From: Thermoplasmata archaeon
GTDB lineage: Archaea > Thermoplasmatota > Thermoplasmata > Lutacidiplasmatales > UBA184
Direction: 5' to 3'
Assembly: GCA_035297105.1 (NCBI GenBank)
Contig: DATGZO010000012.1
Coordinates: 63,822 to 127,821 of the forward strand
DNA: 64,000 nucleotides
Part shown: in pieces, positions 1 to 64,000 of the stretch
Position numbering within the stretch: the first letter of the stretch is position 1
How the letters are laid out: every line of letters starts with the position of its first letter
Made by a program: the position numbers and the translations under genes
The notes under the pieces: generated by a model
What the model was told of the DNA's origin: nothing
Seen by the model: the letters and a program-made list of their open reading frames with translations, nothing else
Database searches by the model: none

Positions 1-2
1 AT

Positions 3-33
3 CGTCAGACAAAGATGGGGGTCTTGTCTGACG
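3..33. promoter_or_regulatory. Perfect 10-bp inverted repeat (CGTCAGACAA N11 TTGTCTGACG) immediately upstream of the RHH gene; candidate operator
   Basis: Read directly: bases 3-12 are the reverse complement of 24-33. It ends 4 bp before the ATG at 37. RHH/CopG regulators typically bind such repeats in their own promoters. Confidence 0.5.
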
Positions 34-36
34 AGC

Positions 37-399
37 ATGGTCGACACGTCCGAACGAGTGACCGTGAGAATCCCGCAGGAGCTCATCGAGAAGCTCAAGC
101 AGATCCAAGAGGTCAAGGGCTCGCCTACGATCTCCGACACGATCCGCGAAGGACTCGAACAGTACATCGAGTTCCATCTCCCGCCGCAGAACGTCCGCAA
201 GGTGGTGGTGGAGCTCTCGCGCCAGGACAACAGCCGGCTCGAGGCGTTCGTGCGCGAGGGCAACTCCGTGAGTGTCGACGACGCCGTCCGTTCGGCGGTC
301 CGGGAGTACATCCGCGGTCGTCTCGAGCAGTTCGGCGCGACCCGTCCGCACCGGCGCGACGGGGAGGCGCTCGCTGCGGAGGGCTCCCCTCCGCCCTAG
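37..399 (+). CDS. Ribbon-helix-helix (CopG/MetJ-like) DNA-binding protein with two tandem RHH modules
   Basis: N-terminal 'VTVRIPQELIEKLKQI...ISDTIREGLEQYI' and second 'VVVELSRQDNSRLEAFV...DDAVRSAVREYI' both fit the beta-strand/helix/helix RHH pattern. Sits upstream of the FtsZ-like gene (cdrS-ftsZ2-like arrangement). Confidence 0.6.
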   Translation: MVDTSERVTVRIPQELIEKLKQIQEVKGSPTISDTIREGLEQYIEFHLPPQNVRKVVVELSRQDNSRLEAFVREGNSVSVDDAVRSAVREYIRGRLEQFGATRPHRRDGEALAAEGSPPP

Positions 400-415
400 A
401 GGGCATCGGGAGCCG

Positions 416-1444
416 ATGAAGGACGATTCGTCCGTTGCAGCGTGGGCGGCGCTCGCCGCCACGCCGTCGGTCGCCGTGGTGGGCTTGGGCGGGGCCGGAG
501 GAGAAGCGGTCCACGACCTCCTCAGCCTCGGGATCCCGGGCGTTCACGCCCTCGCCGTCAACACCGACGCAAAACACCTCATGGGCACCGGGGTTGAGGA
601 GAAGATCCTCCTCGGACAGCGGGAACTTAAGGGCCGGGGGAGCGGAGGCGATCGGGCGGTCGTCTTGCGGGCCGCCGAGGACGGGAAGGAAGAGCTTCTC
701 CGCCGGCTGCGACCGTTCGAGATCGTCTTCCTCCTCGCCGGACTCGGTGGGGGAACGGGAAGCGCCCTCCTGCCGTTCCTCTCTCGGGAGCTGAGGGAAA
801 CGGAGACGCTCGCCATTCCCGTGGTCTTCCTCCCGTTCCACGTGGAGCTCGACTCGAACTCGGGCCGCCGCGAGAACGTCGAGGCGACCGTGGACGACCT
901 GGAGGCGATGGGAGGGCTCCTGGTCGCGCTCGCCAACGAGAAGCTCCGTCGGTTCCAGTCGCTCCCCATCCACCGGGTCTTCCAGGTCCGGAACGCCTAC
1001 CTCCACTCGCTCGTGACGAGCCTGGTCGACATGGTCGAGAACCCCTCGCAGATCTCCGTCGACCTCTCCAGCCTCAAGAACCACCTCCGCTCCTCGGGTC
1101 TCTCCACGCTCATCGTCGGCGAGTACCACATCTCCGAACCCGAACGGGTCGTGCATGCGGCGTTGAGCGAGAGCCTGCTCGATTTCCACCTGTCGCCGCG
1201 CGCGTCGGCCCTGATCCACCTGGACGGAGGCTCGAACATGACCCTCGGCACCCTCGACCAGGTGCTCTACGCCGTGCGTCAGCGCTTGGGTGAACCCGAG
1301 CAGCTCGTCTTCGGCACCCGCGTCCACCCGGAACCCCGGGAGGTCGTGCGCATGACCGCGGTCTTGGGGGGGCTCAAGCCCCGGACGGTGCGCGATGCCC
1401 TGACGTCTCGCCCGAAGGGCCCGACTCCGCTCCTCGCCCGGTAG
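416..1444 (+). CDS. Divergent FtsZ/tubulin-family GTPase (FtsZ-like or CetZ-like)
   Basis: Gly-rich nucleotide loop 'VVGLGGAGGEAV', 'AVNTDAKHL' (FtsZ NTDAQAL), tubulin signature 'GLGGGTGSA', T7-like 'ISVDLSSLKNHL'. The ATG at 416 follows the RHH gene closely. Confidence 0.65.
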   Translation: MKDDSSVAAWAALAATPSVAVVGLGGAGGEAVHDLLSLGIPGVHALAVNTDAKHLMGTGVEEKILLGQRELKGRGSGGDRAVVLRAAEDGKEELLRRLRPFEIVFLLAGLGGGTGSALLPFLSRELRETETLAIPVVFLPFHVELDSNSGRRENVEATVDDLEAMGGLLVALANEKLRRFQSLPIHRVFQVRNAYLHSLVTSLVDMVENPSQISVDLSSLKNHLRSSGLSTLIVGEYHISEPERVVHAALSESLLDFHLSPRASALIHLDGGSNMTLGTLDQVLYAVRQRLGEPEQLVFGTRVHPEPREVVRMTAVLGGLKPRTVRDALTSRPKGPTPLLAR

Positions 1445-2063
1445 CCGCCGCCCCCGCGACGCCGGGAGGCACCCGACGGTCGAGCTCCGAGTGGACGAGA
1501 TCGATGACCTGGGAGCTTCGAAGGCTCCGGGGCCCCACCGAGAGCTGAGGGACTCCCGATGCCCGAAGTCGGGTCGCCTCGTCGTCGGTCGGGTCGAAGG
1601 GGTCGGAGAGGACGGCCGCGATCCCTTCCCCCGACGGGGTCCAAGAGCCGATCGGGGAACCGTCCTCGGTCATCCAGACCGCTCCGGGAAGGGCCAAGAA
1701 CTCCGCGAGCGCCACCACGGGGTCGACCGCGCCGATCCGGAGGCCGGGAGAGGACTCGAAATCGCCCGGGAACGCGACCGACCGCACGAGGGCGTTCTTG
1801 AGCAACGCCGCGGTCGAGCGTTCATCCGGGTTGAGGTAACGGACCCGGGCGCCCACGATGTCGATCCGTCGGGCGGCCGGGGGCGGCTCCGCCACGAACA
1901 GGATGGAGAACTCGGTGTCGCGGCGCAGGTCGTTCGAGAGGGTGAAGGCGGTCGAGACGGCCCGGGCGACCTCGTCCATCCGGCCGGCGCCGCCGGCGAG
2001 GTCGTTGAGGGTGAACGCCCCGCTCGGAGGGACCTTGTGGGCGAGCAGCAGGAAGCGACGCAC
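1374..2063 (-). CDS. trmY: tRNA (pseudouridine54-N1)-methyltransferase TrmY (SPOUT, COG1901)
   Basis: 'FTLNDLAGGAGRMDEVARAVSTAFTLSNDLR' closely matches the TrmY motif ([30 protein letters not shown] in M. jannaschii). GTG start at 2063. The 3' end overlaps the FtsZ-like gene by about 70 bp convergently. Confidence 0.65.
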   Translation of the reverse strand: MRRFLLLAHKVPPSGAFTLNDLAGGAGRMDEVARAVSTAFTLSNDLRRDTEFSILFVAEPPPAARRIDIVGARVRYLNPDERSTAALLKNALVRSVAFPGDFESSPGLRIGAVDPVVALAEFLALPGAVWMTEDGSPIGSWTPSGEGIAAVLSDPFDPTDDEATRLRASGVPQLSVGPRSLRSSQVIDLVHSELDRRVPPGVAGAAATGRGAESGPSGETSGHRAPSGA

Positions 2064-2109
2064 GAAGGGGTCTCAGGCCGGGGACCCCTAAAGCTCTCGG
2101 ACGGACGGA

Positions 2110-2778
2110 CTACGGGGCGCGGGGAGAGTGCCGACGGACCTTCGGAACGAGGGACGTCTCGGGCGCCGGCATCGGGTTCTGCTTGCGCTCGAGCCAGATC
2201 TCGTCCCCCAGCTCGTGGTAGACCGCGTGGGCGGCGAGACCGGTGCCACGCTCTCCGTGGGGGAGCAGGAAGCCTCCCGACCGATTGGCGTTCGAGGAGT
2301 AGACGACCTCCGCTTCGCCGGCCGCGGCCATCGCCTCGGACTCTTCCCGGGCGAGGTCGAAGATGCGGTCCTTGCGGAACATCCAGTAGTGGATGCGCCA
2401 CTCGCGACCGTCGTAGAGGGTCGTCTCGTCCCGCTCGGTCTCGAGGATGCCCGTATCCTCGAGCATGTAGAAGGTGTCTCGGTCGTCGGGCTCGAGGACG
2501 TTGTCGATGATCCGCTGGTTGAACCCAAAGAAGTTCAACACGTGGGCGGCGATCGAGCGGGCGTCCTCGGGACGCATCCCCTCGTGGCCGACCGACCGGC
2601 GGATGGCCTTGGCCAAGGAATCGAAATCCACCGGGCCGTTGACATCCTGCAGCACGGCATCGGTAGGGATCCCCGAACGGGTGGTCGTGACGTCGGCGGC
2701 TGTACGCAGGGGAAGCGGGTTCCGCAGCACGTAGGGCTTACCCACGTTCTTCGTGTTTGGGGTGGCCCCTGCGCGCAT
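2110..2778 (-). CDS. Hypothetical protein (conserved-looking, function unknown)
   Basis: Long ORF with coding-like GC3 bias and no recognisable motifs. Start is uncertain (N-terminal ~30 aa may not be translated). Confidence 0.4.
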   Translation of the reverse strand: MRAGATPNTKNVGKPYVLRNPLPLRTAADVTTTRSGIPTDAVLQDVNGPVDFDSLAKAIRRSVGHEGMRPEDARSIAAHVLNFFGFNQRIIDNVLEPDDRDTFYMLEDTGILETERDETTLYDGREWRIHYWMFRKDRIFDLAREESEAMAAAGEAEVVYSSNANRSGGFLLPHGERGTGLAAHAVYHELGDEIWLERKQNPMPAPETSLVPKVRRHSPRAP

Positions 2779-2864
2779 ACACGATTCAATTCGGACCTAT
2801 TCTATAAATAACTTCGGAAATCCGCCGAACCTTCCGTGGTTATCCTGCATGGCAAGAAGCCCCA

Positions 2865-3443
2865 TCACGGACCGCTCCGGCGGGGTCGGACGACCCGTTG
2901 GAGGGCCCGGACCGCGGGTCGCCAATCCGCCTCGATCTCGTCCTCGAGGTCAGAGAGCCCGGCGATCCCCTCGGGGAACGGGTAGAGCGACCGGGTGAGG
3001 TAGACGTGGGCGAACGCAGCGTTCGACGGCTGGGTCCAGCCTCGGTCGGCCTCGATGACCGAGTGGTACTCGTAGTATTCGGGGGCCGGGACCAACCAGA
3101 CGAGACCGTCGTCCGTGCCCCGGCCGGCGCGGGGGCCCCGCTCGACCACCCTCAGCCCCAGATAATCGATAAGAGCGGTCGGGAGGGCGAAGACGTGACG
3201 GTCCCCCGGACGGGCCGTGGCGACCAGACGGCTGCGAACCGTCTCGACCGCGAGCACCTCCCGCGCGGGATGGGTCGCGACCACCCGGGCGATCCGGGGG
3301 CCCCGGGCCAGGAAGGAGATGCTCCGACTCGTATCTCGGTGGGTCCCCTCCTCGGGTCGGTACCCGATCAGCTGGGCGACCTCCCTCGGGAGCTGGAGGC
3401 TCAGCCAGGACGGGTGCGACGCCCAGACGACGACGTACTCCAT
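2865..3443 (-). CDS. Hypothetical protein
   Basis: 192-aa ORF on the same strand as, and adjacent to, the previous hypothetical. No motif recognised. Confidence 0.4.
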   Translation of the reverse strand: MEYVVVWASHPSWLSLQLPREVAQLIGYRPEEGTHRDTSRSISFLARGPRIARVVATHPAREVLAVETVRSRLVATARPGDRHVFALPTALIDYLGLRVVERGPRAGRGTDDGLVWLVPAPEYYEYHSVIEADRGWTQPSNAAFAHVYLTRSLYPFPEGIAGLSDLEDEIEADWRPAVRALQRVVRPRRSGP

Positions 3444-3504
3444 CGCTCGGGGAGTTGGAGGGAGCCGTCGATATAAGAAATCTGGTACGACCTCGGGGCA
3501 CCGT

Positions 3505-4155
3505 TCACGCTCGGGGGGCGAGCGCGAGCACGGCGTCTACGACCGTCCCGAAGTCGGTCGCCCGGAGCACGAGGTCCGCCGCCCGCTCGACCTCGGGAAG
3601 GCGCGAGTTGAGCGCGACCCCGCGGCCGACCGTGGCAAACACGGCCGCGTCGGCCCTTCCGTCCCCCACGTGGACCACCGAAGAGGGCTCGGCGCCGAGG
3701 CGCTGGGTGAGGTATCGGAGCCCTCCGGCCTTGTCGGTCCGGATCCCCGCGGCTCGTCCGATCACGTCCCCGACCGGCTGGCGGCCAACCAGTCCCGCGG
3801 CATCCTCGAACCCCCCGAACCGACAGTACCAGTCGGCGACGTAGCGAGGGTTGTGGGTCAACAGCGCGACGTGGATCCCCTGGGAACGTAAGCGGGCGAC
3901 GCCTTCCGGAATGTGGGCTATCTTCGGGGTGGCCGCGAGGACCTCCTCCACTTCCGCGAGCGAGCGTCCCTCGGCGAACTCGAGCAGTCCCTCGATGTTC
4001 ACGTCCTCGCTGATCTCCCCCGCCCGGAAGCGGCGGAGGAGGGCGTGATAGTCCGCCTCCCGGTCGAACCGGCGAGCGATCTCGAGCCACCCGTGGGTGG
4101 TGGTGAGCGTGCCGTCGATGTCGACGGTGACGAGGCGCCAGGGGGAGGTCGCCAT
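3505..4155 (-). CDS. HAD-superfamily hydrolase (HAD-IB, phosphoserine-phosphatase-like)
   Basis: Motif I 'VTVDIDGTLT' (DxDGT), motif IV 'VGDGRADAA', with conserved Thr/Lys positions. Confidence 0.7.
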   Translation of the reverse strand: MATSPWRLVTVDIDGTLTTTHGWLEIARRFDREADYHALLRRFRAGEISEDVNIEGLLEFAEGRSLAEVEEVLAATPKIAHIPEGVARLRSQGIHVALLTHNPRYVADWYCRFGGFEDAAGLVGRQPVGDVIGRAAGIRTDKAGGLRYLTQRLGAEPSSVVHVGDGRADAAVFATVGRGVALNSRLPEVERAADLVLRATDFGTVVDAVLALAPRA

Positions 4156-4162
4156 CGGCGGA

Positions 4163-4393
4163 CTACGAACGGCTCCCGATCCCCATCAGGATCCCCCCGA
4201 CCCAGAGGACGGTCATCCCGGCCGCGGCGATCGGCAGGAGCCGGTCGAACTGCCCGGGGTCCGTCGGGAGCAGGATCGAGAGGAGCAGCAGCCCGAAGAA
4301 CGTGAGGAAGAGGCCGAGCACGATGCGGGCCGACCGGGAGAGTCGGCGCCGTCGGGGAGCCGGGGTCGGCGGGGAAGTGGGGACCGCGGCCAT
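4163..4393 (-). CDS. Small membrane protein (two predicted TM helices)
   Basis: C-terminal part of a long GC-frame ORF. 'RIVLGLFLTFFGLLLLSILLPTD...AAAGMTVLWVGGILMGIGS' is strongly hydrophobic. Start at the internal Met is uncertain. Confidence 0.3.
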   Translation of the reverse strand: MAAVPTSPPTPAPRRRRLSRSARIVLGLFLTFFGLLLLSILLPTDPGQFDRLLPIAAAGMTVLWVGGILMGIGSRS

Positions 4394-4440
4394 CCAGCGA
4401 GGCCACCGGATGCGGCAGATAACCGTACCGGCAGTGGGCT

Positions 4441-5766
4441 CTATACGATGGGGCGCTCGTCCCTCGGCGCGTTCGCGGGGAGGGGGATCGAACTCCCGAC
4501 CGGGGGCTGCCGGCCCGGCTCCTCGCGTTCTCGTCGGGTGGGCGTGATGGCCCGGATGAACCCTTTCGCACCGATCGGGGAGACGAGGGTGGTGACGAGC
4601 CCGACCCCCGCGACGATCGTGTAGATCTGGATGGTGAAGATGTGAATGTCGAGAAGGATCACGGCCATCGCGAGCTCGACGGCGCCGCGGCTCGTCAAGA
4701 GCCACCCCGCGGCCATCGACTCCTGGGGGGACCAACCCAGGGTCCGGGTGACGGCGGAGCCGATGAGGATCTTCGAGATCAGGGCGAAGCACACGAGGAG
4801 GGCGAACACGATGACGTTCGTGGGATCGGTGAGGATCTGGGGGAAGTTCATCCCGAAGCCGACCAGGGCAAAGAAGAGCGGGATGAAGAATCCCCACGTC
4901 ACGGCTTCGAAGACGGCGCTGATCGTTCGATGTTCCCGCGTCCCGGCGCTTTCTGGCGTGATCAACATCCCGGCGTAGAAGGCCCCTACCAGGAACGTGA
5001 GTCCCAGGAACTGGGAGTAGAGGGCCGCACCGAGGCCGATCACCATCAGGAGCGCGAACCCGGCCTCCCGGGACCGCCACGTCCGCCGGAACCGTTGGAC
5101 GATCCGGTCCCAGATCCGGAGCTGCCGGAGCGCACGTAATCCCATGTGGATGGCGAGGATCGTGGTCAGGAACAGTCCCACGGTGACGCACGCGGTCGCG
5201 ATCGCGAGCAGGGGCGCCTCCCCGCTTGAGGTCACCGCGAGCAGGATGGCGAAGGCGGTCACGGCGGTCAGCTCGTTGATCACCGACGCATTGAGCAGGA
5301 ACGTGCCGAAGCGGGTGTGCATGAGGCCGAATTCCCGGAGCATGATGGCCAGCACCGGGAGCGCGGTGAGGGAGATCGTGAGAGCGATGAACAGCGAAGT
5401 GGTGGCCGGTTCCGTGGGCAGGAGGAGGCGGACGATCCCCGCCCCCGCGATGAACGGAACGAGGAAGATGGAGACCCCGAGGAGCGCTGAGGAGGGGCCG
5501 GTGGCCCAGACCGACTCGGGGCTCACCGAGAGGCCCGCCATGAGGAGGATGAAGAACGTCGCGAGGGTGAGCAGCGGCGAGAAGGAGCTCGCGACGCTGG
5601 TCAGCCCGAGGTAGGGGGCGAGCAGGCTCGGGCCGAGGACCACCCCCACGATGAGCTGGCCGACGAGGGCCACGCTCCCCAGTCGGCTGAACACCTCGCC
5701 GACGATGACGGAGCAGGTGACGAGAAGGAAGAGGCCGATGATGAACTCGGTCGTCGCGTCAACCAT
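4441..5766 (-). CDS. Monovalent cation:proton antiporter (CPA family, Na+/H+ exchanger-like)
   Basis: About 12 hydrophobic helices; Gly-rich transmembrane core typical of CPA1/CPA2 exchangers. Confidence 0.65.
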   Translation of the reverse strand: MVDATTEFIIGLFLLVTCSVIVGEVFSRLGSVALVGQLIVGVVLGPSLLAPYLGLTSVASSFSPLLTLATFFILLMAGLSVSPESVWATGPSSALLGVSIFLVPFIAGAGIVRLLLPTEPATTSLFIALTISLTALPVLAIMLREFGLMHTRFGTFLLNASVINELTAVTAFAILLAVTSSGEAPLLAIATACVTVGLFLTTILAIHMGLRALRQLRIWDRIVQRFRRTWRSREAGFALLMVIGLGAALYSQFLGLTFLVGAFYAGMLITPESAGTREHRTISAVFEAVTWGFFIPLFFALVGFGMNFPQILTDPTNVIVFALLVCFALISKILIGSAVTRTLGWSPQESMAAGWLLTSRGAVELAMAVILLDIHIFTIQIYTIVAGVGLVTTLVSPIGAKGFIRAITPTRREREEPGRQPPVGSSIPLPANAPRDERPIV

Positions 5767-5871
5767 GTCTCAGCGAACCTCGCTCGGTCGGGTAGAGGGT
5801 CGCCCCGCGCGGGAGGCCGGTTCGAGCGGGGAACCCATGAGTTTCACGTTCCGCCGGGGTGCCGGCTCGGT

Positions 5872-6456
5872 ATGCTAGCAGAACTTGCGTATATACAGAC
5901 CGACATTCGAGGCGGTGTGCACCCCGATAACGGTCCACGTCCCGCCCATCCCCGCCCCGAGGACGACCCGTGGGCGGTCGCCGAGCGGCGCAGCCGGGCC
6001 GTCGAGGAGCCGCTCGACGTCCGCCTGGAGCGGCTTGACCCATTCCCGATCCTGGAGGTGCGGAACCCCCTCCATCGCACCGCGTACCGGGTGATGCTGC
6101 CGGCGTTCCCGGATCGGTCGGTCGCCCTCTGCACCTGCACCGACTTCGCGCGTCGCGGCCTCGGCACGTGCAAGCACATCGAGGCGGCGGGACGGTGGAG
6201 GGAGCGGCATCCCGACACCCCGCCCCGCTTCCCGCCCCGTCCGTTCGACCCGGCGGCCGTCTGGGCCGAGGTCGACCGGCGGCTCGCGGTGCTGGATCCG
6301 GACGCGCGACCCGCCAGCCGCACCTGGCGAGCGCCTGGCGCGGTCCTGTTCGAACGGGCCCCCGGTCCGTGGGTGGAGCGGGAAGAAGGAAAGGAAGAGG
6401 TTCGCCGCGGAGCGCCCCGACGGTCTACGCCGAGGACATCCCGGGGGCGCCCTTGA
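5872..6456 (+). CDS. SWIM zinc-finger domain protein
   Basis: 'CTCTDFARRGLGTCKHIEAA' fits the SWIM CxCxnCxH signature. Start is uncertain. The 3' end overlaps the radical-SAM gene convergently by ~30 bp. Confidence 0.4.
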   Translation: MLAELAYIQTDIRGGVHPDNGPRPAHPRPEDDPWAVAERRSRAVEEPLDVRLERLDPFPILEVRNPLHRTAYRVMLPAFPDRSVALCTCTDFARRGLGTCKHIEAAGRWRERHPDTPPRFPPRPFDPAAVWAEVDRRLAVLDPDARPASRTWRAPGAVLFERAPGPWVEREEGKEEVRRGAPRRSTPRTSRGRP

Positions 6457-8137
6457 GCGCCCGCACCCGGTAGTACTCGGGGTCGACGATGACTTCGCCG
6501 TTGACACCCATCGTCTCGAGGGTCCTCAACTGGGCGCCGCCGGCCTTCTTGGCCGCCTGCCAATCGGGGATCGGGATCGAGAACTTCTTCTCGACCTCTG
6601 TCCGGTAGATCGGGCCCGAGTTGTACGAGCAGAACGGGATGATCCGCCCGTCGGGAACGGCGTAGTGGATGTCGCAGCGCATCAGGCGCTGGATATCGTA
6701 GTCGTAGGCGTCCTGGAAGTGCATGTTCCCGATGTAGAGAGTGCGCCAGGTGAACTTCGCGACCGCTTCCTTGTTCCCCTCGGTGAAGATCGAGGCGATC
6801 ATGCGGACGCAGTTCTTCTCCGTGACCCCGTCGGGCGCCTTCGTGAAGTCGAAGTACTTCGACACATCGTGGAGCAGCTTCGCGCCGGCGACCGCCGTCC
6901 GGACCCGCGAGAAGCGGGCGTCCCGGTACTTCTCGATCATCGTCTCGACGTTCTCGAAGAACCCGTCGACGTCCATGAACCGGGGGAGCGGCGTGATCTT
7001 CTGCCCGTCCTTCGAGACGAAGGCGAAGGTCGCGCACCCGCATCCGGGGTGGGTCGTGAGGGTCATCTTCTCCTCGCCGTGGATGATCGAGGCGAGCTCC
7101 GAGATCGGGGCGACCGACGGCACGGGGAAGAAGTCCGACTTCTCGAACGGTCCCTCCGTGCAGAGGATCCGGACCAGGTCCGACTGGGTGAACCGCATCT
7201 GGAAGCGGTCCTTGTCGGGAATCCGGGCCGTGAGCGCGACCGGCTGGAAGTTGACGCCGCGGACGACGTCGATGTTGTCGATCGCGAACTTGACCGTCGG
7301 CCAGATCTCCTTCTCGTTGAACCCGCCGACCAGCGTCGGGACGAGCACGATGGAGAGGGGCTTGTCGGGCTTTCCGGCCGCGAGGTCGGAGGCCGGCGAG
7401 TGGGTCTCCCGGGCCGCCTGGATGGCCTTCTGCTTCACCTTGAGCAGGGGCACGCCGCGGACCTTCCGGTAGATTTCGTCATCCAGCCCGTCGAACTGTA
7501 GGTAGAGGGTGTGGAGCCCGTTGTCCCGGCACGCCTGGGCGAAGCCGGGCTCGTTGGCGACCCGAATCCCGTTGGTGGCGACCTGGACCTGCTTGAAGCC
7601 GAGGTCGCGGGCCATCCCGACCGCATCCAAGAAGAGCGGCGAGAGCGTCGGTTCCCCGCCCGAGAACTGGACGGCGACCGTGCCCACGGGCTTCTGCTCC
7701 CTGAGGGTCTTCAGCATGAAGTGGATCTGCTCGCGGGTCGGCTCGAAGACGTAGCCCGCGGCGTTCGCGTTCGCGAAGCAGACCGGGCACTTCAGGTTGC
7801 ACCGGTTCGTGAGGTCGATCAGGGCGAGTCCCGTGTGGGACTTGTGGTGGCTGCACATCCCGCAGGTGGTCGGGCAGCCGCGGAACTTGTCGTAGTAGGG
7901 GTTCTCGTAGCCGACCCCGTCGTGGGCGTAGACCTCCATCCGGAGGTAGAAATCGACATCGTTCGATATGATGTCCCAGAAGTAGCCGTGCGTTCGGCAC
8001 GTCTTCTCCATGATCACGCGGTGGTCCTTCTCCCGGACGACCGCGGGAATGACCTTGATGCACTCGGGGCAGACTGACGCCGTCTTACGGGGCAGTCCAC
8101 GGGGGGCTTGGAACTCCTTCATCACACGCGCCGGCAT
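6425..8137 (-). CDS. Radical SAM enzyme with N-terminal Cys4 zinc ribbon (COG1964-type; possibly tetraether-lipid-synthase Tes/GDGT-MAS-like)
   Basis: 'CNLKCPVCFANA' CxxxCxxC radical-SAM cluster motif and 'FSGGEPT' SAM-binding motif. N-terminal 'CPECIKV...KTCRTHG'. Length 570 aa is typical of archaeal Tes-family proteins. The Tes assignment is inferred, not proven. Confidence 0.6.
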   Translation of the reverse strand: MPARVMKEFQAPRGLPRKTASVCPECIKVIPAVVREKDHRVIMEKTCRTHGYFWDIISNDVDFYLRMEVYAHDGVGYENPYYDKFRGCPTTCGMCSHHKSHTGLALIDLTNRCNLKCPVCFANANAAGYVFEPTREQIHFMLKTLREQKPVGTVAVQFSGGEPTLSPLFLDAVGMARDLGFKQVQVATNGIRVANEPGFAQACRDNGLHTLYLQFDGLDDEIYRKVRGVPLLKVKQKAIQAARETHSPASDLAAGKPDKPLSIVLVPTLVGGFNEKEIWPTVKFAIDNIDVVRGVNFQPVALTARIPDKDRFQMRFTQSDLVRILCTEGPFEKSDFFPVPSVAPISELASIIHGEEKMTLTTHPGCGCATFAFVSKDGQKITPLPRFMDVDGFFENVETMIEKYRDARFSRVRTAVAGAKLLHDVSKYFDFTKAPDGVTEKNCVRMIASIFTEGNKEAVAKFTWRTLYIGNMHFQDAYDYDIQRLMRCDIHYAVPDGRIIPFCSYNSGPIYRTEVEKKFSIPIPDWQAAKKAGGAQLRTLETMGVNGEVIVDPEYYRVRALKGAPGMSSA

Positions 8138-8408
8138 TCTCGTTTCCTCAGTTTGAGCCCGTTCCGATGGGTCTGAGCTCAGACGGGCCAGCCACTTGGG
8201 CTTACTTAATCAGATTGTCGTGCAAGTGGCTACAAAAGCCCTATCCCGTGACGGGGACTGACATGGTCTAAATCGCTACAAACCTCCCGGCATTGGGCAT
8301 TCCATCACCTCGAGGGATGCAATTTGGCCAAGGTGCGGGTCGGGCCGAGCCTCGCCCGCGGAACCGACTCCGACAACTTATCGCTCGCGGCGGCTGCGGA
8401 CCCTCGTC

Positions 8409-8951
8409 ATGCCTACGCAGAAGAAGAAGCGCGCCCCGGTCCGGGCCCAGCGGCGCCCCCGGAAGGGAGGCTTTGTCGGACGGGACGCATCCCCTGTTCT
8501 AGACAAGTACCCGGCCAAGGACCCCTCGCTGAGCCCCCGGGGTCCCCCCCGGGTCACGGAGGTCCCGGCTCCGGCCCAGACGTCTCCAATGGTTCCTGCC
8601 GCTTCGCCGTCCGCGCCCGCCTCCGCGACAACGGCAGCTCCGATCCCCCTGATCACCTTGGAACGGCCGTTCGACGTGGACGAGTTCTCCGGTATGCTGG
8701 GCGAGACCTCCCTGCGGGTGACGGTGCCGCGGGAGGATCTTCCGGAGGTGCTGAGGCGGGTCGTCGAGTTCATGGGATTCGGGATCTACGTGTACTCGAT
8801 CTCGGTCCGCCCGGCCGCCTCCGACCTGCTGAAGTCGTTCGTGGTCGAGTTGCATCGGGTCGACTTCTCCGCCCCGAAGGGAGATTGGATCCCGTTCGTG
8901 GAGAAGGGCGCCTCGGACTCCCCGTTCGGCCCTTCGGGGACCCGAACGTAG
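8409..8951 (+). CDS. Hypothetical protein with basic N-terminus and Pro/Ala-rich linker
   Basis: ORF with coding GC3 bias. C-terminal region 'FGIYVYSISVRP...FVVELHRVDFS' looks globular. Confidence 0.35.
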   Translation: MPTQKKKRAPVRAQRRPRKGGFVGRDASPVLDKYPAKDPSLSPRGPPRVTEVPAPAQTSPMVPAASPSAPASATTAAPIPLITLERPFDVDEFSGMLGETSLRVTVPREDLPEVLRRVVEFMGFGIYVYSISVRPAASDLLKSFVVELHRVDFSAPKGDWIPFVEKGASDSPFGPSGTRT

Positions 8952-9061
8952 CGGACACGAGTTCCGTGAGACCTCCTCACTTCACGCCACGCCGGGCGTC
9001 CAGCTCCGCGGCGCGCACCTAATCAAGGCCGCCGCCCTCAGTCGGCCGGAGAGGGTCACTC

Positions 9062-9274
9062 GTGAGCGGATCGTCGCAGGAGAGCCACTGGGAGGCCGAA
9101 GTTCGCATGCTCCGCAAGGAGATCGAGGAACTGCGGAACGAGCAGCGGCAGATGGCCCAGGCGATCAACCAGCTGGTCACCACCTTCCGCAGCCTGGCGA
9201 CCCATCTGGGAATCGCGAGCGAGCCGTACGGCGGCAAGAAGGCGGACGACCGGGACCTTCGCGGGTTCGGCTAG
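9062..9274 (+). CDS. Small coiled-coil protein
   Basis: 70-aa ORF 'WEAEVRMLRKEIEELRNEQRQMAQAINQLVTTFRSL' with heptad-like pattern. Immediately precedes the M61 peptidase gene. Confidence 0.35.
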   Translation: MSGSSQESHWEAEVRMLRKEIEELRNEQRQMAQAINQLVTTFRSLATHLGIASEPYGGKKADDRDLRGFG

Positions 9275-9287
9275 GCTGGGGGCTCGG

Positions 9288-11066
9288 GTGCAGATCCGCT
9301 ATCGGGTCGACACGGTCGCCCACGAGGGGCACCGGGGTCGATTCACGGTCGAACTGAACGGGGTGACCGATGCCTCGGTCGACCTGGTGGTCCCCTCCTG
9401 GGTCCCGGGCTCCTACCATCTCGTGAACTACGTCCGCGGGTTCCGGAACGTGACGGCTCGCGCCGGCCCCGACGGAGCCCTTCTCCCGACCGAGCGCGTG
9501 GAGTCCAGCCGGTGGAGGATCACGACCGGCGGCCACGCGGAGGTTCGGGTGGACTACACCGTCTACGGTCACGAACTGATCACGGAGGCGTTCGATCTTA
9601 CGCCGGAGCATCTATTCCTCAACGCGGCCCTGTCGCTGCCCTACGTCGAGGGCCACCTGGAGGATCCGGTCGAGGTCGAACTCCACCTCCCGCCAGACTG
9701 GCGGGTCGTCACCGAACTCGAGGAGGTCCGATCCCGACCGCCGACCTACCGGGCCCGGAACTACGACGAGCTCGTCGACAACCCGATCGACGCGGGGCAC
9801 CCGGTCGTGTTGACGATCCGCCCCCACGGGATCCCCCACCGGATCGCGATCTGCGGGGAGGGGGGCAACTACGAGGCGCACCGATTGGAAGAGGACTTGG
9901 GGAAGATCGTCGACGCCGCGATCCGGCTCATGGGCGATTCCCCTCTCACGGGGTACACCTTCTTCGTCCACCTGACCGACGTCCCGGACGGGGGCCTGGA
10001 GCATGGCGCCTCGAACTCGTCGGTGGTCCACCGAACGACCTTCGAGCCGCGAGAGCGGTACGAGCGGTTCCTCGGGCTCGAGAGCCACGAGTACTTTCAC
10101 CTGTACAACGTCAAGCGGATCCGGCCGAAGGTCCTGGGCCCGTTCGACTACACTCGAGAGAATTACACCCGCCTGCTCTGGTGGATGGAGGGAACGACCG
10201 ACTACTTCTCGGACCTCGTCCTCCGACGGGCGGACCTGTTGTCCCCCACCCGGTTCCTCGAGGAGTCCGCCAAGATCGCGAAGCTCCTCTTGGAATCTCC
10301 CGGTCGCCGGTTGCTCTCGCTGGAAGAGCTCTCGCAGATCACCTGGGTCGACTACTACAAACCGTACGAGGAATCCCCGAACCAATCGGTCTCGTACTAC
10401 ACCAAGGGCTACGTGGTCTCCCTCTGCCTCGACCTCGAGATCCGGCACCGGAGCGAGACGCGCGCCTCGATCGAGTCGGTCATGCGCCTCCTCTGGAAGG
10501 AGTACGGTCAGCCGGGGCGAGGGCTTGCGGAGGGCGAGCTCCAGCCGGTCGCCGAGCGGGCCACGGGTCTGGAGCTCGGCGAGTTCTTCGACCGGTACGT
10601 CCGGGGGACGGCCGAGCTCGACCTCGACCACTTCGCGGGGTACGCGGGCCTCACGTTCGGACCGAAACCGAAGCCCTCGGACGACCCGAGCCCCGAGGCG
10701 GGCTACCTGGGGATCCGCCACCGCGACGTGGGGGGTTTCGTGAAGGTCACGCACGTCCTCCTGGACACGCCCGCGCACCGGGCGGGGGTGAGCCCCGGCG
10801 ACGAGATCGTCGCCGTGAACGGCAACAAGGTCGCGGCCTCCTCCTTCGTGAAGGACCTCGAGGCGTACCCGCCCGGCACGCCCCTCGACCTCGCGGTCTT
10901 CCGACGGGGGTTCCTGCGCCACATTCCGCTGACCTCGGGGTCCCCTCCGCCCGAGAAGTACCGGTTCGCGTCGCTCGAAACGACCACCGACCTCGGAAAG
11001 AAGGTCTACCAGGCCTGGATCGGGGTCCCCTGGGAGCCCGCGAAGCCGGCCGCTACGAACCGGTAG
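9288..11066 (+). CDS. M61-family glycyl aminopeptidase with C-terminal PDZ domain
   Basis: Zinc motif 'HEYFHLYNV' (HExxH) plus downstream Glu. C-terminal 'GYLGI...VSPGDEIVAVNGNKV' PDZ-like. Confidence 0.7.
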   Translation: MQIRYRVDTVAHEGHRGRFTVELNGVTDASVDLVVPSWVPGSYHLVNYVRGFRNVTARAGPDGALLPTERVESSRWRITTGGHAEVRVDYTVYGHELITEAFDLTPEHLFLNAALSLPYVEGHLEDPVEVELHLPPDWRVVTELEEVRSRPPTYRARNYDELVDNPIDAGHPVVLTIRPHGIPHRIAICGEGGNYEAHRLEEDLGKIVDAAIRLMGDSPLTGYTFFVHLTDVPDGGLEHGASNSSVVHRTTFEPRERYERFLGLESHEYFHLYNVKRIRPKVLGPFDYTRENYTRLLWWMEGTTDYFSDLVLRRADLLSPTRFLEESAKIAKLLLESPGRRLLSLEELSQITWVDYYKPYEESPNQSVSYYTKGYVVSLCLDLEIRHRSETRASIESVMRLLWKEYGQPGRGLAEGELQPVAERATGLELGEFFDRYVRGTAELDLDHFAGYAGLTFGPKPKPSDDPSPEAGYLGIRHRDVGGFVKVTHVLLDTPAHRAGVSPGDEIVAVNGNKVAASSFVKDLEAYPPGTPLDLAVFRRGFLRHIPLTSGSPPPEKYRFASLETTTDLGKKVYQAWIGVPWEPAKPAATNR

Positions 11067-12060
11067 ACGGGACCGGGGAATCCGGGAGCGGGACCGCCTT
11101 GCGGCCGTACCGCCACTCGCCCTCCATCGGATAGAGCCGGCGAAGGCGCGTCCCGATTCGGGCGTCGATCCCGATCTCGCCGGGCGCGGCGTCCGCCACC
11201 TGCAGCGTCAACCGCACGCCCGGCGCGAACTCGGCGAGGACGACGGAATACTCCCCGAGCGCGTCGACCTGGGCGTCGAACTCCGTCGGTTGGCCTCCCT
11301 TCCCGATCGTTGTGACGGCGACCACCCATGCGCCGTCGCGGGGGAGGGTTTCGACCGTGAGCGACTCCTCGATCCCACAGGACCGACACCGGTTCCGCGC
11401 GGGGAAGGTGAGGGAGCCACACCGCCCGCACCGTTGCCCCTCGAGCCTCCATCGGCTCGGCAGGTTCTCGAGATACCGGGCCCGGGGGACGTAGGCCCCT
11501 TCCGAGAGGCCTCCCAGTGGGGCCTCGACCCACGCGCGGGCGCGGGCTTCCGCAGGAGGGGCCAGGCGGACGGGGGTGGTACTCTCCGCGACGGCCGAGG
11601 AAGGCAGTCCTCGGAGGAGGTCGCGCACCACGCCCGCGACTCCCTGGCCCGACAGCGGGGGGATGCCGGCCGACCCACCCGTCGACCCGAACCGAAGGGC
11701 CACGGCCGACGGCCCGCCCTCCGGCCGGTCCGGGAGGTCTACGGCCACGAGGAGGGCGGGACCCGAAGCTCCGGCCGCCGACAGCGCCGCGAGCGTCTCC
11801 CGGAGACCGGCGATCCCCGGCGGGTGCGGGACGACTCCGACCGGGTGGCCGAGGAGGGCGGCGAACCCCCACTCCACCACGGGCGGGAACGTCCCGACCA
11901 GATGGACCGAGATCGGTGGGGGAAGTCGGGCGGAGACCGTCGCCAGGCCCTCGAGCGCGGTCGCCGCCATCGTGAACGCATCTTCGTCCGGGCCGCCGAC
12001 CGCCCGTCCATCCCGGCGGAATCCGGGAACGTAGACCGCGCCCCGCTCGAGACCGGCCAT
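11053..12060 (-). CDS. DUF35 (Zn-ribbon + OB-fold) thiolase-partner protein with an N-terminal cysteine-free HMG-CoA-synthase-like remnant
   Basis: C-terminal 'CGRCGSLTFPARNRCRSCG' rubredoxin-like ribbon followed by an OB-fold-like region (DUF35). N-terminal 'AVYVPGFRRDGRAV...GPDEDAFTMAATALEGL' resembles the HMGCS N-terminus, but the first ~190 aa contain no Cys. Confidence 0.55.
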   Translation of the reverse strand: MAGLERGAVYVPGFRRDGRAVGGPDEDAFTMAATALEGLATVSARLPPPISVHLVGTFPPVVEWGFAALLGHPVGVVPHPPGIAGLRETLAALSAAGASGPALLVAVDLPDRPEGGPSAVALRFGSTGGSAGIPPLSGQGVAGVVRDLLRGLPSSAVAESTTPVRLAPPAEARARAWVEAPLGGLSEGAYVPRARYLENLPSRWRLEGQRCGRCGSLTFPARNRCRSCGIEESLTVETLPRDGAWVVAVTTIGKGGQPTEFDAQVDALGEYSVVLAEFAPGVRLTLQVADAAPGEIGIDARIGTRLRRLYPMEGEWRYGRKAVPLPDSPVPSTGS

Positions 12061-12064
12061 CGTT

Positions 12065-13237
12065 CTACCCCCGCGAGAAGAGGGTCACGGTCGCGGTCGC
12101 GCCCGCCCCCCCGACGTTGTGAGCGAGGGCCGTCTCGGCGCCCGGGACCTGGCGGCCCCCCGCCGCGGCTCGCAACTGGAGGAAGATCTCGTAGGCCTGA
12201 CTGACTCCCGTGGCTCCGATCGGATGCCCTTTGGCCTTGAGCCCGCCGTCGGGATTGACCGGTAGGCGTCCTCCGGCGCGGGTGGCTCCCGAGAGGGTCA
12301 GGTCGACCGCTCCGCCGGGCCCGACGAAACCGAGGTCCTCCAGCGCAAGGAGCTCGGCGATCGTGAAACAGTCATGGACCTCCAATAGATGGATCCGGTC
12401 GCGGGCGAGCTCGGCGTCGCGGAACGCCTCTTCCGCGGCCCGTTGCGTCGCGGTGAAGCGGGTGAGGTCGGGGCGCTCCTGTACGGCCAGACGGTCGCTG
12501 CCCGCCCCCAGCCCGTCGATGTAGACGGGCGTGTCCGTGAACTCCCGGGCCCGGTCCGCGCGCGCGAGGAGGAGGGCTGCCGCGCCGTCGCTGACCGGGC
12601 AGCAATCGAAGAGGCCGAGCGGGTCGGCGACGCGGGTCGCTCGGAGGACGTCCTCCCGCAGGATCCGCTTCTGGAAGTGGGCGTTCGGGTTCCGGCTTCC
12701 GTTCTCGTGGTTCTTGACCGCCACCTCGGCGAGGGCGTCCCGGGCCGACGGGTACCGGTGCACGTAGTCCGAGGCGATGAGCCCGTAGACCCCGGCGAAG
12801 GTCAGACCCGCGAGGCGCTCCCATTCGGTGTCGCCCGAGACCCCGAGCCAGTACCGACGCCGAGGGGCCCGTAGGTCCGTCATCTTCTCGACCCCCGCGA
12901 CGAGGACGAGGTCGGTGCGTCCCTCTTCCAGGGCCCGCACTCCTGCCCGGAGAGCGAACCCGCCCGAGGCGCACGCGTTCTCGACCCGCGTTGTGGGCAC
13001 TCCGACGAGCCCGGCTTCCTCATCCAGGACGGCCGACGCGTTCCCGATCTGCCAGCCCCCGAAACCGAGCGTCGCGAGGAACGCTTCCCCGACTCGCCGA
13101 CGCTCCGCACCCCGGTCTACGCTCGCGAACGCCCCGTCGACCGCGTTCCGAAGGAGGGTCCGCGGACCGGCGTCGAGGACCCCGAACCGGGTGTGGCCGG
13201 CCCCTACGATCGCTGCCCGGTGCCCCAACGTGCCCAC
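12065..13237 (-). CDS. Thiolase (acetyl-CoA C-acetyltransferase, archaeal type)
   Basis: 'AAIVGAGHTRFG', 'VENACASGGFAL' (active-site Cys), C-terminal 'GHPIGATG' and 'NVGGAG' motifs. GTG start. Directly upstream of the DUF35 gene. Confidence 0.8.
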   Translation of the reverse strand: MGTLGHRAAIVGAGHTRFGVLDAGPRTLLRNAVDGAFASVDRGAERRRVGEAFLATLGFGGWQIGNASAVLDEEAGLVGVPTTRVENACASGGFALRAGVRALEEGRTDLVLVAGVEKMTDLRAPRRRYWLGVSGDTEWERLAGLTFAGVYGLIASDYVHRYPSARDALAEVAVKNHENGSRNPNAHFQKRILREDVLRATRVADPLGLFDCCPVSDGAAALLLARADRAREFTDTPVYIDGLGAGSDRLAVQERPDLTRFTATQRAAEEAFRDAELARDRIHLLEVHDCFTIAELLALEDLGFVGPGGAVDLTLSGATRAGGRLPVNPDGGLKAKGHPIGATGVSQAYEIFLQLRAAAGGRQVPGAETALAHNVGGAGATATVTLFSRG

Positions 13238-13291
13238 CCGAGAATCGTCTTATCGGACGAGTCGCTCGCGCAGATAACGCTGGGGCATCTC

Positions 13292-13867
13292 GTGGTCGAA
13301 TCACCGCCCATCGTCGTCGGGGTCTCGGGAGCGAGCGGCGCCCCGATCGCCGTGCGGGTGCTCGAAGCCCTGCATGCAGCGGACGTCCCGGTCGCCCTGG
13401 TCCTCTCCGATGGGGCCCGGGCGGTCCTCCAGGAGGAGAGCCAGCGCACCCCCGATGACCTGGGAACGCTCGCCACGGTCGTCTACTCGGACCACGACCT
13501 CGGGGCGCCGATCGCGAGCGGCTCCCGGCCGACCCGGGGGATGGTCGTGGTCCCCTGCTCGGCGAACACGGCCGCCAAGATCGCCCTCGGCTTGTGCGAC
13601 ACGCTGCTCACCCGAGCGGCCCACGTTCACCTGAAGGAACGCCGTCGCCTCATCGTCGTCCCTCGCGAGACGCCGCTCCCCACGACGTTGCTCCGCCACC
13701 TGACGACCTTGAGCGAGCTCGGCGTGGTCGTGCTGGACGCTGCGCCCCCGTACTACCTGCATCCGCGCTCGATCGACGACCTCACCGGATACCTGGCCGG
13801 GAAAGTGCTCGACCACCTGGGCGTCCCCCACCATCTGTACCACGGTTGGAAGGCGGACGAACCATGA
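13292..13867 (+). CDS. ubiX: Flavin prenyltransferase UbiX
   Basis: 'IVVGVSGASGAPIAVRVLEAL', 'MVVVPCSANTAAKIALGLCDTLLTRAA', 'LIVVPRETPL' are typical UbiX/Pad1 motifs. In-frame GTG at 13292 avoids overlap with the thiolase start; an upstream ATG at 13193 is the alternative. Confidence 0.75.
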   Translation: MVESPPIVVGVSGASGAPIAVRVLEALHAADVPVALVLSDGARAVLQEESQRTPDDLGTLATVVYSDHDLGAPIASGSRPTRGMVVVPCSANTAAKIALGLCDTLLTRAAHVHLKERRRLIVVPRETPLPTTLLRHLTTLSELGVVVLDAAPPYYLHPRSIDDLTGYLAGKVLDHLGVPHHLYHGWKADEP

Positions 13868-14427
13868 CGCGGCGCGAAACGGTCTCCCGCCTCGTGCCGG
13901 CGCCTCTCGCCGGGATCACCCTCCTCCTGGTCGTCGTGATCCTCCTCACCCCGGTGCTGGACTCGAATGGACCCCCCATCGCCGGGACCCTCCAAACGCA
14001 GGCGGAGCTGATCGTCGACCGGGTTCCCGGCGACAACACCACCCATTTCTACGTTCGAGGAGTCGGAACCACCACGCGCTACACCCACATGTCCATCCAG
14101 GTGGCCACGGGGTTCAACTGGACCGGGTCGTTCCCCTTGGGCCGTCTCACTTGGACGAACGGAACGAACGGAAGTGATGTCCTCACGATCGTATGGGCAA
14201 CGACCGACAGCGTGGTCGCCCTCAACATCTCCGCGCTGTATCAGGCGTACGGCGCCAGCGCGCGTTACGTGGGCGTGATCGCGTTCGAGTTCACGTCCCT
14301 CTCCGACTCGTCGGGCGGGACCCTCAACTCGGTCACCGCGACCCCCGGCCTCGCCGGGACCGGGCAAACCAGCGTCTCCCGCCTCCCGCTCATCCTGCAG
14401 CTCGTGAACTTGGGAGGCGGCCCGTGA
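13864..14427 (+). CDS. Secreted or membrane-anchored protein with multiple N-glycosylation sequons
   Basis: ATG overlaps the ubiX stop (ATGA). N-terminal TM/signal 'LAGITLLLVVVILLTPVL'. Several NxS/T sequons (NTT, NWT, NGT, NGS, NIS). Confidence 0.45.
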   Translation: MTRRETVSRLVPAPLAGITLLLVVVILLTPVLDSNGPPIAGTLQTQAELIVDRVPGDNTTHFYVRGVGTTTRYTHMSIQVATGFNWTGSFPLGRLTWTNGTNGSDVLTIVWATTDSVVALNISALYQAYGASARYVGVIAFEFTSLSDSSGGTLNSVTATPGLAGTGQTSVSRLPLILQLVNLGGGP

Positions 14428-14783
14428 GGACCTCCCGCCTGGTGATGATCGCGTGGGCCGTCCTGATCGGGCTCCTCCTGATCGTCGAACTCGCCGAAAT
14501 CACCCACCTGTTCACCCTCCCCGTGGAGTCCGCGGTCGGTGACCCGCTCGTCTTCGTCCTCGCGCTCGTCTTCACGACCATCGTCGCGCTCGTCGGCGCC
14601 ATCTTCATCGGGATCTACATCTCGGCCCGGATCCTCTCCCCGTCCGGCTTCACCCCGTTCGAGGAAGAGATGCTCCGCATGCGCACCGATCTCTCTGACG
14701 TGAAGGCCGCGGTCGAGGAGCTCCGGCGGGGATCGAACCCCGACCCCTCCGTACAGACCGCCGAGAAGGAGGAGGACCCCTGA
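14424..14783 (+). CDS. Small membrane protein (two TM helices, acidic C-terminal tail)
   Basis: GTG overlaps the preceding stop (GTGA). 'MIAWAVLIGLLLIVELAEI' and 'LVFVLALVFTTIVALVGAIFIGIYI' are hydrophobic. Confidence 0.4.
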   Translation: MRTSRLVMIAWAVLIGLLLIVELAEITHLFTLPVESAVGDPLVFVLALVFTTIVALVGAIFIGIYISARILSPSGFTPFEEEMLRMRTDLSDVKAAVEELRRGSNPDPSVQTAEKEEDP

Positions 14784-15343
14784 GGATCCTCGTCATCGAC
14801 AACGGAGGTCAGTGGACCCACCGAGAGTGGCGCGTCCTCCGCGACTTGGACGTCGAGACCGCGATCGTTCCGAACACGACGCCGCGGGCCCAGCTCGCGG
14901 CGGACGGGATCGTCCTCTCGGGCGGCGCGCTCAGCCTGGAAGGGAGCGATACCCCCCTCGGCGCCGTCGCCGAGTGGATCGATACCATCGACGTGCCGGT
15001 CCTCGGGATCTGCGTCGGGCACCAGTTTCTCGGCCGGCATTTCGGTGCCCGGGTGGTCCGGGGCGACCCGGAGTTCGGGGCGACCGAGGTCACGGTGGAC
15101 CGCCCGGACCACCCGATCTTCGAGGGTCTGCCCACCCATCTCAAGGTCTGGTCGAACCACAACGACCACGTGACGGTCCCGCCACCGGGCTGGGCGGCCC
15201 TCGCGCACTCCACGTCGTGCCCGGTCCAGGCGATGGCCCACCCGACGCGCCCGATCTGGGGCATCCAGTTCCACCCCGAGGTCGAGCACACGGACGGCGG
15301 TCGGGAGATTTTCCGCCACTTCATCGCGGCGTGCCGACGCTGA
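14780..15343 (+). CDS. guaA-A: GMP synthase (glutamine-hydrolysing) subunit A / class-I glutamine amidotransferase; no canonical start codon upstream of the conserved N-terminus
   Basis: 'RILVIDNGGQWTHREWRVLRDLDVE' matches the archaeal GuaA-A N-terminus. Catalytic 'LGICVGHQ' and 'HPEV' present. The frame has no ATG/GTG/TTG between the in-frame stop at 14696-14698 and the TTG at 14846, so the start was placed at the CTG at 14780 (uncertain). Confidence 0.6.
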   Translation: MRILVIDNGGQWTHREWRVLRDLDVETAIVPNTTPRAQLAADGIVLSGGALSLEGSDTPLGAVAEWIDTIDVPVLGICVGHQFLGRHFGARVVRGDPEFGATEVTVDRPDHPIFEGLPTHLKVWSNHNDHVTVPPPGWAALAHSTSCPVQAMAHPTRPIWGIQFHPEVEHTDGGREIFRHFIAACRR

Positions 15344-15394
15344 CCGCCCCCCTCGGGAATAAGTAGACCCCCTCGCTCCGCACGATGGGTCTCG

Positions 15395-16948
15395 ATGGCA
15401 CGGATACGACGGGCGTCCGGAGTACGGGAGCACGACCTCGTCGCGCGGGCGAAGGTCCTCAGGGAGTCGGTCGACTCCCTCCTGCCCCGCCTGACGGGGG
15501 ACGCACCGCACGACCGGTTCGACCGCCTGCGGGCCGACCTCGAGGAGATACGGGAGGCCCGGGACGATTCCCGGCGGCTCGAGAAGCTCGCCCGACGGGG
15601 CGATTCCATCCCGCGCGCGTACGCGGGACTGCTCGCGTTCTACCTGGACCCGAAGACACCCACGGTCGTTGCGTTCCCCCTCCCCAGCGGGGACGTCTCC
15701 TTCGCGGCCCTCTCGAAGGCGGACCGGGAGGCGGAGGTCGCCGTCCAGCAGTCCGACGACCCGAGCCGACTCCTCCTCGGGTACATGGAGTGGGCCCGGA
15801 AGGGCCTCCACTTCTACGCCTCCCGCAAGGCGCTCTGGTGCACGGGCCGCTCCGCCCGGCCGCCCGGGGAGGTCCTCGCGGAGCGGATCGCCGAGCTCCC
15901 GTACCGCACGGTCCCCGACGAGGGTGGGCGGGTGCTCGCCTGCCCCCATCTCGCCGCCCACGAGGCCCGCCCGTACCTCGAGGTCGGGTGGCCCGGAGCG
16001 GAGCGCGCCTTCCGGATCTGTCGGAGGTGCGCGAAGGACGACCGGCACCTCCTGAGCGTCCTCTCCGATGATGCGGCCGTCCCGGACCCGGCGTCCGCCT
16101 TTCCGGTCGAGGTCGAGCTGAACGTGGAGTGCCGGGGCGGACCCGAATGCGTGCACGCCGACCTCCCGTCGCTCCCGAAGCGGCTCCGTCGCGACTACGA
16201 GTTCGGTCGGCTCTCCGACGCGGCCCTGCTCGATGCGTACCGCACGGAGATCCGACCCACCATCGAGGGAACCCGCCGCACGACGCTGGTCGCAGGAGGG
16301 ATCTGCTACGGGGACCGGATGACGGAGTTCCTGGACGCGCTGCACCCGACCGCGGTCGAGCGCCGGGCGCTCGAGGCCGCGCTCGCGGACTTGCGCGGCT
16401 ATTTCGAGGTCGACGAACCGGCCGCGAGCCGGGCCTTGGAACGCCTCTGGCCCCAGCACGCGGAGGAGATCGTCGGCGCCATCACGGAGGACGAGGCCGA
16501 GGCCCGGCGCGCCCTCCAGGAAGCGCGCGATGCACCGGGACGGATCGCCGAGATCCTGAAGCGGGCGCAGCGACGCGGCGAGGAACGGGAGCTACTGGAA
16601 GCCCTGCCGCGCTACAGCCGCCTGACCAGCGAGGCCGCGTGGGTCGACCGCGTGGCCCGGGCCTACCGGACGCACCGCGAGGCGGGCGCGGAGCGCACGC
16701 TGCTCCAGACGCTCCCTCGAGAAGGAAAGGAGCGGGGACTGGCCTACGCGTTCCTTCTCGCTCTCGGACGGGCCGCCTCCCATGCGTGGCAGTTCACGCC
16801 CACGGAACAGGAGTTCGGCTCGTCCCTCGCCGGACCGGCGCGGACCCTGCTGGACTCCGCCGCGCCCGCGTACCACGACGCGCTGGACGCGCTCCTGCGG
16901 ACCGCCGGCGTCGCGGACTGGGGTTCCCGGGAGACGGCCTCGGTGTAA
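15395..16948 (+). CDS. Hypothetical 517-aa protein with central Cys/His cluster
   Basis: 'CPHLAAHEARPYLEVGWPGAERAFRICRRCAKDD' and 'ECRGGPECVH' suggest metal binding. No family recognised. Confidence 0.4.
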   Translation: MARIRRASGVREHDLVARAKVLRESVDSLLPRLTGDAPHDRFDRLRADLEEIREARDDSRRLEKLARRGDSIPRAYAGLLAFYLDPKTPTVVAFPLPSGDVSFAALSKADREAEVAVQQSDDPSRLLLGYMEWARKGLHFYASRKALWCTGRSARPPGEVLAERIAELPYRTVPDEGGRVLACPHLAAHEARPYLEVGWPGAERAFRICRRCAKDDRHLLSVLSDDAAVPDPASAFPVEVELNVECRGGPECVHADLPSLPKRLRRDYEFGRLSDAALLDAYRTEIRPTIEGTRRTTLVAGGICYGDRMTEFLDALHPTAVERRALEAALADLRGYFEVDEPAASRALERLWPQHAEEIVGAITEDEAEARRALQEARDAPGRIAEILKRAQRRGEERELLEALPRYSRLTSEAAWVDRVARAYRTHREAGAERTLLQTLPREGKERGLAYAFLLALGRAASHAWQFTPTEQEFGSSLAGPARTLLDSAAPAYHDALDALLRTAGVADWGSRETASV

Positions 16949-17026
16949 CCGAGAAATCTCTCCCCCGGCCGGCGGACAAAAGGTATCTATTCTCGACCAC
17001 GGTGCGGTCCGGAGGCGACGCCCCGG

Positions 17027-17443
17027 GTGGGAGGGTTTCCCCCGGACGAGGCGTTCAGATTGAGCGGAGGAGAGGTGGTTCCGAGCACGGCCATCGTCGT
17101 GGCCGGCGACGAGGAGACCCGGGTACTCCTTCGGGGGCTGCTCCGTCTCCATCACTTCCGAGTGGATGGCGAAGCCGAGGGTTCGACCGAGGCGCTCGAG
17201 CTGATCCGCCACCATCGCCCCGGCCTCCTGGTCGTCGACGTCAACCTGGCAGAAGGAAGCGCGACCCCGTTGCTCGCGGAGGCCCGGACGGCCGTCCCCG
17301 GGATCCGTACCATCCTGGTCGCCCCCTCCTCCCGACCCCCGCCCGCGGGGTCGAGCGCGTCGGTCGATGTCGTCCTGCTCCGGCCGTTTAGGATCCGCCA
17401 GTTCGCCGAGGCGCTGACCCCGAATCCCACCGGAACGCACTAG
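17027..17443 (+). CDS. Orphan response-regulator receiver-domain protein (CheY-like)
   Basis: 'AIVVAGDEETRVLLRGLLRL...GLLVVDVNLAEGSATPLL' has the acidic pocket and phospho-acceptor Asp (VVDVNL) pattern. No histidine kinase in the window. Confidence 0.55.
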   Translation: MGGFPPDEAFRLSGGEVVPSTAIVVAGDEETRVLLRGLLRLHHFRVDGEAEGSTEALELIRHHRPGLLVVDVNLAEGSATPLLAEARTAVPGIRTILVAPSSRPPPAGSSASVDVVLLRPFRIRQFAEALTPNPTGTH

Positions 17444-17447
17444 CCCT

Positions 17448-18215
17448 CTATCGAACCCGAAAGCGCTCGAGGGCCGCGGCCTCTTCGAAGTGGAGGTCGG
17501 CCGGTATCACGACCGCGTGGAGCGGAGGGCCGAAGTCCATCTTGATCAACTGGCCGAGCGGCCCGAACCAGCCGGCGGCCGAATCGTTGCCGACGCGCGC
17601 GACCACCGCCACGGGAGTCTCAGGTCGGAGCACGACGTGGTCGGGATCCCGTTCGGTGAGGGTGCGGAGCGCCTCGCCCGCTGTGAGGTACCGTCCCTCC
17701 CCCGGCCGCAGGTCCAAGAGGACCAGCGTATGGAGGCCCCGGTCGAGATTCCCGGCGATCTGGTCGATCATCGACCGTGGGACGAACCCGGGGTCGGGCA
17801 TCGGCACCGACACGGTGCGCCCGAATCGATAGTGCATCAGGCCGAGAAAGCCCGCGGCCGCGGTGAGGATGCTCGCGTTCGGGAGATACCGCCAGGAGTG
17901 CCCCGCCCGTTCCGCCGCGAGCCGGATCGCCACGTGGGTTGTCGCGGCGAACGGATCGCCGACCACGAGCAGCGCGACGCGGGGGTGCTGCGCGAGCGCC
18001 TCCAGCACCGGGCGTTCCGACTCGAGCTCCGCGCGGTCGAGGGGCTCGATCGGGTGGCCGATCCGGGCGGAGAGGCGGAAAAGCGTTCCGGCGGGCGCCA
18101 CCGCCGTGTACTCCTCCGCAAAGATCCGGTCCGCTCGCCGGAGCGCGTCCAACGCCTGCTCGGAAAGTCCCCGCTCGTCGGAGAGACCGAGGCCGACGAA
18201 CCAGAGTTCGGCCAT
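17448..18215 (-). CDS. dphB: Diphthine synthase
   Basis: 'LWFVGLGLSDERGLSEQALDALRRADRIFAEEYT' is typical of the archaeal Dph5 tetrapyrrole-methylase fold. Length 255 aa. Confidence 0.75.
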   Translation of the reverse strand: MAELWFVGLGLSDERGLSEQALDALRRADRIFAEEYTAVAPAGTLFRLSARIGHPIEPLDRAELESERPVLEALAQHPRVALLVVGDPFAATTHVAIRLAAERAGHSWRYLPNASILTAAAGFLGLMHYRFGRTVSVPMPDPGFVPRSMIDQIAGNLDRGLHTLVLLDLRPGEGRYLTAGEALRTLTERDPDHVVLRPETPVAVVARVGNDSAAGWFGPLGQLIKMDFGPPLHAVVIPADLHFEEAAALERFRVR

Positions 18216-18230
18216 CGGGTCTCCGCTCGA

Positions 18231-19040
18231 TCAGGCACGGAGGGCGAGCACGGGACAGGGAGCGGCGCGGAACAACTCCTCCAGGAACCAGCGGGTCAGG
18301 AGGGGCCCCTCAGTGCCCTCTTCCTCTCCGCCGACCAGGAGCAGGCCGAATCGTTCCCGCTGGGCCGCCTGGAGCATCAGCTCCGGAAGGCGACGCCGGC
18401 GACCCAGCACGGCCTGGGAAAAGAACGACTGCTTGTGGAAGCGGGGGACGCCGCGCGCGCTCGGCTCGTCGCGGGCGGAACTGTCGGCCCCCGCGTCCGA
18501 GCGGGTCCCGAGTTGGAGGGTGATGACCGGGACGCCGCCGCCGCGTACGGAAAGCTCCTCCGCGATCCGCATCGACTTCGGGGGGGCGGATCGCCGGAAC
18601 GTCGGGATCAGGATCCGGGGGACACGGTCGCCCGCGAGGGCGAGCCGATTGAGGATCAGCACGTCGCAGGTCGCGTGGTGGAGGATACCGCTGGTCGTGT
18701 GGCCGACGAACGGGTTGCGGCTCCCCGGGTTCCCACGGAGGGTCATGAGGATCGCTTCGACTCCTTCGGTCTCCGCGCTCTCGAGGATCTCCCCGGGGAC
18801 GTCGGTGGAGGCCTTCACCTCGGGCTCGACCCGAATGTCCAGGGAAGCGCCGGTCTCATGCGCGGGCACGACGATGTTCACGGAGGAACGCCACTCCCGG
18901 GCGACCTGGGGAAGCGTGGTCGTGGGGATCACGTGCAGGAGACGGATCTCGCCGTCGGCGTCCAGGAGGTTGGCCGCGAACCGGATCAGCGGCTCGACCT
19001 CGGAGGGGAGTTGGACCGGCACGAGAATGCGCTTGTACAT
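18231..19040 (-). CDS. Tandem universal stress protein (UspA) domain protein, KdpQ-like position downstream of kdpC
   Basis: Two Usp repeats ('MYKRILVPV...LLHVIP', 'RILIPT...GLLLVGGEE'). Gene order kdpFABC-usp resembles Halobacterium kdpFABCQ. Confidence 0.6.
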   Translation of the reverse strand: MYKRILVPVQLPSEVEPLIRFAANLLDADGEIRLLHVIPTTTLPQVAREWRSSVNIVVPAHETGASLDIRVEPEVKASTDVPGEILESAETEGVEAILMTLRGNPGSRNPFVGHTTSGILHHATCDVLILNRLALAGDRVPRILIPTFRRSAPPKSMRIAEELSVRGGGVPVITLQLGTRSDAGADSSARDEPSARGVPRFHKQSFFSQAVLGRRRRLPELMLQAAQRERFGLLLVGGEEEGTEGPLLTRWFLEELFRAAPCPVLALRA

Positions 19041-19044
19041 CCGG

Positions 19045-19653
19045 TCACCCCTTTCCTATCAGGGGGAGCAGGGCGAGATCGAGCTCGAGCACGTTGACGT
19101 AGGCGACCCCGACGAACGGTAGGTACGGGTTCGTGATATGCTGGTTGACCAGGTTCGTCACGACCGCGAGAGAGAGGTTGGTGTTCTCGGAGACACGGAG
19201 GACCTGGACGAGCACCGCCTCCGGCGTGAGATCCGGGTCGACGTCCGACGCAGAGGGAGTGACGTACCACGCCGGCAGCGACGCGTTCACCGAGTAGTTT
19301 CCATACTCCTTCATGTACGCAATGGTTTCGTTGAGGAGGGTACCCAGCGCCGGGTCGCTCGGACCGGGCGGCGTATCCGCCCCCAGCGTCATGTTGTAGT
19401 CGGTGAGGGACGGGCGCTCCCAGAACAGGTAGGGAGCGCTCGTGTTCTGGGCGATCAGCGCGGAGGCGGCGACGGTCCCATTCGGGTAGTGGAGCAGGGA
19501 GCCGTTCGCAGTGGCCGGGTCGAGCACCTGGGCGACCTCCGTCACGAACACCGGGTACGCGAACCCGCTCATCAGCAGCGTGAGGGCGAGGAAGAGGGCC
19601 GCGGCACGCAGGTGGGTGGTCCAGGAATGCGCCGGGCGCCCGACCTCGGACAC
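19045..19653 (-). CDS. kdpC: Potassium-transporting ATPase subunit C
   Basis: N-terminal TM 'LRAAALFLALTLLMSGFAYPVFVT' then 'ANGSLLHYPNGTVAASALI' matches the KdpC N-terminus. Start placed at an in-frame GTG; the upstream ORF extension is GC artefact. Confidence 0.7.
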   Translation of the reverse strand: MSEVGRPAHSWTTHLRAAALFLALTLLMSGFAYPVFVTEVAQVLDPATANGSLLHYPNGTVAASALIAQNTSAPYLFWERPSLTDYNMTLGADTPPGPSDPALGTLLNETIAYMKEYGNYSVNASLPAWYVTPSASDVDPDLTPEAVLVQVLRVSENTNLSLAVVTNLVNQHITNPYLPFVGVAYVNVLELDLALLPLIGKG

Positions 19654-19760
19654 CGCGAGCGGCTTGGGAGGAGGCGGCGCGGCCCCCGGTGCGGGGGCGA
19701 CCGACGGCGCGGAGGAAGGTCCGGCGGACGCGGGAGGCGGCGAGGTCCGGTCCGGCGCGC

Positions 19761-21896
19761 TCACCGGCCTCCGAGCGGCAGGTAGTGGGTCACGACCGTC
19801 CCCACCGCGTGGACGAAGGGGAGGGTCTCCACCCAGGCGAGCCAGAGGTACAGCAACTTGATGCCGGCAAACGCGCTGACGAGCCCCCCGACCCCGTACA
19901 GGAGGAGATTCTTCCGGAGCAGGTCGATCGCACTGCTGGGCCGGAACGGCACCCCCGCGAGAGCGAGCGGGATCAGGATCGGGATGATCAGGGCGTTGAA
20001 CAGGAGCGCCGAGAGGACTGCGAGCTCGGGGTTTCCCAGGCCCATGATGTTCAGGACGGCGATCCCCGGCAGGGTCGTCGCCCCCGCGGCGATGAAGATC
20101 GCCGGGATGATGGCGAAGTACTTCGCGACGTCGTTGGTGATGGAGAAGGTCGTGAGCCCGCCTCGGGTGATCAGGAGTTGCTTGCCGATCGACACGACCT
20201 CGATCAGCTTGGTGGGATCGTTGTCGAGGTCGACCATGTTCCCCGCCTCCTTGGCCGCGCTGGTGCCGCTGTTCATGGCGAGACCGACATCCGCCCGGGC
20301 GAGGGCGGGGGCGTCGTTCGTCCCGTCGCCCGTCATCGCGACCATGCGTCCCTCCGCCTTCTCCCTCTGAATGAGGAGCAGCTTCGTCTCCGGCTTCGCT
20401 TCGGCCACGAAGTCGTCCACGCCGGCTTCCTTGGCAATCGCCGCCGCGGTCAAGCGGTTGTCCCCCGTGCACATGACGGTCCGAATCCCCATCGTGCGCA
20501 ACTCGCGGATCCGGTCCTTGATGCCGGGCTTGACCACATCCTTGAGCAGGACGATCCCCAGGGCCCGCTTGTTCACCGCGATCGCGAGCGGCGTCATCCC
20601 TTGGCCCGAGGCCGCGGCGGCGGCCCGACGCACATCGGGCGATATCGCCGCGCCGTACGCCTCGATCGCTGAGATCGCTCCCTTGTAGGCCTCGGTGCCG
20701 TCCTGGAGAGCGATGCCGCTCATCCGTCGCTCGGCCGTGAAGGGCATCACCTTGAAGGAGCCGAGTTCGAGCTTGCGGGTCGGCGCGTTGCGACGGGCGG
20801 CCAGGCGGACGATCGACCGACCCTCCGGCGTTTCGTCGACGGAGGAGGCGAGGAGCGCCCCCTCCAGGAGCTCCGGCATCTCGACGCCCGGCGCCGCGAT
20901 GAACTGGACCGCGAGCCGGTTCCCGATGGTGATCGTCCCCGTCTTGTCGAGGATGATGAGGTCGAGGTCCCCGGCCGCTTCCACCGCTTTACCCGACTTG
21001 GCGATGACGTTCGCGCGGGCCACCCGGTTGATCCCCGAGATCCCGATCGCGGGGAGGAGCGCGCCGATCGTGGTGGGCATGAGGCAGACGAAGAGGGCGA
21101 CGATGGTCGCGACGTCGATGTAGACGATGTTGGTGAAGTCGGCGAGGAAGATGAACGAGACCACGACTGTGAACAGCGTGATCGTGAACGCGTACAGCAG
21201 GACCCCGAGCGCGATCTCGTTGGGAGTCGATTCCCGGCCCTGCCCTTCGACGAGCCGAATGAGGCGGTCGAGGAACGATTCCCCCCGCACCGCGGTGACC
21301 CGGATGTGGATCGTGCCTTGGAGGACCCGGGTGCCCCCGAGCACGCTGGTCTTGTCTCCGCCGCCCTCCCGGATGACCGCTTCGGACTCGCCGGTCATCA
21401 TCGACTCGTCGATGAGGGCGGCACCGTGGATGATGTCGCCGTCGATCGGGATCGGTTCTCCGGGCCGGACCTCGACCGTGTCCCCGACGCGCAGGATGTC
21501 CGAGGGGACCCGCTGGAGGTGCCCGTCGGGAAGGACCTGGTTCGCCCGGACCCCGCTTCGGATCTGTCTCAGGCTGTCGGCCTGGGCTCGGCCCCGCGCC
21601 TCGGCGATCGCCTGGCCCAGGTTCGCGAACCAGAGCGTCAGAAAGAGGATGACGGTGACCGCGAGGTAGTAGTTCGCACTGTAGCTCCGCGCGATATCCG
21701 GGAAGGCCCCCGGCACGAGGGTGAGGACCACGAGGAAGAGGAACAGGACGTAGACGCAGAACATGACCGGATGGCGGACCTCCTGAGCCGGGTGGAACAT
21801 CCGGAACGAATCGGCGATCACCCGCCGCCAGGAGGTGTGCGGGGTGCGGCGCACGGAGACGCGGGCCCCGTGCGCGCTCAAGGTTGAAGTTTCCAT
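19761..21896 (-). CDS. kdpB: Potassium-transporting P-type ATPase subunit B
   Basis: 'DKTGTIT' phosphorylation motif, 'MTGDGTNDAPALA' hinge motif, 'TGD' motif. Confidence 0.9.
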   Translation of the reverse strand: METSTLSAHGARVSVRRTPHTSWRRVIADSFRMFHPAQEVRHPVMFCVYVLFLFLVVLTLVPGAFPDIARSYSANYYLAVTVILFLTLWFANLGQAIAEARGRAQADSLRQIRSGVRANQVLPDGHLQRVPSDILRVGDTVEVRPGEPIPIDGDIIHGAALIDESMMTGESEAVIREGGGDKTSVLGGTRVLQGTIHIRVTAVRGESFLDRLIRLVEGQGRESTPNEIALGVLLYAFTITLFTVVVSFIFLADFTNIVYIDVATIVALFVCLMPTTIGALLPAIGISGINRVARANVIAKSGKAVEAAGDLDLIILDKTGTITIGNRLAVQFIAAPGVEMPELLEGALLASSVDETPEGRSIVRLAARRNAPTRKLELGSFKVMPFTAERRMSGIALQDGTEAYKGAISAIEAYGAAISPDVRRAAAAASGQGMTPLAIAVNKRALGIVLLKDVVKPGIKDRIRELRTMGIRTVMCTGDNRLTAAAIAKEAGVDDFVAEAKPETKLLLIQREKAEGRMVAMTGDGTNDAPALARADVGLAMNSGTSAAKEAGNMVDLDNDPTKLIEVVSIGKQLLITRGGLTTFSITNDVAKYFAIIPAIFIAAGATTLPGIAVLNIMGLGNPELAVLSALLFNALIIPILIPLALAGVPFRPSSAIDLLRKNLLLYGVGGLVSAFAGIKLLYLWLAWVETLPFVHAVGTVVTHYLPLGGR

Positions 21897-21906
21897 GTTG
21901 CCTCCC

Positions 21907-23610
21907 TCACAGGATCTGGGCGAGGGGGCCCAGGGCGATCACCGGAAGGAAGATCAGGGCGGTGATGACGATGAGGAACAGGGCCAGGTACAGCGTGAAC
22001 GTCCCGCTCGCCGTCCGGAGGGTCCCGGAGGTGGGGGGCATAGTCGGCTGTCGGGCGAACCGCTCCCCGACCATCAACATCGCATAGAATGGCACGTACC
22101 GGCCCACGAGCATGACGAGCGCCCCGGCCACGTTGAAGAACGGGGTGGTATCGGTGAATCCCCCGGTGGAGAGCGCGCTCCCGTTGTTCGCCGATTCGGA
22201 CGTGAACTCGTACAGGACCGACGTGAAGTTGTGGGAGGTCGCTCCGATGGCGGAAGTGTCGAGGGTGACGAACCCCCCCAGGACTGCGACGACGAACGGC
22301 AGGAAGATCGTCGCCGGATGGACCAGCAACGCGAGGGTCGACCACTTGACATGGGCCGTCTCGATCTTCTTCCCGAGATACTCGGGTGTTCGGCCGACCA
22401 TCAATCCACCGACGAAGATCGCGAGGACGGCGTATAGGAGGAGCATCCCGAACCCCGACCCCTCGCCGCCGGGCGTGCTCTGGGTGAACATCCCGAACAG
22501 GAGGACCATCTGGCTGACGGGGCTGAGCGCCCCGATCATCATGTTGTTCGCGCCGACGTTGCTGTACACGCTCACCACTTGGAAGAGCGACGCGTCGCCG
22601 AGACCGAACCGTGTCTCCTGGCCGACCGGATACCCGTTACTGGTCTGCGACCCCAGCCCCGCGACATCCGCAAGGGCCGGGTTCGAGGCCGCCTGGTAGA
22701 CGATGAAGAGAGTGAGGGCGACCACGAGGACGATCAGGATCGTCCCGAGGTACGGCCACGCCTCGTTGCGTCGTCGGATGATCTGCGCGAACGCGAACGG
22801 GGTCGAGAGCGGGATCAGGAGCATGAGGAACACTCCGAACAGGTCCGAGACCGCGGATGGGTTCGCGAAGGGATTGGCCATGTTGGCGGAGTACCACCCT
22901 CCCCCGTTAGTCCCGATGAGGGAGATCGACTGGTAGCTCGCGACCGGCCCGAGATAGATCGTCTGGGTCCCTCCCGTGATCGGGTGGGCGATGACGCTCG
23001 CGGTGAGGGTTTCGGGGACCCCCAGGACGACCATGACGAGGGCGCCCACCACCGAGAGCGGGATCAGCACCCGCGTCAGGGTCCGAACCATGTCGACGTA
23101 GTAGTTTCCTAGGGTCCCGTCCTTCCGGATGAACCCGCGGACCATCGCCGCGAAGACAGCGAGCCCGGTCGCCGCGGAGATGAAGAGCGCGAGCTGCCAA
23201 CCCAGGACGAGCGCGCCGAAGCTGATCTGGGACTCGTTGGTGAAGTGGGTGAAGTCGGTGTTGGTCGTGAAGCTGGACGCCGAGTGGAACGCGAGGTCCC
23301 ACGTCATGTTGGGGACGCCGGTCGGGTTGAAGGGAAGGCCCGCCTGCATGAAGAAGAACCAGAACAGGTAGGCGATGACGGCGCCGTTGACGAGCAGGAG
23401 CGCGGCCATGTATTCCCGCGCGGGCATCGACTTGCGGGGCGAAGTTCCCAGGAGGCGGTAAATCCCCCGCTCGAGGGGCGCGAGGACCACATCCCCCAGG
23501 ATCGGGCGGTTCGTGTAGACCTTCCCGAGGTACTCTCCGAAGAAGGGGGCGACCGCCACGGCGATGGCGAGAAGGACGACCACGTCCCACAGGGAGCGGA
23601 GGTCGATCAC
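21907..23610 (-). CDS. kdpA: Potassium-transporting ATPase subunit A
   Basis: 567 aa, about 10 TM helices, KdpA-like N-terminus 'LAIAVAVAPFFGEYLGKVY' and selectivity-filter-like Gly-rich loops. Confidence 0.85.
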   Translation of the reverse strand: MIDLRSLWDVVVLLAIAVAVAPFFGEYLGKVYTNRPILGDVVLAPLERGIYRLLGTSPRKSMPAREYMAALLLVNGAVIAYLFWFFFMQAGLPFNPTGVPNMTWDLAFHSASSFTTNTDFTHFTNESQISFGALVLGWQLALFISAATGLAVFAAMVRGFIRKDGTLGNYYVDMVRTLTRVLIPLSVVGALVMVVLGVPETLTASVIAHPITGGTQTIYLGPVASYQSISLIGTNGGGWYSANMANPFANPSAVSDLFGVFLMLLIPLSTPFAFAQIIRRRNEAWPYLGTILIVLVVALTLFIVYQAASNPALADVAGLGSQTSNGYPVGQETRFGLGDASLFQVVSVYSNVGANNMMIGALSPVSQMVLLFGMFTQSTPGGEGSGFGMLLLYAVLAIFVGGLMVGRTPEYLGKKIETAHVKWSTLALLVHPATIFLPFVVAVLGGFVTLDTSAIGATSHNFTSVLYEFTSESANNGSALSTGGFTDTTPFFNVAGALVMLVGRYVPFYAMLMVGERFARQPTMPPTSGTLRTASGTFTLYLALFLIVITALIFLPVIALGPLAQIL

Positions 23611-23623
23611 GTCCGGAAGCCTC

Positions 23624-23696
23624 TCAGAACTGCTCGGGGTGGACCATGGAGTAGATCAGGTAGACCGTCAGGGCGAGGCAGATGACCGTCAACATG
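23624..23696 (-). CDS. kdpF: KdpF, 23-aa single-helix subunit
   Basis: Minus-strand ATG at 23696 gives 'MLTVICLALTVYLIYSMVHPEQF*', similar to the E. coli KdpF end 'LGYLVYALINAEAF'. Directly upstream of kdpA; not in the ORF track. Confidence 0.55.
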
Positions 23697-23817
23697 GTGA
23701 GCCCCAGGTTCTGGACGACCCAGCTCGACACGGTTTCGACGCCTGAAGCGTTGGACCCGGGAGTCGGTATTTAGCCTCGTTTGGCGAGTTGCACGCTACC
23801 ACGCGGGTTCCGAAGAT

Positions 23818-25551
23818 TTATGAGGGGGTCTCTTTCGACGGCGGCTTCCTTCCCCGGCCGCGTCGGGGCGGCTTCTCCTCGCCCGGATGCGCCCGCTGGC
23901 GGGCCTCCGCGGAGAGGCGCCGGACGATCCGTCGCATGGCCCGTTCGCGACGTACCTCCGCGGCCTGGTACTGGACGTCCCGGGTCTCCCGGGTGAGCAG
24001 GACCGCGACGCGCCCGACCGAGCTACGACCCGTCCGGCCCCGGCGTTGGATGGCCCGGATCTCGCTGGGCACGGACTCGAAGAAGACGACGAGGTCGACA
24101 TCGGGGACGTCCAGCCCTTCCTCCGCCACGCTGCTGGCGACGAGGACCGGGAACTGACCCGCGCGGAACCCGGCCAGGATGTGGGCCTGTTCCTTCTGGT
24201 TCATCCCTTTGTCCTCGGGGTCCCGGGTCGCCTGGCCCACGAACCGGCCGACCGCCCACCCCTCCTGTTCGAGCCGATCCTGGATCGACTGGATCGTATC
24301 CCGGTACTGGGCGAAGACGAGGATGCGGGCCGGGCGCTCTCGGGTCCCGCCCAACACTTCCCGCACGAGTCCGACGAGGGCGTCGAGCTTCGGGTGGGAG
24401 GGTTCCTTCGACACGCGAAGGAACTCCTCCGCCTCCGTCCGGGCGCGCGCCACCTCCGGAAGCTTGAGGAAGGCGAGGTCGCCCCGGGAGGCCTTCGGCT
24501 TCGCCCCCACCCGCTCCAGGTACTGGAGGAACGGGGTGAAACCCTGCGTTTCGAGCCGCTCTTGCGCGTGGTAGAGGTGGAGGAGGACGAGTTGGTGGAA
24601 GAGGGGGCCGAACCGTCGGACCATCGGCCCGGGGCGGGCGAAGATCTCGGCCCGGAGCGCGATCAGGTCCTTGACGGTCAACGAACCGATGGGCTTCTTC
24701 CGCAAGTAGCCCATCTTCTGGAGCTTGCGTGCCTCTGCGTGGGCCGCCTCTTCCAATGAGGTCTGGATCCGCGCCGCGGCCGGAGAGAGGTCGACCCAGA
24801 CGTAATCGACGTCGATCTGATGGACGTACTCCGCGACCCCCGGATCCTCCCGGCTCCGGGCCTCGATGCGGCGGACCCCCAGGGCTCCGACCACCTCCTC
24901 GATCCGCTCGTCCTTTCCCCCCGGGGACGCGGTGAGCCCGAGGACTCGTCCCCCGGCGGGACGTTCCGCGCGGTACCGCTCCGCGATCGGGACGTAGACG
25001 TACTTACCAACCGCGTGATGGGCTTCGTCGAAGACGAGGAGGGCGACGCGCGTGAGATCGTACCGTCCGGCCGCGAGGTCGTTCTGCACGATCTCGGGGG
25101 TGGCGAAGACGAGGTCGGCATCGGCCCAACTTCCCTCGCGCACGGGCCGGTGGACGGTCCCGGTAAAGCGAGCGATCCGAAGGGGGATGAACCAGTGCCG
25201 AAAGGAGTCCGCATGCTGCTGGACCAGAGGCCGGGTCGGTGCCAGCACCAGGACCTTTCCGTCCTGGCGTCGGAGGACCTCGGAGGCGATCAGCCCGGCG
25301 ATGACCGTCTTCCCGAGGCCGGTGGGAAGCACCACCAAGAGGTCCTCCTCGAGACCGATCCGCGCCAACTCGATCTGGAATGGCAACGCGCGGATCAGGC
25401 CGGGTCGAAGAAGCGGATGGTCGACCATCCCGTCGGTCACCCGCCAGATCCCGGGGTAGGCGTCGGGATGGGCGCGTACGCGAGGCATCGGCTCGGGTGC
25501 CGGCGCCTCGCCGGGAACTCCGAACTCATCGAGGCGTCGCTGCGGACTCAC
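23818..25551 (-). CDS. Hef/FANCM-family DEAH-box helicase (helicase domain only, no ERCC4 nuclease domain)
   Basis: 'LVVLPTGLGKTVIA' Walker A, 'VFDEAHHAVG' DEAH box, helicase C motifs 'VLVASSVAEEGLDVP' and 'QRRGRTGR'. Basic C-terminal tail 'KPPRRGRGRKPPSKE'. Confidence 0.7.
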   Translation of the reverse strand: MSPQRRLDEFGVPGEAPAPEPMPRVRAHPDAYPGIWRVTDGMVDHPLLRPGLIRALPFQIELARIGLEEDLLVVLPTGLGKTVIAGLIASEVLRRQDGKVLVLAPTRPLVQQHADSFRHWFIPLRIARFTGTVHRPVREGSWADADLVFATPEIVQNDLAAGRYDLTRVALLVFDEAHHAVGKYVYVPIAERYRAERPAGGRVLGLTASPGGKDERIEEVVGALGVRRIEARSREDPGVAEYVHQIDVDYVWVDLSPAAARIQTSLEEAAHAEARKLQKMGYLRKKPIGSLTVKDLIALRAEIFARPGPMVRRFGPLFHQLVLLHLYHAQERLETQGFTPFLQYLERVGAKPKASRGDLAFLKLPEVARARTEAEEFLRVSKEPSHPKLDALVGLVREVLGGTRERPARILVFAQYRDTIQSIQDRLEQEGWAVGRFVGQATRDPEDKGMNQKEQAHILAGFRAGQFPVLVASSVAEEGLDVPDVDLVVFFESVPSEIRAIQRRGRTGRSSVGRVAVLLTRETRDVQYQAAEVRRERAMRRIVRRLSAEARQRAHPGEEKPPRRGRGRKPPSKETPS

Positions 25552-25634
25552 GGTGGTGCGACGGCCAGAGTGACCTCGCCCTTAGGGGCTTCCCTCTAGC
25601 GTGTCTCGCGAGGCGCGCCCGAGCGTCCGGAGCG

Positions 25635-26957
25635 TCAGAACCGACCGGGCTCGGGGGTCAACGCCGCGCGGCCCCCCATGTACGGGCGGAGTACCTCGGG
25701 AACGGTCACGGAGCCGTCGGGTTGCTGGTACTGCTCGAGGATCACGGCCAACGCACGCGACGTCGCGACGGCCGTGGAGTTGAGTGTGTGGGGCACCCGC
25801 TTCCCGGGTCGACCGGCCTTTCCGAGCCGGATGCCCAGTCGACGAGCTTGGTAATCCGCGCAATTCGAGCAGCTCACCACCTCGCGGTAGGCCTGCTGGC
25901 GGGGGAACCACGCCTCGACATCGTACTTCTTGGCGGCGACCGTACCCACGTCCCCGGTGCAGACGTGGACCACTCGATACGGGATCTCCAGGCGACGGAA
26001 GACCTCCTCGGCGTTGGCGCGGAGCTCCTCCAATATCGTGGGGGACTCTTCCGGTCGGCAGAACACGAACTGCTCGACCTTTTGGAACTGGTGGACCCGA
26101 AAGATCCCCTTCTGGTCGACTCCGTGGCCTCCGATCTCCTTGCGGAAGCACGGACTGATGCCGGCCAGGCGGACGGGGAGACGGTCCTCGTCCAGGATCT
26201 CCCCCTGGTACAGCGCGGCGAGGGGATGCTCGCTCGTCGCGATGAGGTAGAGGTCCTCTCCCTCGATCTTGTACATCACGTTCTCGAAATCTGCGAGGTC
26301 GGTGACGCCCTCGTACGGGTCGCGTCGGAGAGCGTAGGGCGGAGTGACCGGCGTGAAGCCCCGATCGACCAGGAGGTCGAGGGCGAATCGCTGCAGCGCG
26401 AGGTCGAGCAGCACGATCGGGCCCCGGAGGTAGTAGAAGCCGGCGCCGCTCACGCGTCGGGCCCGGTCGAACTCGGCCATGCCGAGCTCCTCGAGGACCT
26501 GGCCGTGTCCCTTCAGCTCCCCGGCGCCCTGCCGGGGATGGCCCCACGTCGCGAGGACGACGTTCTCGGAATCGTCCTTGCCGTACGGCACGGACGGGTC
26601 GAGCAGGTTCGGGAGGCGACGCAGGAGCGCGTCGCGGTGTCGGAGGAGCTCCCCTTCCCGTGCTTCGGTCTCCCGCAGGGTGTCGGGGATCGTCTTCGCC
26701 TCGGCGTCGAGCTCGGGAGAGGAGGCCCCCTTGGCCCGCGTCTCGCCGATCCGTCGGCTCAAGTCGTTGCGGCGGCGACGGAGCTCGTCGGCCGTGCGGA
26801 GGCACTCCCGCCATTCCGTGTCGGTCTTCCGCACCTCGTGAAAGATGGTGAGGTAGGCGGGGTTGCGGCGCCGGGCAAGGTTCTCCTCGACCTGGGCGGG
26901 TTCCTTGCGGAGGAGGTCGAGGTCGATCACGATAGGGCCGGAAGGCCCTCCGACCAA
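25635..26957 (-). CDS. serS: Seryl-tRNA synthetase
   Basis: N-terminal 'IDLDLLRKEPAQVEENL' coiled-coil arm. Class-II motifs 'FRVHQFQKVEQFVF' and 'GAGFYYLRG'. TTG start. Confidence 0.85.
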   Translation of the reverse strand: MVGGPSGPIVIDLDLLRKEPAQVEENLARRRNPAYLTIFHEVRKTDTEWRECLRTADELRRRRNDLSRRIGETRAKGASSPELDAEAKTIPDTLRETEAREGELLRHRDALLRRLPNLLDPSVPYGKDDSENVVLATWGHPRQGAGELKGHGQVLEELGMAEFDRARRVSGAGFYYLRGPIVLLDLALQRFALDLLVDRGFTPVTPPYALRRDPYEGVTDLADFENVMYKIEGEDLYLIATSEHPLAALYQGEILDEDRLPVRLAGISPCFRKEIGGHGVDQKGIFRVHQFQKVEQFVFCRPEESPTILEELRANAEEVFRRLEIPYRVVHVCTGDVGTVAAKKYDVEAWFPRQQAYREVVSCSNCADYQARRLGIRLGKAGRPGKRVPHTLNSTAVATSRALAVILEQYQQPDGSVTVPEVLRPYMGGRAALTPEPGRF

Positions 26958-27065
26958 AGTCTTTGCCCCCAGGGGGCCGGGACGCCCCGGAACGCCCCGC
27001 GGAGCCCCACCGGCAAACTCCTATGTACCCTCGCGGGGGATTCGCCCGGCGGAGTGGGGAGAGTC

Positions 27066-28562
27066 ATGCCTTCGAAGGTCGAGCAGTTCGGTCTGTTCAT
27101 TAACGGCAAGTGGAGCTCGCCGGCCAACGCGAAGCGATTCGAAACGGTGAACCCGGCGACCCGGGAACCGCTCGCCTCCTTCGTCGCGGGCACCCCCGCC
27201 GACGTGGACCGGGCCATCTCTGCGGCCCACGCGGCCTTCCCCGCGTGGCGGGACACGCCGGCTCCCAAGCGGGGCACCCTCCTGCTCGAAGCCGCCCGCA
27301 TCCTGACCGAACGGAAGAGCGCGGTCGGGCGGATCGTCACGCAGGAGATGGGGAAGGTCATCAGCGAGGGCCTGGGCGACGTCCAGGAATCGATCGACTT
27401 CATCGAGTACATGGCCGGCGAGGGACGGCGTCTGGTCGGCGAAACGGTCCCCTCGGAGCTGCGGTCCAAGTTCTGTCTCACCGTGCGCCAGCCGAAGGGG
27501 GTGGTCGCCTGCATCACGCCCTGGAACTTCCCCACCGCCATCCCGAACTGGAAGATCGCGGCGGCCCTCATCACGGGCAACACGATCGTATTCAAGCCCG
27601 CCTCCAACACCGCGCTCTGCGCGGCTCAGGTCGTCAAGGTCTACGAATCCGCGGGGATCCCGCCCGGGGTCCTCAATTTCGTCACCGGTTCCGGCAGTGT
27701 CGTCGGCACCGCCCTCGTCGAGGACCCCCGGATCCGGACGATCTCGTTCACGGGAGGTGTCGAGACCGGCCGGGATGTCTACGTGCGCGGCGCCAAGGGC
27801 CTCAAGATGGTCCACTTGGAGCTCGGAGGCAAGAACCCGGTGATCGTCATGGACGACGCGAACCTTCCCCTTGCCCTGGATGGCGTCCTGTTCGGCGCGT
27901 TCGGCACGAGCGGCCAGCGCTGCACCGCGACCAGCCGGCTCATCCTGCACGAGAAGGTCTACTCTCAGTTCCTCGGCATGCTCACCGACCGGCTGAAGAA
28001 GTTCACGGTCGGGGACCCGCTCGACCCGAAGACGGGGATGGGACCGGTCGCGTCGGCGGACCAGGAGCGCAAGATCTTGGAGTACATCGCGATCGGGAAG
28101 AAGGAGGCCAAGCTCGTCTGCGGCGGCGAGAAGCTGAAGGGCGGGATCTACGACCGCGGGTACTTCCTCGCCCCGACGATCTTCGAGACCCGCCACGGCA
28201 GTCGGATCTCGAAGGAGGAGATCTTCGGGCCCGTGCTCTCCGTGATCAAGGTCGCGGACTACGCCGAGGCGGTCCGGGTCGCGAACGACGTCGAGTACGG
28301 TCTCTCCTCCTCCATCTACACGCGCGACGTGAACCGGGCCTTCCGGGCGATCGAGGACCTCGAGGCGGGGATCACGTACGTCAACGCGCCCACGATCGGG
28401 GCGGAGGTCCACCTTCCCTTCGGGGGCGTCAAGAACACCGGGAACGGCGGCCGGGAGGCCGGCTCGGCCGCGATCGAGGAGTTCACCGAGGTCAAGACGG
28501 TCTTCGTCGACTTCTCCGACAAGCTCCAGAAGGCGCAGATCGACTCCGAAACGGCGGCATGA
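27066..28562 (+). CDS. NAD(P)-dependent aldehyde dehydrogenase
   Basis: 'FTGGVETGR', catalytic 'ELGGKNP' and 'GQRCTATSR' (Cys), 'EEIFGPV'. The 5' part of the track ORF upstream of the ATG at 27066 is artefact. Confidence 0.85.
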   Translation: MPSKVEQFGLFINGKWSSPANAKRFETVNPATREPLASFVAGTPADVDRAISAAHAAFPAWRDTPAPKRGTLLLEAARILTERKSAVGRIVTQEMGKVISEGLGDVQESIDFIEYMAGEGRRLVGETVPSELRSKFCLTVRQPKGVVACITPWNFPTAIPNWKIAAALITGNTIVFKPASNTALCAAQVVKVYESAGIPPGVLNFVTGSGSVVGTALVEDPRIRTISFTGGVETGRDVYVRGAKGLKMVHLELGGKNPVIVMDDANLPLALDGVLFGAFGTSGQRCTATSRLILHEKVYSQFLGMLTDRLKKFTVGDPLDPKTGMGPVASADQERKILEYIAIGKKEAKLVCGGEKLKGGIYDRGYFLAPTIFETRHGSRISKEEIFGPVLSVIKVADYAEAVRVANDVEYGLSSSIYTRDVNRAFRAIEDLEAGITYVNAPTIGAEVHLPFGGVKNTGNGGREAGSAAIEEFTEVKTVFVDFSDKLQKAQIDSETAA

Positions 28563-28765
28563 CCGGCTTCCGAGGCTCTGACGACCAACTCGACCGCGAG
28601 ATCGCGGCCATCGAGGGGATCGCCCGGGTCCGCGTGCGCCGCGCCGCGGCGGAGCTGCGCGACCTCGACCGGGACCTGCGCGAGCTGAAGCGGGAACGCG
28701 CCCGCCGTCGGTCGATGGTCAGCGAGAACCTCCCGACGGAGGAATCCGTGCCTGTCCCCGGCTGA
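28559..28765 (+). CDS. Small hypothetical protein (68 aa), start overlapping the aldehyde-dehydrogenase stop
   Basis: ATGA overlap at 28559-28562. Arg/Glu-rich helical sequence. Weak evidence. Confidence 0.25.
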   Translation: MTGFRGSDDQLDREIAAIEGIARVRVRRAAAELRDLDRDLRELKRERARRRSMVSENLPTEESVPVPG

Positions 28766-28774
28766 CCGACCCGG

Positions 28775-30257
28775 TCAGAACGGTCCGGTCCGGCCCGGGT
28801 TGTCGAAGTTCGTGAGGAGGAGCTGCCCGCGCGAGCGCGGACGGCCCACCGGCGCGATGAGCGGGTCCTCCTCGAGGGCCGGCATCGTGTCGGAGATCGG
28901 GACATCGACCAGGATCTCCCGGGTGCGTCCGCCCCGGCCGCGGGAGACGATCGTCGCCCGGATCAGGCCGAGGGATTCGAGCTCGGAGACGTAGTTGGAG
29001 ATCGAGCGGGCATGGAGAGGCTGGAGTCCCAAGCGCTCGGCGAGTCGGCGGTAGGCATCGTACACTTCTCCCGTGAGGACCCCGTTGCGCCGACGCTCGC
29101 ACGCCTGCAGGATCGCGTAGAGGAGGACCTTGCAGTGCGGCGGGAGCGTGCGGCAACAGTCCAGGATGATGTCCTGCTCGAGCCGGTTCTTCGCCTTCAC
29201 GACGTGGTCGGGCGTGATCCGCTTCGCCCGGTCCCGCTCCGCCATCTCGGCCGAGAGGCGGAGGAGGGCGAGGGCCCGGCGGGCGTCCCCGTTCTCGAGC
29301 GCGGCGTACGCGGCGCACCGCTCCACCACGCCCGGGTCGATGACCCCGTCGCGGAACGCTTCCTTTGCCCGGTCCCTAAGGATGTCCTGGAGCTGGAGCG
29401 CATCGTACGGCGGGAAGAGGATCTTCTCCTCGTTCAAGCGGCTGCGAACGCGCGCGTCGAGATGGTTCGTGAACTTCAAGTCGTTCGAGATCCCGAGCAG
29501 GATGAGGCGCGCGAGCTCGAGCTCGGTGTTGAGCTGGCTCAAGGTGTAGAGGACGCTGTCGCCGGACCGCGCCACGAGCCGGTCGATCTCATCGAGGACC
29601 AAGATGACGGTGCCGCCCTTCGTGTCGAGCAGTCGCCGCATGGCGGCCTGCACCCGGTCGAGCGACCAGCCGGTCGGGATCCGCTCGGCCTCCGTCTTCG
29701 CGAACGTGTTGCCCACGTTCTGCAGGAGCCCGTACGGCGTGTCGATGTTGCCGCAGTTGATGTAGATGAACGAGATGTGGCTCGCGAGCTCGGTGCGGCG
29801 CATCACGTCCTGGCGCACTTGGGCCACGACCGCGGTCTTCCCGGTCCCGATCTTGCCGTAGATCAGGAGGTTCGAGGGAGTATCGCCGCGGAGAGCGGGG
29901 GCGAGGACCTCGGCCACCTGGCGGATCTGCTCCTCCCGGTGCGGCAGGCGGCTGGGTATGTAGGAGTCGCGTAGGATCTCTCGGCTGCCGCGATAGAGCT
30001 CGCTCTTCGTCTCGAGAAGGGAGTCGATGAACGCGCCGGCGGTGGCGGTGGGTGCGGGTGGAGGGGCGGGGCTCCCCAATACGGGAGCCGTCGCCGGACC
30101 TCCACCCGTTGGGCGGTCGCTGACGGGGACGACCGCCCCGGTGGCGAAGGGCACTGGGTCTTGCCGGTCGGAGATGTCTATCGACCGGTTCTCAGGAGCA
30201 GGTGACACCGTCGATGCCTGCCCGGGCCTCGGGCGGGCTGTCGCACGTGCGAGGGCC
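28775..30257 (-). CDS. orc1: Orc1/Cdc6 replication initiator with Pro/Ala-rich N-terminal extension
   Basis: 'LLIYGKIGTGKTAVV' Walker A, 'ILVLDEID' Walker B, C-terminal winged helix. 'PSRLPHREEQI' matches the conserved Orc1 N-terminal motif. Start placed at MALARATA (30257); the alternative is 30427. Confidence 0.8.
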
Positions 30258-30354
30258 ATATCTACCTTTGGTAGATTTTTTTCGGCGAGTGACGTCGAAC
30301 GCGGAAATTTCTCCGGGTACCGGCTCGCGTCGCGACGTGACCTGGGTCGACGGC
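30258..30354. promoter_or_regulatory. orc1 upstream region: 7-bp hairpin ATCTACC-TTT-GGTAGAT, T7 run and GGAAATTTCTCC near-palindrome; candidate leaderless promoter and/or origin element
   Basis: Read directly. On the minus strand it reads AAAAAAATCTACCAAAGGTAGAT immediately 5' of the orc1 ATG. This is the most AT-rich stretch in a GC-rich locus. Confidence 0.35.
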
Positions 30355-30516
30355 TCACGCGCACTCGAGCGGCGTCGCATCCCAAGGGTCGAACCGCTCC
30401 CGACACTTCGGACAGTAAAGATAGCACTGGACTTCGCCGGAGATCGGGCCCTCCAGCAGTGCGCCGCAGTCGGGGCAGCGTCCCGGGGGAGGCCCCGATT
30501 CGGTCGTTCCGGCCAT
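30355..30516 (-). CDS. Small zinc-ribbon protein
   Basis: 'CPDCGALLEGPISGEVQCYLYCPKCRERF' is a CxxC...CxxC ribbon. Start taken at the internal Met. Confidence 0.4.
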   Translation of the reverse strand: MAGTTESGPPPGRCPDCGALLEGPISGEVQCYLYCPKCRERFDPWDATPLECA

Positions 30517-30598
30517 CGCGAAGGGAGGGTCAGGGAGCGGATGACCCTTCGGGATTCCGACCGAATCCATTTGAAGGGGGGGCTCCTCGCCGCTACCG

Positions 30599-30823
30599 AT
30601 GTCGGAGTACGGGGACGCGCACCACGCGGGGACAAAGGCCCACGTGCGCAGCCCGATCAATGTCGGTTGGGTCGTTCTCGCCGCGCTCCTGATCGGGAGC
30701 GGACTCTTCCTGATCGCCTACTGGCTCTACATGTTCGACCTCCGGTACTCCTTCGGCATCGCCCTCGTCGTGATCGGGGGGCTCATGCTGTTCCACCCCC
30801 GGGCCGGCTTGGACCACGCCTGA
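30599..30823 (+). CDS. Small membrane protein (two TM helices)
   Basis: 'VGWVVLAALLIGSGLFLIAYWLYMF' and 'FGIALVVIGGLMLF' are hydrophobic; coding GC3 bias. Confidence 0.4.
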   Translation: MSEYGDAHHAGTKAHVRSPINVGWVVLAALLIGSGLFLIAYWLYMFDLRYSFGIALVVIGGLMLFHPRAGLDHA

Positions 30824-30838
30824 CGAAGGACCCATCTC

Positions 30839-31678
30839 ATGGCGGCCTCACCGGGGACGACCCCGCCGGTGATCGTCAAGCTCGGGGGGAGCGTGATCAC
30901 CCGGAAGCGCGAGGTGGAGCACCTCCGCCCGAAGATCCTCCGTCGCCTCGCCGAGGAGCTCGCCGCGTGCCGGGACATTCCCCTGATCGTGCTCCACGGG
31001 GCCGGATCGTTCGGCCACCCGGGCGCCCAGCGGTTCGGACTCGCCCGAGCTCCGGACGCCGCGATCTCCCCGGCGCAGCGGGCTCGGGGCGCGGCGATCG
31101 TCGCCGCGGAAGTGCGTCGCCTGCATCTCGCCGTCCTCCGCGAGCTCGTGCGCGCGGGCGTGTCGCCGGGCTCCGTGCCGCCGGCGACCCACGCGATGAA
31201 CCGCGCGGGCCGTCTCGAGACGTTCGACCCGACTCCGTTCAGGACCGTCCTCGATTCGGGGCTCACCCCGGTGTCGTTCGGGGACGTGGTCCCGGACCGG
31301 GCGTGGGGATGGTCGATCCTCAGCGCGGACACGATGGCGATCTCCCTCGCCGCCGCCTTCCGGGTGGAGCGGGTCCTGTTCGTCAGCGACGTCCCGGGGA
31401 TCCTGGAACCCGGGACCCAGGGGCGGCCGGTCGCCCTTCCGAACGTCACCGAGTCGGTCGTTGAAGGGCTTCGGCCCCGCGGCGGAACCCCCGACGTCAC
31501 CGGTGGCATCCGGGGGAAGGCCGAGGCGATGCTCGCCATCGCCCGTCTCGGCGCGGACGCAGGTCTTATTAGTGGACTCAAGGATGGAGAGCTCTCGCGC
31601 GCGGTGCGGGGGGAATCCGTCTACGGGAGCTGGGCCCACGGACGACCCAGCGACGGCCCCGGATCGAACCGGACTTGA
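30839..31678 (+). CDS. ipk: Isopentenyl phosphate kinase (amino-acid-kinase fold)
   Basis: 'VIVKLGGSVITRK', 'LIVLHGAGSFGHPGA' and 'DVTGGIRGK' match IPK/fosfomycin-kinase family motifs. Adjacent to IDI-2. Confidence 0.75.
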   Translation: MAASPGTTPPVIVKLGGSVITRKREVEHLRPKILRRLAEELAACRDIPLIVLHGAGSFGHPGAQRFGLARAPDAAISPAQRARGAAIVAAEVRRLHLAVLRELVRAGVSPGSVPPATHAMNRAGRLETFDPTPFRTVLDSGLTPVSFGDVVPDRAWGWSILSADTMAISLAAAFRVERVLFVSDVPGILEPGTQGRPVALPNVTESVVEGLRPRGGTPDVTGGIRGKAEAMLAIARLGADAGLISGLKDGELSRAVRGESVYGSWAHGRPSDGPGSNRT

Positions 31679-32729
31679 CTTAAGCCACCGGAAGGCGGAA
31701 CACGTCAAGGTCGTCCTGGGCCAGAAGGTCGAAGGACGGTACCGTTACTGGGACGACATCCAACTGATCCATCGGGCCCTCCCGGACATCGACTTTGATG
31801 AGATCGACCCCTCGACGACCCTGCTCGGCCACCGTCTGGCCGCCCCGATCGTGATCACCGGGATGACCGGGGGCTTTCCGGATGCGAAGAAGATCAACGA
31901 GAACCTCGCCCGCGCCGCGGCGGAGGTCGGCGTCGCGATGGGCGTGGGCAGCGAGCGGGCGGCCGTGCTGAAGGGGCAGTACCCCGAGAGCTACTCGTGC
32001 GTCGCCCAGTACGCCGTCCCGCTCAAGTTCGCCAACATCGGGGCGCCCCAGATCATCCCGCAAAAACCCCACGACCAGGTCGTAGGCCCCACGGAGGTGC
32101 GTGCCGCGATGGAGCTGATCCACGCGGACGTGCTCGCGATCCACCTGAACTTCCTCCAGGAGATGGTACAGCCCGAGGGGGACCGGAAGGCGCGCGGGGT
32201 TTTGGAGCAGATCGGAGTTCTTGCGGCCCAGTTCCCGGTCCTGGTCAAGGAGACCGGCGCGGGCATCTCACGGGCGGTCGCGGAGGACCTGCGCGACCGG
32301 AAGGTACGGGCGTTCGACGTAAGTGGGACGGGAGGGACCTCCTTCGCCGCGGTCGAGCACTATCGAGCGGTCGCCCAGGGCGCCGAGCGGGAAGCCCGAG
32401 TGGGCAAGACGTTCTGGGACTGGGGCATCCCCTCTCCGGTCTCCGTCCTACAGCTGGTGCCGCTCGGCCTTCCCGTGGTCGCGAGCGGAGGCGTCCGCTC
32501 GGGCCTCGACGTGGCCCGGGCCCTCTCGCTCGGAGCCTCGGCCGCCGGTACCGCCGCGGGGGTCCTGCGCTCGGCCTCGGAAGGATACGAGGCGACCCGG
32601 CGCGAGCTCGACCACCTGGTCCACGAACTCAAGGTCGCCATGTTCCTCACCGGTTCGCGGACCGTGGCGGAGCTCCAGCGTGCGCCCCATGTGATCACCG
32701 GGGAGAGCCGACAGTGGCTGTCCCACTAG
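31584..32729 (+). CDS. fni: Isopentenyl-diphosphate delta-isomerase type 2 (FMN-dependent)
   Basis: 'SHRKAEHVKV' N-terminal motif, 'PIVITGMTGG', 'VKETGAGIS', 'ASGGVRSGLDVARALSLGA' TIM-barrel FMN motifs. No canonical start lies close to the conserved N-terminus, so the ATG at 31584 (overlapping ipk by ~95 bp) was used. Confidence 0.7.
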   Translation: MESSRARCGGNPSTGAGPTDDPATAPDRTGLDLSHRKAEHVKVVLGQKVEGRYRYWDDIQLIHRALPDIDFDEIDPSTTLLGHRLAAPIVITGMTGGFPDAKKINENLARAAAEVGVAMGVGSERAAVLKGQYPESYSCVAQYAVPLKFANIGAPQIIPQKPHDQVVGPTEVRAAMELIHADVLAIHLNFLQEMVQPEGDRKARGVLEQIGVLAAQFPVLVKETGAGISRAVAEDLRDRKVRAFDVSGTGGTSFAAVEHYRAVAQGAEREARVGKTFWDWGIPSPVSVLQLVPLGLPVVASGGVRSGLDVARALSLGASAAGTAAGVLRSASEGYEATRRELDHLVHELKVAMFLTGSRTVAELQRAPHVITGESRQWLSH

Positions 32730-34261
32730 GCGACTCACCGCCCTCCCCGGAGGAGATCCACCGCACCAAGCTCGAGGCGCTCCGAGCCGGCGGCGCCGGT
32801 CCGCTTCCCTCGAACGTCGATTGGGTCAACTCGCTCGCCCCCGAAGCCCGCGCCCGGTACGCCTCCTCGGTGCGACGAAAGCCGTCCCGGACCCTCTCGG
32901 GCGTTGCGATCGTCGCGGTGATGACCGCTCCTGCCCGATGTCCCCACGGGCGGTGCACCTACTGCCCCGGCGGCGTGGAGAACGCGAGCCCGCAGAGCTA
33001 CACGGGCGAGGAACCCAGCGCCCTAAGGGGCGCGCAATTCCACTGGGACTCCGCGGCGATCACGCGGAACCGCCTCGAGACCCTGGACGCCATCGGACAC
33101 CCGACCAGCAAGGTCGAGGTCATCGTCATGGGCGGAACGTTCCCCTCCCGGCCCCGCCCCTATCAGGAGGGAGTGCTGCGCGGCATCTACGAGGGTCTCA
33201 ACGGGAACCCGGCCCCGTCCCTCGAAGCAGCGATCCGGGCGAACGAGACGGCCGCCCACCGAATGGTGGGACTCACGGTCGAGACCCGGCCGGACTGGTG
33301 CGACGGACGGGTCCTCCCGTTCCTCCTGGATGCGGGGGTGACGCGGGTCGAGGTCGGGGTCGAGTGCCTCCGGGACGACGTGCTCGACGCCGTCGGGCGA
33401 GCTCACGGCGTGGGCGACGTCACGACCGCCAGCCGGGAGACACGGGACCGGGGCCTCAAGGTCGGCTACCATCTCATGCTCGGTCTCCCCGGCATGGACC
33501 CGGACCGGGACTTCGCCGATTTCGTCCGCCTGTTCGAAGATCCCGCCTTCCGGCCGGATTTCCTCAAGATCTACCCGACCCTGGTGATCCCCGGGACGAC
33601 GCTCTACGACGACTGGAGGGCCGGTCGGTACCTCCCCTACGACACTCCGACGGCGGCCGCCCTCCTCGCGCGCATGAAGGCGATCCTGCCGCCGTGGGTG
33701 CGCATCCAACGGATCCAGCGGGACATTCCCTCGCGCCTGATCGCGGACGGCGTCCGGACGAGCAACCTACGAGAGCTCGCCGTCGCCCGGCTCGCGCTTG
33801 AGGGGCGAAAGTGTCGGTGCCTGCGATGCCGCGAAGGAGGGCGACGGGCGACTCCTCCGCCCGAGGCGTTCCTACCTTTCCGCACCGAGTACCTCGCCTC
33901 GGGCGGGCGGGAGATCTTCCTTTCCGTCGAAGCGCCCGAGACCGACACGATCGCGGGTTTCCTCCGCCTTCGGTTCCCTTCGCCCGAGACCGTCGGCGGT
34001 CTCGCCTCCCCGGTCATTCGCGAGCTCAAAGTGGTCGGCCGGGAGGTTCCCGTGGGAGCCGCCGGTGGCGGTTCGGGGGAGTACCAGCACCACGGATTCG
34101 GAAGGGGGTTGATTGAGCGGGCCGAGGAGGAGGCCCGCGCAGCCGGCTTCGACCGGATCATCGTGACGAGCGCGGTCGGGACCCGGGAGTACTACCGGGC
34201 CCGGGGGTTCCATACGGACGGTCCCCTCATGTCGAAGCCACTTCCCGCCCGAGCAGGGTAA
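32714..34261 (+). CDS. elp3: Elp3-family tRNA uridine(34) carboxymethyl-modifying enzyme (radical SAM + GNAT acetyltransferase)
   Basis: 'CPHGRCTYCPGG' radical-SAM cluster. C-terminal 'EYQHHGFGRGLIERAEEEA' GNAT acetyl-CoA motif. GTG start at 32714 overlaps the fni stop. Upstream part of the 754-aa track ORF is artefact. Confidence 0.8.
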   Translation: MAVPLGDSPPSPEEIHRTKLEALRAGGAGPLPSNVDWVNSLAPEARARYASSVRRKPSRTLSGVAIVAVMTAPARCPHGRCTYCPGGVENASPQSYTGEEPSALRGAQFHWDSAAITRNRLETLDAIGHPTSKVEVIVMGGTFPSRPRPYQEGVLRGIYEGLNGNPAPSLEAAIRANETAAHRMVGLTVETRPDWCDGRVLPFLLDAGVTRVEVGVECLRDDVLDAVGRAHGVGDVTTASRETRDRGLKVGYHLMLGLPGMDPDRDFADFVRLFEDPAFRPDFLKIYPTLVIPGTTLYDDWRAGRYLPYDTPTAAALLARMKAILPPWVRIQRIQRDIPSRLIADGVRTSNLRELAVARLALEGRKCRCLRCREGGRRATPPPEAFLPFRTEYLASGGREIFLSVEAPETDTIAGFLRLRFPSPETVGGLASPVIRELKVVGREVPVGAAGGGSGEYQHHGFGRGLIERAEEEARAAGFDRIIVTSAVGTREYYRARGFHTDGPLMSKPLPARAG

Positions 34262-34327
34262 CGCCCGTAACAACGGGAACGGGGGCTCCGCAACGCTTTA
34301 GCCCGGCCGCGCCCCCAAGGGGGCCCC

Positions 34328-34522
34328 ATGACCGACCGATCGTCGGGGGGCTCCGCCGCCCCGTCCCCCAGCCGCAGCCGGTGTCGCTGCGGCCATCTCC
34401 CGACCCACCACATGGTGGTGCTTCCGATCGGCACGTCCGACAGCTTCCGTCTGGACCCGTCCGGGCCGTGTGCGATCTGCGGGGAGGGCGTCTGCCGCCA
34501 CTTCGCGCCGGGCGGGGTATGA
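34328..34522 (+). CDS. Small Cys/His-rich putative metal-binding protein (64 aa)
   Basis: 'CRCGHLPTHHMVVLPIG...CAICGEGVCRH' in the convergent intergenic gap between elp3 and the SRPBCC gene. Weak. Confidence 0.25.
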   Translation: MTDRSSGGSAAPSPSRSRCRCGHLPTHHMVVLPIGTSDSFRLDPSGPCAICGEGVCRHFAPGGV

Positions 34523-34538
34523 CGTCGCGCGGGCCGCC

Positions 34539-34994
34539 TCAGCCGTAGGCGGCCTTGATCATGTAATCCTTGAGCAGCTGGAGACGGTCGTCCCACAGGT
34601 GGAAATGCCACGAGCGGGCCTCCTCCCAGGCCTCCCCACTCCCCCAGCCGGAGTGTTCGAGCGTGATGTCGATCCCCTCGGGCGACTCCTGGAGACGGAC
34701 GTAGACATGGGTCTTCGGCTCCGGTTGGTTCATCAACGCGGCGAAGGTGGGAGGCGCCTGCCAGGAGAAGCCGAGCTCGAGGTCGGGCGTCAACTCCCGG
34801 ATCACGCCGCGGCTCTCGAACGCGACGGGCTCCTTCCAACCCAGGACGTACTTCCCTCCCGGTCGGAGGTCGACCTCCGCGGAGTCCGCGAGCCATCCCG
34901 TCAATTGCGCAGGGTTCGTGAACGCCCCGTATATCATCGGGATCGGGAGGGGAACCGTGACCTGGATCAGGATCGGGTCGAGGGTGTCGTCCAC
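34539..34994 (-). CDS. SRPBCC-superfamily protein (Aha1/polyketide-cyclase-like)
   Basis: 151 aa; 'GGKYVLGWKEP' and 'FSWQAPP...THVYVRLQESP' pattern typical of AHSA1/START-like ligand-binding domains. Confidence 0.55.
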   Translation of the reverse strand: MDDTLDPILIQVTVPLPIPMIYGAFTNPAQLTGWLADSAEVDLRPGGKYVLGWKEPVAFESRGVIRELTPDLELGFSWQAPPTFAALMNQPEPKTHVYVRLQESPEGIDITLEHSGWGSGEAWEEARSWHFHLWDDRLQLLKDYMIKAAYG

Positions 34995-35070
34995 GGCTTC
35001 CCGTTCCCGCGACCGGGCCTAAAGGGTTTTGCCTCCGAATCGGACCGCCTCAGGAGCGCCTCCCGACCGC

Positions 35071-35082
35071 ACGTTCATATAG
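35071..35082 (+). promoter_or_regulatory. TATA-box-like element (TTCATATAGC) about 27 bp upstream of tRNA-Pro
   Basis: Read directly. Spacing matches the archaeal TATA-to-TSS distance. Confidence 0.45.
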
Positions 35083-35108
35083 CGAGGCAGAGTGGGCGAC
35101 CCCCGTCT

Positions 35109-35183
35109 GGGACTGTGGGGTAGCTTGGTCCATCCTTCGGGGTTCGGGACTCCGAGACGCCAGTTCAAATCTGGCCAGTCCCA
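35109..35183 (+). tRNA. tRNA-Pro (anticodon CGG)
   Basis: Acceptor GGGACTG/CAGTCCC plus discriminator A. Anticodon stem CGGGG/CTCCG with loop TTCGGGA (U33, CGG, G37). T-arm GCCAG-TTCAAAT-CTGGC. CCA not encoded. Confidence 0.8.
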
Positions 35184-35216
35184 CTGCCGGCCCGCGGGCC
35201 GGTCCGCCCGGCCGCG

Positions 35217-35933
35217 CTAGAACTTCTCGACGAGCTTGCGGACGGCCGCCCCACCATGCTGGAGGACGGGTCCCCCGTGGTAGCTCATGAGGGAGTCGAC
35301 CGAGAGCTGGCTCATGCGACGCGCGGAGATCTGGGCCGTCGGAGTGTGGTGGGTGTACTCGGGGGGGGTGAGCGTGATCTGGTTCCCGGCGCCGAAGAAC
35401 AGGTCGCCCGAGAAGAGGATCTTGCGCTCCGCCTGGTAATACGACGTGTGGCCGGGGGTGTGTCCGGGTGTGTGGTAGGCGATCAACCCTCCCGCCGCGT
35501 CCACCGCGTCCCCATCCTTCAGGACCTCGTCCACCTGGAACGGTTCCGCGGGGGGGGTCCCGGGTCCGTCGTACTTGGGCCGCTCGGCGATGTAGGCCGC
35601 CTCGATCCAGTGGGCAAAGGTGCGCGCCCGGGTCTTCTGGGCCAGGTGCTTCAGCGACCCGGTGTGGTCCCGGTGCAGGTGGGTGAGGAGGATCTTCGTG
35701 ACCGAAGTCGGCTCGACCTTTATCTTCGTGAGATACGCCTCCACCTTCTCGAAGGCCCCGGGGAGACCGGTATCGATCAAGGTCCAGGTCGAACCCTTGT
35801 CCCGTACGAGGTAGACGTGGGTCGTGAAGCTCGGATCCGGGTCGATCCCGTCGATCAGGTGCACTCCGGGTAGGATTTCGCCCATGGTCGTGGACGCGGG
35901 AGTCGCCGGGGCGATAAATCCGTTCGGAGCCAC
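35217..35933 (-). CDS. MBL-fold metallo-hydrolase
   Basis: 'LTHLHRDHTGS' (HxHxDH) and downstream His/Asp ligands ('YHTPGHTPGH'). Confidence 0.75.
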   Translation of the reverse strand: MAPNGFIAPATPASTTMGEILPGVHLIDGIDPDPSFTTHVYLVRDKGSTWTLIDTGLPGAFEKVEAYLTKIKVEPTSVTKILLTHLHRDHTGSLKHLAQKTRARTFAHWIEAAYIAERPKYDGPGTPPAEPFQVDEVLKDGDAVDAAGGLIAYHTPGHTPGHTSYYQAERKILFSGDLFFGAGNQITLTPPEYTHHTPTAQISARRMSQLSVDSLMSYHGGPVLQHGGAAVRKLVEKF

Positions 35934-36026
35934 CCGGAGACGGGCGAAACCCCCATCGGCGGGGGTCGGCGCTCGGGAGTACCTCTACCGGAGTGATTTT
36001 ATAGTAAAAGAACGCAGGTTCGAGAG

Positions 36027-38495
36027 ATGGCGCGCCGTATTTTGGTTTTGGGCCTGGCCGTACTGCTGATCGTATCGACCCTGATGGTGCTCGGCACCGG
36101 AGGGAGCCGCGCCCAGGTCGCGCCGCTGGCTCCGCCTTCCGCGGCCCCGCATCCCGCGGCCCCGCATCCGTCGGTCAACTCCATCCAGGTCGAAACGTAC
36201 GAAGGGAACGACGTCTACTACAACGACACGTACTTCGCGAGCGGGGGATACAACTACCCCGGCGAGAACATCCTCTTCTTTTGGGTCTATGACCCCACGG
36301 CCGACTCGAGGCTGAACTTCACGCTCAGCGACCCGAACGCGTCCCGCGACGGCGTGGGCTCCCCCGCGTTCACCGTCAACGTCCCGCTGAACACCACCAC
36401 CCATGAGTACTTCTCCTACCTCGCCGGCGTTTCCTACACCTTCCCCTCGTCCCTCGCGATCGGCGGGACCTGGGTCGTGAACGCCTCCGCCCCGCTCGGC
36501 GGCTCGGCCCAGTACAACATCACCGTCGCGACGTTCGGTTCCGACATGAGCGGGAGCCCGCGACCGTACACCGGTGTTCTCCCGGGCGAGTCGATCACCG
36601 CGGCCTGGCAACTGTACAATCTCGTGAACGGAGCGTACGCCACTCACGTCACCAACCTCGCCCTGGACGGCTGGTATTACTCCAACGGGAGCTACCACAA
36701 CCTGTTCCCGGGCGGCATCGTCAACGTCTCCGTCTCGGCGGCCGGGGACTACACCTTCACGGTTCCGGCGAACGCCTCCGTCACCACCTACCTGTACTTC
36801 GACCTCTGGCCGACGATCATCTCCAACGGGAAGTTGGCCGAGAACGAGAGCGACGAGATCTGGTGGGGTGTGGGCTCCGTGGACCTCCAGGTCGAGCAGG
36901 AGACCGAATACAATGGGGTCTGCCCCACGGGGTACGACAGCAGCTACTACTCGGGCTCCCTGGTCCAGGTCTGCGCCACGGTGGGCGCGCTCTGGAACGA
37001 TGAGCTCTACGGGGTACCCAACCTGCCCGTCTCGATCCACTTCTGGAACGGCCTGAGCGTCGTCACGCCCGGCGGAAGCCCCCCGACGACGCTGATGAGC
37101 AACTCGACCGGCAAGGTCTCGTTCTCCTACCTCGCGACCAGCCCGCCGCTCACGAGCGAGTACGTGTACCCCTACGAGAACTACCTGAACCTCTCGGTCA
37201 CCGACCCGGTCGCGACCTCCCCTACCTCCGACTGGTCGAAGTGGTCCAACACGTCGCTCTACGTGGACGTGAATGGAGCGACCGGAGGGGTAGCAGTCCA
37301 GCTCAACCAACTCGAATACTATCCCGGCCAGACCGTGACGGCCACCTGGAGCCTAAGTTCCACCAACACCGCTCAGACCGGCACGCTCACCGCCGTGGGC
37401 TGGTATGCGTACAACGAGCAGACCGACGCCTTCCTCGCCCAGGGGATGATCTCTTCGACCGCGTCGACCGGAACCTTCAACGTCGCGCTCCCGACGGGCT
37501 TCGTCGGTCCCTTCGTCGTCGAAGTGTACGCGGTCAACGCCACCACATCGTTCTACGGGGAGGCGTACGGGTACTCGACCACCCCGCGCCTGTTCCTCAA
37601 CCCGAGCTCGACCACGTTCACGCCCGGCTCGACCGTGACCATCACGGCGGAAGCGTACGGGGACGCCGCACTCACCGGGGCGACCATCACGTACCAGGTG
37701 TGGGCCAGTTTCGACCTCGGCAGGAACTACGGGAACTATGGGATCGTCGAGACCGGGACCGTCGCGAACAACACCGCGTTCACGATCGCCGTTCCGTCGT
37801 CCGCGGCCCCCGGCTACTACGAGGTCTACGGCTACTTGGGCTCGACCGCCTCCGGAATCGTGGCCAGCGATGAGCTGGAGATCGACCAGGTGTGGGGGTA
37901 CTACGTCACCTTGGGAGTGAACACCGCCTCGAGCTACTCCGATGGAAGCTACCAGCCGGGGCAGACCCTGACGGTCGCCTTCCAGATCACCCCGTACGGG
38001 AACGCACCTCTGCCGGTGTTGTACACCTTCTATGTCGATCTCAACGGCGCACAGATCTACGACCAGCTGTCGTCCGCGAGCACCTCCGGAACCTTCCAGA
38101 TCACGATCCCCTCGGGGCAACCGAGCGGGATCGCCTTCCTGGAACTGGAGTTGGACGGAACGTACCTCTCCGGCAACTCGTGCGGCAGCGGCTACTGCTA
38201 CGGGGAGACGGCGATCACCATCAACGCGCACCCGTCCGTCCTGAGCATGGAGGTCGGAGGGAACAGCGGCATCACGGTCGGCTGGCTGATCCTCCTGATC
38301 GTGATCCTCGTGGTGGCGGTCGTGCTGGCGCTCCTGATCCGGCGGAAGAAGACGCCGCCCTCCTCCGGAGGGGCCTCGACCACGACCCCGATGTCGCCGC
38401 CCGCGCCCGCTCCTTCGGGAACGGGGGCCCAGGAGTGGAGTGAGCCGGCCCCGAACCAGCCACCCATGCCGACCCCTCCGCCGGGCAGCACCTAG
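36027..38495 (+). CDS. Large cell-surface glycoprotein (signal peptide, many N-glycosylation sequons, C-terminal TM anchor and Pro/Thr-rich tail)
   Basis: N-terminal 'MARRILVLGLAVLLIVSTLMVLG'. More than 25 NxS/T sequons. C-terminal 'ITVGWLILLIVILVVAVVLALLIRRKK' followed by a PT-rich tail. Confidence 0.7.
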   Translation: MARRILVLGLAVLLIVSTLMVLGTGGSRAQVAPLAPPSAAPHPAAPHPSVNSIQVETYEGNDVYYNDTYFASGGYNYPGENILFFWVYDPTADSRLNFTLSDPNASRDGVGSPAFTVNVPLNTTTHEYFSYLAGVSYTFPSSLAIGGTWVVNASAPLGGSAQYNITVATFGSDMSGSPRPYTGVLPGESITAAWQLYNLVNGAYATHVTNLALDGWYYSNGSYHNLFPGGIVNVSVSAAGDYTFTVPANASVTTYLYFDLWPTIISNGKLAENESDEIWWGVGSVDLQVEQETEYNGVCPTGYDSSYYSGSLVQVCATVGALWNDELYGVPNLPVSIHFWNGLSVVTPGGSPPTTLMSNSTGKVSFSYLATSPPLTSEYVYPYENYLNLSVTDPVATSPTSDWSKWSNTSLYVDVNGATGGVAVQLNQLEYYPGQTVTATWSLSSTNTAQTGTLTAVGWYAYNEQTDAFLAQGMISSTASTGTFNVALPTGFVGPFVVEVYAVNATTSFYGEAYGYSTTPRLFLNPSSTTFTPGSTVTITAEAYGDAALTGATITYQVWASFDLGRNYGNYGIVETGTVANNTAFTIAVPSSAAPGYYEVYGYLGSTASGIVASDELEIDQVWGYYVTLGVNTASSYSDGSYQPGQTLTVAFQITPYGNAPLPVLYTFYVDLNGAQIYDQLSSASTSGTFQITIPSGQPSGIAFLELELDGTYLSGNSCGSGYCYGETAITINAHPSVLSMEVGGNSGITVGWLILLIVILVVAVVLALLIRRKKTPPSSGGASTTTPMSPPAPAPSGTGAQEWSEPAPNQPPMPTPPPGST

Positions 38496-38560
38496 ACCGA
38501 GGTCCCGCTCTCGAGTCGAACCCTTTCCTCCCTCTTTCTTTTCCGTTGCACAGGTAGCCC
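38496..38560 (+). terminator. Pyrimidine/T-rich tract downstream of the surface-protein gene (archaeal oligo-T terminator candidate)
   Basis: 'CCTTTCCTCCCTCTTTCTTTTCCGTTGC' directly after the stop codon. Confidence 0.4.
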
Positions 38561-38594
38561 CGGCAAGGCCCGTGCCAGGGTTCTCCAATGCGTC

Positions 38595-39569
38595 TCAGGG
38601 AACAAAGTCTCGTCCCAGTGCTCGAACCGAGCCGACCGCGTCGTCGATCGGGAGTCCCCCGAAATCGAAGATCCCCAGGACCTCGTCAACGCCCGCCGCC
38701 CGGTACGCGTCCAATCGGTGGGCGACCTCCGAAGGGGTGCCCAGGAGCGCGAGGTTGGCCGCCTCGAGGCCCGCCCGGCTGGCCTCGTGCGGATGGTGGG
38801 CGGCCTTCGCCTGGTAGAAGGTGCTCTGCGTGCGCAGGCGGCTGGAAAGGAACCGGTCGAGCGCCTCGCGGGCCCGTTCGGGGTGATCGCCGGCATACAG
38901 ATGGACCGCGACGGCGACCTCGGCCCGACTTCCGTTCGGTAGGGCGGCCCGGAACTCCCGGATCTCTTCCGCCAGTTCCTCCACCCCCGAGACGGTCGCG
39001 TACGGGATGAGGGCGAGCGAGACGCCCCTCTGGGCGACGAACGGGATCGCTTCGCGGCGCTGCACCGCGATCCACAGCGGGGGGTGGGGAGTTTGGACCG
39101 GCAGGACGTTCAGGCGCACCGGAGGGGCGCCGGGCCCGCCGATGCGGACCTCTCGACCGGCCATCAATTCCAGGATCGTGGTGTACGCGGCGTCGAACCG
39201 TTCGTGCCGCGACGCCGGATCAATCCCGAATCCCTCGAACTCGGTCGGGATGTAGCCGCTGCCCAGGCCCAAGTTGACCCGCCCACCCATCATCCGGTCC
39301 AGGAGGGAGTACTCCTCCGCCACGTCCACCGGTCGGTGGAACGGGAGGACGCTCACGAGCGCACCCAGGCGCAGTCGTCGGGTCCGCGCCCCGCATGCGG
39401 CGAGAAGTACCGGCGGAGATGGGCAGACCCCGGCGGGGTTGAAATGGTGCTCGGCGACCCAGAGTCCGGACAGTCCGGCTTCCTCGGCGGCTCCGGCCAG
39501 TTCGAGGATGTCCCGGTACCGATCCCGTCCGGGGACCTCGTCGACGATCGAGAAGACCGAGAGTTTCAC
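38595..39569 (-). CDS. LLM-class flavin/F420-dependent oxidoreductase (luciferase-like monooxygenase family)
   Basis: 'LSGLWVAEHHF' and 'LGLGSGY' motifs typical of the LLM TIM-barrel; 324 aa. Confidence 0.7.
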   Translation of the reverse strand: MKLSVFSIVDEVPGRDRYRDILELAGAAEEAGLSGLWVAEHHFNPAGVCPSPPVLLAACGARTRRLRLGALVSVLPFHRPVDVAEEYSLLDRMMGGRVNLGLGSGYIPTEFEGFGIDPASRHERFDAAYTTILELMAGREVRIGGPGAPPVRLNVLPVQTPHPPLWIAVQRREAIPFVAQRGVSLALIPYATVSGVEELAEEIREFRAALPNGSRAEVAVAVHLYAGDHPERAREALDRFLSSRLRTQSTFYQAKAAHHPHEASRAGLEAANLALLGTPSEVAHRLDAYRAAGVDEVLGIFDFGGLPIDDAVGSVRALGRDFVP

Positions 39570-39703
39570 GTCCCCGGCGACCGGAATCGCCTACATGGCC
39601 TTTGGCAGGACGGAACGACCCGTTTCCGCCCCATCCTCCCCGAGGCCGCGGTGACCGACCGAGCAAAACCCTAAGACCCACGGGCCGCCCTCGGGACCTC
39701 GGT

Positions 39704-39777
39704 GGGCTGGTAGATCAGTTCGGAAGATCGCCGGTTTTGCAAACCGGAGGTCTCGGGTTCAAATCCCGACCAGTCCA
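39704..39777 (+). tRNA. tRNA-Ala (anticodon UGC)
   Basis: Acceptor GGGCTGG/CCAGTCC with G3:U70 (the Ala identity pair). D-stem GATC/GATC. Anticodon stem CCGGT/ACCGG with loop TTTGCAA. T-arm TCGGG-TTCAAAT-CCCGA. Confidence 0.85.
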
Positions 39778-39833
39778 TTGAGCCAACGGCGTGCGGCAGC
39801 GTCGGCATCGATCCGGAACGCGTAAGTGCCGGA

Positions 39834-40169
39834 ATGACCATTCCCCGCCTCGGAGGCACCATGCCACTGCTGCGCGAGGCGCGGTCCAGACTTCTGAGCC
39901 GCGTGTTCTGGTCCATTCTTGCGGTCGGTGTGGTGTTGATTCTGGTGGCGGCCGTACTGTACATTCACCCTGTCTGCACGGGCCCCTACCCTTGCCCCCC
40001 GGCCCAACCGTGCTCCACGCCCCCCGTCGGGTGCACGATCGATCCCGCCGCGGCTGTTGTTGCATTCGCCGGACTGCTTCTGATCGTGATGGGAGTTGGC
40101 GGATCGCTCGCCGTCCGTCGTCCCCGGGCTCCGCTCAGGGAACCGAATCCCCCGTCGACAATCGACTAG
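39834..40169 (+). CDS. Small Cys/Pro-rich membrane protein
   Basis: 'VFWSILAVGVVLILVAAVLYI' and 'AAAVVAFAGLLLIVMGVGGSLAV' TM segments flank 'CTGPYPCPPAQPCSTPPVGC'. Lies between tRNA-Ala and its partial 3' duplicate. Confidence 0.35.
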   Translation: MTIPRLGGTMPLLREARSRLLSRVFWSILAVGVVLILVAAVLYIHPVCTGPYPCPPAQPCSTPPVGCTIDPAAAVVAFAGLLLIVMGVGGSLAVRRPRAPLREPNPPSTID

Positions 40170-40217
40170 ATTCATTGAGGTTCGAATCCGGCGGATTCGA
40201 GTGACGGGGTCTGCTCC

Positions 40218-40235
40218 GGAGGAGCAAATCCCGAC
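40218..40235 (+). repeat. 18-nt direct repeat identical to the tRNA-Ala 3' end (CAAATCCCGACCAGTCCA); att-like integration scar
   Basis: Read directly: 39760-39777 (T-loop through discriminator of tRNA-Ala) is repeated at 40218-40235 in the same orientation. The short flank 'CATTGAG' is also shared. Confidence 0.6.
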
Positions 40236-40467
40236 CAGTCCATCCACCACTCCTCGAGGACGGATCCGCGGATCCGGATGTCGATCGTCGGCCCCCGACA
40301 CACGAGGTCAGGATCGGTCAGCGTAAGAACCCGACTCGGGTCGACATGACTCCGACGTCAGGTCCCGTGCCCGAACCTGGGCCACCGGCACGCGCTCCGC
40401 GATCGCTCCGTCTCCCCGGGCAGGATCACCGCGACCAGGAGTCCGTACCGCTCGCGTCGGCGCAAGG

Positions 40468-41181
40468 CTAGACGAACACGAGTTCGAAGGCTTCCTGACC
40501 GTTCGGATACTCCTTGGTTCGGACTACTTTCCGGTCGAGCCGGATCCCCGCCGCCTCGAGCGCCGCGGTATCCCGTTCGAGAGCGCTGCCCAGGTAGACG
40601 TTGAGGATTGTCTGGTGGGCTAACGCGCCCTCGACCATCCGGGTCGCCCCCACGATCGGGCTTCCGACGATCGTCAGGAGCTCCCCTACCCGCACGAGCT
40701 CGCATGGGCCGGCGTCGATCCCTATCGACAACCCCGTTCCGGCGGGGAAGTTTCGGGAGTTCCGGCGTAAGTTGGCCAGAAGGGAGTCGGCCGCCGAGAG
40801 CGCGGTGCGGCAGAAGTCCGGGATCGTTCCGATGTCGGCCGGACGCTCTCGTGGGGGGATCCAAAAGGCGACGAATCCGTCCCCGGTGAACTTGTCGAAC
40901 CAGCCCCCAGAGGAGTTCGCCAGCGCTCGGACCGCCTCGGTGAACCCCACGATGAATCGAGCGAAAACGGACGGTTGCACCGCTTCCTTCAGGACGAGAG
41001 TGGACATCCGAAGGTCGCCGACGACCACGATCGCTTCCACGGCGGTGGATCCCATGGAGACGAGCTCCTGGATCGCCTCGGCGGAGAGCTGTTCGCGGGC
41101 ACTCTCCGGTCCCTGGCGAAGAAGGAGCGCGTCGAACTCGGTGGTCCCGCCTTCATCGGCGCTAGAAGGGAGTTCGAACAT
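40468..41181 (-). CDS. Class-III nucleotidyl (adenylyl/guanylyl) cyclase-homology-domain protein, standalone
   Basis: 'VVVGDLRMSTL' (metal Asp, F-x-D-I-x-G-F-T-like). 'DKFTGDGFVAFW' matches K-T-I-G-D-A-Y-M-A-V-F, including the base-specifying Lys. 'IGIDAGPCELVRVG...IVGATRM' matches the GxHxGPVVAG...TASRME region. A Thg1-like alternative was considered and is less favoured. Confidence 0.55.
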   Translation of the reverse strand: MFELPSSADEGGTTEFDALLLRQGPESAREQLSAEAIQELVSMGSTAVEAIVVVGDLRMSTLVLKEAVQPSVFARFIVGFTEAVRALANSSGGWFDKFTGDGFVAFWIPPRERPADIGTIPDFCRTALSAADSLLANLRRNSRNFPAGTGLSIGIDAGPCELVRVGELLTIVGSPIVGATRMVEGALAHQTILNVYLGSALERDTAALEAAGIRLDRKVVRTKEYPNGQEAFELVFV

Positions 41182-41440
41182 GAGGCGTTCCCCAGGGCTG
41201 GACCCGTGGCCGTGAACGTGGTCCGGGACTTCAGCTTGAGCCCCGTCTCGGTAGATTCGTGGCCCTCGTTGGCCCGACCACCGGTTGGGCCCCTTCGCGG
41301 ATGTGCCTGCGGAATCTTCAGGGAGACATTCGCCGTCCAGCGGACGACGGATTCGGGGAGGGCGGCGCTATCGAACCCATCTCGTCACGAGAGCGCTGAT
41401 CTGCCCGAGCCTGCGGATCCGGTTCTGCAGGGGGCGGAAC

Positions 41441-41710
41441 TCAGCCTCCGCTACCGCCGGTGTGCACGGCGCCGGACCCACCCGTATGCTCCTCACCCGA
41501 ATCGGTCACCGCGCCGCAGGCGGGGCAGATCGTGGCATTCGTCGGCAGGGGTCTATGACAGTTCGAACACAACACCGGACTCGTCACGCCTTCGGGGAAC
41601 CCGAGGGCTCTCATGAACGTGGCGGGGGTCGATTCGAACCGGGGGCGACGAACTCGGCCCCGGGCAACTCCGGGGGCGGCAGGGGCCGGAGGGATTTCGA
41701 CCCGTTTCAT
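41441..41710 (-). CDS. Small zinc-ribbon protein
   Basis: 'CSNCHRPLPTNATICPACG' CxxC...CxxC, Gly-rich tail. Divergent from nre. True start may be the internal Met. Confidence 0.35.
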   Translation of the reverse strand: MKRVEIPPAPAAPGVARGRVRRPRFESTPATFMRALGFPEGVTSPVLCSNCHRPLPTNATICPACGAVTDSGEEHTGGSGAVHTGGSGG

Positions 41711-41721
41711 GCCCCCTCGCC

Positions 41722-43074
41722 GTGAGCTATAGCCAGTCGCCCCCTTTCCCGTTGGCCGTGATGACGTCCCCCCACGCTCCTCCCCTGCTCGGGGTGGAGC
41801 CCACCGCCGGGCTCTCGTGGAGCATTCCGGGCTTGCGCGAGGACCCCAGCATGTGTTTGCGGTGTCGCTCGGCCCAACTCTTGTGCGGTAAGCCGGTGTG
41901 TCCGCTTCTGATCCGGTACCACGCCTTCGAACGGACGTTGCCGATGGTCCAGGGAACGGAACTCTCGGGCTCCTCCCCGCCCGGATTGTTCGTCGGTCGG
42001 TTCGGGTATCCGCGGGTCTCCTTCGGCCCCCTCCTCAGCCCGGAGCACGGGTCGACCGAGATGCTGGACACCCCCGAGCAATGGGTGGGCCGCTCGGTGG
42101 CCGAGGTCGTCGGGTTTCGGACCGGCCTGGTGCGAGGAACGAGTCCCATCCGGGTCACGGATGCCGAGAAGCCGATCCCCCTTCTCGAGGACCTTCAGCT
42201 GCTCGGACTTTCCTCGGAATCGGTGGAGAGCGAGACCCGGTTCCGCCGCCCCCCCCGGGGCCACATCACGCTCTCCGATTCCGCCCCTCCTTTCGGCCCT
42301 TCGGCCCCGATTGAGCACCTACGGTTGGACGTCCGAAGGGTCGATCCTCACCTCGATCGCCTCTCTTCCGACACCGCCGCGAACGCACGGACCGCGGTGA
42401 CCGAGCTCTATGCGAGGGGGGTTCGGGTCAGCCGTATCCAGCGCGCGTTCAGCGTCGGGACGCTCGGACGGCGGGGGCGGCGCAAGCTGGTCCCGACGCG
42501 ATGGAGCATCACCGCCGTCGACGATGTACTTTCCAAGCAGAATCTCCTCCGGGTCCGCGAGTTGCCGGAGCTGGGAGAGATCCGCGTGCACCGTCTGACG
42601 GCCCTCGAGAACCGTTGGGTGATCGTCCTCTTACCCGGAGTGTGGCGGTACGAGTCGATCGAGGCCTGGTATCCCGAGACGCTTTGGAACCCGAGCCCGA
42701 CCCAGGTCATCCTGATGGGCGACCACGAAGGGCACGACGGCCGGACGACGTACGCCTCCATCGGAGGCTGCTACTACGCGGCGCGGCTTGCGGTCTCGGA
42801 GGCGCTCCTTCGGTTCGGACGTCAGGCCGGGGCCATCGTGTTCCGGGAGGTCCACCCCGGAGAGATCCTCCCGTTGGGGGTCTGGAACGTGCGGGAGCAC
42901 GTCCGGGCGGCGCTCCAGGAACCGGCCCTTCGCTTGAGTTCCTTGCCCGAGCTGAACCAGGTGTTGCAGACGACGTTCTCCATCCCGCTCGACCGATGGC
43001 TCGCTCAGAGCGCGGTCCTCCACGAGACCCGCACCCAGCGGCGGCTGGACGACTGGCTCGGGACGGCGAACTAA
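41722..43074 (+). CDS. nreA: Archaeal Nre-family DNA-repair protein (DUF650/DUF651, COG1602)
   Basis: N-terminal 'CLRCRSAQLLCGKPVCPLL' zinc finger characteristic of Nre; 450 aa. Confidence 0.6.
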   Translation: MSYSQSPPFPLAVMTSPHAPPLLGVEPTAGLSWSIPGLREDPSMCLRCRSAQLLCGKPVCPLLIRYHAFERTLPMVQGTELSGSSPPGLFVGRFGYPRVSFGPLLSPEHGSTEMLDTPEQWVGRSVAEVVGFRTGLVRGTSPIRVTDAEKPIPLLEDLQLLGLSSESVESETRFRRPPRGHITLSDSAPPFGPSAPIEHLRLDVRRVDPHLDRLSSDTAANARTAVTELYARGVRVSRIQRAFSVGTLGRRGRRKLVPTRWSITAVDDVLSKQNLLRVRELPELGEIRVHRLTALENRWVIVLLPGVWRYESIEAWYPETLWNPSPTQVILMGDHEGHDGRTTYASIGGCYYAARLAVSEALLRFGRQAGAIVFREVHPGEILPLGVWNVREHVRAALQEPALRLSSLPELNQVLQTTFSIPLDRWLAQSAVLHETRTQRRLDDWLGTAN

Positions 43075-43991
43075 GGAGTAAAGCGCGCGCCGCACCGACC
43101 GCAGAAGGTGTCCGCGGGGGCCCGGGGCTCACCGCAGGACGCACAGCTGAGCGCGATGCGGGGCTTGCCGCACCCGCGACAGAACCCGTCCGTCGCCATC
43201 ATCGGGTAACCGCAGTCCGGACATCGCTCGGAACTGGCGAGCCGCTCCGCGATCCCGGTCGCATCCTCGGGCGCGCCGCTGGTGGGGGTCGGGGCGAATC
43301 CCTGGCCGGGAGCGAGGGTCTCCACCCGCCCGAGCGCACGCCGGCCCCGAAGGGCGAGTCGGAACGCCTCGGTGTACTCTCCTCCGTCGAACGCCGCCTG
43401 GGCCTGCTTCTGGAGCGAGGCGGCCTCCGACGTGGACCCCGACGGGGCCGCGGAGGCCAGGTCGGCCTCAAGGAGACCGATCTGGAAGTGCGACTCGGCC
43501 CGGTTCTTGGGAGGAGCGACCACCACGGGACCCGAGGGGATGGTGCTGGCCGACGACCCCGACCGCGAACCCTGCGCGGCAGTGCCGACGGAGGACGAGG
43601 AGTTCGCGGCGCCGCCGGGGATCGGCATCGAGATCGGGGCCGTGGACCGTCCGCGCGCGTTGACGAGGCTCTCGTGGGCGGACTGGGCGAGCTCGTACGC
43701 CCGGCGGAAATCGCGGAGGTCGAAGGATGCCTGGGACTGGGCGATCAAGTCCTGGGCCCGGGTGATGACGGTCCCCGTTCGGGCCAGCACCGCCGCCTCG
43801 CGACGGGCCATCTCGAGGCGGTTGAACGCCCGGTCCTGGATCAGCTCGGGCTTGGCGCTGAGCTCGCCCAAGATCTGGTTGCGGCGGGCGCGGAGACGGT
43901 TCGCGAGGTAGACGAAGATCCCGACGACGACGACCACCAGCACGACGGCGAGGACGATGACGAAGACCTGCGAGCCGGTGAGAGAAAACAT
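43071..43991 (-). CDS. Membrane-anchored protein with C-terminal double zinc ribbon
   Basis: N-terminal TM 'VFVIVLAVVLVVVVVGIFVYLA'. C-terminal 'CPDCGYPMMATDGFCRGCG...CASCGEPRAPADTFCGRCG'. Confidence 0.45.
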   Translation of the reverse strand: MFSLTGSQVFVIVLAVVLVVVVVGIFVYLANRLRARRNQILGELSAKPELIQDRAFNRLEMARREAAVLARTGTVITRAQDLIAQSQASFDLRDFRRAYELAQSAHESLVNARGRSTAPISMPIPGGAANSSSSVGTAAQGSRSGSSASTIPSGPVVVAPPKNRAESHFQIGLLEADLASAAPSGSTSEAASLQKQAQAAFDGGEYTEAFRLALRGRRALGRVETLAPGQGFAPTPTSGAPEDATGIAERLASSERCPDCGYPMMATDGFCRGCGKPRIALSCASCGEPRAPADTFCGRCGARFTP

Positions 43992-44128
43992 CCGAACGAC
44001 CCGGCGGCCCGTGCGGGGCGTCGCCGAGGAAGATACTGCGTGGGCCGACTATTTAGAGGCGGTCCCTGGCGCACGACGTCCCACCTCGAGAGGGACCGGC
44101 CCGGGTGGCCCGACCGGCGACGGGCCGC

Positions 44129-45325
44129 CTAGAAAACGGACAACTTCCCGGTCAACAGAAGCTTCGGGATGGTGTCGATCTGCTCGAACCACGAGTTCGC
44201 GACCGCCTCGGCCGTCGGCTTGACCTGGGCGAGCTTCACGCCGCTCGCGGGGAGGATCTGCAGGCTCGCGACCTGGGGTTCGTCGACCGGTTTGCCGATC
44301 TGCGAAAGGATCCGGACGTGGACCTCCTTGACGTTCCCGCCGGTCTCCTTCACGATGTCGCCCGCGATCAGGTTCCCGAGCAGGTTGTAGATCTTCCCCA
44401 CGTGGTTGATGGGGTTCTTTCCGGCCGAGGCTTCCAGGCTCATCGGTCGGCAGGGCGTGATCAACCCATTGGCGCGGTTGCCGCGTCCCACGGAGCCGTC
44501 GTCGCCTGCTTCCATCGAGCAGCCGGTGACCGTGAGGTAGTACCGGCCGAGCTCGGGGTCGTCCGCCGTGTTCACGTCGATCTGGACCTCGCGGTGCGTC
44601 AGCTTGGCGGCCTGGTCCGCGAGCTTCTCCGTGATCTGGGCGCAGACGTTCTGGTAGGCGTCGCCGTCGGAGATCTCCCGGTCGACGAGCGCGGCGGCGA
44701 CCGTGAGGTGGATCTGGTTCCCCGAGCGGTAGCCCATCACTTTGACGTCCTCCCCGAGCGCAGGGAGCTTCTTCTTCAGCTTCAGGGTCAGGAATCGCTC
44801 GCTCTCGAGCACGAGGCGCTCCAGGTCGGAGAGGGGCGCGAAACCGACGCCGAAGGAGGTGTCGTTGGAGAGGACCGTCTTCTGCTCGAAGACCCCACGG
44901 AGGTCGATCGAGCCCGACCCGATCTTGGAATCGAACTCGACATCGTGCTCCAAGTCGATGTGGGAACAGACGGATCCCACGTACTTCTTGGCCGCCTCGA
45001 TCGCGGTGTCGTGGATGGGCAATTTCTCCTTGTTGACCTCGGTGGTCGCTCGGCCGACCAAGAGCATGTAGATCGGCTTCGTGACCTTCCCGCCGCCGAA
45101 CTTCGGCTCGGAGGCCCCCCCGACGACCTGGGTCTCGTCCGTGTTGTGGTGGAGGATCCTCCCGAACTCGTCGAGGTAGAGGCGACAGAGCGCCCGGCTG
45201 ACCGATTCCGAGACCCCGTCCGCGATCGAGTCGGGGTGCCCGAGGCCCTTCCGCTCGACCAGCTCGACGGCCTGGTCTTCGATATGGACGGTGCGCAGTG
45301 GCTCCACCTGAACGTTTCGGGCCAT
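44129..45325 (-). CDS. mat: S-adenosylmethionine synthetase, archaeal type
   Basis: '[11 protein letters not shown]' and overall archaeal MAT architecture, about 398 aa from the ATG at 45325. The upstream part of the track ORF is artefact. Confidence 0.8.
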
Positions 45326-45442
45326 GGGGGTACTCGAGGTCGGCCGAGACGGGGTGGGGTTTAACCCTTGCGAGATGGCGGGGATGCACGCCACTTGCGT
45401 CCGGGGAAACCCGGGACGGTGGCCCTCCCGGGTCCTCTCGGA

Positions 45443-45462
45443 CAGGCCTATAGCAGGCCCCG
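45443..45462 (+). promoter_or_regulatory. TATA-like element within an inverted repeat (AGGCCTATAGCAGGCC), about 25 bp upstream of the GcvH-TusA start
   Basis: Read directly: GGCCT ... AGGCC arms around CTATAG. Lies in the mat / gcvH-tusA divergent intergenic region. Confidence 0.35.
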
Positions 45463-45476
45463 TACCTCCCCGAGGC

Positions 45477-46175
45477 GTGGAGATCGCGGGATGTCCCCTG
45501 CCTGAGGATCGGTTATACAACCTCGAGCACGACGTCTGGTGGTCCCCCGAGGGTGACACGGCCCGAGTCGGCGTGCTCGGCACCCTCGCGGCCTTTGCCG
45601 GGCCGTTCGTCTCGTTCTCCTTCCGCCCGGTCGAGGGCGTCGTGGCCCGGGGTCGGAGCATCGCGACCGTCGAGAGCATGCGGTACACCGGAGCGGTCCG
45701 GCTCCCGGTGGAAGCCGAGATCCTCGAGAGGAATCCCGCGGTGCGGGAACGCCCCCGGCTCCTGAACGATGCCCCTTACGGCGAGGGATGGGTCGCGCGG
45801 GTCCGACCGACCCAGGCGGACGAGGTGCCGCGGTACCTCGAAACCGCGGCCCAGGTGGCGACCCGTCTCGAAGAACGGATCCGCACCCAGCGGATCCGCT
45901 GCTGGCCCGCCACCCCGGACCTCGAGCTGTACGAGATCGGGATCGAATGTTCCGCCGTGCTCACCATGCTCAACGAGGAGCTCGCCCGGCGACCGCCGGG
46001 GGCCCACATCCTTCTCGTGACCGACGACCCGACCAGCCCGATCGAGATGGTCCGCTGGTCCGACCAGACCGGCTACCCGGTCCTGGCCCGGCGCGACGAG
46101 GGCACGCTCCACCAGTTCCTCGTCCGCAAGGACCCGGATCCGAGGCCCCGCGTGCGACGCGGGTCATCGCTCTGA
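45477..46175 (+). CDS. Fusion protein: glycine-cleavage-H-like lipoyl-carrier domain + TusA-like sulfur-carrier domain
   Basis: N-terminal 'YNLEHDVWW...GVLGTLAAFAGPFVSFSF...ESMRYTGAVRLPVEAEILERN...NDAPYGEGWVARVRPT' follows the GcvH pattern (HEW, lipoyl-Lys region, PYGEGW). C-terminal 'IRCWPATPDLELYE...HILLVTDDPTSPIEMVRWSDQTGYPV' is TusA/SirA-like (CPxP-type Cys). GTG start at 45477 inferred. Confidence 0.55.
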   Translation: MEIAGCPLPEDRLYNLEHDVWWSPEGDTARVGVLGTLAAFAGPFVSFSFRPVEGVVARGRSIATVESMRYTGAVRLPVEAEILERNPAVRERPRLLNDAPYGEGWVARVRPTQADEVPRYLETAAQVATRLEERIRTQRIRCWPATPDLELYEIGIECSAVLTMLNEELARRPPGAHILLVTDDPTSPIEMVRWSDQTGYPVLARRDEGTLHQFLVRKDPDPRPRVRRGSSL

Positions 46176-46232
46176 GCTCGGCCGAGCCAGCACCCCCTTT
46201 GAGGGGGAGGAAAGGGTTCGAACGATCCCGGA

Positions 46233-47090
46233 CTACGGCTTTTCGATCGGGGTCCGGACCAAGTTCCCCCACTCGGTCCACGAGCCGTCGTAATTGCGGA
46301 CGTCGGGGTACCCGAGGAGGTACTTCAGGACGAACCAGGTGTGGCTCGAGCGCTCCCCGATGCGGCAGTACGTGATGACCGGCAGGCTCGAGACGACTCC
46401 CTTGCCCCCGTAGAGGGCCTCCAGCTCCTCGCGCGACTTGAACGTGCCATCCTCCTTGACAGCCTGGGCCCACGGGATGTTCTTCGCGCCGGGGATGTGG
46501 CCTCCGCGCTGCGCGTGCTCGGTCGGGTACTCGGGGGGCGCGGTGATCTCGCCCGAGAACTCCTTCGGCCCGCGGACGTCGACGAGGGCGGATTTCCCGC
46601 CCTTGACCTCGGGGAGAACCTTGCGGACGTCGTCGAGATAGGCGCGCAGCTTGAGATCGGGGTGGCCGGGGACGTACTTCGTGTGGGTCACATGGGGAGC
46701 GTCCTTGGTGAGCGGGCGGTCCTCCGCGATCCACTTCTTGCGCCCGCCGTTGAGGAGCTTCAAGTGCTTCGCCCCGTAGTACGTGAAGACCCAGTAAGCG
46801 AACGCCGCGAACCAGTTGTTGAAGTCGCCGTAGAGGACGACCGTGGTCGCGTCGTCGATGCCGGCCTTACCGAACAGCGAAGCGAAGGCCTCGCTGGAGA
46901 GGATGTCTCGGGCGACCGGGTCGTTGATGTCCTTCCGCCAGTCGAACAGGACCGAGCCCGGGACGTGGGCCAATTCGTAGTTCGCCGCCGGATCGTAATC
47001 CACTTCCACGACCCGGACCTGCGGGTCGTTCAGGTGGGCTGCCAGCCAATCGTTCTCGACCAGGACCTCAGGGTGCGCGTACGCCGCCAT
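46233..47090 (-). CDS. sseA: Thiosulfate / 3-mercaptopyruvate sulfurtransferase (tandem rhodanese)
   Basis: Two rhodanese domains; active-site loop 'CRIGERSSHT' (Cys-containing) in the C-terminal domain. Confidence 0.8.
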   Translation of the reverse strand: MAAYAHPEVLVENDWLAAHLNDPQVRVVEVDYDPAANYELAHVPGSVLFDWRKDINDPVARDILSSEAFASLFGKAGIDDATTVVLYGDFNNWFAAFAYWVFTYYGAKHLKLLNGGRKKWIAEDRPLTKDAPHVTHTKYVPGHPDLKLRAYLDDVRKVLPEVKGGKSALVDVRGPKEFSGEITAPPEYPTEHAQRGGHIPGAKNIPWAQAVKEDGTFKSREELEALYGGKGVVSSLPVITYCRIGERSSHTWFVLKYLLGYPDVRNYDGSWTEWGNLVRTPIEKP

Positions 47091-47220
47091 GTGGGGACTC
47101 CGGCCCCGGCGAGGCGCCGAGGGTTATACCGTTCACGTTCGCCACAATCAGCACCTATTCAGGTCGGTCCCGCGCCGATTTCCTGCGAAATCTGGCGTTT
47201 TGTGCGCGGGATTTGCCAGA

Positions 47221-47538
47221 TCACCCGCGCCGACCGCGCTTCGGTAGGGCCGCGTCGGAGATCTCGATCGTTTCCGGGTCGAAGCCGAGCTTCGCGAGCT
47301 CGTCCCGGATGCGGGTGCGGTGGTCGCCCTGAAGATAGACCTCTCCGTCGACGACGGACCCGCCGGTCGCGAGGCGGTTCTTGAGCGTCCGGGTGGTCTC
47401 CTCGAGGTCGACCCCCGGCGGGAAGCCGGAGATGACCGTCGCGGGCTTGTTGTAACGTCGGGGCTCGGCCCGGACGCGGATCCGGGCGGTCTCTCGGTCG
47501 AGGGCGGAAAGGATCTCATCGAATTCGTCGTTCGGCAT
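47221..47538 (-). CDS. sui1: Translation initiation factor aSUI1 (eIF1 homologue)
   Basis: 'IRVRAEPRRYNKPATVISGF...LKNRLATGGSVVDGEVYLQGDHRTRIRDELAKLGF' matches the SUI1 fold. Start taken at Met 'MPNDEF'. Confidence 0.7.
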   Translation of the reverse strand: MPNDEFDEILSALDRETARIRVRAEPRRYNKPATVISGFPPGVDLEETTRTLKNRLATGGSVVDGEVYLQGDHRTRIRDELAKLGFDPETIEISDAALPKRGRRG

Positions 47539-47700
47539 CGTTAGCTGCTCCTCATGGAACGCCGTACCCCGGCGCCGTATCGAGAAGGAGGAGGGTGGAC
47601 GGCCGCTCGGCCCGACGCGGACCAACGAGCGGCTTCTTGCGGGGGAGCACCGGCGGCTCCATACCCGGCACACCGTATGAACGTTCCGGGGACCCTCGCC

Positions 47701-48483
47701 TCACTGTTCACCCCAACGGTAGAGACGGAGGCAGAGGGCGACTCCGACGACGGCACAGACCGCGAGCAGCCCGGCGTACAGCGCCAGTTGGGCCGGGGTC
47801 GCCGGAGTGAGGCCGAGCGCCCCTTGGGCGAGCAAGGCGGCGTACGTGGTCGGGAGGAACCGGGCGACATCCTGCCAGAGCGGCGGGAGAGACGAAAGGG
47901 GGTAGTACAGCGGCGAGAGCATCCCGAGCATGGTGAACGTGAGGTTCCCGACCGGCCAGATCTCCCGCTGGCTCCGCACCCGGCTCGAGATGGCCATGCC
48001 GACCGCGGAGAACAGGATCCACAGCGTGAACAGGCTCGCGAGCAGCGCGAGCGCCGCGAACGGCGTGAGGGGATGGCCCCGTTCCCCACCGATCCACGCG
48101 AGGAGGACCGTGAGAATGGCGAGCGCCGGTAGCATCGCGATCAGGTTCGAGAACGCGATGCCGAACAGGTAGCGGATCCGGCTGAGCGGGCTCGCGACGA
48201 AGAGGTCCTGGAGCGAGCACTCGATCCGCCAGGTGGCGCTGTCGCCGAGCACCCAGCTGCCGATGTTCTGCATCGTGAACAGCATCGCGCCGACGATCTC
48301 GAGCGGGAGCAGGGAGGGGGGCGAGATCAGCGACAGGAAGTACAGAAAGATGAACGGGAGCAGGACCGGGGTGATCGTCACGGCCGGGTTGCGGCTGATC
48401 CATCGCCACCCGACGAGCGCGAACGCCGGCAGGGCACGCCCCTCGGTCGGGACGTTCGGGAACTGCGCTTCTACGCTCGCCAT
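47701..48483 (-). CDS. ABC-2 type transporter permease
   Basis: Six hydrophobic helices; ABC-2 family pattern. Downstream gene of an ATPase-permease-permease operon. Confidence 0.65.
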   Translation of the reverse strand: MASVEAQFPNVPTEGRALPAFALVGWRWISRNPAVTITPVLLPFIFLYFLSLISPPSLLPLEIVGAMLFTMQNIGSWVLGDSATWRIECSLQDLFVASPLSRIRYLFGIAFSNLIAMLPALAILTVLLAWIGGERGHPLTPFAALALLASLFTLWILFSAVGMAISSRVRSQREIWPVGNLTFTMLGMLSPLYYPLSSLPPLWQDVARFLPTTYAALLAQGALGLTPATPAQLALYAGLLAVCAVVGVALCLRLYRWGEQ

Positions 48484-49248
48484 CTAGTTCCCCCGGACCG
48501 TGCGGCGAGCCCAGAAGACGGCGACCGTGAACACGAGCGCGGTCTCCACGACGAGGCCGAGGGAGGCGAGCCAGAGGTCGCTCGAGGTGAGCGAGGCCGC
48601 CCCGGTCCTAGATTGGATGAGCGCCGCCGCGGCGCTCGGGGGCATGAGGAGGGCGACCGGGCGCAGCGCGGCCGGGAAGAACCCGAACGGGTAGAAGACC
48701 GGTGGCAGAACGCCGAAGACGTTGAAGAACAGGCTCGCGTACGCCCAGATCGCCCGGTTGTCCCGGAAGAACGTCGAGAAGATGTAGCCGGTCGACGCGG
48801 AGAACAGCCAGACGACAGCCGCGAGAGCGATCAGGGCGAGGCTGGTGACGAGGGTGAGGTGACCGACCACGATCGCGAGCCCGCCCAGGAGGGCGACCGG
48901 CGGCAGGTAGACCAGCAGGATCCCGGTCGACATTCCGAGGAAGTACCCCTCCGGGCTGAGCGGGCCGGCCAGGTACAGGTCGGTCGCCTTGTGATCGATC
49001 CGGAGGTACGCGGCCTCGTTGAGGACGCGCTGGCCCATCGTGAACGTCGAGAAGAGGGTCGCGCCGATGAGCGCCACGCCGAGCAGGCCCGGGTTCAGGA
49101 TGTAGACGAAGACGAGGATCACGGACTGGGTGACCATCGAGGTCGCCATCGCGAGCCCTTCGTGGGCCTGCACGAGGGCCTCCGTCCAGAGGAAAGCGGT
49201 GGTGCCCCGAAAGGCGCGGCTCGACCCTTCGGTGGTCTCAATCCTCAT
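48484..49248 (-). CDS. ABC-2 type transporter permease
   Basis: Six hydrophobic helices. Start at 'MRIETTEG' just after the ATPase stop; the N-terminal part of the track ORF is artefact. Confidence 0.6.
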   Translation of the reverse strand: MRIETTEGSSRAFRGTTAFLWTEALVQAHEGLAMATSMVTQSVILVFVYILNPGLLGVALIGATLFSTFTMGQRVLNEAAYLRIDHKATDLYLAGPLSPEGYFLGMSTGILLVYLPPVALLGGLAIVVGHLTLVTSLALIALAAVVWLFSASTGYIFSTFFRDNRAIWAYASLFFNVFGVLPPVFYPFGFFPAALRPVALLMPPSAAAALIQSRTGAASLTSSDLWLASLGLVVETALVFTVAVFWARRTVRGN

Positions 49249-50164
49249 TGATCGACCGTCCCACCACACGGAGGAACGCCTCCTCGAGCGATACCGGCCC
49301 GACGGTCGCGGACAGGTGGGCCTTGACCGTGAGGTCCATGACCTCCCCGAGCCGCTCGGGCGAGACGATGACCGTGAGGACGTTCCCGTCCGAGACGAGC
49401 TCCCCGAACGAACGGAACGCATCTGCGTGAGGGGCCCCGCTCGGCATCGAGACCTTGAGGGTCCCTCCGACCGACCGCTTGAGATCGTCGGCGGTCCCGC
49501 TCACGATGACCCGCCCTCGCTCGACGATGTAGAGCCGGTCGCTGAGCGCCTCCGCCTCGTCCAGGTAGTGCGTCGTGAGGAGGATGGTCGACCCCTTCCG
49601 GGTCAGGTCCCGGAGCGAGGCCCAGACCTCCCGCCGGGCGAACGGGTCCATCCCGATGGTCGGCTCGTCCAGGAACAGGAGGGGCGCTTGGGTCGCGATC
49701 ACGGTCGCGACCATCGTCCGCTGCCGTTGTCCGCCGGAGAGGGTGATCGACAGGCGGCCCGCGATCTCGGTGAGACCCATCCGCTGGAGCGCCTCGGCCG
49801 TACGGTCCTTCGCCGTTTCGCGGGAAAGACCTCGGGCCCGCAAGTACGTGTAGACCTGCTCGCGCGGGGAGAGATGGAAGAACGGCTTCCCCTCCTGCGG
49901 CACGACCGCGATGTACGGTCGGGCCTTCTCCGGATGCTCGTCGACGTCGTAGCCGAAGACCCGGATCGACCCCGAGGTCGGCCGGAGGAGCGTCGAGGCG
50001 ATCCGCAGGAACGTGGTCTTGCCCGCGCCGTTGCGCCCGAGCAGCGCGACCCGCTCGCCGGGATGGACCTTGAGGGAGACCCCCGCGAGCGCTTCCACGG
50101 GCGCGCCGCCCTTCACCGGGTAGGTTTTCCGGAGGTCCTCGCTCCAGAGCGGCTCAGCGCTCAT
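49238..50164 (-). CDS. ABC transporter ATP-binding protein
   Basis: 'LLGRNGAGKTT' Walker A, 'LSGGQRQR' signature, 'LLFLDEPT' Walker B, H-loop 'LLTTH'. Confidence 0.85.
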   Translation of the reverse strand: MSAEPLWSEDLRKTYPVKGGAPVEALAGVSLKVHPGERVALLGRNGAGKTTFLRIASTLLRPTSGSIRVFGYDVDEHPEKARPYIAVVPQEGKPFFHLSPREQVYTYLRARGLSRETAKDRTAEALQRMGLTEIAGRLSITLSGGQRQRTMVATVIATQAPLLFLDEPTIGMDPFARREVWASLRDLTRKGSTILLTTHYLDEAEALSDRLYIVERGRVIVSGTADDLKRSVGGTLKVSMPSGAPHADAFRSFGELVSDGNVLTVIVSPERLGEVMDLTVKAHLSATVGPVSLEEAFLRVVGRSINED

Positions 50165-50230
50165 CGCGCCCCGCTACAGGGGACGGACCGCGAAGGGAGA
50201 CGACGGCCGGTGGCGAACCCGGGAGAACGC

Positions 50231-50626
50231 TCAGTGACCGCAGCCGCACCCGCCGCCGTTCTCCGAATTGCTGCCGCAGGACGTGCATCCGCCCGCCTTG
50301 CCGGCGGCATCCGGCTCGGGAAGAGTGGGGTTGGTGATCTTGAATCCGGACTCCTGGAGCCCTTCGACGTAGTCGATGACCGCCCCGTCCACGAACTTGG
50401 TGCTGGTTGGGTCGACGAGCAGTCGGTAGCCATCGCCCGTGATGACCTCGTCGTCGGCCCGGGGTTTCGCGAACGCGAGTCCGAACTGGACCCCGCTCGC
50501 GCCACCGCCGCAGCAGCTGCCGCCCGACGGTTGGGCGTAGACGCGCACGCCGACTTCGGGGCCCTGGCCCCGGATCAGGGTTCGCACTTGCTGGGACGCG
50601 GCGGGTCGAATCTCTACATGGATCAT
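50231..50626 (-). CDS. HesB/IscA/SufA-family iron-sulfur cluster insertion protein
   Basis: 'GGSCCGGG' and C-terminal 'CGCGH'-type Cys ligands, with the A-type carrier fold pattern 'GYRLLVDPTS'. Confidence 0.65.
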   Translation of the reverse strand: MIHVEIRPAASQQVRTLIRGQGPEVGVRVYAQPSGGSCCGGGASGVQFGLAFAKPRADDEVITGDGYRLLVDPTSTKFVDGAVIDYVEGLQESGFKITNPTLPEPDAAGKAGGCTSCGSNSENGGGCGCGH

Positions 50627-50809
50627 GGTCGTGGCCTCGATGTGACCAGCGAGCCGCGGGGCTTAAGCTCTGCGAAGCGAGCGCAGCTACAATCTCGGCC
50701 TGCGGTATCGGTTTTTCGGAACAGAGCTTCGGTAGCGGAGCGGGATACAAACCGTGCTGAAGTGACTCACGGTAGGTCGGTTGAGTCTCGTCTTGGGGCG
50801 ACAACTTCC

Positions 50810-52564
50810 TCACTGGAGAGGACCGCTGTTCTTGCTGTCCTCGGGAGGCGGGACCTCTTCGGGGAGGGTTGAGATCTCGGGCATCTCCCGGTTCCCGGTG
50901 AACGTCTCTGGTAGCTCGGTGGAGCGGAGCCCGGGTGCCCGCGCCAAGTCCACGGGGGGCAGGTCGGGGTTGCGCTTTCGCCACGGAATCCGCGCCGCCC
51001 CCGCCACCAGTCGGCGCGGGAGGCCCAAGGAAGTGCCGATCCGTCGGACATCCTCCTGGGTCAGTTCGCCGATTCCGGCGAGGACGAAGAAGTAGACCGT
51101 GAACCCGATCAGCACGGCGGCGAACAGCTGGTAGGAGGAGCTCACTGGGAAGAGATGGTAGTGGTTGAGGAGATAGAGGGCCGAAAACGCACCGGCCGCG
51201 CTCGCCGTGATGCCCCCGATAGAGATCGGTCGAATGTGCACCCGGATGAGGGTTTCCATGAAGTAGCTGTTCATCGCCAGGGCGGCGAAGGACGAGGCGA
51301 GAATCGCCACGGAGCCGGCCACGATCCCGGGGTGGATCTGGAGCGGCCCCCAGGGAGGCATCAGGAGCGCGAGCCCGGCGAGGAGGACCATGATCTGGGT
51401 GCTCGTGATGTAAAGCTCGAGACGCTGCCGACCGATCGCGTTGATACTGGACTGGATGATCTGGCTCAGGGCGAGCGGTACGGCACCCACGGCGAGAAGG
51501 GCGAGGGCGAGCGAGCCCTGGTTCGCGACGTTTGTCGTCGCGAATACGTTGAGGAAATTGTAGCGGTAGACCACCAGCGCTACAACCCCCGGGACGAGCA
51601 GCATCGCCGAATACCGGAGCGCCTGCCACGTTCCGGTCCGTATCGCTTCGTACCGCTCCTGCCGATGCAAACCCGCGAAATAGGGGAAGAGCGGAGTCGT
51701 CACCGCCCCCGGCAGCGAGAGGACGAGCACGCGCCACCCGTTGGCGATGAGGAACACGGAGAAGGCGGCGGCGCTCACGCCGATCTTGATCAGGAGCGGG
51801 ACCGTGTTCGTGACGAGGTAGTTCAGCATCAGGCTCGCCATGAGCGGCCAGGCGAAGCGAAACATGCGGGTCGCTTCGGACGAACGCCAACCGGAGAGGT
51901 GCTTCCATACCGCGGGCAGGCTGTATACCGCGGAACTCGCGGCCCCGACCATGTAGGCGAACGTGATCCCGAGGATCGTCGGGTTGTAGTACGCGACGTA
52001 GAACAGGACCGGCAGACGAACGGTCGCCTCGACTAAGGAGGGATACTGCGCCTTGAGCGAGTTGCCCTGGCCGATGAACATCTGGTTGTAGACTGTGGAG
52101 AACGACCAGAAGATGGGCAAGGAGATGAACAGACCGAACGCCTCCAAGTCAACGCCCGGGCTCGCGATCTGGCCACCGGCGATCGAGGTCGGCGCGATGA
52201 CGAAGAGGACCAGTCCTACGACCCCGACCATCGCGGTCCGGGCGAACAAGTACGTGGTCGTGTTGTCGGTCGCGGATTTCCCCCGTGCCAAGAAGTAAGT
52301 GTACGCGGTCCCGAGGCGGAGGTCGCCGATGCCGTTGATGGAAGAGGCGATCAGCAGGAAGAACTGCGCCGTGCCGAGGAGGGCCAGGCCGGAGTTGTTG
52401 ACCCCGAAATGCTTCTGAAGGAGCACGTTGCCGGCGTACCCGATCAGTTGGACGAGGAGACTGACGGCGAAGACCGCGCCAGAACTCAGGGCGAGCGAAA
52501 ACGCCTGCTTCGGGACCGCGACGGGGGGTGCGGTCGCCCCCGTTGCCGGTCCGGAAGCCGCCAC
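50810..52564 (-). CDS. Polysaccharide-biosynthesis / oligosaccharide flippase family (Wzx/MOP superfamily) membrane protein
   Basis: At least 12 TM helices with the PST-family pattern. GTG start at 52564 inferred; the upstream track ORF is artefact. Confidence 0.6.
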   Translation of the reverse strand: MAASGPATGATAPPVAVPKQAFSLALSSGAVFAVSLLVQLIGYAGNVLLQKHFGVNNSGLALLGTAQFFLLIASSINGIGDLRLGTAYTYFLARGKSATDNTTTYLFARTAMVGVVGLVLFVIAPTSIAGGQIASPGVDLEAFGLFISLPIFWSFSTVYNQMFIGQGNSLKAQYPSLVEATVRLPVLFYVAYYNPTILGITFAYMVGAASSAVYSLPAVWKHLSGWRSSEATRMFRFAWPLMASLMLNYLVTNTVPLLIKIGVSAAAFSVFLIANGWRVLVLSLPGAVTTPLFPYFAGLHRQERYEAIRTGTWQALRYSAMLLVPGVVALVVYRYNFLNVFATTNVANQGSLALALLAVGAVPLALSQIIQSSINAIGRQRLELYITSTQIMVLLAGLALLMPPWGPLQIHPGIVAGSVAILASSFAALAMNSYFMETLIRVHIRPISIGGITASAAGAFSALYLLNHYHLFPVSSSYQLFAAVLIGFTVYFFVLAGIGELTQEDVRRIGTSLGLPRRLVAGAARIPWRKRNPDLPPVDLARAPGLRSTELPETFTGNREMPEISTLPEEVPPPEDSKNSGPLQ

Positions 52565-52717
52565 GCGGAGACCCTCCTCCGAATGACGGGGCCCCCCTCT
52601 TATCCCCGCTGGTCCACCCGGCGCAGGGCGTCCTCCGCGCTCCGGGTCCCCGGAGGAGGCGACTAGGGGCAGCGACGGCGGACTCAGGCGACGCTCAGCC
52701 CAGTGGCGGGAGAGGGG

Positions 52718-52878
52718 ATGGGAGCAGGGGGATTTGAACCCCCATATGCGGGTCTCTCCGCGCGCTCCAGTCAATCGTCATGGGGGCGGGAACCGCCCCT
52801 CCGCAGACCCATATCACAGGGGGCTCGAAAGCCACCCTGACTGGAGCCCGCTGGTCTACCAAGTTAGCCTATGCTCCC
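52718..52878 (-). tRNA. Intron-containing tRNA gene (about 161 nt between acceptor ends; anticodon not confidently resolved, GCG/Arg under one model)
   Basis: Minus strand: 5' GGGAGCA pairs with 3' TGCTCCC + A. Canonical T-arm GGGGG-TTCAAAT-CCCCC. About 87 nt more than a mature tRNA lie between the D-region and the T-arm, including the 7-bp hairpin GGGGCGG-TTC-CCGCCCC. Candidate stem TGGGT/ACCCG with loop CTGCGG|A. TATA-like AAGGATATCT about 27 bp upstream. Confidence 0.6.
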
Positions 52879-52993
52879 TCCAGAGTTTCGGAGTGGACCG
52901 ACAAGATATCCTTTGCTGACGGGCACGGCAGCCGTCCTCCCGGGGGGACGGGTTTCGTAACCTTTATGTTCAATTACGTTTGCCGCGAGTACA

Positions 52994-54034
52994 ATGTCAT
53001 TGAATCGTTCGCCCGATGGACCACGGTCCGTCACGGGCACGCTCGTCGTGGTCGCGATCCTGTTGACCGCGGGCGTCGCGGTGATCGCCACTGCCGCCTA
53101 CTACGGGGCCCGCGGAACGACCACGGCCGGGACGGTCACCGTCGTGGATGATCTCGGCCGAACGGTGACGGCGCCGGCCGACGCGAGCCGGGTGGTCGTC
53201 CTCGCGCCGAGCGTAATGGACATCGTCTATCGACTCGGACTCAGGGACCGAGTGGTGGGCGTGGGGTGCACTCCACAACTTTACGGTGGGATGCTGGACG
53301 AGTATTCTCCCAACCAGACCGCGCTCTGGAACCTGACCAGCTCGATGTGCGTGACGGATTTCCCGAACCTGAATACAGAGGAGGTCGCCACTCTCGCTCC
53401 CCAATTGGTCCTCGCGTCCACCCTGACCTCGGCCGGCGACGTGGCGAAGCTCGTCACCACCTACAACCTGCCCGTGGTCCTCTTGGCCCCGTCGACCCTC
53501 GACGGGATCGTCGGCGATGTCAACCTCGTCGCGGAACTGTTCCCCAGCGTCCGCACGGTCGCGACGGCGCTCGACGCGAGCTTGGAGGGGATCCTGGCCA
53601 ATGCAACGGCGTTCGACACCCTCCTCGCGGACAATGGGACCGCGATCCCCTCGGTATTGCTGACCTACTATTTCGACGCGGGGGGGTACTACACGTACGG
53701 GCCGGGTACGTTCGGACAATCGCTCATCGATCTCGCCGACGGCTCGAGCATTTCGGCGGGGGTTCCACTCGAGTACGCCGAGATCAACGCCACCGTGGTG
53801 CTGGCCGACCAGCCGACCGTATTGATCTACGGGACCAGCTGGAACGACCCCTACCTCGTATTGAACGAGACCCCGAGCGCTTGGCCGAGCGCCCCCTACT
53901 GGGGTCAGCTGGACAGCTCCAAGATCCCGATCGACGTGACCCTGCTCACGGAGGCGGCCCCATCGATGCTGCTCGAACTTCCCTGGTTCCTCCACTGGCT
54001 CCACCCGACGCTCGCCCCGGTGCCGACGGGCTGA
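52994..54034 (+). CDS. ABC transporter substrate-binding protein, class-III/type-8 (iron-siderophore/cobalamin BtuF/FhuD-like), membrane-anchored
   Basis: N-terminal TM, then 'TVTAPADASRVVVLAPSVMDIVYRLGLRDRVVGV', typical of the BtuF/FhuD family. Confidence 0.65.
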   Translation: MSLNRSPDGPRSVTGTLVVVAILLTAGVAVIATAAYYGARGTTTAGTVTVVDDLGRTVTAPADASRVVVLAPSVMDIVYRLGLRDRVVGVGCTPQLYGGMLDEYSPNQTALWNLTSSMCVTDFPNLNTEEVATLAPQLVLASTLTSAGDVAKLVTTYNLPVVLLAPSTLDGIVGDVNLVAELFPSVRTVATALDASLEGILANATAFDTLLADNGTAIPSVLLTYYFDAGGYYTYGPGTFGQSLIDLADGSSISAGVPLEYAEINATVVLADQPTVLIYGTSWNDPYLVLNETPSAWPSAPYWGQLDSSKIPIDVTLLTEAAPSMLLELPWFLHWLHPTLAPVPTG

Positions 54035-54046
54035 GCCCGTCGGCCG

Positions 54047-55183
54047 GTGCGCACGGTGACGACCTCCTTGAACCCCGACGGGGGGCCCGTGGCCCCTGCT
54101 CTTCGACGGAGTCGTCGTTGGGTCGTACTGGCCATACTGTTGGTCGGTCTCGCACTGCTCGTCGTCTTTTCGACCACCGTCGGAGCGTTGACGGGCTCTC
54201 GGGTCATTCCGTGGACGACCGTCCTTTGGATCGTGGGGTACCACCTGACGGGGGGTCTGCTACCGTCCGCACCGTGCCCGCCCTCCCTGAGCGGGATGAC
54301 CTGCACCATCCAGACCGAGATCGTCTGGGGGGCGCGGTTCCCTCCTCTCCTGCTGGCGGTGCTGGTCGGGGCGGCGCTGGGGATCTCGGGAGGTGCCCTG
54401 CAGGGAGTGTTCCGAAATCCACTGGTCGACCCGTACCTCCTCGGACTCTCGACGGGCGCCGCAGTGGGCGCCGCGATCCTGTTCACGTTCAACCTCGCCC
54501 CAGCCCAGCAGGCCACGGTGCTGCCCCTCCTCGCGTTCGGAGGAGGGTTGATCCCGGGGACGGTCGTCTACCTGGCCGCCGGCGGTCGGGCCCGGTCGGT
54601 CGAGACCCTGCTTCTGACCGGCGTGGCCCTCAACTTCCTGTTCTCCGCGGTGCTCGACGCCCTCCTCCTCTACAATCCGACGAGCGGGGTGCAGGTCAAT
54701 TTCTGGCTGCTCGGAGGGTTGAGCGACGCGACGTGGGACCGGGACGCGATCGTGTTCGGGGTTCTTCTCGTGGCGGGGACCTTGATCGCCCTCCACGGAC
54801 GCTCCCTGAACGTGCTGCAGCTCGGACGGGACGTCGCCGAGAGCGTCGGCGTGGATGCCCGTCGCACGACGCGCCGGGTCATCCTTCTCTCCACGGTGCT
54901 CACGGCGGTCGCCGTGGCGTTCACCGGCGTGATCGGGTTCGTTGGTCTGGTCTCCCCCCATGTGGTCCGGCGGATGGTGGGGTCCGACTATCGGATCGTC
55001 CTCCCCATCTCCGGACTCTTCGGAGCCGGGTTCCTCGTCCTCGCCTGGGATCTCGCCCAGTCCGTCGTCCCGTCGGTCGTGATCCCCGTCGGGATCCCGA
55101 CCGCCTTCGCCGGGGCGCCGTTCTTCCTCTACCTGCTCTACCGACGGCAGGGGCTGACGGGCAGCGGGACGTCCGGCACATGA
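54047..55183 (+). CDS. FecCD-family ABC permease (BtuC/FhuB-like)
   Basis: About 9-10 TM helices. 'LLGLSTGAAVGAAIL' and 'LLLTGVALNFLFSAVLDAL' FecCD signature regions. Confidence 0.75.
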   Translation: MRTVTTSLNPDGGPVAPALRRSRRWVVLAILLVGLALLVVFSTTVGALTGSRVIPWTTVLWIVGYHLTGGLLPSAPCPPSLSGMTCTIQTEIVWGARFPPLLLAVLVGAALGISGGALQGVFRNPLVDPYLLGLSTGAAVGAAILFTFNLAPAQQATVLPLLAFGGGLIPGTVVYLAAGGRARSVETLLLTGVALNFLFSAVLDALLLYNPTSGVQVNFWLLGGLSDATWDRDAIVFGVLLVAGTLIALHGRSLNVLQLGRDVAESVGVDARRTTRRVILLSTVLTAVAVAFTGVIGFVGLVSPHVVRRMVGSDYRIVLPISGLFGAGFLVLAWDLAQSVVPSVVIPVGIPTAFAGAPFFLYLLYRRQGLTGSGTSGT

Positions 55184-56502
55184 CCGAGGCCCCACTCCTC
55201 CCACTGACCGTCGACGCTGTCTCCGTTCGCTACCGGGACCAGGTCGCGGTCCGCTCCGTCAGTCTCGCCGTCCCCCCAGGAGAAGTGCTGGCCCTCGCCG
55301 GACCGAACGGGTCGGGCAAGTCGAGCCTGTTGAGAGCCATCGCGGGCCTCGAACCCCTTTCCCAGGGGTCGGTCCACCTACTGGGCCGGCCGCTCGCCTC
55401 GCTCTCGCTGCGGGAGCGGGCGCGCGTGGTCGCCTGGATGCCACAAGAGGAGGCGCCCGGCGACAACGTTCCCCTGCTCGACTACGTACGGTACGGACGC
55501 TTCGCCCACATTCCCCCGCTCGCCCCCGAACGCGCAGCCGACGTGGGGGCGGTGGCCGCTGCTCTGGCCGACGCGGACGTGACCGACTTTGCGAGCCGAG
55601 GCATGCTGACCTTGAGCGGCGGCGAGCGCCAGCGGGCCCGCCTCGCCCGTACCCTCGCCCAGGAGACCCCGGTCCTCCTCCTGGACGAGGCGACCGCCCA
55701 TCTGGACGTCGGCCACCAGCTCGACCTCCTGGTCCGCATCCGACGGATCGCCCGTCGGGACGGACGGGCCGTCGTCATCGCCCTCCACGACCTGAATCTG
55801 GCCGCCCGGTTCGCGGACCGGGTCGCCGTGCTCTCCCACGGCCAGCTCGTGGCCGAAGGCGATCCGGCGGCGATCCTCTCGCCGGAACTCCTCGCCCGGG
55901 TCTGGGGCGTCGTGGCCGAAGTACGTCGCGACGCCGCCACCGGACTCCCGTACCTCATTCCCCAGCTGCCGCTGGGCCTACAGCCGGCGTCGGTCCGATC
56001 ACCCCGACGGCTCCGGGTCCACGTGGTGGCGGGGGGCGGGACCGGAGTTCCCTACCTTCGGAGGTTGGTGGAAGAGGGCTACGAGGTTTCGGCCGGCGCC
56101 CTACCGCTGTTCGATTCGGATTCGGAAGCGGCCCAAGAACTGGGCGTCCCGGTGGCCGTGGAGATCCCGTTCGCCCCCCTCGGGACCGAGGCACGGGCTC
56201 GGAACCGCGTCCTGCTGGCGGCGGCGGAGGCGATCGTGGTCGCGCCGTTCCCCGTCGGTCCCTCCAACCTGGCCAACCTCGAGGACCTGCACGAGTTCAG
56301 CTCCCGGATCCCGATCTTCCTGATCGAGGCACCGTCCGGCGCCTCGCTCGAATTCGCCGGCGGGCGCGCGACCGAGGCCCGGGAGCAGCTCCTCCGCGAC
56401 GGGGCCGTTCGCGTCGCCGACCTTCCGAACTTACTCGCGACGCTCGCGGCGCGCCGGGGGACGTCGAAGGGACCGGTGCCCGACGGCCCGTCGCAACGGT
56501 AG
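55182..56502 (+). CDS. ABC transporter ATP-binding protein (FecE/BtuD-like) fused to a ~180-aa C-terminal domain of unknown function
   Basis: 'LAGPNGSGKSSLL' Walker A, 'LSGGERQR', 'LLLDEAT', 'ALHDL'. An extra C-terminal region 'RLRVHVVAGGGTGVPYL...IVVAPFPVG...IPIFLIE' follows the ATPase fold. ATG at 55182 overlaps the permease stop. Confidence 0.75.
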
Positions 56503-57333
56503 GAACTCCAGGCTCGGCGTCTCGGGTCGGTCGAACTGCTCGAAGAGCCGCGGCAGGTCCCGGTCCGTCACGACGACCGTCCCGTCGACCCCGAGCTCGG
56601 TCGCTTCCGCGAGGGCCGCCGCGACGCCGAACCGTACGAAGGGACGCGTGGGGGCGGCCCGCGCGAGCACGTGATAGGCTCCGAGACCGAAGGCGGCGAG
56701 AAGCCCGGCGCGGGAGGTGTCCAGTGTGGCGCGAACTTCCGCCGGCAACTCACGGTCGGCGATCCGGTCGCTGGGGAGCGCGATCACCTGGAGACGTCCG
56801 TGCGGGAGCGGTACGATCCCCTCGAGCTCGCCGACCTCGACCAGCTCCCCCGCCCCCGCCGCCCGGCTCGCCCGCCCCCGGGAACCCTCGGTCGCTCCGG
56901 GGGTCGCGGTGAGGACGCCGTCCCGGATATCGAGAGCGACGCGTTGTCCGGCCGCGATGGCGGCGGCGGCGACGGCCGACGTGGTCCGCACGATGTGAAG
57001 GCGGTCGAGGCGCTCGGCGAGGTCGTCCCGGACCCCCCCGAGGGCCGAGTGCAGCCAGTCGACCCCCCGGACGGTGGGACGATAGCGTCCGTCGCGGAGC
57101 TCGACGAGCCCGCGTCGGGCGAGGCTCCGGAACGTGTGGGAGGCCGCTTGGACCGAGAGCCCGAGTCGCTCGGCGATGGTCCTGAGTTGGCCGACCTCCT
57201 GGGTCTCGCAGTCGTAGAGGAAGAGCAGGTCGCTGACCGCTCCGGAGCGCCGGAGGGTGGAGAGACCTCCCCGGCGGAGCGACTTGGAGGGACGACGGGG
57301 GGGCACGGACCCACGACACCGGCGCGGGTACAA
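56431..57333 (-). CDS. Winged-helix (MarR/TrmB-like) DNA-binding domain protein with uncharacterised C-terminal domain
   Basis: 'QLRTIAERLGLSVQAASHTFRSLARRGLVELRDGRYRPT' wHTH. The 3' end overlaps the ABC ATPase gene by ~70 bp convergently. Start is uncertain. Confidence 0.45.
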   Translation of the reverse strand: MYPRRCRGSVPPRRPSKSLRRGGLSTLRRSGAVSDLLFLYDCETQEVGQLRTIAERLGLSVQAASHTFRSLARRGLVELRDGRYRPTVRGVDWLHSALGGVRDDLAERLDRLHIVRTTSAVAAAAIAAGQRVALDIRDGVLTATPGATEGSRGRASRAAGAGELVEVGELEGIVPLPHGRLQVIALPSDRIADRELPAEVRATLDTSRAGLLAAFGLGAYHVLARAAPTRPFVRFGVAAALAEATELGVDGTVVVTDRDLPRLFEQFDRPETPSLEFLPLRRAVGHRSLRRPPARRERRE

Positions 57334-57357
57334 TACCCCGCGGACCCGAGGGTCCTC

Positions 57358-59400
57358 TTACGCCTTGGCCGCCGCGGCGGGCCGGCGGTCGGGCGAGGCC
57401 GCCGAGTCCCGCTTGATCTCGCGGATGCGGTCGCGGATCCGGGCCGCCTCCTCGAAGTCGAGCCGCTCGGCGGAGAGGTGCATCTCCTCCTCGAGGTTCG
57501 CGAGAAGCAGCGGGAGCTTCTCCTTCCACTTCTTGCCGAGTCCCGAGGTCGAGAGCTCGGTGGACCCTTCGGGCGTGCCGAGCAGCGCCCGCACCTCCTT
57601 CTGGACCGATTCGGGGACGATGCCGTGGACCCGATTGTAGTCGACCTGGGCGGTGCGCCGTCGCGTCATCTCGTCGATCGCGCGCCGCATCGAGCCCGTG
57701 GTCCGGTCCGCGTAGAGGACGACCTTGCCGCGTTCGTTCCGGCTCGCCCGTCCCGCGGTCTGGACGATCGAGGTCTCGCTGCGCAGGTAGCCCTCCTTGT
57801 CGGCGTCCAAGATCGCCACGAAGCTGACCTCGGGCAGGTCCAACCCCTCCCGGAGGAGGTTGATCCCGACCAGTACATCGAACTGGCCGAGCCGAAGGTC
57901 GCGCAGCACTTCGACTCGCTTCAGAGTCTCGACGTCCGAGTGCAGGTAGCGGACCTTGAGACCGAGCTTCGTCAGGTAGTTCGCGAGCTCCTCGCTCGTC
58001 CGCTTCGTGAGCGTCGTGACGAGGGCGCGGTCGCCCTCGGCGATGCACCGACGAAGCTCGCCGACCAGGTCCTCGATATGCCCTGCGAGCGGGCGTACCT
58101 CGATCGGAGGGTCGACCAGGCCGGTGGGCCGGATGATCTGCTCGACGACCCCCTTCGACACCTTGTGCTCGAACGGGCCGGGTGTCGCCGAGACGAAGAC
58201 CGCCTGCGGGACGCGAGTGAGGAACTCCGGGAACGTCAGGGGCCGGTTGTCCCGGCAGGAGGGAAGGCGCCAGCCGAACTCGACGAGATTGTCCTTGCGG
58301 CTCCGGTCGCCCTTGTACATCCCCTGGAGCTGCGGGATCGTGGCGTGGGACTCGTCGAGGAAGACGAGCAGGTCCTTCGGGAAGAAGTCGAGGAGGGTGT
58401 AGGGGGGCTCTCCCGGCTTTCGTCCGGCGAAGTAGCGCGAGTAGTTCTCCACGCCCGAGCAGTAGCCGGTCTCCCGAAGCATCTCGAGGTCGTAGTTGAC
58501 CCGCCCCTTGAGCCGCTGCGCCTCGACGATCTTCTCCGCGTCCGCGAGCTCCTTGACACGGACGTCCCGTTCCTTCTCGATCTCGTGGAGGATGCCGCCC
58601 ATCCGCTCGTCCACCGTAAGAAAATGGGTCGCAGGGAACACCGAGAGCTGATCCAGGTCCCGCCGTTCCTCCCGCGTGATCGGATCCAGCTCGGCGATCG
58701 CGGAGACGACCCGGCCATCGAGGACGATCCGGTGTACCGTCTCGCCCGCGCCCATCACATCCAGCGTGCCCCCGCGAACACGGAACCGGCCCCGCTTGAG
58801 CTCCATGTCGTTGCGCTGGTACTTCATCCGGATGAGCTGGTCGATCAGCTCCTGACGACCGATGTCCTGCCCCACGCGCAGACCGACCACGTTGGCGCGG
58901 TAGTCCTCGGGAGAACCCAAGCCGTAGATGCAACTCACGGAGGCGACGACCAGGACGTCCCGCCGGGTGAGCAACGCCTGAGTCGCGCGGTGCCGAAGGC
59001 GGTCGATCTCCTCGTTGATCGACATGTCCTTCTCGATGTAGAGATCGATCTGGGGGACGTACGCCTCGGGCTGGTAGTAGTCGTAGTAGCTGACGAAGTA
59101 CTCGACCGCGTTCCGGGGGAAGAGCGCCCGGAACTCGCTGACGAGTTGCGCGGCGAGCGTCTTGTTGGGGCTCACGACCAGGGTCGGGCGCTGCAGCCGC
59201 TGGACGGTGTGCGCCATCGTGAACGTCTTGCCGCTACCGGTGACGCCCAAGAGGGTGACGTACTTCTCGCGCCGTTTGAGCCGGGCGACGACCTCGTCGA
59301 TCGCCCTCGGCTGGTCCCCCTGGGGCACCATGTCGGTCTCGAGCTCGAAGTGCCCGGGCAGCTCCGGTTCAGCCTTCGCCGTCGTCGCTTTCGGGCTCAC
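57358..59400 (-). CDS. uvrB: Excinuclease ABC subunit B
   Basis: 'LLGVTGSGKTFTMA' Walker A, beta-hairpin region, helicase motifs, C-terminal 'LEEEMHLSAERLDFEEAARIRDRIREI' UvrC-interaction (UVR) domain. Confidence 0.9.
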   Translation of the reverse strand: MSPKATTAKAEPELPGHFELETDMVPQGDQPRAIDEVVARLKRREKYVTLLGVTGSGKTFTMAHTVQRLQRPTLVVSPNKTLAAQLVSEFRALFPRNAVEYFVSYYDYYQPEAYVPQIDLYIEKDMSINEEIDRLRHRATQALLTRRDVLVVASVSCIYGLGSPEDYRANVVGLRVGQDIGRQELIDQLIRMKYQRNDMELKRGRFRVRGGTLDVMGAGETVHRIVLDGRVVSAIAELDPITREERRDLDQLSVFPATHFLTVDERMGGILHEIEKERDVRVKELADAEKIVEAQRLKGRVNYDLEMLRETGYCSGVENYSRYFAGRKPGEPPYTLLDFFPKDLLVFLDESHATIPQLQGMYKGDRSRKDNLVEFGWRLPSCRDNRPLTFPEFLTRVPQAVFVSATPGPFEHKVSKGVVEQIIRPTGLVDPPIEVRPLAGHIEDLVGELRRCIAEGDRALVTTLTKRTSEELANYLTKLGLKVRYLHSDVETLKRVEVLRDLRLGQFDVLVGINLLREGLDLPEVSFVAILDADKEGYLRSETSIVQTAGRASRNERGKVVLYADRTTGSMRRAIDEMTRRRTAQVDYNRVHGIVPESVQKEVRALLGTPEGSTELSTSGLGKKWKEKLPLLLANLEEEMHLSAERLDFEEAARIRDRIREIKRDSAASPDRRPAAAAKA

Positions 59401-60227
59401 GAGGGTCCCTCCGGTTCCCCGCGAGAGGCCCCGTAGCCCCGCGGGTCGATCGTGACGGGGGCGAACCCAAGAGCTCCGATATCGGCGGTGACCCGGGCGG
59501 CGGTCGCCGGGACCGAGAGGAGAGCGACTTCGTCCGGGTCGACCTCAATGCGGGCAGCGCCGTCCTCGACGCGAACGCGGACCCGTCGGAAACCCCGAGC
59601 GAGCAAGAGCGCCTCGGCCGCCTCGATGCGGGCGAGAAGATCCCCGTCGATCGCATGGCCGTGGGCGACGCGGGAGGCGAGGCAGGCGTCGGACGGTTGA
59701 TCGGCATTCGGCAGGCCTCGGACCCGGGCGACCCGTCGCACGTCGGACTTGGTCCAGCCGCCCCAGGCCAGCGGATGGTCGAACCCCGCCTCATCCATGG
59801 CGCGCAGGCCGGGCCGGTCGTCGTGCAGGTCATCCGCCTGGACGCCGTCCAGGAACTGAAGGATCCCCCGGCCGTCCCCGAATTCCCGCAGGCGGCGGGT
59901 CTCCACGGAGCGACAGAAGTAGCAGCGGTCGCTGGGGTTCGCCCGGTATTCCGCGTTCTCGAGCGGATCCGCCCGGACGAGGTGATGCTCGATCCCGATC
60001 GCCCGAGCGACCTCGGTCGCGCGTTCGACCTCCGCGCGGGAGACGGCCGGGCCCGTCAGGGTCACCGCGACGGCCCGCGAGCCCAGCGCCTCGAACGCCA
60101 GCGACGCCACCAGGGCGGAATCGACGCCGCCCGACAAGGCCACCAGCGCCGGACCGCGTTCCCGGATCCGTTCGACGAGCGTGCGCTCGCGGACAGGAAG
60201 TGCCGACGACGAGACCGACGCGACCAC
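59397..60227 (-). CDS. larE: LarE-family PP-loop ATPase (ATP-dependent sulfur transferase)
   Basis: 'VALSGGVDSALVA' PP-loop. 'EYRANPSDRCYFCR', 'ADDLHDDRPGLRA' and 'SDACLASR' match LarE/TIGR00268 motifs. Stop overlaps the uvrB start (ATGA). Confidence 0.65.
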   Translation of the reverse strand: MVASVSSSALPVRERTLVERIRERGPALVALSGGVDSALVASLAFEALGSRAVAVTLTGPAVSRAEVERATEVARAIGIEHHLVRADPLENAEYRANPSDRCYFCRSVETRRLREFGDGRGILQFLDGVQADDLHDDRPGLRAMDEAGFDHPLAWGGWTKSDVRRVARVRGLPNADQPSDACLASRVAHGHAIDGDLLARIEAAEALLLARGFRRVRVRVEDGAARIEVDPDEVALLSVPATAARVTADIGALGFAPVTIDPRGYGASRGEPEGPS

Positions 60228-60305
60228 GGGGCGACCGTCACCCGGCCGATAGGGAAAACGGTATCTCTCGCGACGGCGCCTTAGGCCCGGGGAAGGCTCG
60301 GACGA

Positions 60306-60742
60306 TGCAAGCCGTGCGCGAGGGAACGAAATGGGTGCTACGCCTCGATGAGGGCCAGGACCTCTTCGAGACGCTGACCGCGTTCGCCGAGAAGGAGCAC
60401 GTGCGGGCGGGGGCCGTGCTGTTCGGGATCGGCATGTTCCGGCGCGCGACCTTCGGCTACTGGGACGGCACGCAGTATCGGCCCCACGAGCTCACCGTCC
60501 CGCACGAGGTCGTCGCCCTCCACGGGACCATCGCCTGGGCCGACGGCTACCCCTCAATCCACCTGCACGGCGCCGTGGCCGGACCCGACCACCACGTGGT
60601 GGGGGGTCATCTCCTGCGGGCGACGATCGGGGTCCTCCAGGAGGTCGTCCTCGAGACCTTCCCGTCGCACTCCTTCGACCGCCCCCTCGAGGAGAGCATC
60701 GGCCTCCGAATGCTGGACCTCACGCCCGGACCGAACCGGTAG
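60306..60742 (+). CDS. PPC-domain (DUF296) protein
   Basis: 'LFGIGMFRRATFGYWDG...VALHGTIAWADGYPSIHLHGAVAGPDHHVVGGHL' follows the PPC/DUF296 beta-sandwich pattern. Confidence 0.5.
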
Positions 60743-60792
60743 CCCGCCCCGACACGCCTTTCCGTCCGCTCTGGGTCCCGCCCGCTCCGTCC

Positions 60793-63642
60793 ATGGCGTC
60801 CGACCTAGGCTCCCTCCTTCCCGGCATCGACCCGCGACTCGCCGAAGCAGTCGCCCGTCGGGGAATCCGGGAACCGACCGAGATCCAGCGGCTCGCGCTC
60901 CCGCTACTGAACGGGAATTCGGACGCGCTCCTGTTGTCCCCGACCGGAACCGGGAAGACGGAGGCCGCACTCCTGCCGCTCCTCTCGCGGCGGCTGTCCG
61001 AGCCCACTTCGCCGATCTCCATCCTCTACGTGACCCCGCTCCGGGCCCTCAACCGGGACCTCGAGCACCGGCTGGTCGCGCTCGTCGAGGAGGTCGGGTT
61101 GACGGCCGCCGTACGCCACGGGGACACCTCCCAGTCGGCTCGGCTCGCCCAGTCGCATCGGCCCCCCGACCTCCTTCTCACGACACCGGAAACGCTCCAG
61201 ATCCTCCTGGTGGGCCGTCGGTTGCGCGAGTCCCTCCGCAACGTCCGCACCGTGATCGTGGACGAGATCCACGAGCTCGTCGGCTCCGACCGCGGCGCTC
61301 AGCTGGGACTCACTCTCGAGCGTCTCGACGCCCACACCGGCCGGCGCGTTCGCCGAATCGGTCTCTCGGCGACGGTCGGCAATCCCACCGATGTGGCCCG
61401 GTTCCTCGCGCCCGCGCCGCGCACGGTCGAGGTGCGGACCGCGGAGTCCCGGCGCGAGCTCGAGCTGTTCGCCCGTCGTCCGGACGACGAGTACCCTCCT
61501 CTGGATCCGGAACTGGTCAGCGATCTCAAGGCCGACCCGACCCTTCTCGCAGGGCTGCGCCAGGTCGAGGCCGAGATCCGAGGCCATTCGACCACCCTCA
61601 TCTTCGTCAACACCCGTCCGACCGCCGAGGGGCTGGCCGCACGGTTGGGACTCTTGGCGCCCGACCTCTCGGTCGCGGTGCACCACGGATCCCTCTCCCG
61701 CGAGATGCGCGAGGAGGCCGAGCGGTCGTTCCGGGAGGGTCGGCTTCGGGGCCTCGTCGCCACCTCGTCCCTCGAGCTGGGGATCGACATCGGCGGGATC
61801 GACCACGTCGTGCAGTTCGGCTCCCCGCACCAGGTCGGTCGCCTGGTCCAGCGGGTCGGGCGCTCCGGCCACCGCTCGGATCGGATCATCCACGGTACCG
61901 TCCTCGCGCTCGACAACGACGACCTCGAGGAAGCCGCCGTGCTCGCCCGCCGGGCGGACGAGGGGTTGATCGAGCCCGCGTCGTGGCGCACGCGGAACCG
62001 ACTCGCCGCCGCGCAGCAGATCGTCGCCACCCTTCGCGCGGAGGGACCCACTGACCCGTCTCGCCTGGTGGCGGTGCTCGGCCACGCCGAAGCCGTTCGC
62101 GACCTCTCCCGACCCGACTGGGACGCGCTCCTGGACTATCTCGTCGCGCTCCGCCTCGCCAAACGACAGGACGACGGCAAGATCGCCCCGGGGCGCGGCA
62201 CCCTCGCCCGGTTCTACGCTTCGCTCTCCCTGATCCCGGACGAGCGCACGTACCGACTCCGCGACATCGCCACCCGGCGCCTCATCGGCACCCTCGATGA
62301 GCGGTTCGTCCTGACCCAAATCCTGGCGCAGCCCGAGGAGATCTTCCTCCTCCACGGCCGAACCTGGAAGGTCGTCGAGTACCGGGAGGGGGAGCTCCTG
62401 GTCGAGACCGTCAAGGAGATCGGGGCGGAACCCCGGTGGGCGGGAGAAGACCTTCCGGTTCCCTTCGACGTGGCGCAGGAGATCGGTCGTCTCCGGCGCG
62501 AGGGGGGGTTCGAACGGTACCCCTTGAGCCCGGAGGATGCGGCCCGTCTCACGCGTCGACGGGACGCCGCGATCGCTGCCAACGCCCTGCCGACAGATCA
62601 ACGGGTCACCGCCACCGCCCGCGGCCGCGTCGTGGTCTACGGCGCCTGCTTCGGCACCCGGACGAACGAGACGCTCGCGCTCGCCGTCGCCGGCCTCCTG
62701 ACATCGCGACTCGGTGCCCGTACGGAGGTGATCGCCGTGGAACCGACCTGGTTCGTCCTCGAACTCCCGATCGCGGTCGACGGGCCTACGCTCGTGGACG
62801 CGTTCTCGATCGACCCCGACTCCCTGCTCCCACTCGTCGAACGCCTCATTCCGAGCGGCCTCGACTACCGCTGGGTCTTCCTGGCGGTCGCGCGCAAGCT
62901 CGGCGTGATCCCGTCGACGGCCGACCCGCGGGACCTCCGTACGCTGGAGCCGCTCCTCGAGCAGAGCCGGACCAACCCGCTCGGGGAGGAAACGCTCGAC
63001 AAGACGCTCCACGACCGGTTCGATGTCGAGCATGCGCGCGAGATCCTCCTACGGGTCCGCTCCGGCACGGTCGAGGTCGTCGCGACCGCCCCCTCCGCGC
63101 TCACGGACGGTCCGTTAGAGCGGCTCCGCTGGCGCGCGATCTCCGACACGCCTCCCCCTACCCTCCTGAAGGCCGTCCGGGAACGACTCGCCAAGGAGGC
63201 GCTCGCGCTCGTCTGCCTCCGGTGTGGATTCCAGCGGGAGACCACGCCGGCCCGCTACCAGAAGGAGGGAGGCAGCCGGTGCCTCCTGTGCGGGGGTTCG
63301 CTCTCCGCCGTGCTCTCTCCCCGCCGGGAGAAGGATGTGGAGCGGCTCGTACAGTATGCCAAGCGGAAGTGGAAGCCCCGGGGAAAGTCGACCAAACGGT
63401 CGGCGCGGAAGGACCGCGAGCCCTCTCCCGAGGTGGAGGCGCTCGTCCGGACCGGGTACACCTCGGCCGAGCTGGTCGCCCACTACGGGGACCGGGCCCT
63501 CTACGCGCTCGCGGCCCGGGGGATCGGTCCCGAGACCGCGCGACGTCTCCTCGCGCGACTTTACCGGGACGACGACGCGTTCTTCACCGAGATCCTGCGG
63601 GCCGAGCGGAGCTACGCCAAGACGCGCGCCTTCTGGGACTAG
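60793..63642 (+). CDS. lhr: Lhr-family large DEAH/DEXH-box ATP-dependent helicase
   Basis: 'LLSPTGTGKTEAALLP' Walker A, 'VIVDEIHELVG' DEIH box, 'ATSSLELGIDIG', 'QRVGRSGHR'. About 400 aa of Lhr-type C-terminal extension. Confidence 0.75.
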   Translation: MASDLGSLLPGIDPRLAEAVARRGIREPTEIQRLALPLLNGNSDALLLSPTGTGKTEAALLPLLSRRLSEPTSPISILYVTPLRALNRDLEHRLVALVEEVGLTAAVRHGDTSQSARLAQSHRPPDLLLTTPETLQILLVGRRLRESLRNVRTVIVDEIHELVGSDRGAQLGLTLERLDAHTGRRVRRIGLSATVGNPTDVARFLAPAPRTVEVRTAESRRELELFARRPDDEYPPLDPELVSDLKADPTLLAGLRQVEAEIRGHSTTLIFVNTRPTAEGLAARLGLLAPDLSVAVHHGSLSREMREEAERSFREGRLRGLVATSSLELGIDIGGIDHVVQFGSPHQVGRLVQRVGRSGHRSDRIIHGTVLALDNDDLEEAAVLARRADEGLIEPASWRTRNRLAAAQQIVATLRAEGPTDPSRLVAVLGHAEAVRDLSRPDWDALLDYLVALRLAKRQDDGKIAPGRGTLARFYASLSLIPDERTYRLRDIATRRLIGTLDERFVLTQILAQPEEIFLLHGRTWKVVEYREGELLVETVKEIGAEPRWAGEDLPVPFDVAQEIGRLRREGGFERYPLSPEDAARLTRRRDAAIAANALPTDQRVTATARGRVVVYGACFGTRTNETLALAVAGLLTSRLGARTEVIAVEPTWFVLELPIAVDGPTLVDAFSIDPDSLLPLVERLIPSGLDYRWVFLAVARKLGVIPSTADPRDLRTLEPLLEQSRTNPLGEETLDKTLHDRFDVEHAREILLRVRSGTVEVVATAPSALTDGPLERLRWRAISDTPPPTLLKAVRERLAKEALALVCLRCGFQRETTPARYQKEGGSRCLLCGGSLSAVLSPRREKDVERLVQYAKRKWKPRGKSTKRSARKDREPSPEVEALVRTGYTSAELVAHYGDRALYALAARGIGPETARRLLARLYRDDDAFFTEILRAERSYAKTRAFWD

Positions 63643-63926
63643 CCGTTCGCGAGCGAGCGCGCGACCGTCTCCACGACCGAGCGGGGAGCATCCGTGCGGA
63701 ACCCTCCGGGCCGGGCGTGGGTCGGTGCGGTCCGGTACCCGAGGGCGGACAACCCCGCGACGTACGAAGCGAGCGATCCGGGGGACGGCAAACCGAGGGC
63801 ACCGGCGAGCTCGTTCGCCTCGTAGTAGAACGGCCGGTCGACCTCGATCTCCCCCCGGAGCTTGGAGAGGAAGATCTCGACCTCACGAGGTTGCGCCGCG
63901 GCTGGGGGCACCTCGAGATGGGCCAC
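63639..63926 (-). CDS. Hypothetical protein (gene may extend beyond the window end)
   Basis: 95-aa ORF whose stop overlaps the lhr stop region. No motif recognised. Confidence 0.25.
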   Translation of the reverse strand: MAHLEVPPAAAQPREVEIFLSKLRGEIEVDRPFYYEANELAGALGLPSPGSLASYVAGLSALGYRTAPTHARPGGFRTDAPRSVVETVARSLANG

Positions 63927-64000
63927 GAGGGCAGAGTCGAAGAGGGGACCGAGCCAGAGCGGCCCGAACGGAGCGCCGGTGCCGACGGCGGGTCCCTCCC

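Follow-up and report, generated by a model that had tools for sequence, protein, structure and literature searches.

Within the window, the whole 64-kb stretch of DNA analysed here, a coding sequence on the forward strand (45477–46175) specifies a protein of 232 residues. Its N-terminal part (residues 1–138, 45477–45890, +) is a domain with the GcvH fold that resembles LbpA, and its C-terminal part (residues 145–219, 45909–46133, +) has the TusA fold. Matches to the Pfam families GCV_H and TusA confirmed that halves from these two families are covalently fused, as the original prediction had proposed, and the gene is further backed by at least 280 full-length homologues, by Foldseek comparisons and by an AF2 model with a pLDDT of 96.8 and a pTM of 0.87. 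A merged or frameshifted gene call was considered and rejected, because at least 280 proteins share the architecture and length and the AF2 prediction has high confidence over the entire chain.

The start codon is the GTG at 45477. More than 120 homologues, about 231 residues long and opening with M/V-E-I-x-G-C, support both this start, which had been predicted earlier, and the protein length. A longer ORF beginning with the ATG at 45324 overlaps a gene on the opposite strand encoding SAM synthetase, and was rejected for this reason and because the homologues begin at MEIxGC, with a TATA-like box conserved 28 bp ahead of that start. In the window this box was read at 45449–45452 (+), positions −28 to −25 from the GTG, and may be the core of the promoter. 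In a comparison of 80 distinct upstream regions from homologous loci, the fraction of A+T rises to 0.82, 0.94 and 0.88 at positions −28 to −26, against about 0.2 elsewhere, and the spacing to the GTG would fit a leaderless archaeal transcript. The TATA-like element had been described as lying inside an inverted repeat about 25 bp ahead of the GTG. The element itself stood up to the comparison, but the repeat, a 5-bp GGCCT/AGGCC stem, is absent even at a locus whose protein is 94% identical.

We first describe the N-terminal domain, which matched Pfam GCV_H over residues 13–133 (E 3.8e-21, 75.7 bits). Superposition of the AF2 model on the GcvH structure 1onl_A by Foldseek gave a TM score (target) of 0.93 and an rmsd of 1.4 Å. 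The HDVWW and PYGEGW motifs reported earlier were both found, and the fold, the PYGxGW motif and the ES hairpin are shared with GcvH proteins of solved structure (1onl, 3a8i, 1htp). Unlike these, the domain has no lipoyl-Lys, carries two extra Cys residues and misses the curated GcvH equivalog cut-offs (NF002270, 72.9 versus 117; TIGR00527, 48.8 versus 115.85), and neither gcvT (GCV_T) nor gcvP (GDC-P) was detected among the window ORFs scanned. The domain is 34% identical to an LbpA encoded in an shdr cluster (P0398), with GCPLPxDxLY common to both, and a profile of the fusion family scored LbpA-type proteins at 91–97 bits and canonical GcvH at 53–64 bits. Stand-alone relatives are encoded at the end of type I shdr clusters, beside lplA and radical-SAM genes. 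These relatives and an N- and C-terminal Cys pair, described below, support the assignment of this half of the protein to the LbpA type.

The residue at the lipoyl attachment site was then examined by profile alignment to 1onl, 1dxm and 3a8i. Arg69 (codon 45681–45683, +), in the context VESMR69Y, stands opposite the Lys of VESVK in these proteins. Position 69 is Arg in 120 of 120 close homologues, and among 280 fusion proteins it is Arg in 206, Lys in 65, Thr in 7, Val in 1 and Ser in 1. What had been taken for a lipoyl-attachment region thus has Arg where the lipoyl-Lys belongs; the absence of this Lys had been named beforehand as a refuting observation. With Arg in place of the Lys, the domain cannot be lipoylated, and a persulfide relay onto a lipoate-like cofactor became untenable for the fusion protein. 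The exchange of Lys and Arg is consistent with a position that may need a positive charge rather than a covalent attachment site. The hairpin that once carried the site is kept: Glu66 and Gly72 are invariant in the close alignment, and Glu66 is found in at least 90% of the wider one.

Three Cys residues are conserved throughout the family. Cys6 (codon 45492–45494, +), the LbpA-type N-terminal Cys, and Cys142 (codon 45900–45902, +), in the linker between the domains, are each present in 278 of 280 fusion proteins. Cys158 (codon 45948–45950, +) in the TusA domain is present in 279, and 277 of the 280 retain all three. The sole protein devoid of both Cys6 and Cys142 (P0172) keeps Cys158 and has a canonical CPGP motif in its TusA domain. 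Cys142 lies in RIRCWPATP, three residues ahead of the start of TusA homology, and is equivalent to the C-terminal Cys of LbpA; the RCWPATP segment had been proposed as the TusA Cys motif, but its Cys is this linker residue. Stand-alone relatives terminate with a Cys at the corresponding place, several of them in C-x-x-C, and in these proteins the N-terminal Cys co-occurs with the C-terminal one (17/5/0/11, Fisher p 2e-5). According to the LbpA study (Cao et al. 2018, eLife, PMC6067878), such an N- plus C-terminal pair sets sHdr-associated LbpA apart from GcvH; in the fusion family it is present as Cys6 and Cys142. Besides the GcvH fold, LbpA and the fusion have in common a conserved N-terminal Cys within the motif G-C-x-x-P-x-D-L-x-Y and a second conserved Cys that follows the C-terminal helix, but LbpA has a strictly conserved lipoyl-Lys where the fusion has Arg. 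LbpA is also a stand-alone protein of about 145 residues whose gene occurs together with shdr genes and with those for lipoate ligase and LipS, whereas here the domain is joined to TusA and none of these genes lies nearby.

The C-terminal domain is a divergent TusA. Pfam TusA was matched over residues 155–218 with an E value of 6.7e-7 and 29.5 bits, barely above the cut-off of 28.6, and the NCBIfam TusA model gave 18.8, far under its cut-off of 78. Comparison by hhalign with E. coli TusA returned a probability of 94.8% over 75 ungapped columns, and Foldseek aligned the domain to 3lvj/3lvk with TM scores of 0.87–0.88 and rmsd values of 1.3–1.6 Å. In the ungapped alignment Cys158 falls on Cys19, the residue that binds sulfur in E. 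coli TusA, so that the Cys expected of a TusA is present. CPxP is regarded as the characteristic active-site motif of TusA (PMC11094781). Here the motif is ECSAV (GIECSAVL) instead; about 90% of the family have C-[SA]-A-V, and no more than 2–5 of 280 proteins have canonical CPxP.

Downstream of the fusion gene, on the reverse strand (46233–47090), is a gene for a rhodanese of 285 residues. Two stretches matching Pfam Rhodanese verified its two-domain nature, which had been predicted. The active-site Cys242 (codon 46365–46367) is part of a CRIGERS loop that is invariant in six orthologues and is of the C-R-x-G-x-R/T type, which we take to be that of thiosulfate sulfurtransferases (TSTs). The closest solved structures are 1uar from T. 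thermophilus (2.3e-111), full-length and likewise of two domains, with the near-identical loop CRIAERS, and then TSTs of the Mtb CysA2/CysA3/SseA type. The E. coli 3-mercaptopyruvate sulfurtransferase 1urh scored only 3.5e-34, so that the earlier label sseA-like, if referring to E. coli SseA, points to a much more distant relative than 1uar. We know of no reported link of 1uar or the Mtb-type TSTs to a GcvH/TusA fusion. The two genes had also been called divergent. They are convergent, with stop codons 57 bp apart, and therefore cannot be co-transcribed; the actual divergent neighbour of the fusion gene is the archaeal SAM synthetase gene (44129–45325, −).

How widely the two genes occur together was assessed in 84 homologous loci, gathered with the close-homologue alignment and confined to the Thermoplasmata clade. 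The rhodanese gene is convergent with and adjacent to the fusion gene in 79 of them; at one locus (L053) no rhodanese lies beside the fusion. A block comprising the rhodanese, SUI1 and an ABC transporter is syntenic throughout this clade, and because the whole block is kept, the adjacency there may in part be inherited. Distant fusions of 35–39% identity have quite different neighbours, and a 64–65% identical rhodanese adjoins them or lies 1.5–3.8 kb off. The pair recurs in at least four flanking contexts, with genes for MAT or AHSA1, for citrate synthase and IMPDH, for an SQR-like protein, or for EF-2 and ADH, and nothing besides the pair is common to these contexts. In the SQR-like case (L087) the flavoprotein gene is the divergent neighbour of the fusion gene. 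These results support conservation of the rhodanese pairing well outside the Thermoplasmata clade.

Genes of sulfur oxidation were searched for in the surroundings. None for sHdr, Dsr, DsrE, lipoate ligase, CCG-domain or HdrA-like proteins was found in the 64-kb window, a result that lends no support to the comparison with sHdr-type sulfur oxidation drawn earlier. Likewise, sHdr, CCG-domain, DsrE, LplA and LipS genes were absent from the window and from the flanks of ±8–10 kb at loci L001–L004 and L085–L090, while two true LbpA loci (L091 and L092) do contain shdr, lipoate ligase and LipS genes. An IscA-type gene (50231–50626, 4 kb from the fusion) and a LarE equivalog (59397–60227, 238.7 bits versus a cut-off of 150, 13 kb away) had been noted within about 15 kb. 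Both are there, but their relevance to a sulfur relay was not upheld, with unrelated genes around them and IscA in only 27 of 84 loci. A metallo-beta-lactamase gene (35217–35933) was considered as a persulfide dioxygenase and dropped; its best solved relatives are of the LACTB2 and glyoxalase II types (E ~1e-13), and no match to persulfide dioxygenase was obtained.

The reading that we favour, and to which we give about an even chance, is that the fusion protein acts as a lipoate-independent, Cys-based relay of sulfane sulfur running from the rhodanese to the TusA Cys and on to the LbpA-type Cys pair. Where the sulfur comes from, which way it travels, its passage within the chain and its eventual acceptor are all inferred from the parts described above. 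The TST-type rhodanese would form a persulfide on the Cys of its CRIGERS loop from thiosulfate or another sulfane-sulfur donor and hand the sulfur on to Cys158. The sulfur would then shift within the molecule from Cys158 to the Cys142/Cys6 pair, where it could be held for a downstream acceptor or be resolved as H2S with formation of a Cys6–Cys142 disulfide. The reactive groups of such a relay would be Cys158, Cys142 and Cys6, and lipoate would play no part. Transfer of sulfur from rhodanese to TusA is experimentally established in other systems, and in Aquifex TusA co-purifies with LbpA2 and LbpA3 (PMC11094781); a TusA–LbpA fusion is consistent with that partnership. Against the relay stand the TusA domain itself, which lacks CPxP and barely exceeds the Pfam threshold, the convergent orientation of the genes, the adjacency that may be partly inherited within the Thermoplasmata clade and the locus L053 without an adjoining rhodanese; the three Cys could also serve just as well as metal ligands. 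A broader proposal, which we regard as possible but rather doubtful, is that the protein is a lipoate-independent descendant of LbpA whose own Cys6/Cys142 pair handles sulfur supplied directly by the attached TusA and a dedicated TST-type rhodanese. Together these would make up a sulfane-sulfur module that is complete in itself, independent of sHdr and widespread among archaea of soil and peat.

Other explanations were weighed against the Cys-based relay. In the one closest to the original prediction, sulfur would pass from rhodanese through TusA to lipoate or a lipoate-like cofactor on the GcvH-like domain, in a compact version of the sHdr/LbpA relay of sulfur oxidation. The LbpA-like character of the domain, the interaction of TusA with LbpA in Aquifex and the presence of type II sHdr in some Thermoplasmatota (PMC11094781) speak for it, as do the approximately 23% of the wider family that retain Lys at the attachment site. 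Nevertheless, with Arg at this site here and in every close homologue, a column that is unconserved across the family, a strictly conserved Lys as the defining feature of LbpA (PMC6067878), and the lack of sHdr, CCG-domain, DsrE, LplA and LipS genes in the window and flanks searched, we consider it highly unlikely. It is also conceivable that the rhodanese gene has a housekeeping role unrelated to the fusion and lies beside it through inherited synteny, with no bearing on function. The convergent orientation, the equal synteny of SUI1 and the ABC transporter within the clade, the locus without a rhodanese, and the fact that the rhodanese is far more conserved than the fusion, as a housekeeping enzyme would be, all agree with this, but recurrence of the pair in at least four contexts sharing nothing else makes it quite improbable.

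Two further alternatives concern the Cys residues themselves. Cys6, Cys142 and Cys158, perhaps with the conserved Glu157, might coordinate Zn or hold an Fe-S cluster where the two domains meet. The protein would then be no persulfide carrier but, for example, a sensor of redox state or of sulfide, or a factor related to Fe-S. Conservation of the three Cys at about 99%, the fixed mutual orientation of the domains predicted by AF2 (pTM 0.87), the replacement of the TusA CPxP by E-C-[SA]-A-V, the C-x-x-C ends of several stand-alone relatives and the IscA gene 4 kb away in the clade of the window would all suit a metal site. On the other hand, the conserved partner gene encodes a sulfurtransferase, IscA is found at only 27 of the 84 loci, a fourth ligand was not identified, and LbpA has the same Cys pair, for which the available portion of PMC6067878 proposes a sulfur-binding role and mentions no metal site; we judge a metal site to be unlikely. 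The GcvH fold is a common platform for protein–protein docking, as is established for the glycine cleavage system. The N-terminal domain could be a degenerate docking or solubility module, with the TusA Cys alone catalytic and Cys6–Cys142 a structural disulfide or chemically idle. The lost lipoyl-Lys and the docking known for this fold agree with such a role, and in other systems TusA alone suffices as a carrier (PMC11094781). This is hard to reconcile with 99% conservation of Cys6 and Cys142 down to 24% identity, with the rarity of structural disulfides in cytoplasmic proteins and with the retention of the former lipoylation hairpin (Glu66, Gly72 and Lys or Arg at 69), and a passive domain accordingly seems improbable to us.

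The Cys-based relay was also compared with further systems. TusA/SirA proteins, including E. coli TusA (1dcj, 3lvj) and the sHdr- and Dsr-associated TusA, share the fold and the Cys at the exact Cys19 position, and in both cases a rhodanese is paired as the likely donor (PMC11094781). In the fusion, C-S-A-V replaces CPxP, the Pfam score is near threshold and the TusA domain is the C-terminal part of a larger protein. Among multidomain proteins, CstA of S. aureus has a different set of partners. It is reportedly a multidomain sulfurtransferase of rhodanese, TusA and TusD-like parts. A TusA-type domain is joined there, as here, to another Cys-bearing relay domain in a sulfide/persulfide context with SQR, and an SQR-like gene adjoins the fusion at one locus (L087). 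The partners in CstA are said to be rhodanese and DsrE/TusD-like domains, whereas here the partner has the GcvH/LbpA fold and the rhodanese is a separate gene.

The fusion is a novel combination of known sulfur-trafficking parts; LbpA, TusA and rhodaneses all belong to the established network of cytoplasmic sulfur trafficking. The family bears on the role of the two LbpA-specific Cys and on direct hand-off from TusA to LbpA, and one protein together with one rhodanese offers a simple system for studying Cys chemistry without lipoate. If the lipoate-independent module is real, the fusion would amount to a separation-of-function variant made by nature, revealing the role of the LbpA Cys, and to a 'Rosetta stone' for direct transfer of sulfur from TusA to LbpA.

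Homologues were found widely in related taxa. The at least 280 full-length proteins are all of about 215–240 residues with the same architecture. Homologues are present in 126 species-level genomes, and nearly all of the 80 of these that were examined are labelled Thermoplasmata MAGs. Distant fusions are also present in lineages of about 50% G+C, and one such locus (L090) is archaeal by its aEF-2 equivalog. The conserved sulfur-handling gene pair is found in the abundant uncultured Thermoplasmata of soil and peat, and at least one further archaeal group has it too. No description of a GcvH/LbpA–TusA fusion was found in the literature searched, and the fusion–rhodanese pair is apparently undescribed in the searchable literature. 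Automatic annotation labels the fusion protein either misleadingly as 'glycine cleavage system H protein' or as 'hypothetical protein'.

The open reading frame at 45477–46175 on the + strand, which starts with GTG and ends with TGA, encodes a protein of 232 residues in a window whose G+C content is 68%. In Pfam searches, residues 13–133 matched GCV_H (E 3.8e-21, 75.7 bits) and residues 155–218 matched TusA (E 6.7e-7, 29.5 bits, barely over the 28.6 cut-off). The protein was below the cut-off of every curated NCBIfam model (GcvH, 72.9 vs 117; TusA, 18.8 vs 78). The structure predicted by AlphaFold2 from a 47-sequence alignment displayed a mean pLDDT of 96.8 and a pTM of 0.87. When compared with the PDB using Foldseek, its N-terminal half resembled H proteins (1onl, TM 0.93, rmsd 1.4 Å) and its C-terminal half TusA (3lvk/3lvj, TM 0.87–0.88, rmsd 1.3–1.6 Å), and none of the matches spanned both halves. 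The original prediction of a GcvH-like domain and TusA in a single reading frame was thus borne out by Pfam, AlphaFold2 and Foldseek. The confident model and the matches to both halves therefore indicate that the fusion is real, and not a gene-calling artefact. When the family profile was used in an exhaustive HMM search, the full-length fusions fell into about 40 clusters at the 50% identity level; the nearest relatives of the window are soil, peat and acidic-site MAGs that bear the label 'Thermoplasmata archaeon'. Some members carry the automatic JGI annotation 'glycine cleavage system H lipoate-binding protein/TusA-related sulfurtransferase'. Our literature searches found no description of the fusion, its absent lysine or its Cys triad; the component parts are all of known kinds.

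The active-site residues of both domains were then inspected. In a 75-column ungapped profile alignment, Cys19 of E. coli TusA was opposite C158 (GLRCPEPV vs GIECSAVL), and this residue was Cys in 279 of 280 fusion proteins. The TusA cysteine is thus kept, at a position other than that proposed: the cysteine of RCWPATP is C142, three residues N-terminal of the TusA homology. About 90% of family members have C-[SA]-A-V where TusA active sites characteristically carry CPxP (PMC11094781). C142 and C6 (within GCPLPEDRLY) were each conserved as Cys in 278 of the 280 proteins, down to 24% identity.

Aligning the family profile to solved H proteins revealed that Arg69 (VESMR69Y) faces the lipoyl-lysine of VESVK. 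The position was Arg in all 120 close homologues and, in the 280 full-length fusion proteins, R in 206, K in 65, T in 7, V in 1 and S in 1. A covalent attachment site would need Lys. The lipoyl-Lys expected by the original prediction is therefore an Arg, the result which it had itself named as refuting, and the lipoylation site is shown to be lost in the fusion protein. That K and R replace one another suggests that what counts at the hairpin tip is a positive charge.

Also recovered by the family-profile search were numerous stand-alone proteins, GcvH-like and about 145 residues long, with an N-terminal GC..P.DL.Y motif and, often, Cys as the C-terminal residue. Among 33 of these, 17 had both terminal cysteines, 11 neither, 5 only the N-terminal one and none only the C-terminal one (Fisher p 2e-5, uncorrected for relatedness). 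Cao et al. (PMC6067878) describe an N- and C-terminal Cys pair, together with a strictly conserved lysine, as the hallmark of sHdr-associated LbpA. Both stand-alone relatives that we checked, which end in G-C, close typical type I shdr clusters (DsrE-like, Fer4, CCG, HdrA-like, Fer4, CCG, hypothetical, LbpA), one of them preceded by genes for a lipoate ligase and a radical-SAM protein. With one of these LbpA proteins the N-domain shares 34% identity, and LbpA-type proteins scored 91–97 bits against the family profile vs 53–64 bits for canonical H proteins. Taking these results together with Arg69, the N-domain is by sequence LbpA-like: it carries the LbpA-type Cys pair, but lacks the defining lysine. 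The protein is relevant to the sHdr/LbpA sulfur-trafficking field because the LbpA cysteines are separated from lipoate and TusA is physically tied to an LbpA-like domain.

Pfam scans of nearly all plausible window genes, and precomputed Pfam matches within 10 kb on either side of the locus encoding a 94%-identical protein, detected no CCG-domain, HdrA-like, Dsr, DsrE, lipoate ligase, LipS, gcvT or gcvP gene. The predicted IscA-type gene (50231–50626, 4 kb away) and LarE equivalog (59397–60227, − strand, 13 kb away; TIGR00268, 238.7 bits vs a cut-off of 150) are both present. They lie among transporters and DNA-repair genes, with IscA in only 27 of 84 homologous loci, and we saw no evidence that either belongs to the fusion feature. 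LarE, an ATP-dependent sacrificial sulfur transferase, overlaps the end of uvrB (57358–59400) by a few bases, and no further lar genes were found among the scanned window ORFs.

The rhodanese gene (46233–47090, 285 residues) is on the − strand, and is therefore convergent with the fusion gene rather than divergent as proposed, with 57 bp between the stop codons. Two rhodanese domains were found by Pfam, as predicted, with the catalytic loop CRIGERS around Cys242. The proposed likeness to SseA did not hold: the protein is closest to T. thermophilus 1uar (E 2.3e-111; about 60% identical, read off the alignment) and mycobacterial CysA/SseA-type thiosulfate sulfurtransferases, and E. coli SseA, a 3-MST (1urh), is far more distant (3.5e-34). 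A convergent rhodanese lies 44–344 bp from the fusion gene in 79 of the 84 loci of related organisms; most of the others are on contigs ending too near the fusion gene, and one (L053) lacks it at the expected place. Directly downstream on the same strand is a SUI1/YciH-type translation factor gene (47221–47541), kept in 72 of the 84 loci, 88–100% identical in all but one, which might be co-transcribed with the rhodanese.

As the rhodanese-SUI1-ABC transporter block is syntenic in the clade (72, 68 and 64 loci), with a variable upstream side, the adjacency here could by itself be inherited gene order. The deciding evidence is provided by distant fusion homologues, about 35–39% identical to the window protein and on contigs of about 50% G+C, which have wholly other neighbours. 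In L085 and L089 (citrate synthase, phosphoribosyltransferase, IMPDH) the fusion gene runs at its 3' end into the rhodanese gene; the distance is 21 bp in L087, and in L088 and L090 (EF-2, alcohol dehydrogenase) the rhodanese follows 1.5 and 3.8 kb downstream, after insertions. These rhodaneses are 64–65% identical to that of the window, with an invariant active-site loop. That the pair is retained in at least four contexts unrelated to each other speaks for a functional link, and we consider a meaningless adjacency improbable. In L087 the divergent upstream gene (6650–7822, − strand) encodes an SQR-like flavoprotein (best solved match human SQOR, 6e-25), a hint that the pair belongs to a setting of sulfide or sulfane sulfur. 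The rhodanese is much better conserved than the fusion protein: compared over identical genome pairs (window, L002, L085, L087, L088 and L090), the rhodanese is 64–81% and the fusion protein 35–74% identical.

Our results show that a TusA-fold domain with its sulfur-binding Cys and an LbpA-type domain with its Cys pair reside in one chain, and that the conserved neighbour is a rhodanese of the TST type. In other systems, rhodaneses load TusA, whose CPxP Cys binds sulfur, and Aquifex TusA co-purifies with LbpA2 and LbpA3 (PMC11094781). C158 would take over the persulfide sulfur from the rhodanese and hand it on within the same chain to C142/C6, where the sulfur could be offered to an acceptor or resolved as H2S and a disulfide. 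We regard the chances of this relay as a whole as about even. It is unlikely that C6, C142 and C158 instead form a metal site, and we would give equally little weight to the GcvH-like domain being a passive docking module. With Arg in all close homologues, the lipoate-based relay first proposed, from rhodanese via TusA to a lipoate-like cofactor, is the least probable of all.

Homologues start with M/V-E-I-x-G-C at the position found in the window protein. Upstream of the GTG, a TATA element had been predicted inside an inverted repeat. TATA is present (45449–45452, + strand; −28 to −25), and over 80 distinct upstream regions of homologues the A+T fraction at −28 to −26 was 0.82/0.94/0.88 vs about 0.2 elsewhere; the GGCCT/AGGCC repeat is not kept even beside the 94%-identical protein. 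In the general picture of archaeal promoters, this spacing would be as expected for a leaderless transcript made from a TATA box. Positions −54 to −50 from the start codon carry an AAAAGGTTG-like motif (for example caaaaggttgtcg) in L002–L083 and other homologous loci. In 41 of the 80 regions this motif stands at a constant spacing 5' of the TATA-like box, and a regulator may bind there. The motif is absent from the window (45400–45476) and its clade, where the divergent neighbour is an archaeal S-adenosylmethionine synthetase (44129–45325, − strand). The gap between the stop codons (46176–46232) opens with a perfect 12-bp palindrome, GCTCGGCCGAGC (46176–46187), and also holds a short G+C-rich hairpin, CCCCC-TTTGA-GGGGG, that has no T-run; as read from the sequence, this may be a common termination or stability element.

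Elsewhere in the window, large ORFs at 36027–38495 (+), 25582–26814 (−), 27021–28412 (−) and 15395–16948 (+) had no or weak Pfam matches, the 822-residue one matching only GEVED weakly, although G+C is strongly biased at their third codon positions in the manner of coding sequence. The region 19761–23610 (−) encodes KdpA together with a P-type ATPase that is presumably KdpB. An Orc1/Cdc6 gene is present at 28775–30427 (−), and a replication origin may thus be nearby.

Follow-up and report, generated by a model that had tools for sequence, protein, structure and literature searches.

That the intron of an archaeal tRNA-Trp gene can itself contain a guide RNA has been textbook knowledge since 2001. 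Intron-encoded box C/D guides of pre-tRNA-Trp have been described in Haloferax volcanii and Pyrococcus abyssi (Clouet d'Orval 2001 and Singh 2004, as recounted in PMC4090602, PMC6313347 and PMC2584109), and box C/D RNAs in tRNA-Trp introns have been tabulated across archaea (PMC2584109, Additional File 4). With the intron as guide, L7Ae, Nop5 and fibrillarin make Cm34 and Um39/Cm39 of archaeal tRNA-Trp (PMC6313347; PMC4090602). In the table, the introns of halophiles have UGACGA/CCGA boxes and a hairpin of 20-25 nt between D' and C' (PMC2584109, Additional File 4). The same table includes introns from Thermoplasmatales, namely T. acidophilum, T. volcanium, P. torridus and F. acidarmanus, to which we add a metagenomic relative (L073/L125). 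These Thermoplasmatales introns are about 60 nt long and contain no hairpins; they have a D' box CUGA, a C' box UGAUGA, spacers of 12-13 nt, a D box AUGA and a terminal stem.

The locus considered here lies on the minus strand of a 64,000-nucleotide stretch of DNA (the window). On its sequence and predicted folding, it is a tRNA-Trp(CCA) gene of 160 nt including its intron (52719-52878), with one intron at the canonical position 37/38, because removal of 87 nt after position 37 gives the anticodon loop CUCCAGA (U33, anticodon CCA, G37, A38) and a perfect cloverleaf (spliced 73-mer, -34.6 kcal/mol). From 52878 to 52719 the minus strand reads GGGAGCA-UA-GGCU-AACUUGGUA-GACC-A-GCGGG-CUCCAG-[87 nt]-A-CCCGC-AUAU-GGGGG-UUCAAAU-CCCCC-UGCUCCC-A. 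The 5' exon (tRNA positions 1-37; 52841-52878) thus comprises the acceptor strand, the D-arm, the 5' strand of the anticodon stem (GCGGG) and the loop nucleotides CUCCAG, with the anticodon CCA at 52842-52844. According to the Rfam alignment and the spliced fold, the 3' exon (52719-52753) consists of A38, the 3' strand of the anticodon stem (CCCGC), a 4-nt variable loop, the T-arm, the 3' strand of the acceptor stem and the discriminator A73 (52719); no CCA end is encoded. The Rfam tRNA model (RF00005) matches the locus at model positions 1-71 with 44.5 bits, where 29 bits would pass; the E-value, calculated over all 64 kb, is 3.3e-6. In this alignment, the D-arm GGCU/AACUUGGUA/GACC is normal, the anticodon stem is GCGGG/CCCGC, and the D-arm, variable loop and T-arm are free of insertions. 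The one insertion is a single 91-nt unaligned block in the anticodon loop, within which the geometry of the splice motif sets the ends of the 87-nt intron (52754-52840). A covariance model of our own gives the gene 201 bits and its orthologues 155-200 bits. Indirect signs of the isotype also point to Trp: A73, the pair G1-C72, and the homology of the intron to introns that occur in tRNA-Trp alone.

The initial annotation had described an intron-containing tRNA gene interrupted by some 87 nt; the excess over a mature tRNA is exactly 87 nt, and the minus-strand acceptor stem GGGAGCA/UGCUCCC followed by A and the T-arm GGGGG-UUCAAAU-CCCCC that it named are present. Its end-to-end length of about 161 nt was one too many, as the gene spans 160 nt and base 52718 lies past the discriminator. 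The anticodon that it proposed, GCG (Arg), is replaced by CCA. What had been taken for an anticodon stem, UGGGU/ACCCG, is the D' guide:target complementarity described below, and the supposed loop CUGCGGA is the end of the guide plus the D' box. An intron of about 46 nt had been placed at about position 37/38 of that arm; the intron is instead a single insertion of 87 nt at the canonical 37/38 site. Excess sequence in the D-arm region, with a GGGCUC/GAGCCC pairing and a second intron, had also been suggested. The D-arm aligns normally in both the Rfam and RNAalifold analyses; GGGCUC corresponds to stem bases 29-31 plus loop bases 32-34, and GAGCCC falls in a variable hairpin of the intron and is not conserved in orthologues, where for example GGUCCCC or GAGGGC is found. 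We found no second insertion flanked by a bulge-helix-bulge (BHB) motif at the locus, and one excision suffices for the cloverleaf. Rfam, the spliced fold and RNAalifold instead agree on another mature tRNA, whose only intron is at the canonical site; the annotation itself had named this outcome as grounds for rejecting its reading. Among the checks that the annotation had recommended, a run of ARAGORN makes no call at this locus, and BHB folding together with comparison of orthologues bears out a BHB intron at the canonical site while contradicting the tRNA-Arg and multi-intron reading.

ARAGORN, applied to the window, does not call the tRNA-Trp gene. It does call a 94-nt 'tRNA-Arg(gcg)' at 3202-3295 (plus strand), which has no Rfam tRNA match even at E<=10 and is probably a false positive in G+C-rich sequence; its anticodon coincides with the one proposed by the initial annotation for the real gene. 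The tRNA-Pro(CGG) at 35109-35183 and the tRNA-Ala(UGC) at 39704-39777, both on the plus strand, are ordinary intron-less genes on which ARAGORN and Rfam agree. No second tRNA-Trp gene was found within the 64-kb window. The gene is flanked by a divergent gene for a periplasmic binding protein (52994-54034, plus strand), and downstream of it on the same minus strand is a polysaccharide-synthesis/flippase gene. The longest open reading frame of the latter (50810-52774, minus strand) begins with a TTG start inside the tRNA gene; its first ~90 codons are of low complexity and are probably not translated, being an upstream over-extension. Given this overlap, automatic ORF calling could mask the tRNA-Trp gene.

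An exon-anchored pattern search of Thermoplasmata MAGs yielded eight loci, and a looser pattern search of metagenomes yielded at least 118, mostly from soil and peat; from the search loci we took 103 distinct genes with a shared layout. Four of the eight MAG loci are in AcS1-67, AcS11-62, SubAcS13-64 and SubAcS15-120, which belong to Ca. Lutacidiplasmatales with 67-69% G+C (PMC9287336). The G+C content of the window is 66-71% throughout, and its host is likely a high-GC soil archaeon of the Thermoplasmata, similar to Lutacidiplasmatales. The exons are near-invariant in more than 100 loci from many samples, and the T-stem shows compensatory changes. When the genes are aligned with the covariance model, 98% of cells are paired and 24 pairs have double changes. 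None of 500 shuffles reached these values, and slid controls were 39-52% paired. Supplied with 101 aligned homologues and no structure, RNAalifold recovered the cloverleaf, the 4-bp helix with both bulges of the splice motif, and both hairpins of the intron.

The sequence upstream of the gene is also conserved. A promoter-like element, CAAAGGATATCT (52904-52915, minus strand), is located at -37 to -26 relative to the mature 5' end and recurs in more than 100 orthologous loci. The AAGGATATCT found upstream is part of a wider motif, ACAAAGG(A/C)TATCT at -40 to -26, that is conserved in more than 100 loci with diverged flanks; the TATA-like box reported by the initial annotation belongs to this motif and is borne out by its conservation. 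Immediately before the mature 5' end, a GGA at -3 to -1 (52879-52881, minus strand) is essentially invariant in more than 100 loci. The 3' trailer (52700-52718, minus strand) is pyrimidine-rich (UCCCCUCUCC, CCUCUCC...) and has no T-run. The GGA leader and the pyrimidine trailer could pair with each other, or could be a signal for RNase P or termination in this lineage.

The intron boundaries form a BHB motif, with 3-nt bulges AG/U and AG/A on opposite strands and a 4-bp helix between them. The 5' splice-site bulge, A36 G37 / U(i1) (52840-52842, minus strand), consists of three unpaired nucleotides between the central helix, whose 5' strand is C32-C35, and a hairpin of the intron (hairpin 1); it is invariant in the 103 sequences. 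C32-U33-C34-C35 pair with GGAG, which is intron nucleotides 82-85, and this helix is paired in 99.5% of cases. After GGAG come the bulge of the 3' splice site, A G / A38 (together 52753-52759, minus strand), and then the 3' strand of the anticodon stem. Cleavage after the second bulge nucleotide fits at both ends. The inner helix, which is the anticodon stem, has five G-C or C-G pairs and is 99.8% paired, beyond the two base pairs needed, and the exon junction of the spliced tRNA-Trp is invariant in the 103 orthologues. This geometry is identical to that in the H. volcanii pre-tRNA-Trp drawing, which, in Additional File 3 of PMC2584109, has a 3-nt bulge, a 4-bp helix and a 3-nt bulge. A contiguous outer helix between the intron ends is impossible here, as i2 (C) faces C81. 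Directly after the 5' bulge, hairpin 1 (i2-i24; CAGGG.GGCU-UUCG-AGCC.CCCUG; 52817-52839, minus strand) is a covarying local hairpin that begins exactly at i2 in 103 of 103 sequences. It is represented by 92 distinct sequences, in which the pairs C-G, A-U and G-C are invariant and the inner pairs covary. We predict from this model that hairpin 1 acts as the outer helix of the splice motif; we propose that it starts at i2 in every sequence because it supplies the helix beyond the 5' bulge.

The intron, whose length is 84-93 nt among the 103 orthologues, reads U-[hairpin 1]-UGAUAU-GGGUCUG-CGGA-[hairpin 2]-C-AUGACGA-UUGACUGGAGCGCG-CGGA-GAG. Hairpin 1 is followed by UGAUAU (52811-52816, minus strand; family consensus N-G-A-W-W-N), a degenerate box C remnant in the position of the Thermoplasmatales box C, UGAUUA. 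Its GA lies within 6 nt of the end of hairpin 1 in 100 of 103 sequences, at an offset of 0-1 in 82. Next is the D' antisense element GGGUCUG (52804-52810, minus strand), conserved at 91-100% per position, which makes 7-8 bp with C35-C41 in the spliced tRNA, or pairs with i86-C41 in the precursor. The nucleotide at the fifth position upstream of the D' box, a G, faces C39, and this register is kept in about 90% or more of the 103 genes. The D' box is the variant CGGA (52800-52803, minus strand; invariant in 103 sequences). Hairpin 2 (GGGGCGG-UUC-CCGCCCC; 52783-52799, minus strand), whose 84 distinct sequences have double changes at all seven pairs, supplies the canonical stem of an internal k-turn. 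The C' box is the variant AUGACGA (52775-52781, minus strand), which is RUGACGA in the family, invariant apart from R, and is preceded by the L1 nucleotide at 52782. CGGA, hairpin 2, the 3-nt loop and UGACGA have k-turn geometry, in which the D' and C' boxes form tandem G.A pairs plus C-G and G-C pairs; an internal C'/D' motif is thus present, with a Watson-Crick C-G where U.U (or C.C) is usual.

After the C' box comes a second antisense element, UGACUGGAGC (52764-52773, minus strand), which is complementary to G31-G37 plus intron nucleotides 1-3. This perfect 10-bp complement is unique in the window and spans the 5' splice junction, and 9-10 bp of it can form in all 103 sequences. It is important to note that the search pattern prescribed the core of this element; the 3' extension of the core, CGCGCGGAGAG, lies outside the pattern and is nearly invariant. 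The sole GA-containing D-like box after this element is an invariant CGGA (52757-52760, minus strand), located 14 nt after C' and overlapping the central helix of the BHB motif. Overall, the 103 genes show no or almost no variation in the two CGGA boxes, in RUGACGA, in the splice helix and in the bulges. Between the second antisense core and the splice helix is a palindromic GCGCGC (52761-52766, minus strand; in the region of intron nucleotides 75-80), which varies in two of 103 sequences. It could extend the pairing to G27-G29 of the 5' exon or mediate dimerisation of precursors.

Some members of the family depart from this pattern at the D' guide. The antisense element is shifted by 1 nt (GGUCUUG) in L010, L028, L095 and L110, and is degenerate in L038, L052 and L013/L101. 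In members with a shifted or largely lost D' guide, the k-turn and the second antisense element are intact, which suggests a weaker constraint on the position-39 guide in this minority. Two genes on AT-rich metagenome contigs, L047:2838-2994 and L099, are tRNA-Trp genes with two introns from an unrelated, probably crenarchaeal lineage, and look quite different from the gene in the window. One of their introns, of about 19 nt, is inside the 5' strand of the anticodon stem; the other, at 37/38, contains a k-turn (ACGA/UGAGA), but a box C cannot be recognised in it. On L047, another tRNA with an intron is located 400 nt upstream (L047:2336-2432). We dropped these genes as evolutionary intermediates, given their two-intron tRNA-Trp and AT-rich, unrelated lineage. 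Multi-intron tRNAs and non-canonical introns of Thermoproteota resemble the gene in the window in being archaeal and in depending on BHB splicing, but the window gene has one intron, at the canonical site only.

Going by these sequence features, the intron is a diverged homologue of the box C/D guide RNA of archaeal tRNA-Trp introns, because both antisense cores (GGGUC.. and UGACUGGA..) and the order of the elements match the form in Thermoplasma. The comparison with Thermoplasmatales, made with the table and L073/L125, is within the same phylum. The introns share the start UCAGGG, L073 has the acceptor stem GGGAGCA in common with the window gene, and the guide cores ..GGGUC.. and (G/U/A)UGACUGGA.. 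are homologous: GGGUCUG corresponds to ..GGGUCAU CUGA of T. acidophilum, and UGACUGGAGC to GUGACUGGAACU of Thermoplasma. The box C remnant resembles the UGAUUA type of Thermoplasmatales, and the element order GGGUCUG-CGGA-hairpin-AUGACGA-UUGACUGGAGCG is that of the Thermoplasma intron. Relative to Thermoplasmatales, the family has two hairpins inserted, and both the AUGA box and the terminal stem's 3' half are gone. With the guide introns of H. volcanii and P. abyssi, the window intron shares its host, tRNA-Trp with anticodon CCA, and the canonical 37/38 site; a BHB motif with a CUCC/GGAG central helix and an A-G bulge; two antisense elements directed against both strands of its own anticodon arm; a D' guide that sets nucleotide 39 at N+5; and guide-paired and splice-competent folds that are mutually exclusive. 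Halophiles and Methanosarcina likewise have a C' box of the UGACGA type and, between D' and C', a hairpin; in the tRNA-Trp introns of halophiles, UGACGA serves as the C/C' box.

There are, however, clear departures from the H. volcanii and P. abyssi design. The window intron has no canonical box C, box D or terminal stem, its D' box is CGGA, with C-G replacing U.U (or C.C), and its D' spacer is 7 nt. Its sole post-guide GA box, 14 nt from C', shares nucleotides with the splice helix, and its outer BHB helix is a local hairpin instead of paired intron ends. Box C (RUGAUGA in canonical form) is reduced to N-G-A beside hairpin 1, no stem can be drawn that would join it to a box D (CUGA), and the flank of the downstream CGGA cannot pair with the flank of box C. 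In the window, 7 nt separate D' from the box C remnant, which is also the mode of the family (range 7-12), and 14 nt separate the 3' CGGA from C'; usual spacers of archaeal guides are 10-12 nt (PMC7994747). At 12 nt after C', where Thermoplasma has its D box AUGA, the window has CGCG and no GA-containing box. Two candidate substitutes for the missing terminal motif were rejected. A k-turn of the box C remnant with the NUGA at the start of the second guide shows no covariation (53 of 100 paired versus 47.6 expected, p~0.15), and a terminal stem from the 3' strand of hairpin 1 and the 3' GAG has only two of three pairs. A scan of the locus with Rfam E-values gave no match to a C/D family, just weak chance matches. 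As the intron lacks several of the features that define a canonical dual-guide C/D RNA, we file the locus as a lineage-specific variant of the known tRNA-Trp intron guide, and not as a plain member.

The 14-nt spacing matters for the second target. The nucleotide at the fifth position upstream of the 3' CGGA pairs with C32, and a guide for C34 would require the D box to be at CGCG; N+5 thus falls at C32 and not C34 because the GA box sits 14 nt from C'. That 2-nt indels in guides shift targets by 2 nt has been reported (Lui et al., PMC6009581). The 3' CGGA may be a mere by-product of the splice helix, because H. volcanii also ends ..CCGGAGAU/A and has its D box further upstream. By analogy with the characterised guides, C39 is the most securely predicted methylation site; the second predicted site is C34 by homology or C32 by the fifth-nucleotide rule.

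The predicted folds of the precursor agree with the two-conformer behaviour that has been described for pre-tRNA-Trp. The MFE structure is the guide-paired fold (-81.4 kcal/mol, z=-3.25), in which UGACUGGAGC pairs with G31-G37 and intron nucleotides 1-3 and the 5' splice site is buried. The cloverleaf/BHB fold has -63 to -68 kcal/mol, and the two folds are mutually exclusive. From the sequence, we consider it likely that this precursor tRNA-Trp with its BHB intron at 37/38 is a diverged box C/D guide acting on its own anticodon arm. By extension from homologous systems (PMC4090602, PMC11408192, PMC6313347), L7Ae would bind the k-turn and recruit Nop5 and fibrillarin. The guide-paired fold would come first, masking the 5' splice site, and in this state the anticodon arm would receive its ribose methylation, whether in cis or in trans from a different precursor or from an excised intron. 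The RNA would then refold to the cloverleaf and BHB motif, with hairpin 1 as outer helix, whereupon the splicing endonuclease would cut in both bulges and the exons would be ligated.

Several other explanations must be weighed. The D' antisense element of 7 nt keeps its register with C39 and a conservation of 91-100%, while the linker bases next to it are free to vary; the k-turn boxes do not vary among the 103 sequences, and the GA of the box C remnant is kept in 100 of 103. This pattern speaks against the possibility that the intron is a relic, descended from a C/D guide but now directing no methylation, with the k-turn and complementarities retained for folding of the precursor or the timing of splicing (e.g., L7Ae-assisted folding or masking of the 5' splice site). 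Purely folding roles would allow compensatory changes, and the conserved blocks have none. The relic explanation would nevertheless account for the degenerate terminal C/D motif, the lack of a GA box at the canonical 12-nt spacing, and a D' spacer below the archaeal range of 10-12 nt (PMC7994747). Moreover, the splice helix alone explains the 3' CGGA, hairpin 1 has a clear predicted splicing role as outer helix, and H. volcanii can do without the intron and the methylations that depend on it (Joardar 2008, cited in PMC4090602). We consider a relic unlikely, though it has some weight. A bolder version of the guide hypothesis is that Lutacidiplasmatales-like Thermoplasmata have rebuilt the intron as a single-k-turn guide, in which the terminal C/D motif and stem are lost, a hairpin serves as outer helix, a D-like box is fused into the splice helix, and a 2-nt offset retargets methylation from the wobble nucleotide C34 to C32. 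Methylation of position 32 is otherwise served by the protein enzyme TrmJ. We regard this version as doubtful; if true, nature would here have retargeted a guide by means of an indel, and the same nucleotides would serve both a C/D RNP and a splicing substrate.

The failure of ARAGORN to call the gene might raise the idea of an unexpressed pseudogene or a chance tRNA-like sequence, but the long intron may account for this miss. Since the exons hardly vary among over 100 loci, drawn from many samples, compensatory changes are present in the T-stem and in the two hairpins, and a promoter-like motif is conserved upstream, we find a pseudogene highly improbable. Least credible of all is a tRNA-Arg(GCG) with the anticodon arm UGGGU-CUGCGGA-ACCCG, an intron of ~46 nt at 37/38 and, in the D-arm region, another intron at a non-canonical position. 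The window does contain the complementarities that underlie this proposal, UGGGU/ACCCG and GGGCUC/GAGCCC. However, the Rfam tRNA model gives a normal D-arm, the stem GCGGG/CCCGC and one insertion, and the splicing proposed yields no cloverleaf, as the single-intron model does. In addition, known tRNA-Trp introns have a D' guide and box that GGGUCUG-CGGA matches, and the unconserved GAGCCC belongs to hairpin 1, which is internally paired and has 92 different sequences.

The preferred reading, a tRNA-Trp whose intron is a diverged box C/D guide, leaves the basic picture of archaeal tRNA processing unchanged. It corrects the annotation of this genome's tRNA-Trp, which was skipped by ARAGORN and mis-typed as Arg by eye, and it extends the known guide RNA of tRNA-Trp introns to Thermoplasmata of soil and peat. 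The approximately 100 natural variants amount to a ready-made mutational series, in which the k-turn boxes, both antisense cores and the splice helix are constrained, and the hairpin sequences and the linker are free. If the divergent features are functional, this family would provide a test of whether the C/D RNP needs the canonical two-motif architecture and 12-nt spacing, of whether a 2-nt indel shifts methylation from C34 to C32, and of a splicing endonuclease acting where the outer helix comes from a local hairpin.
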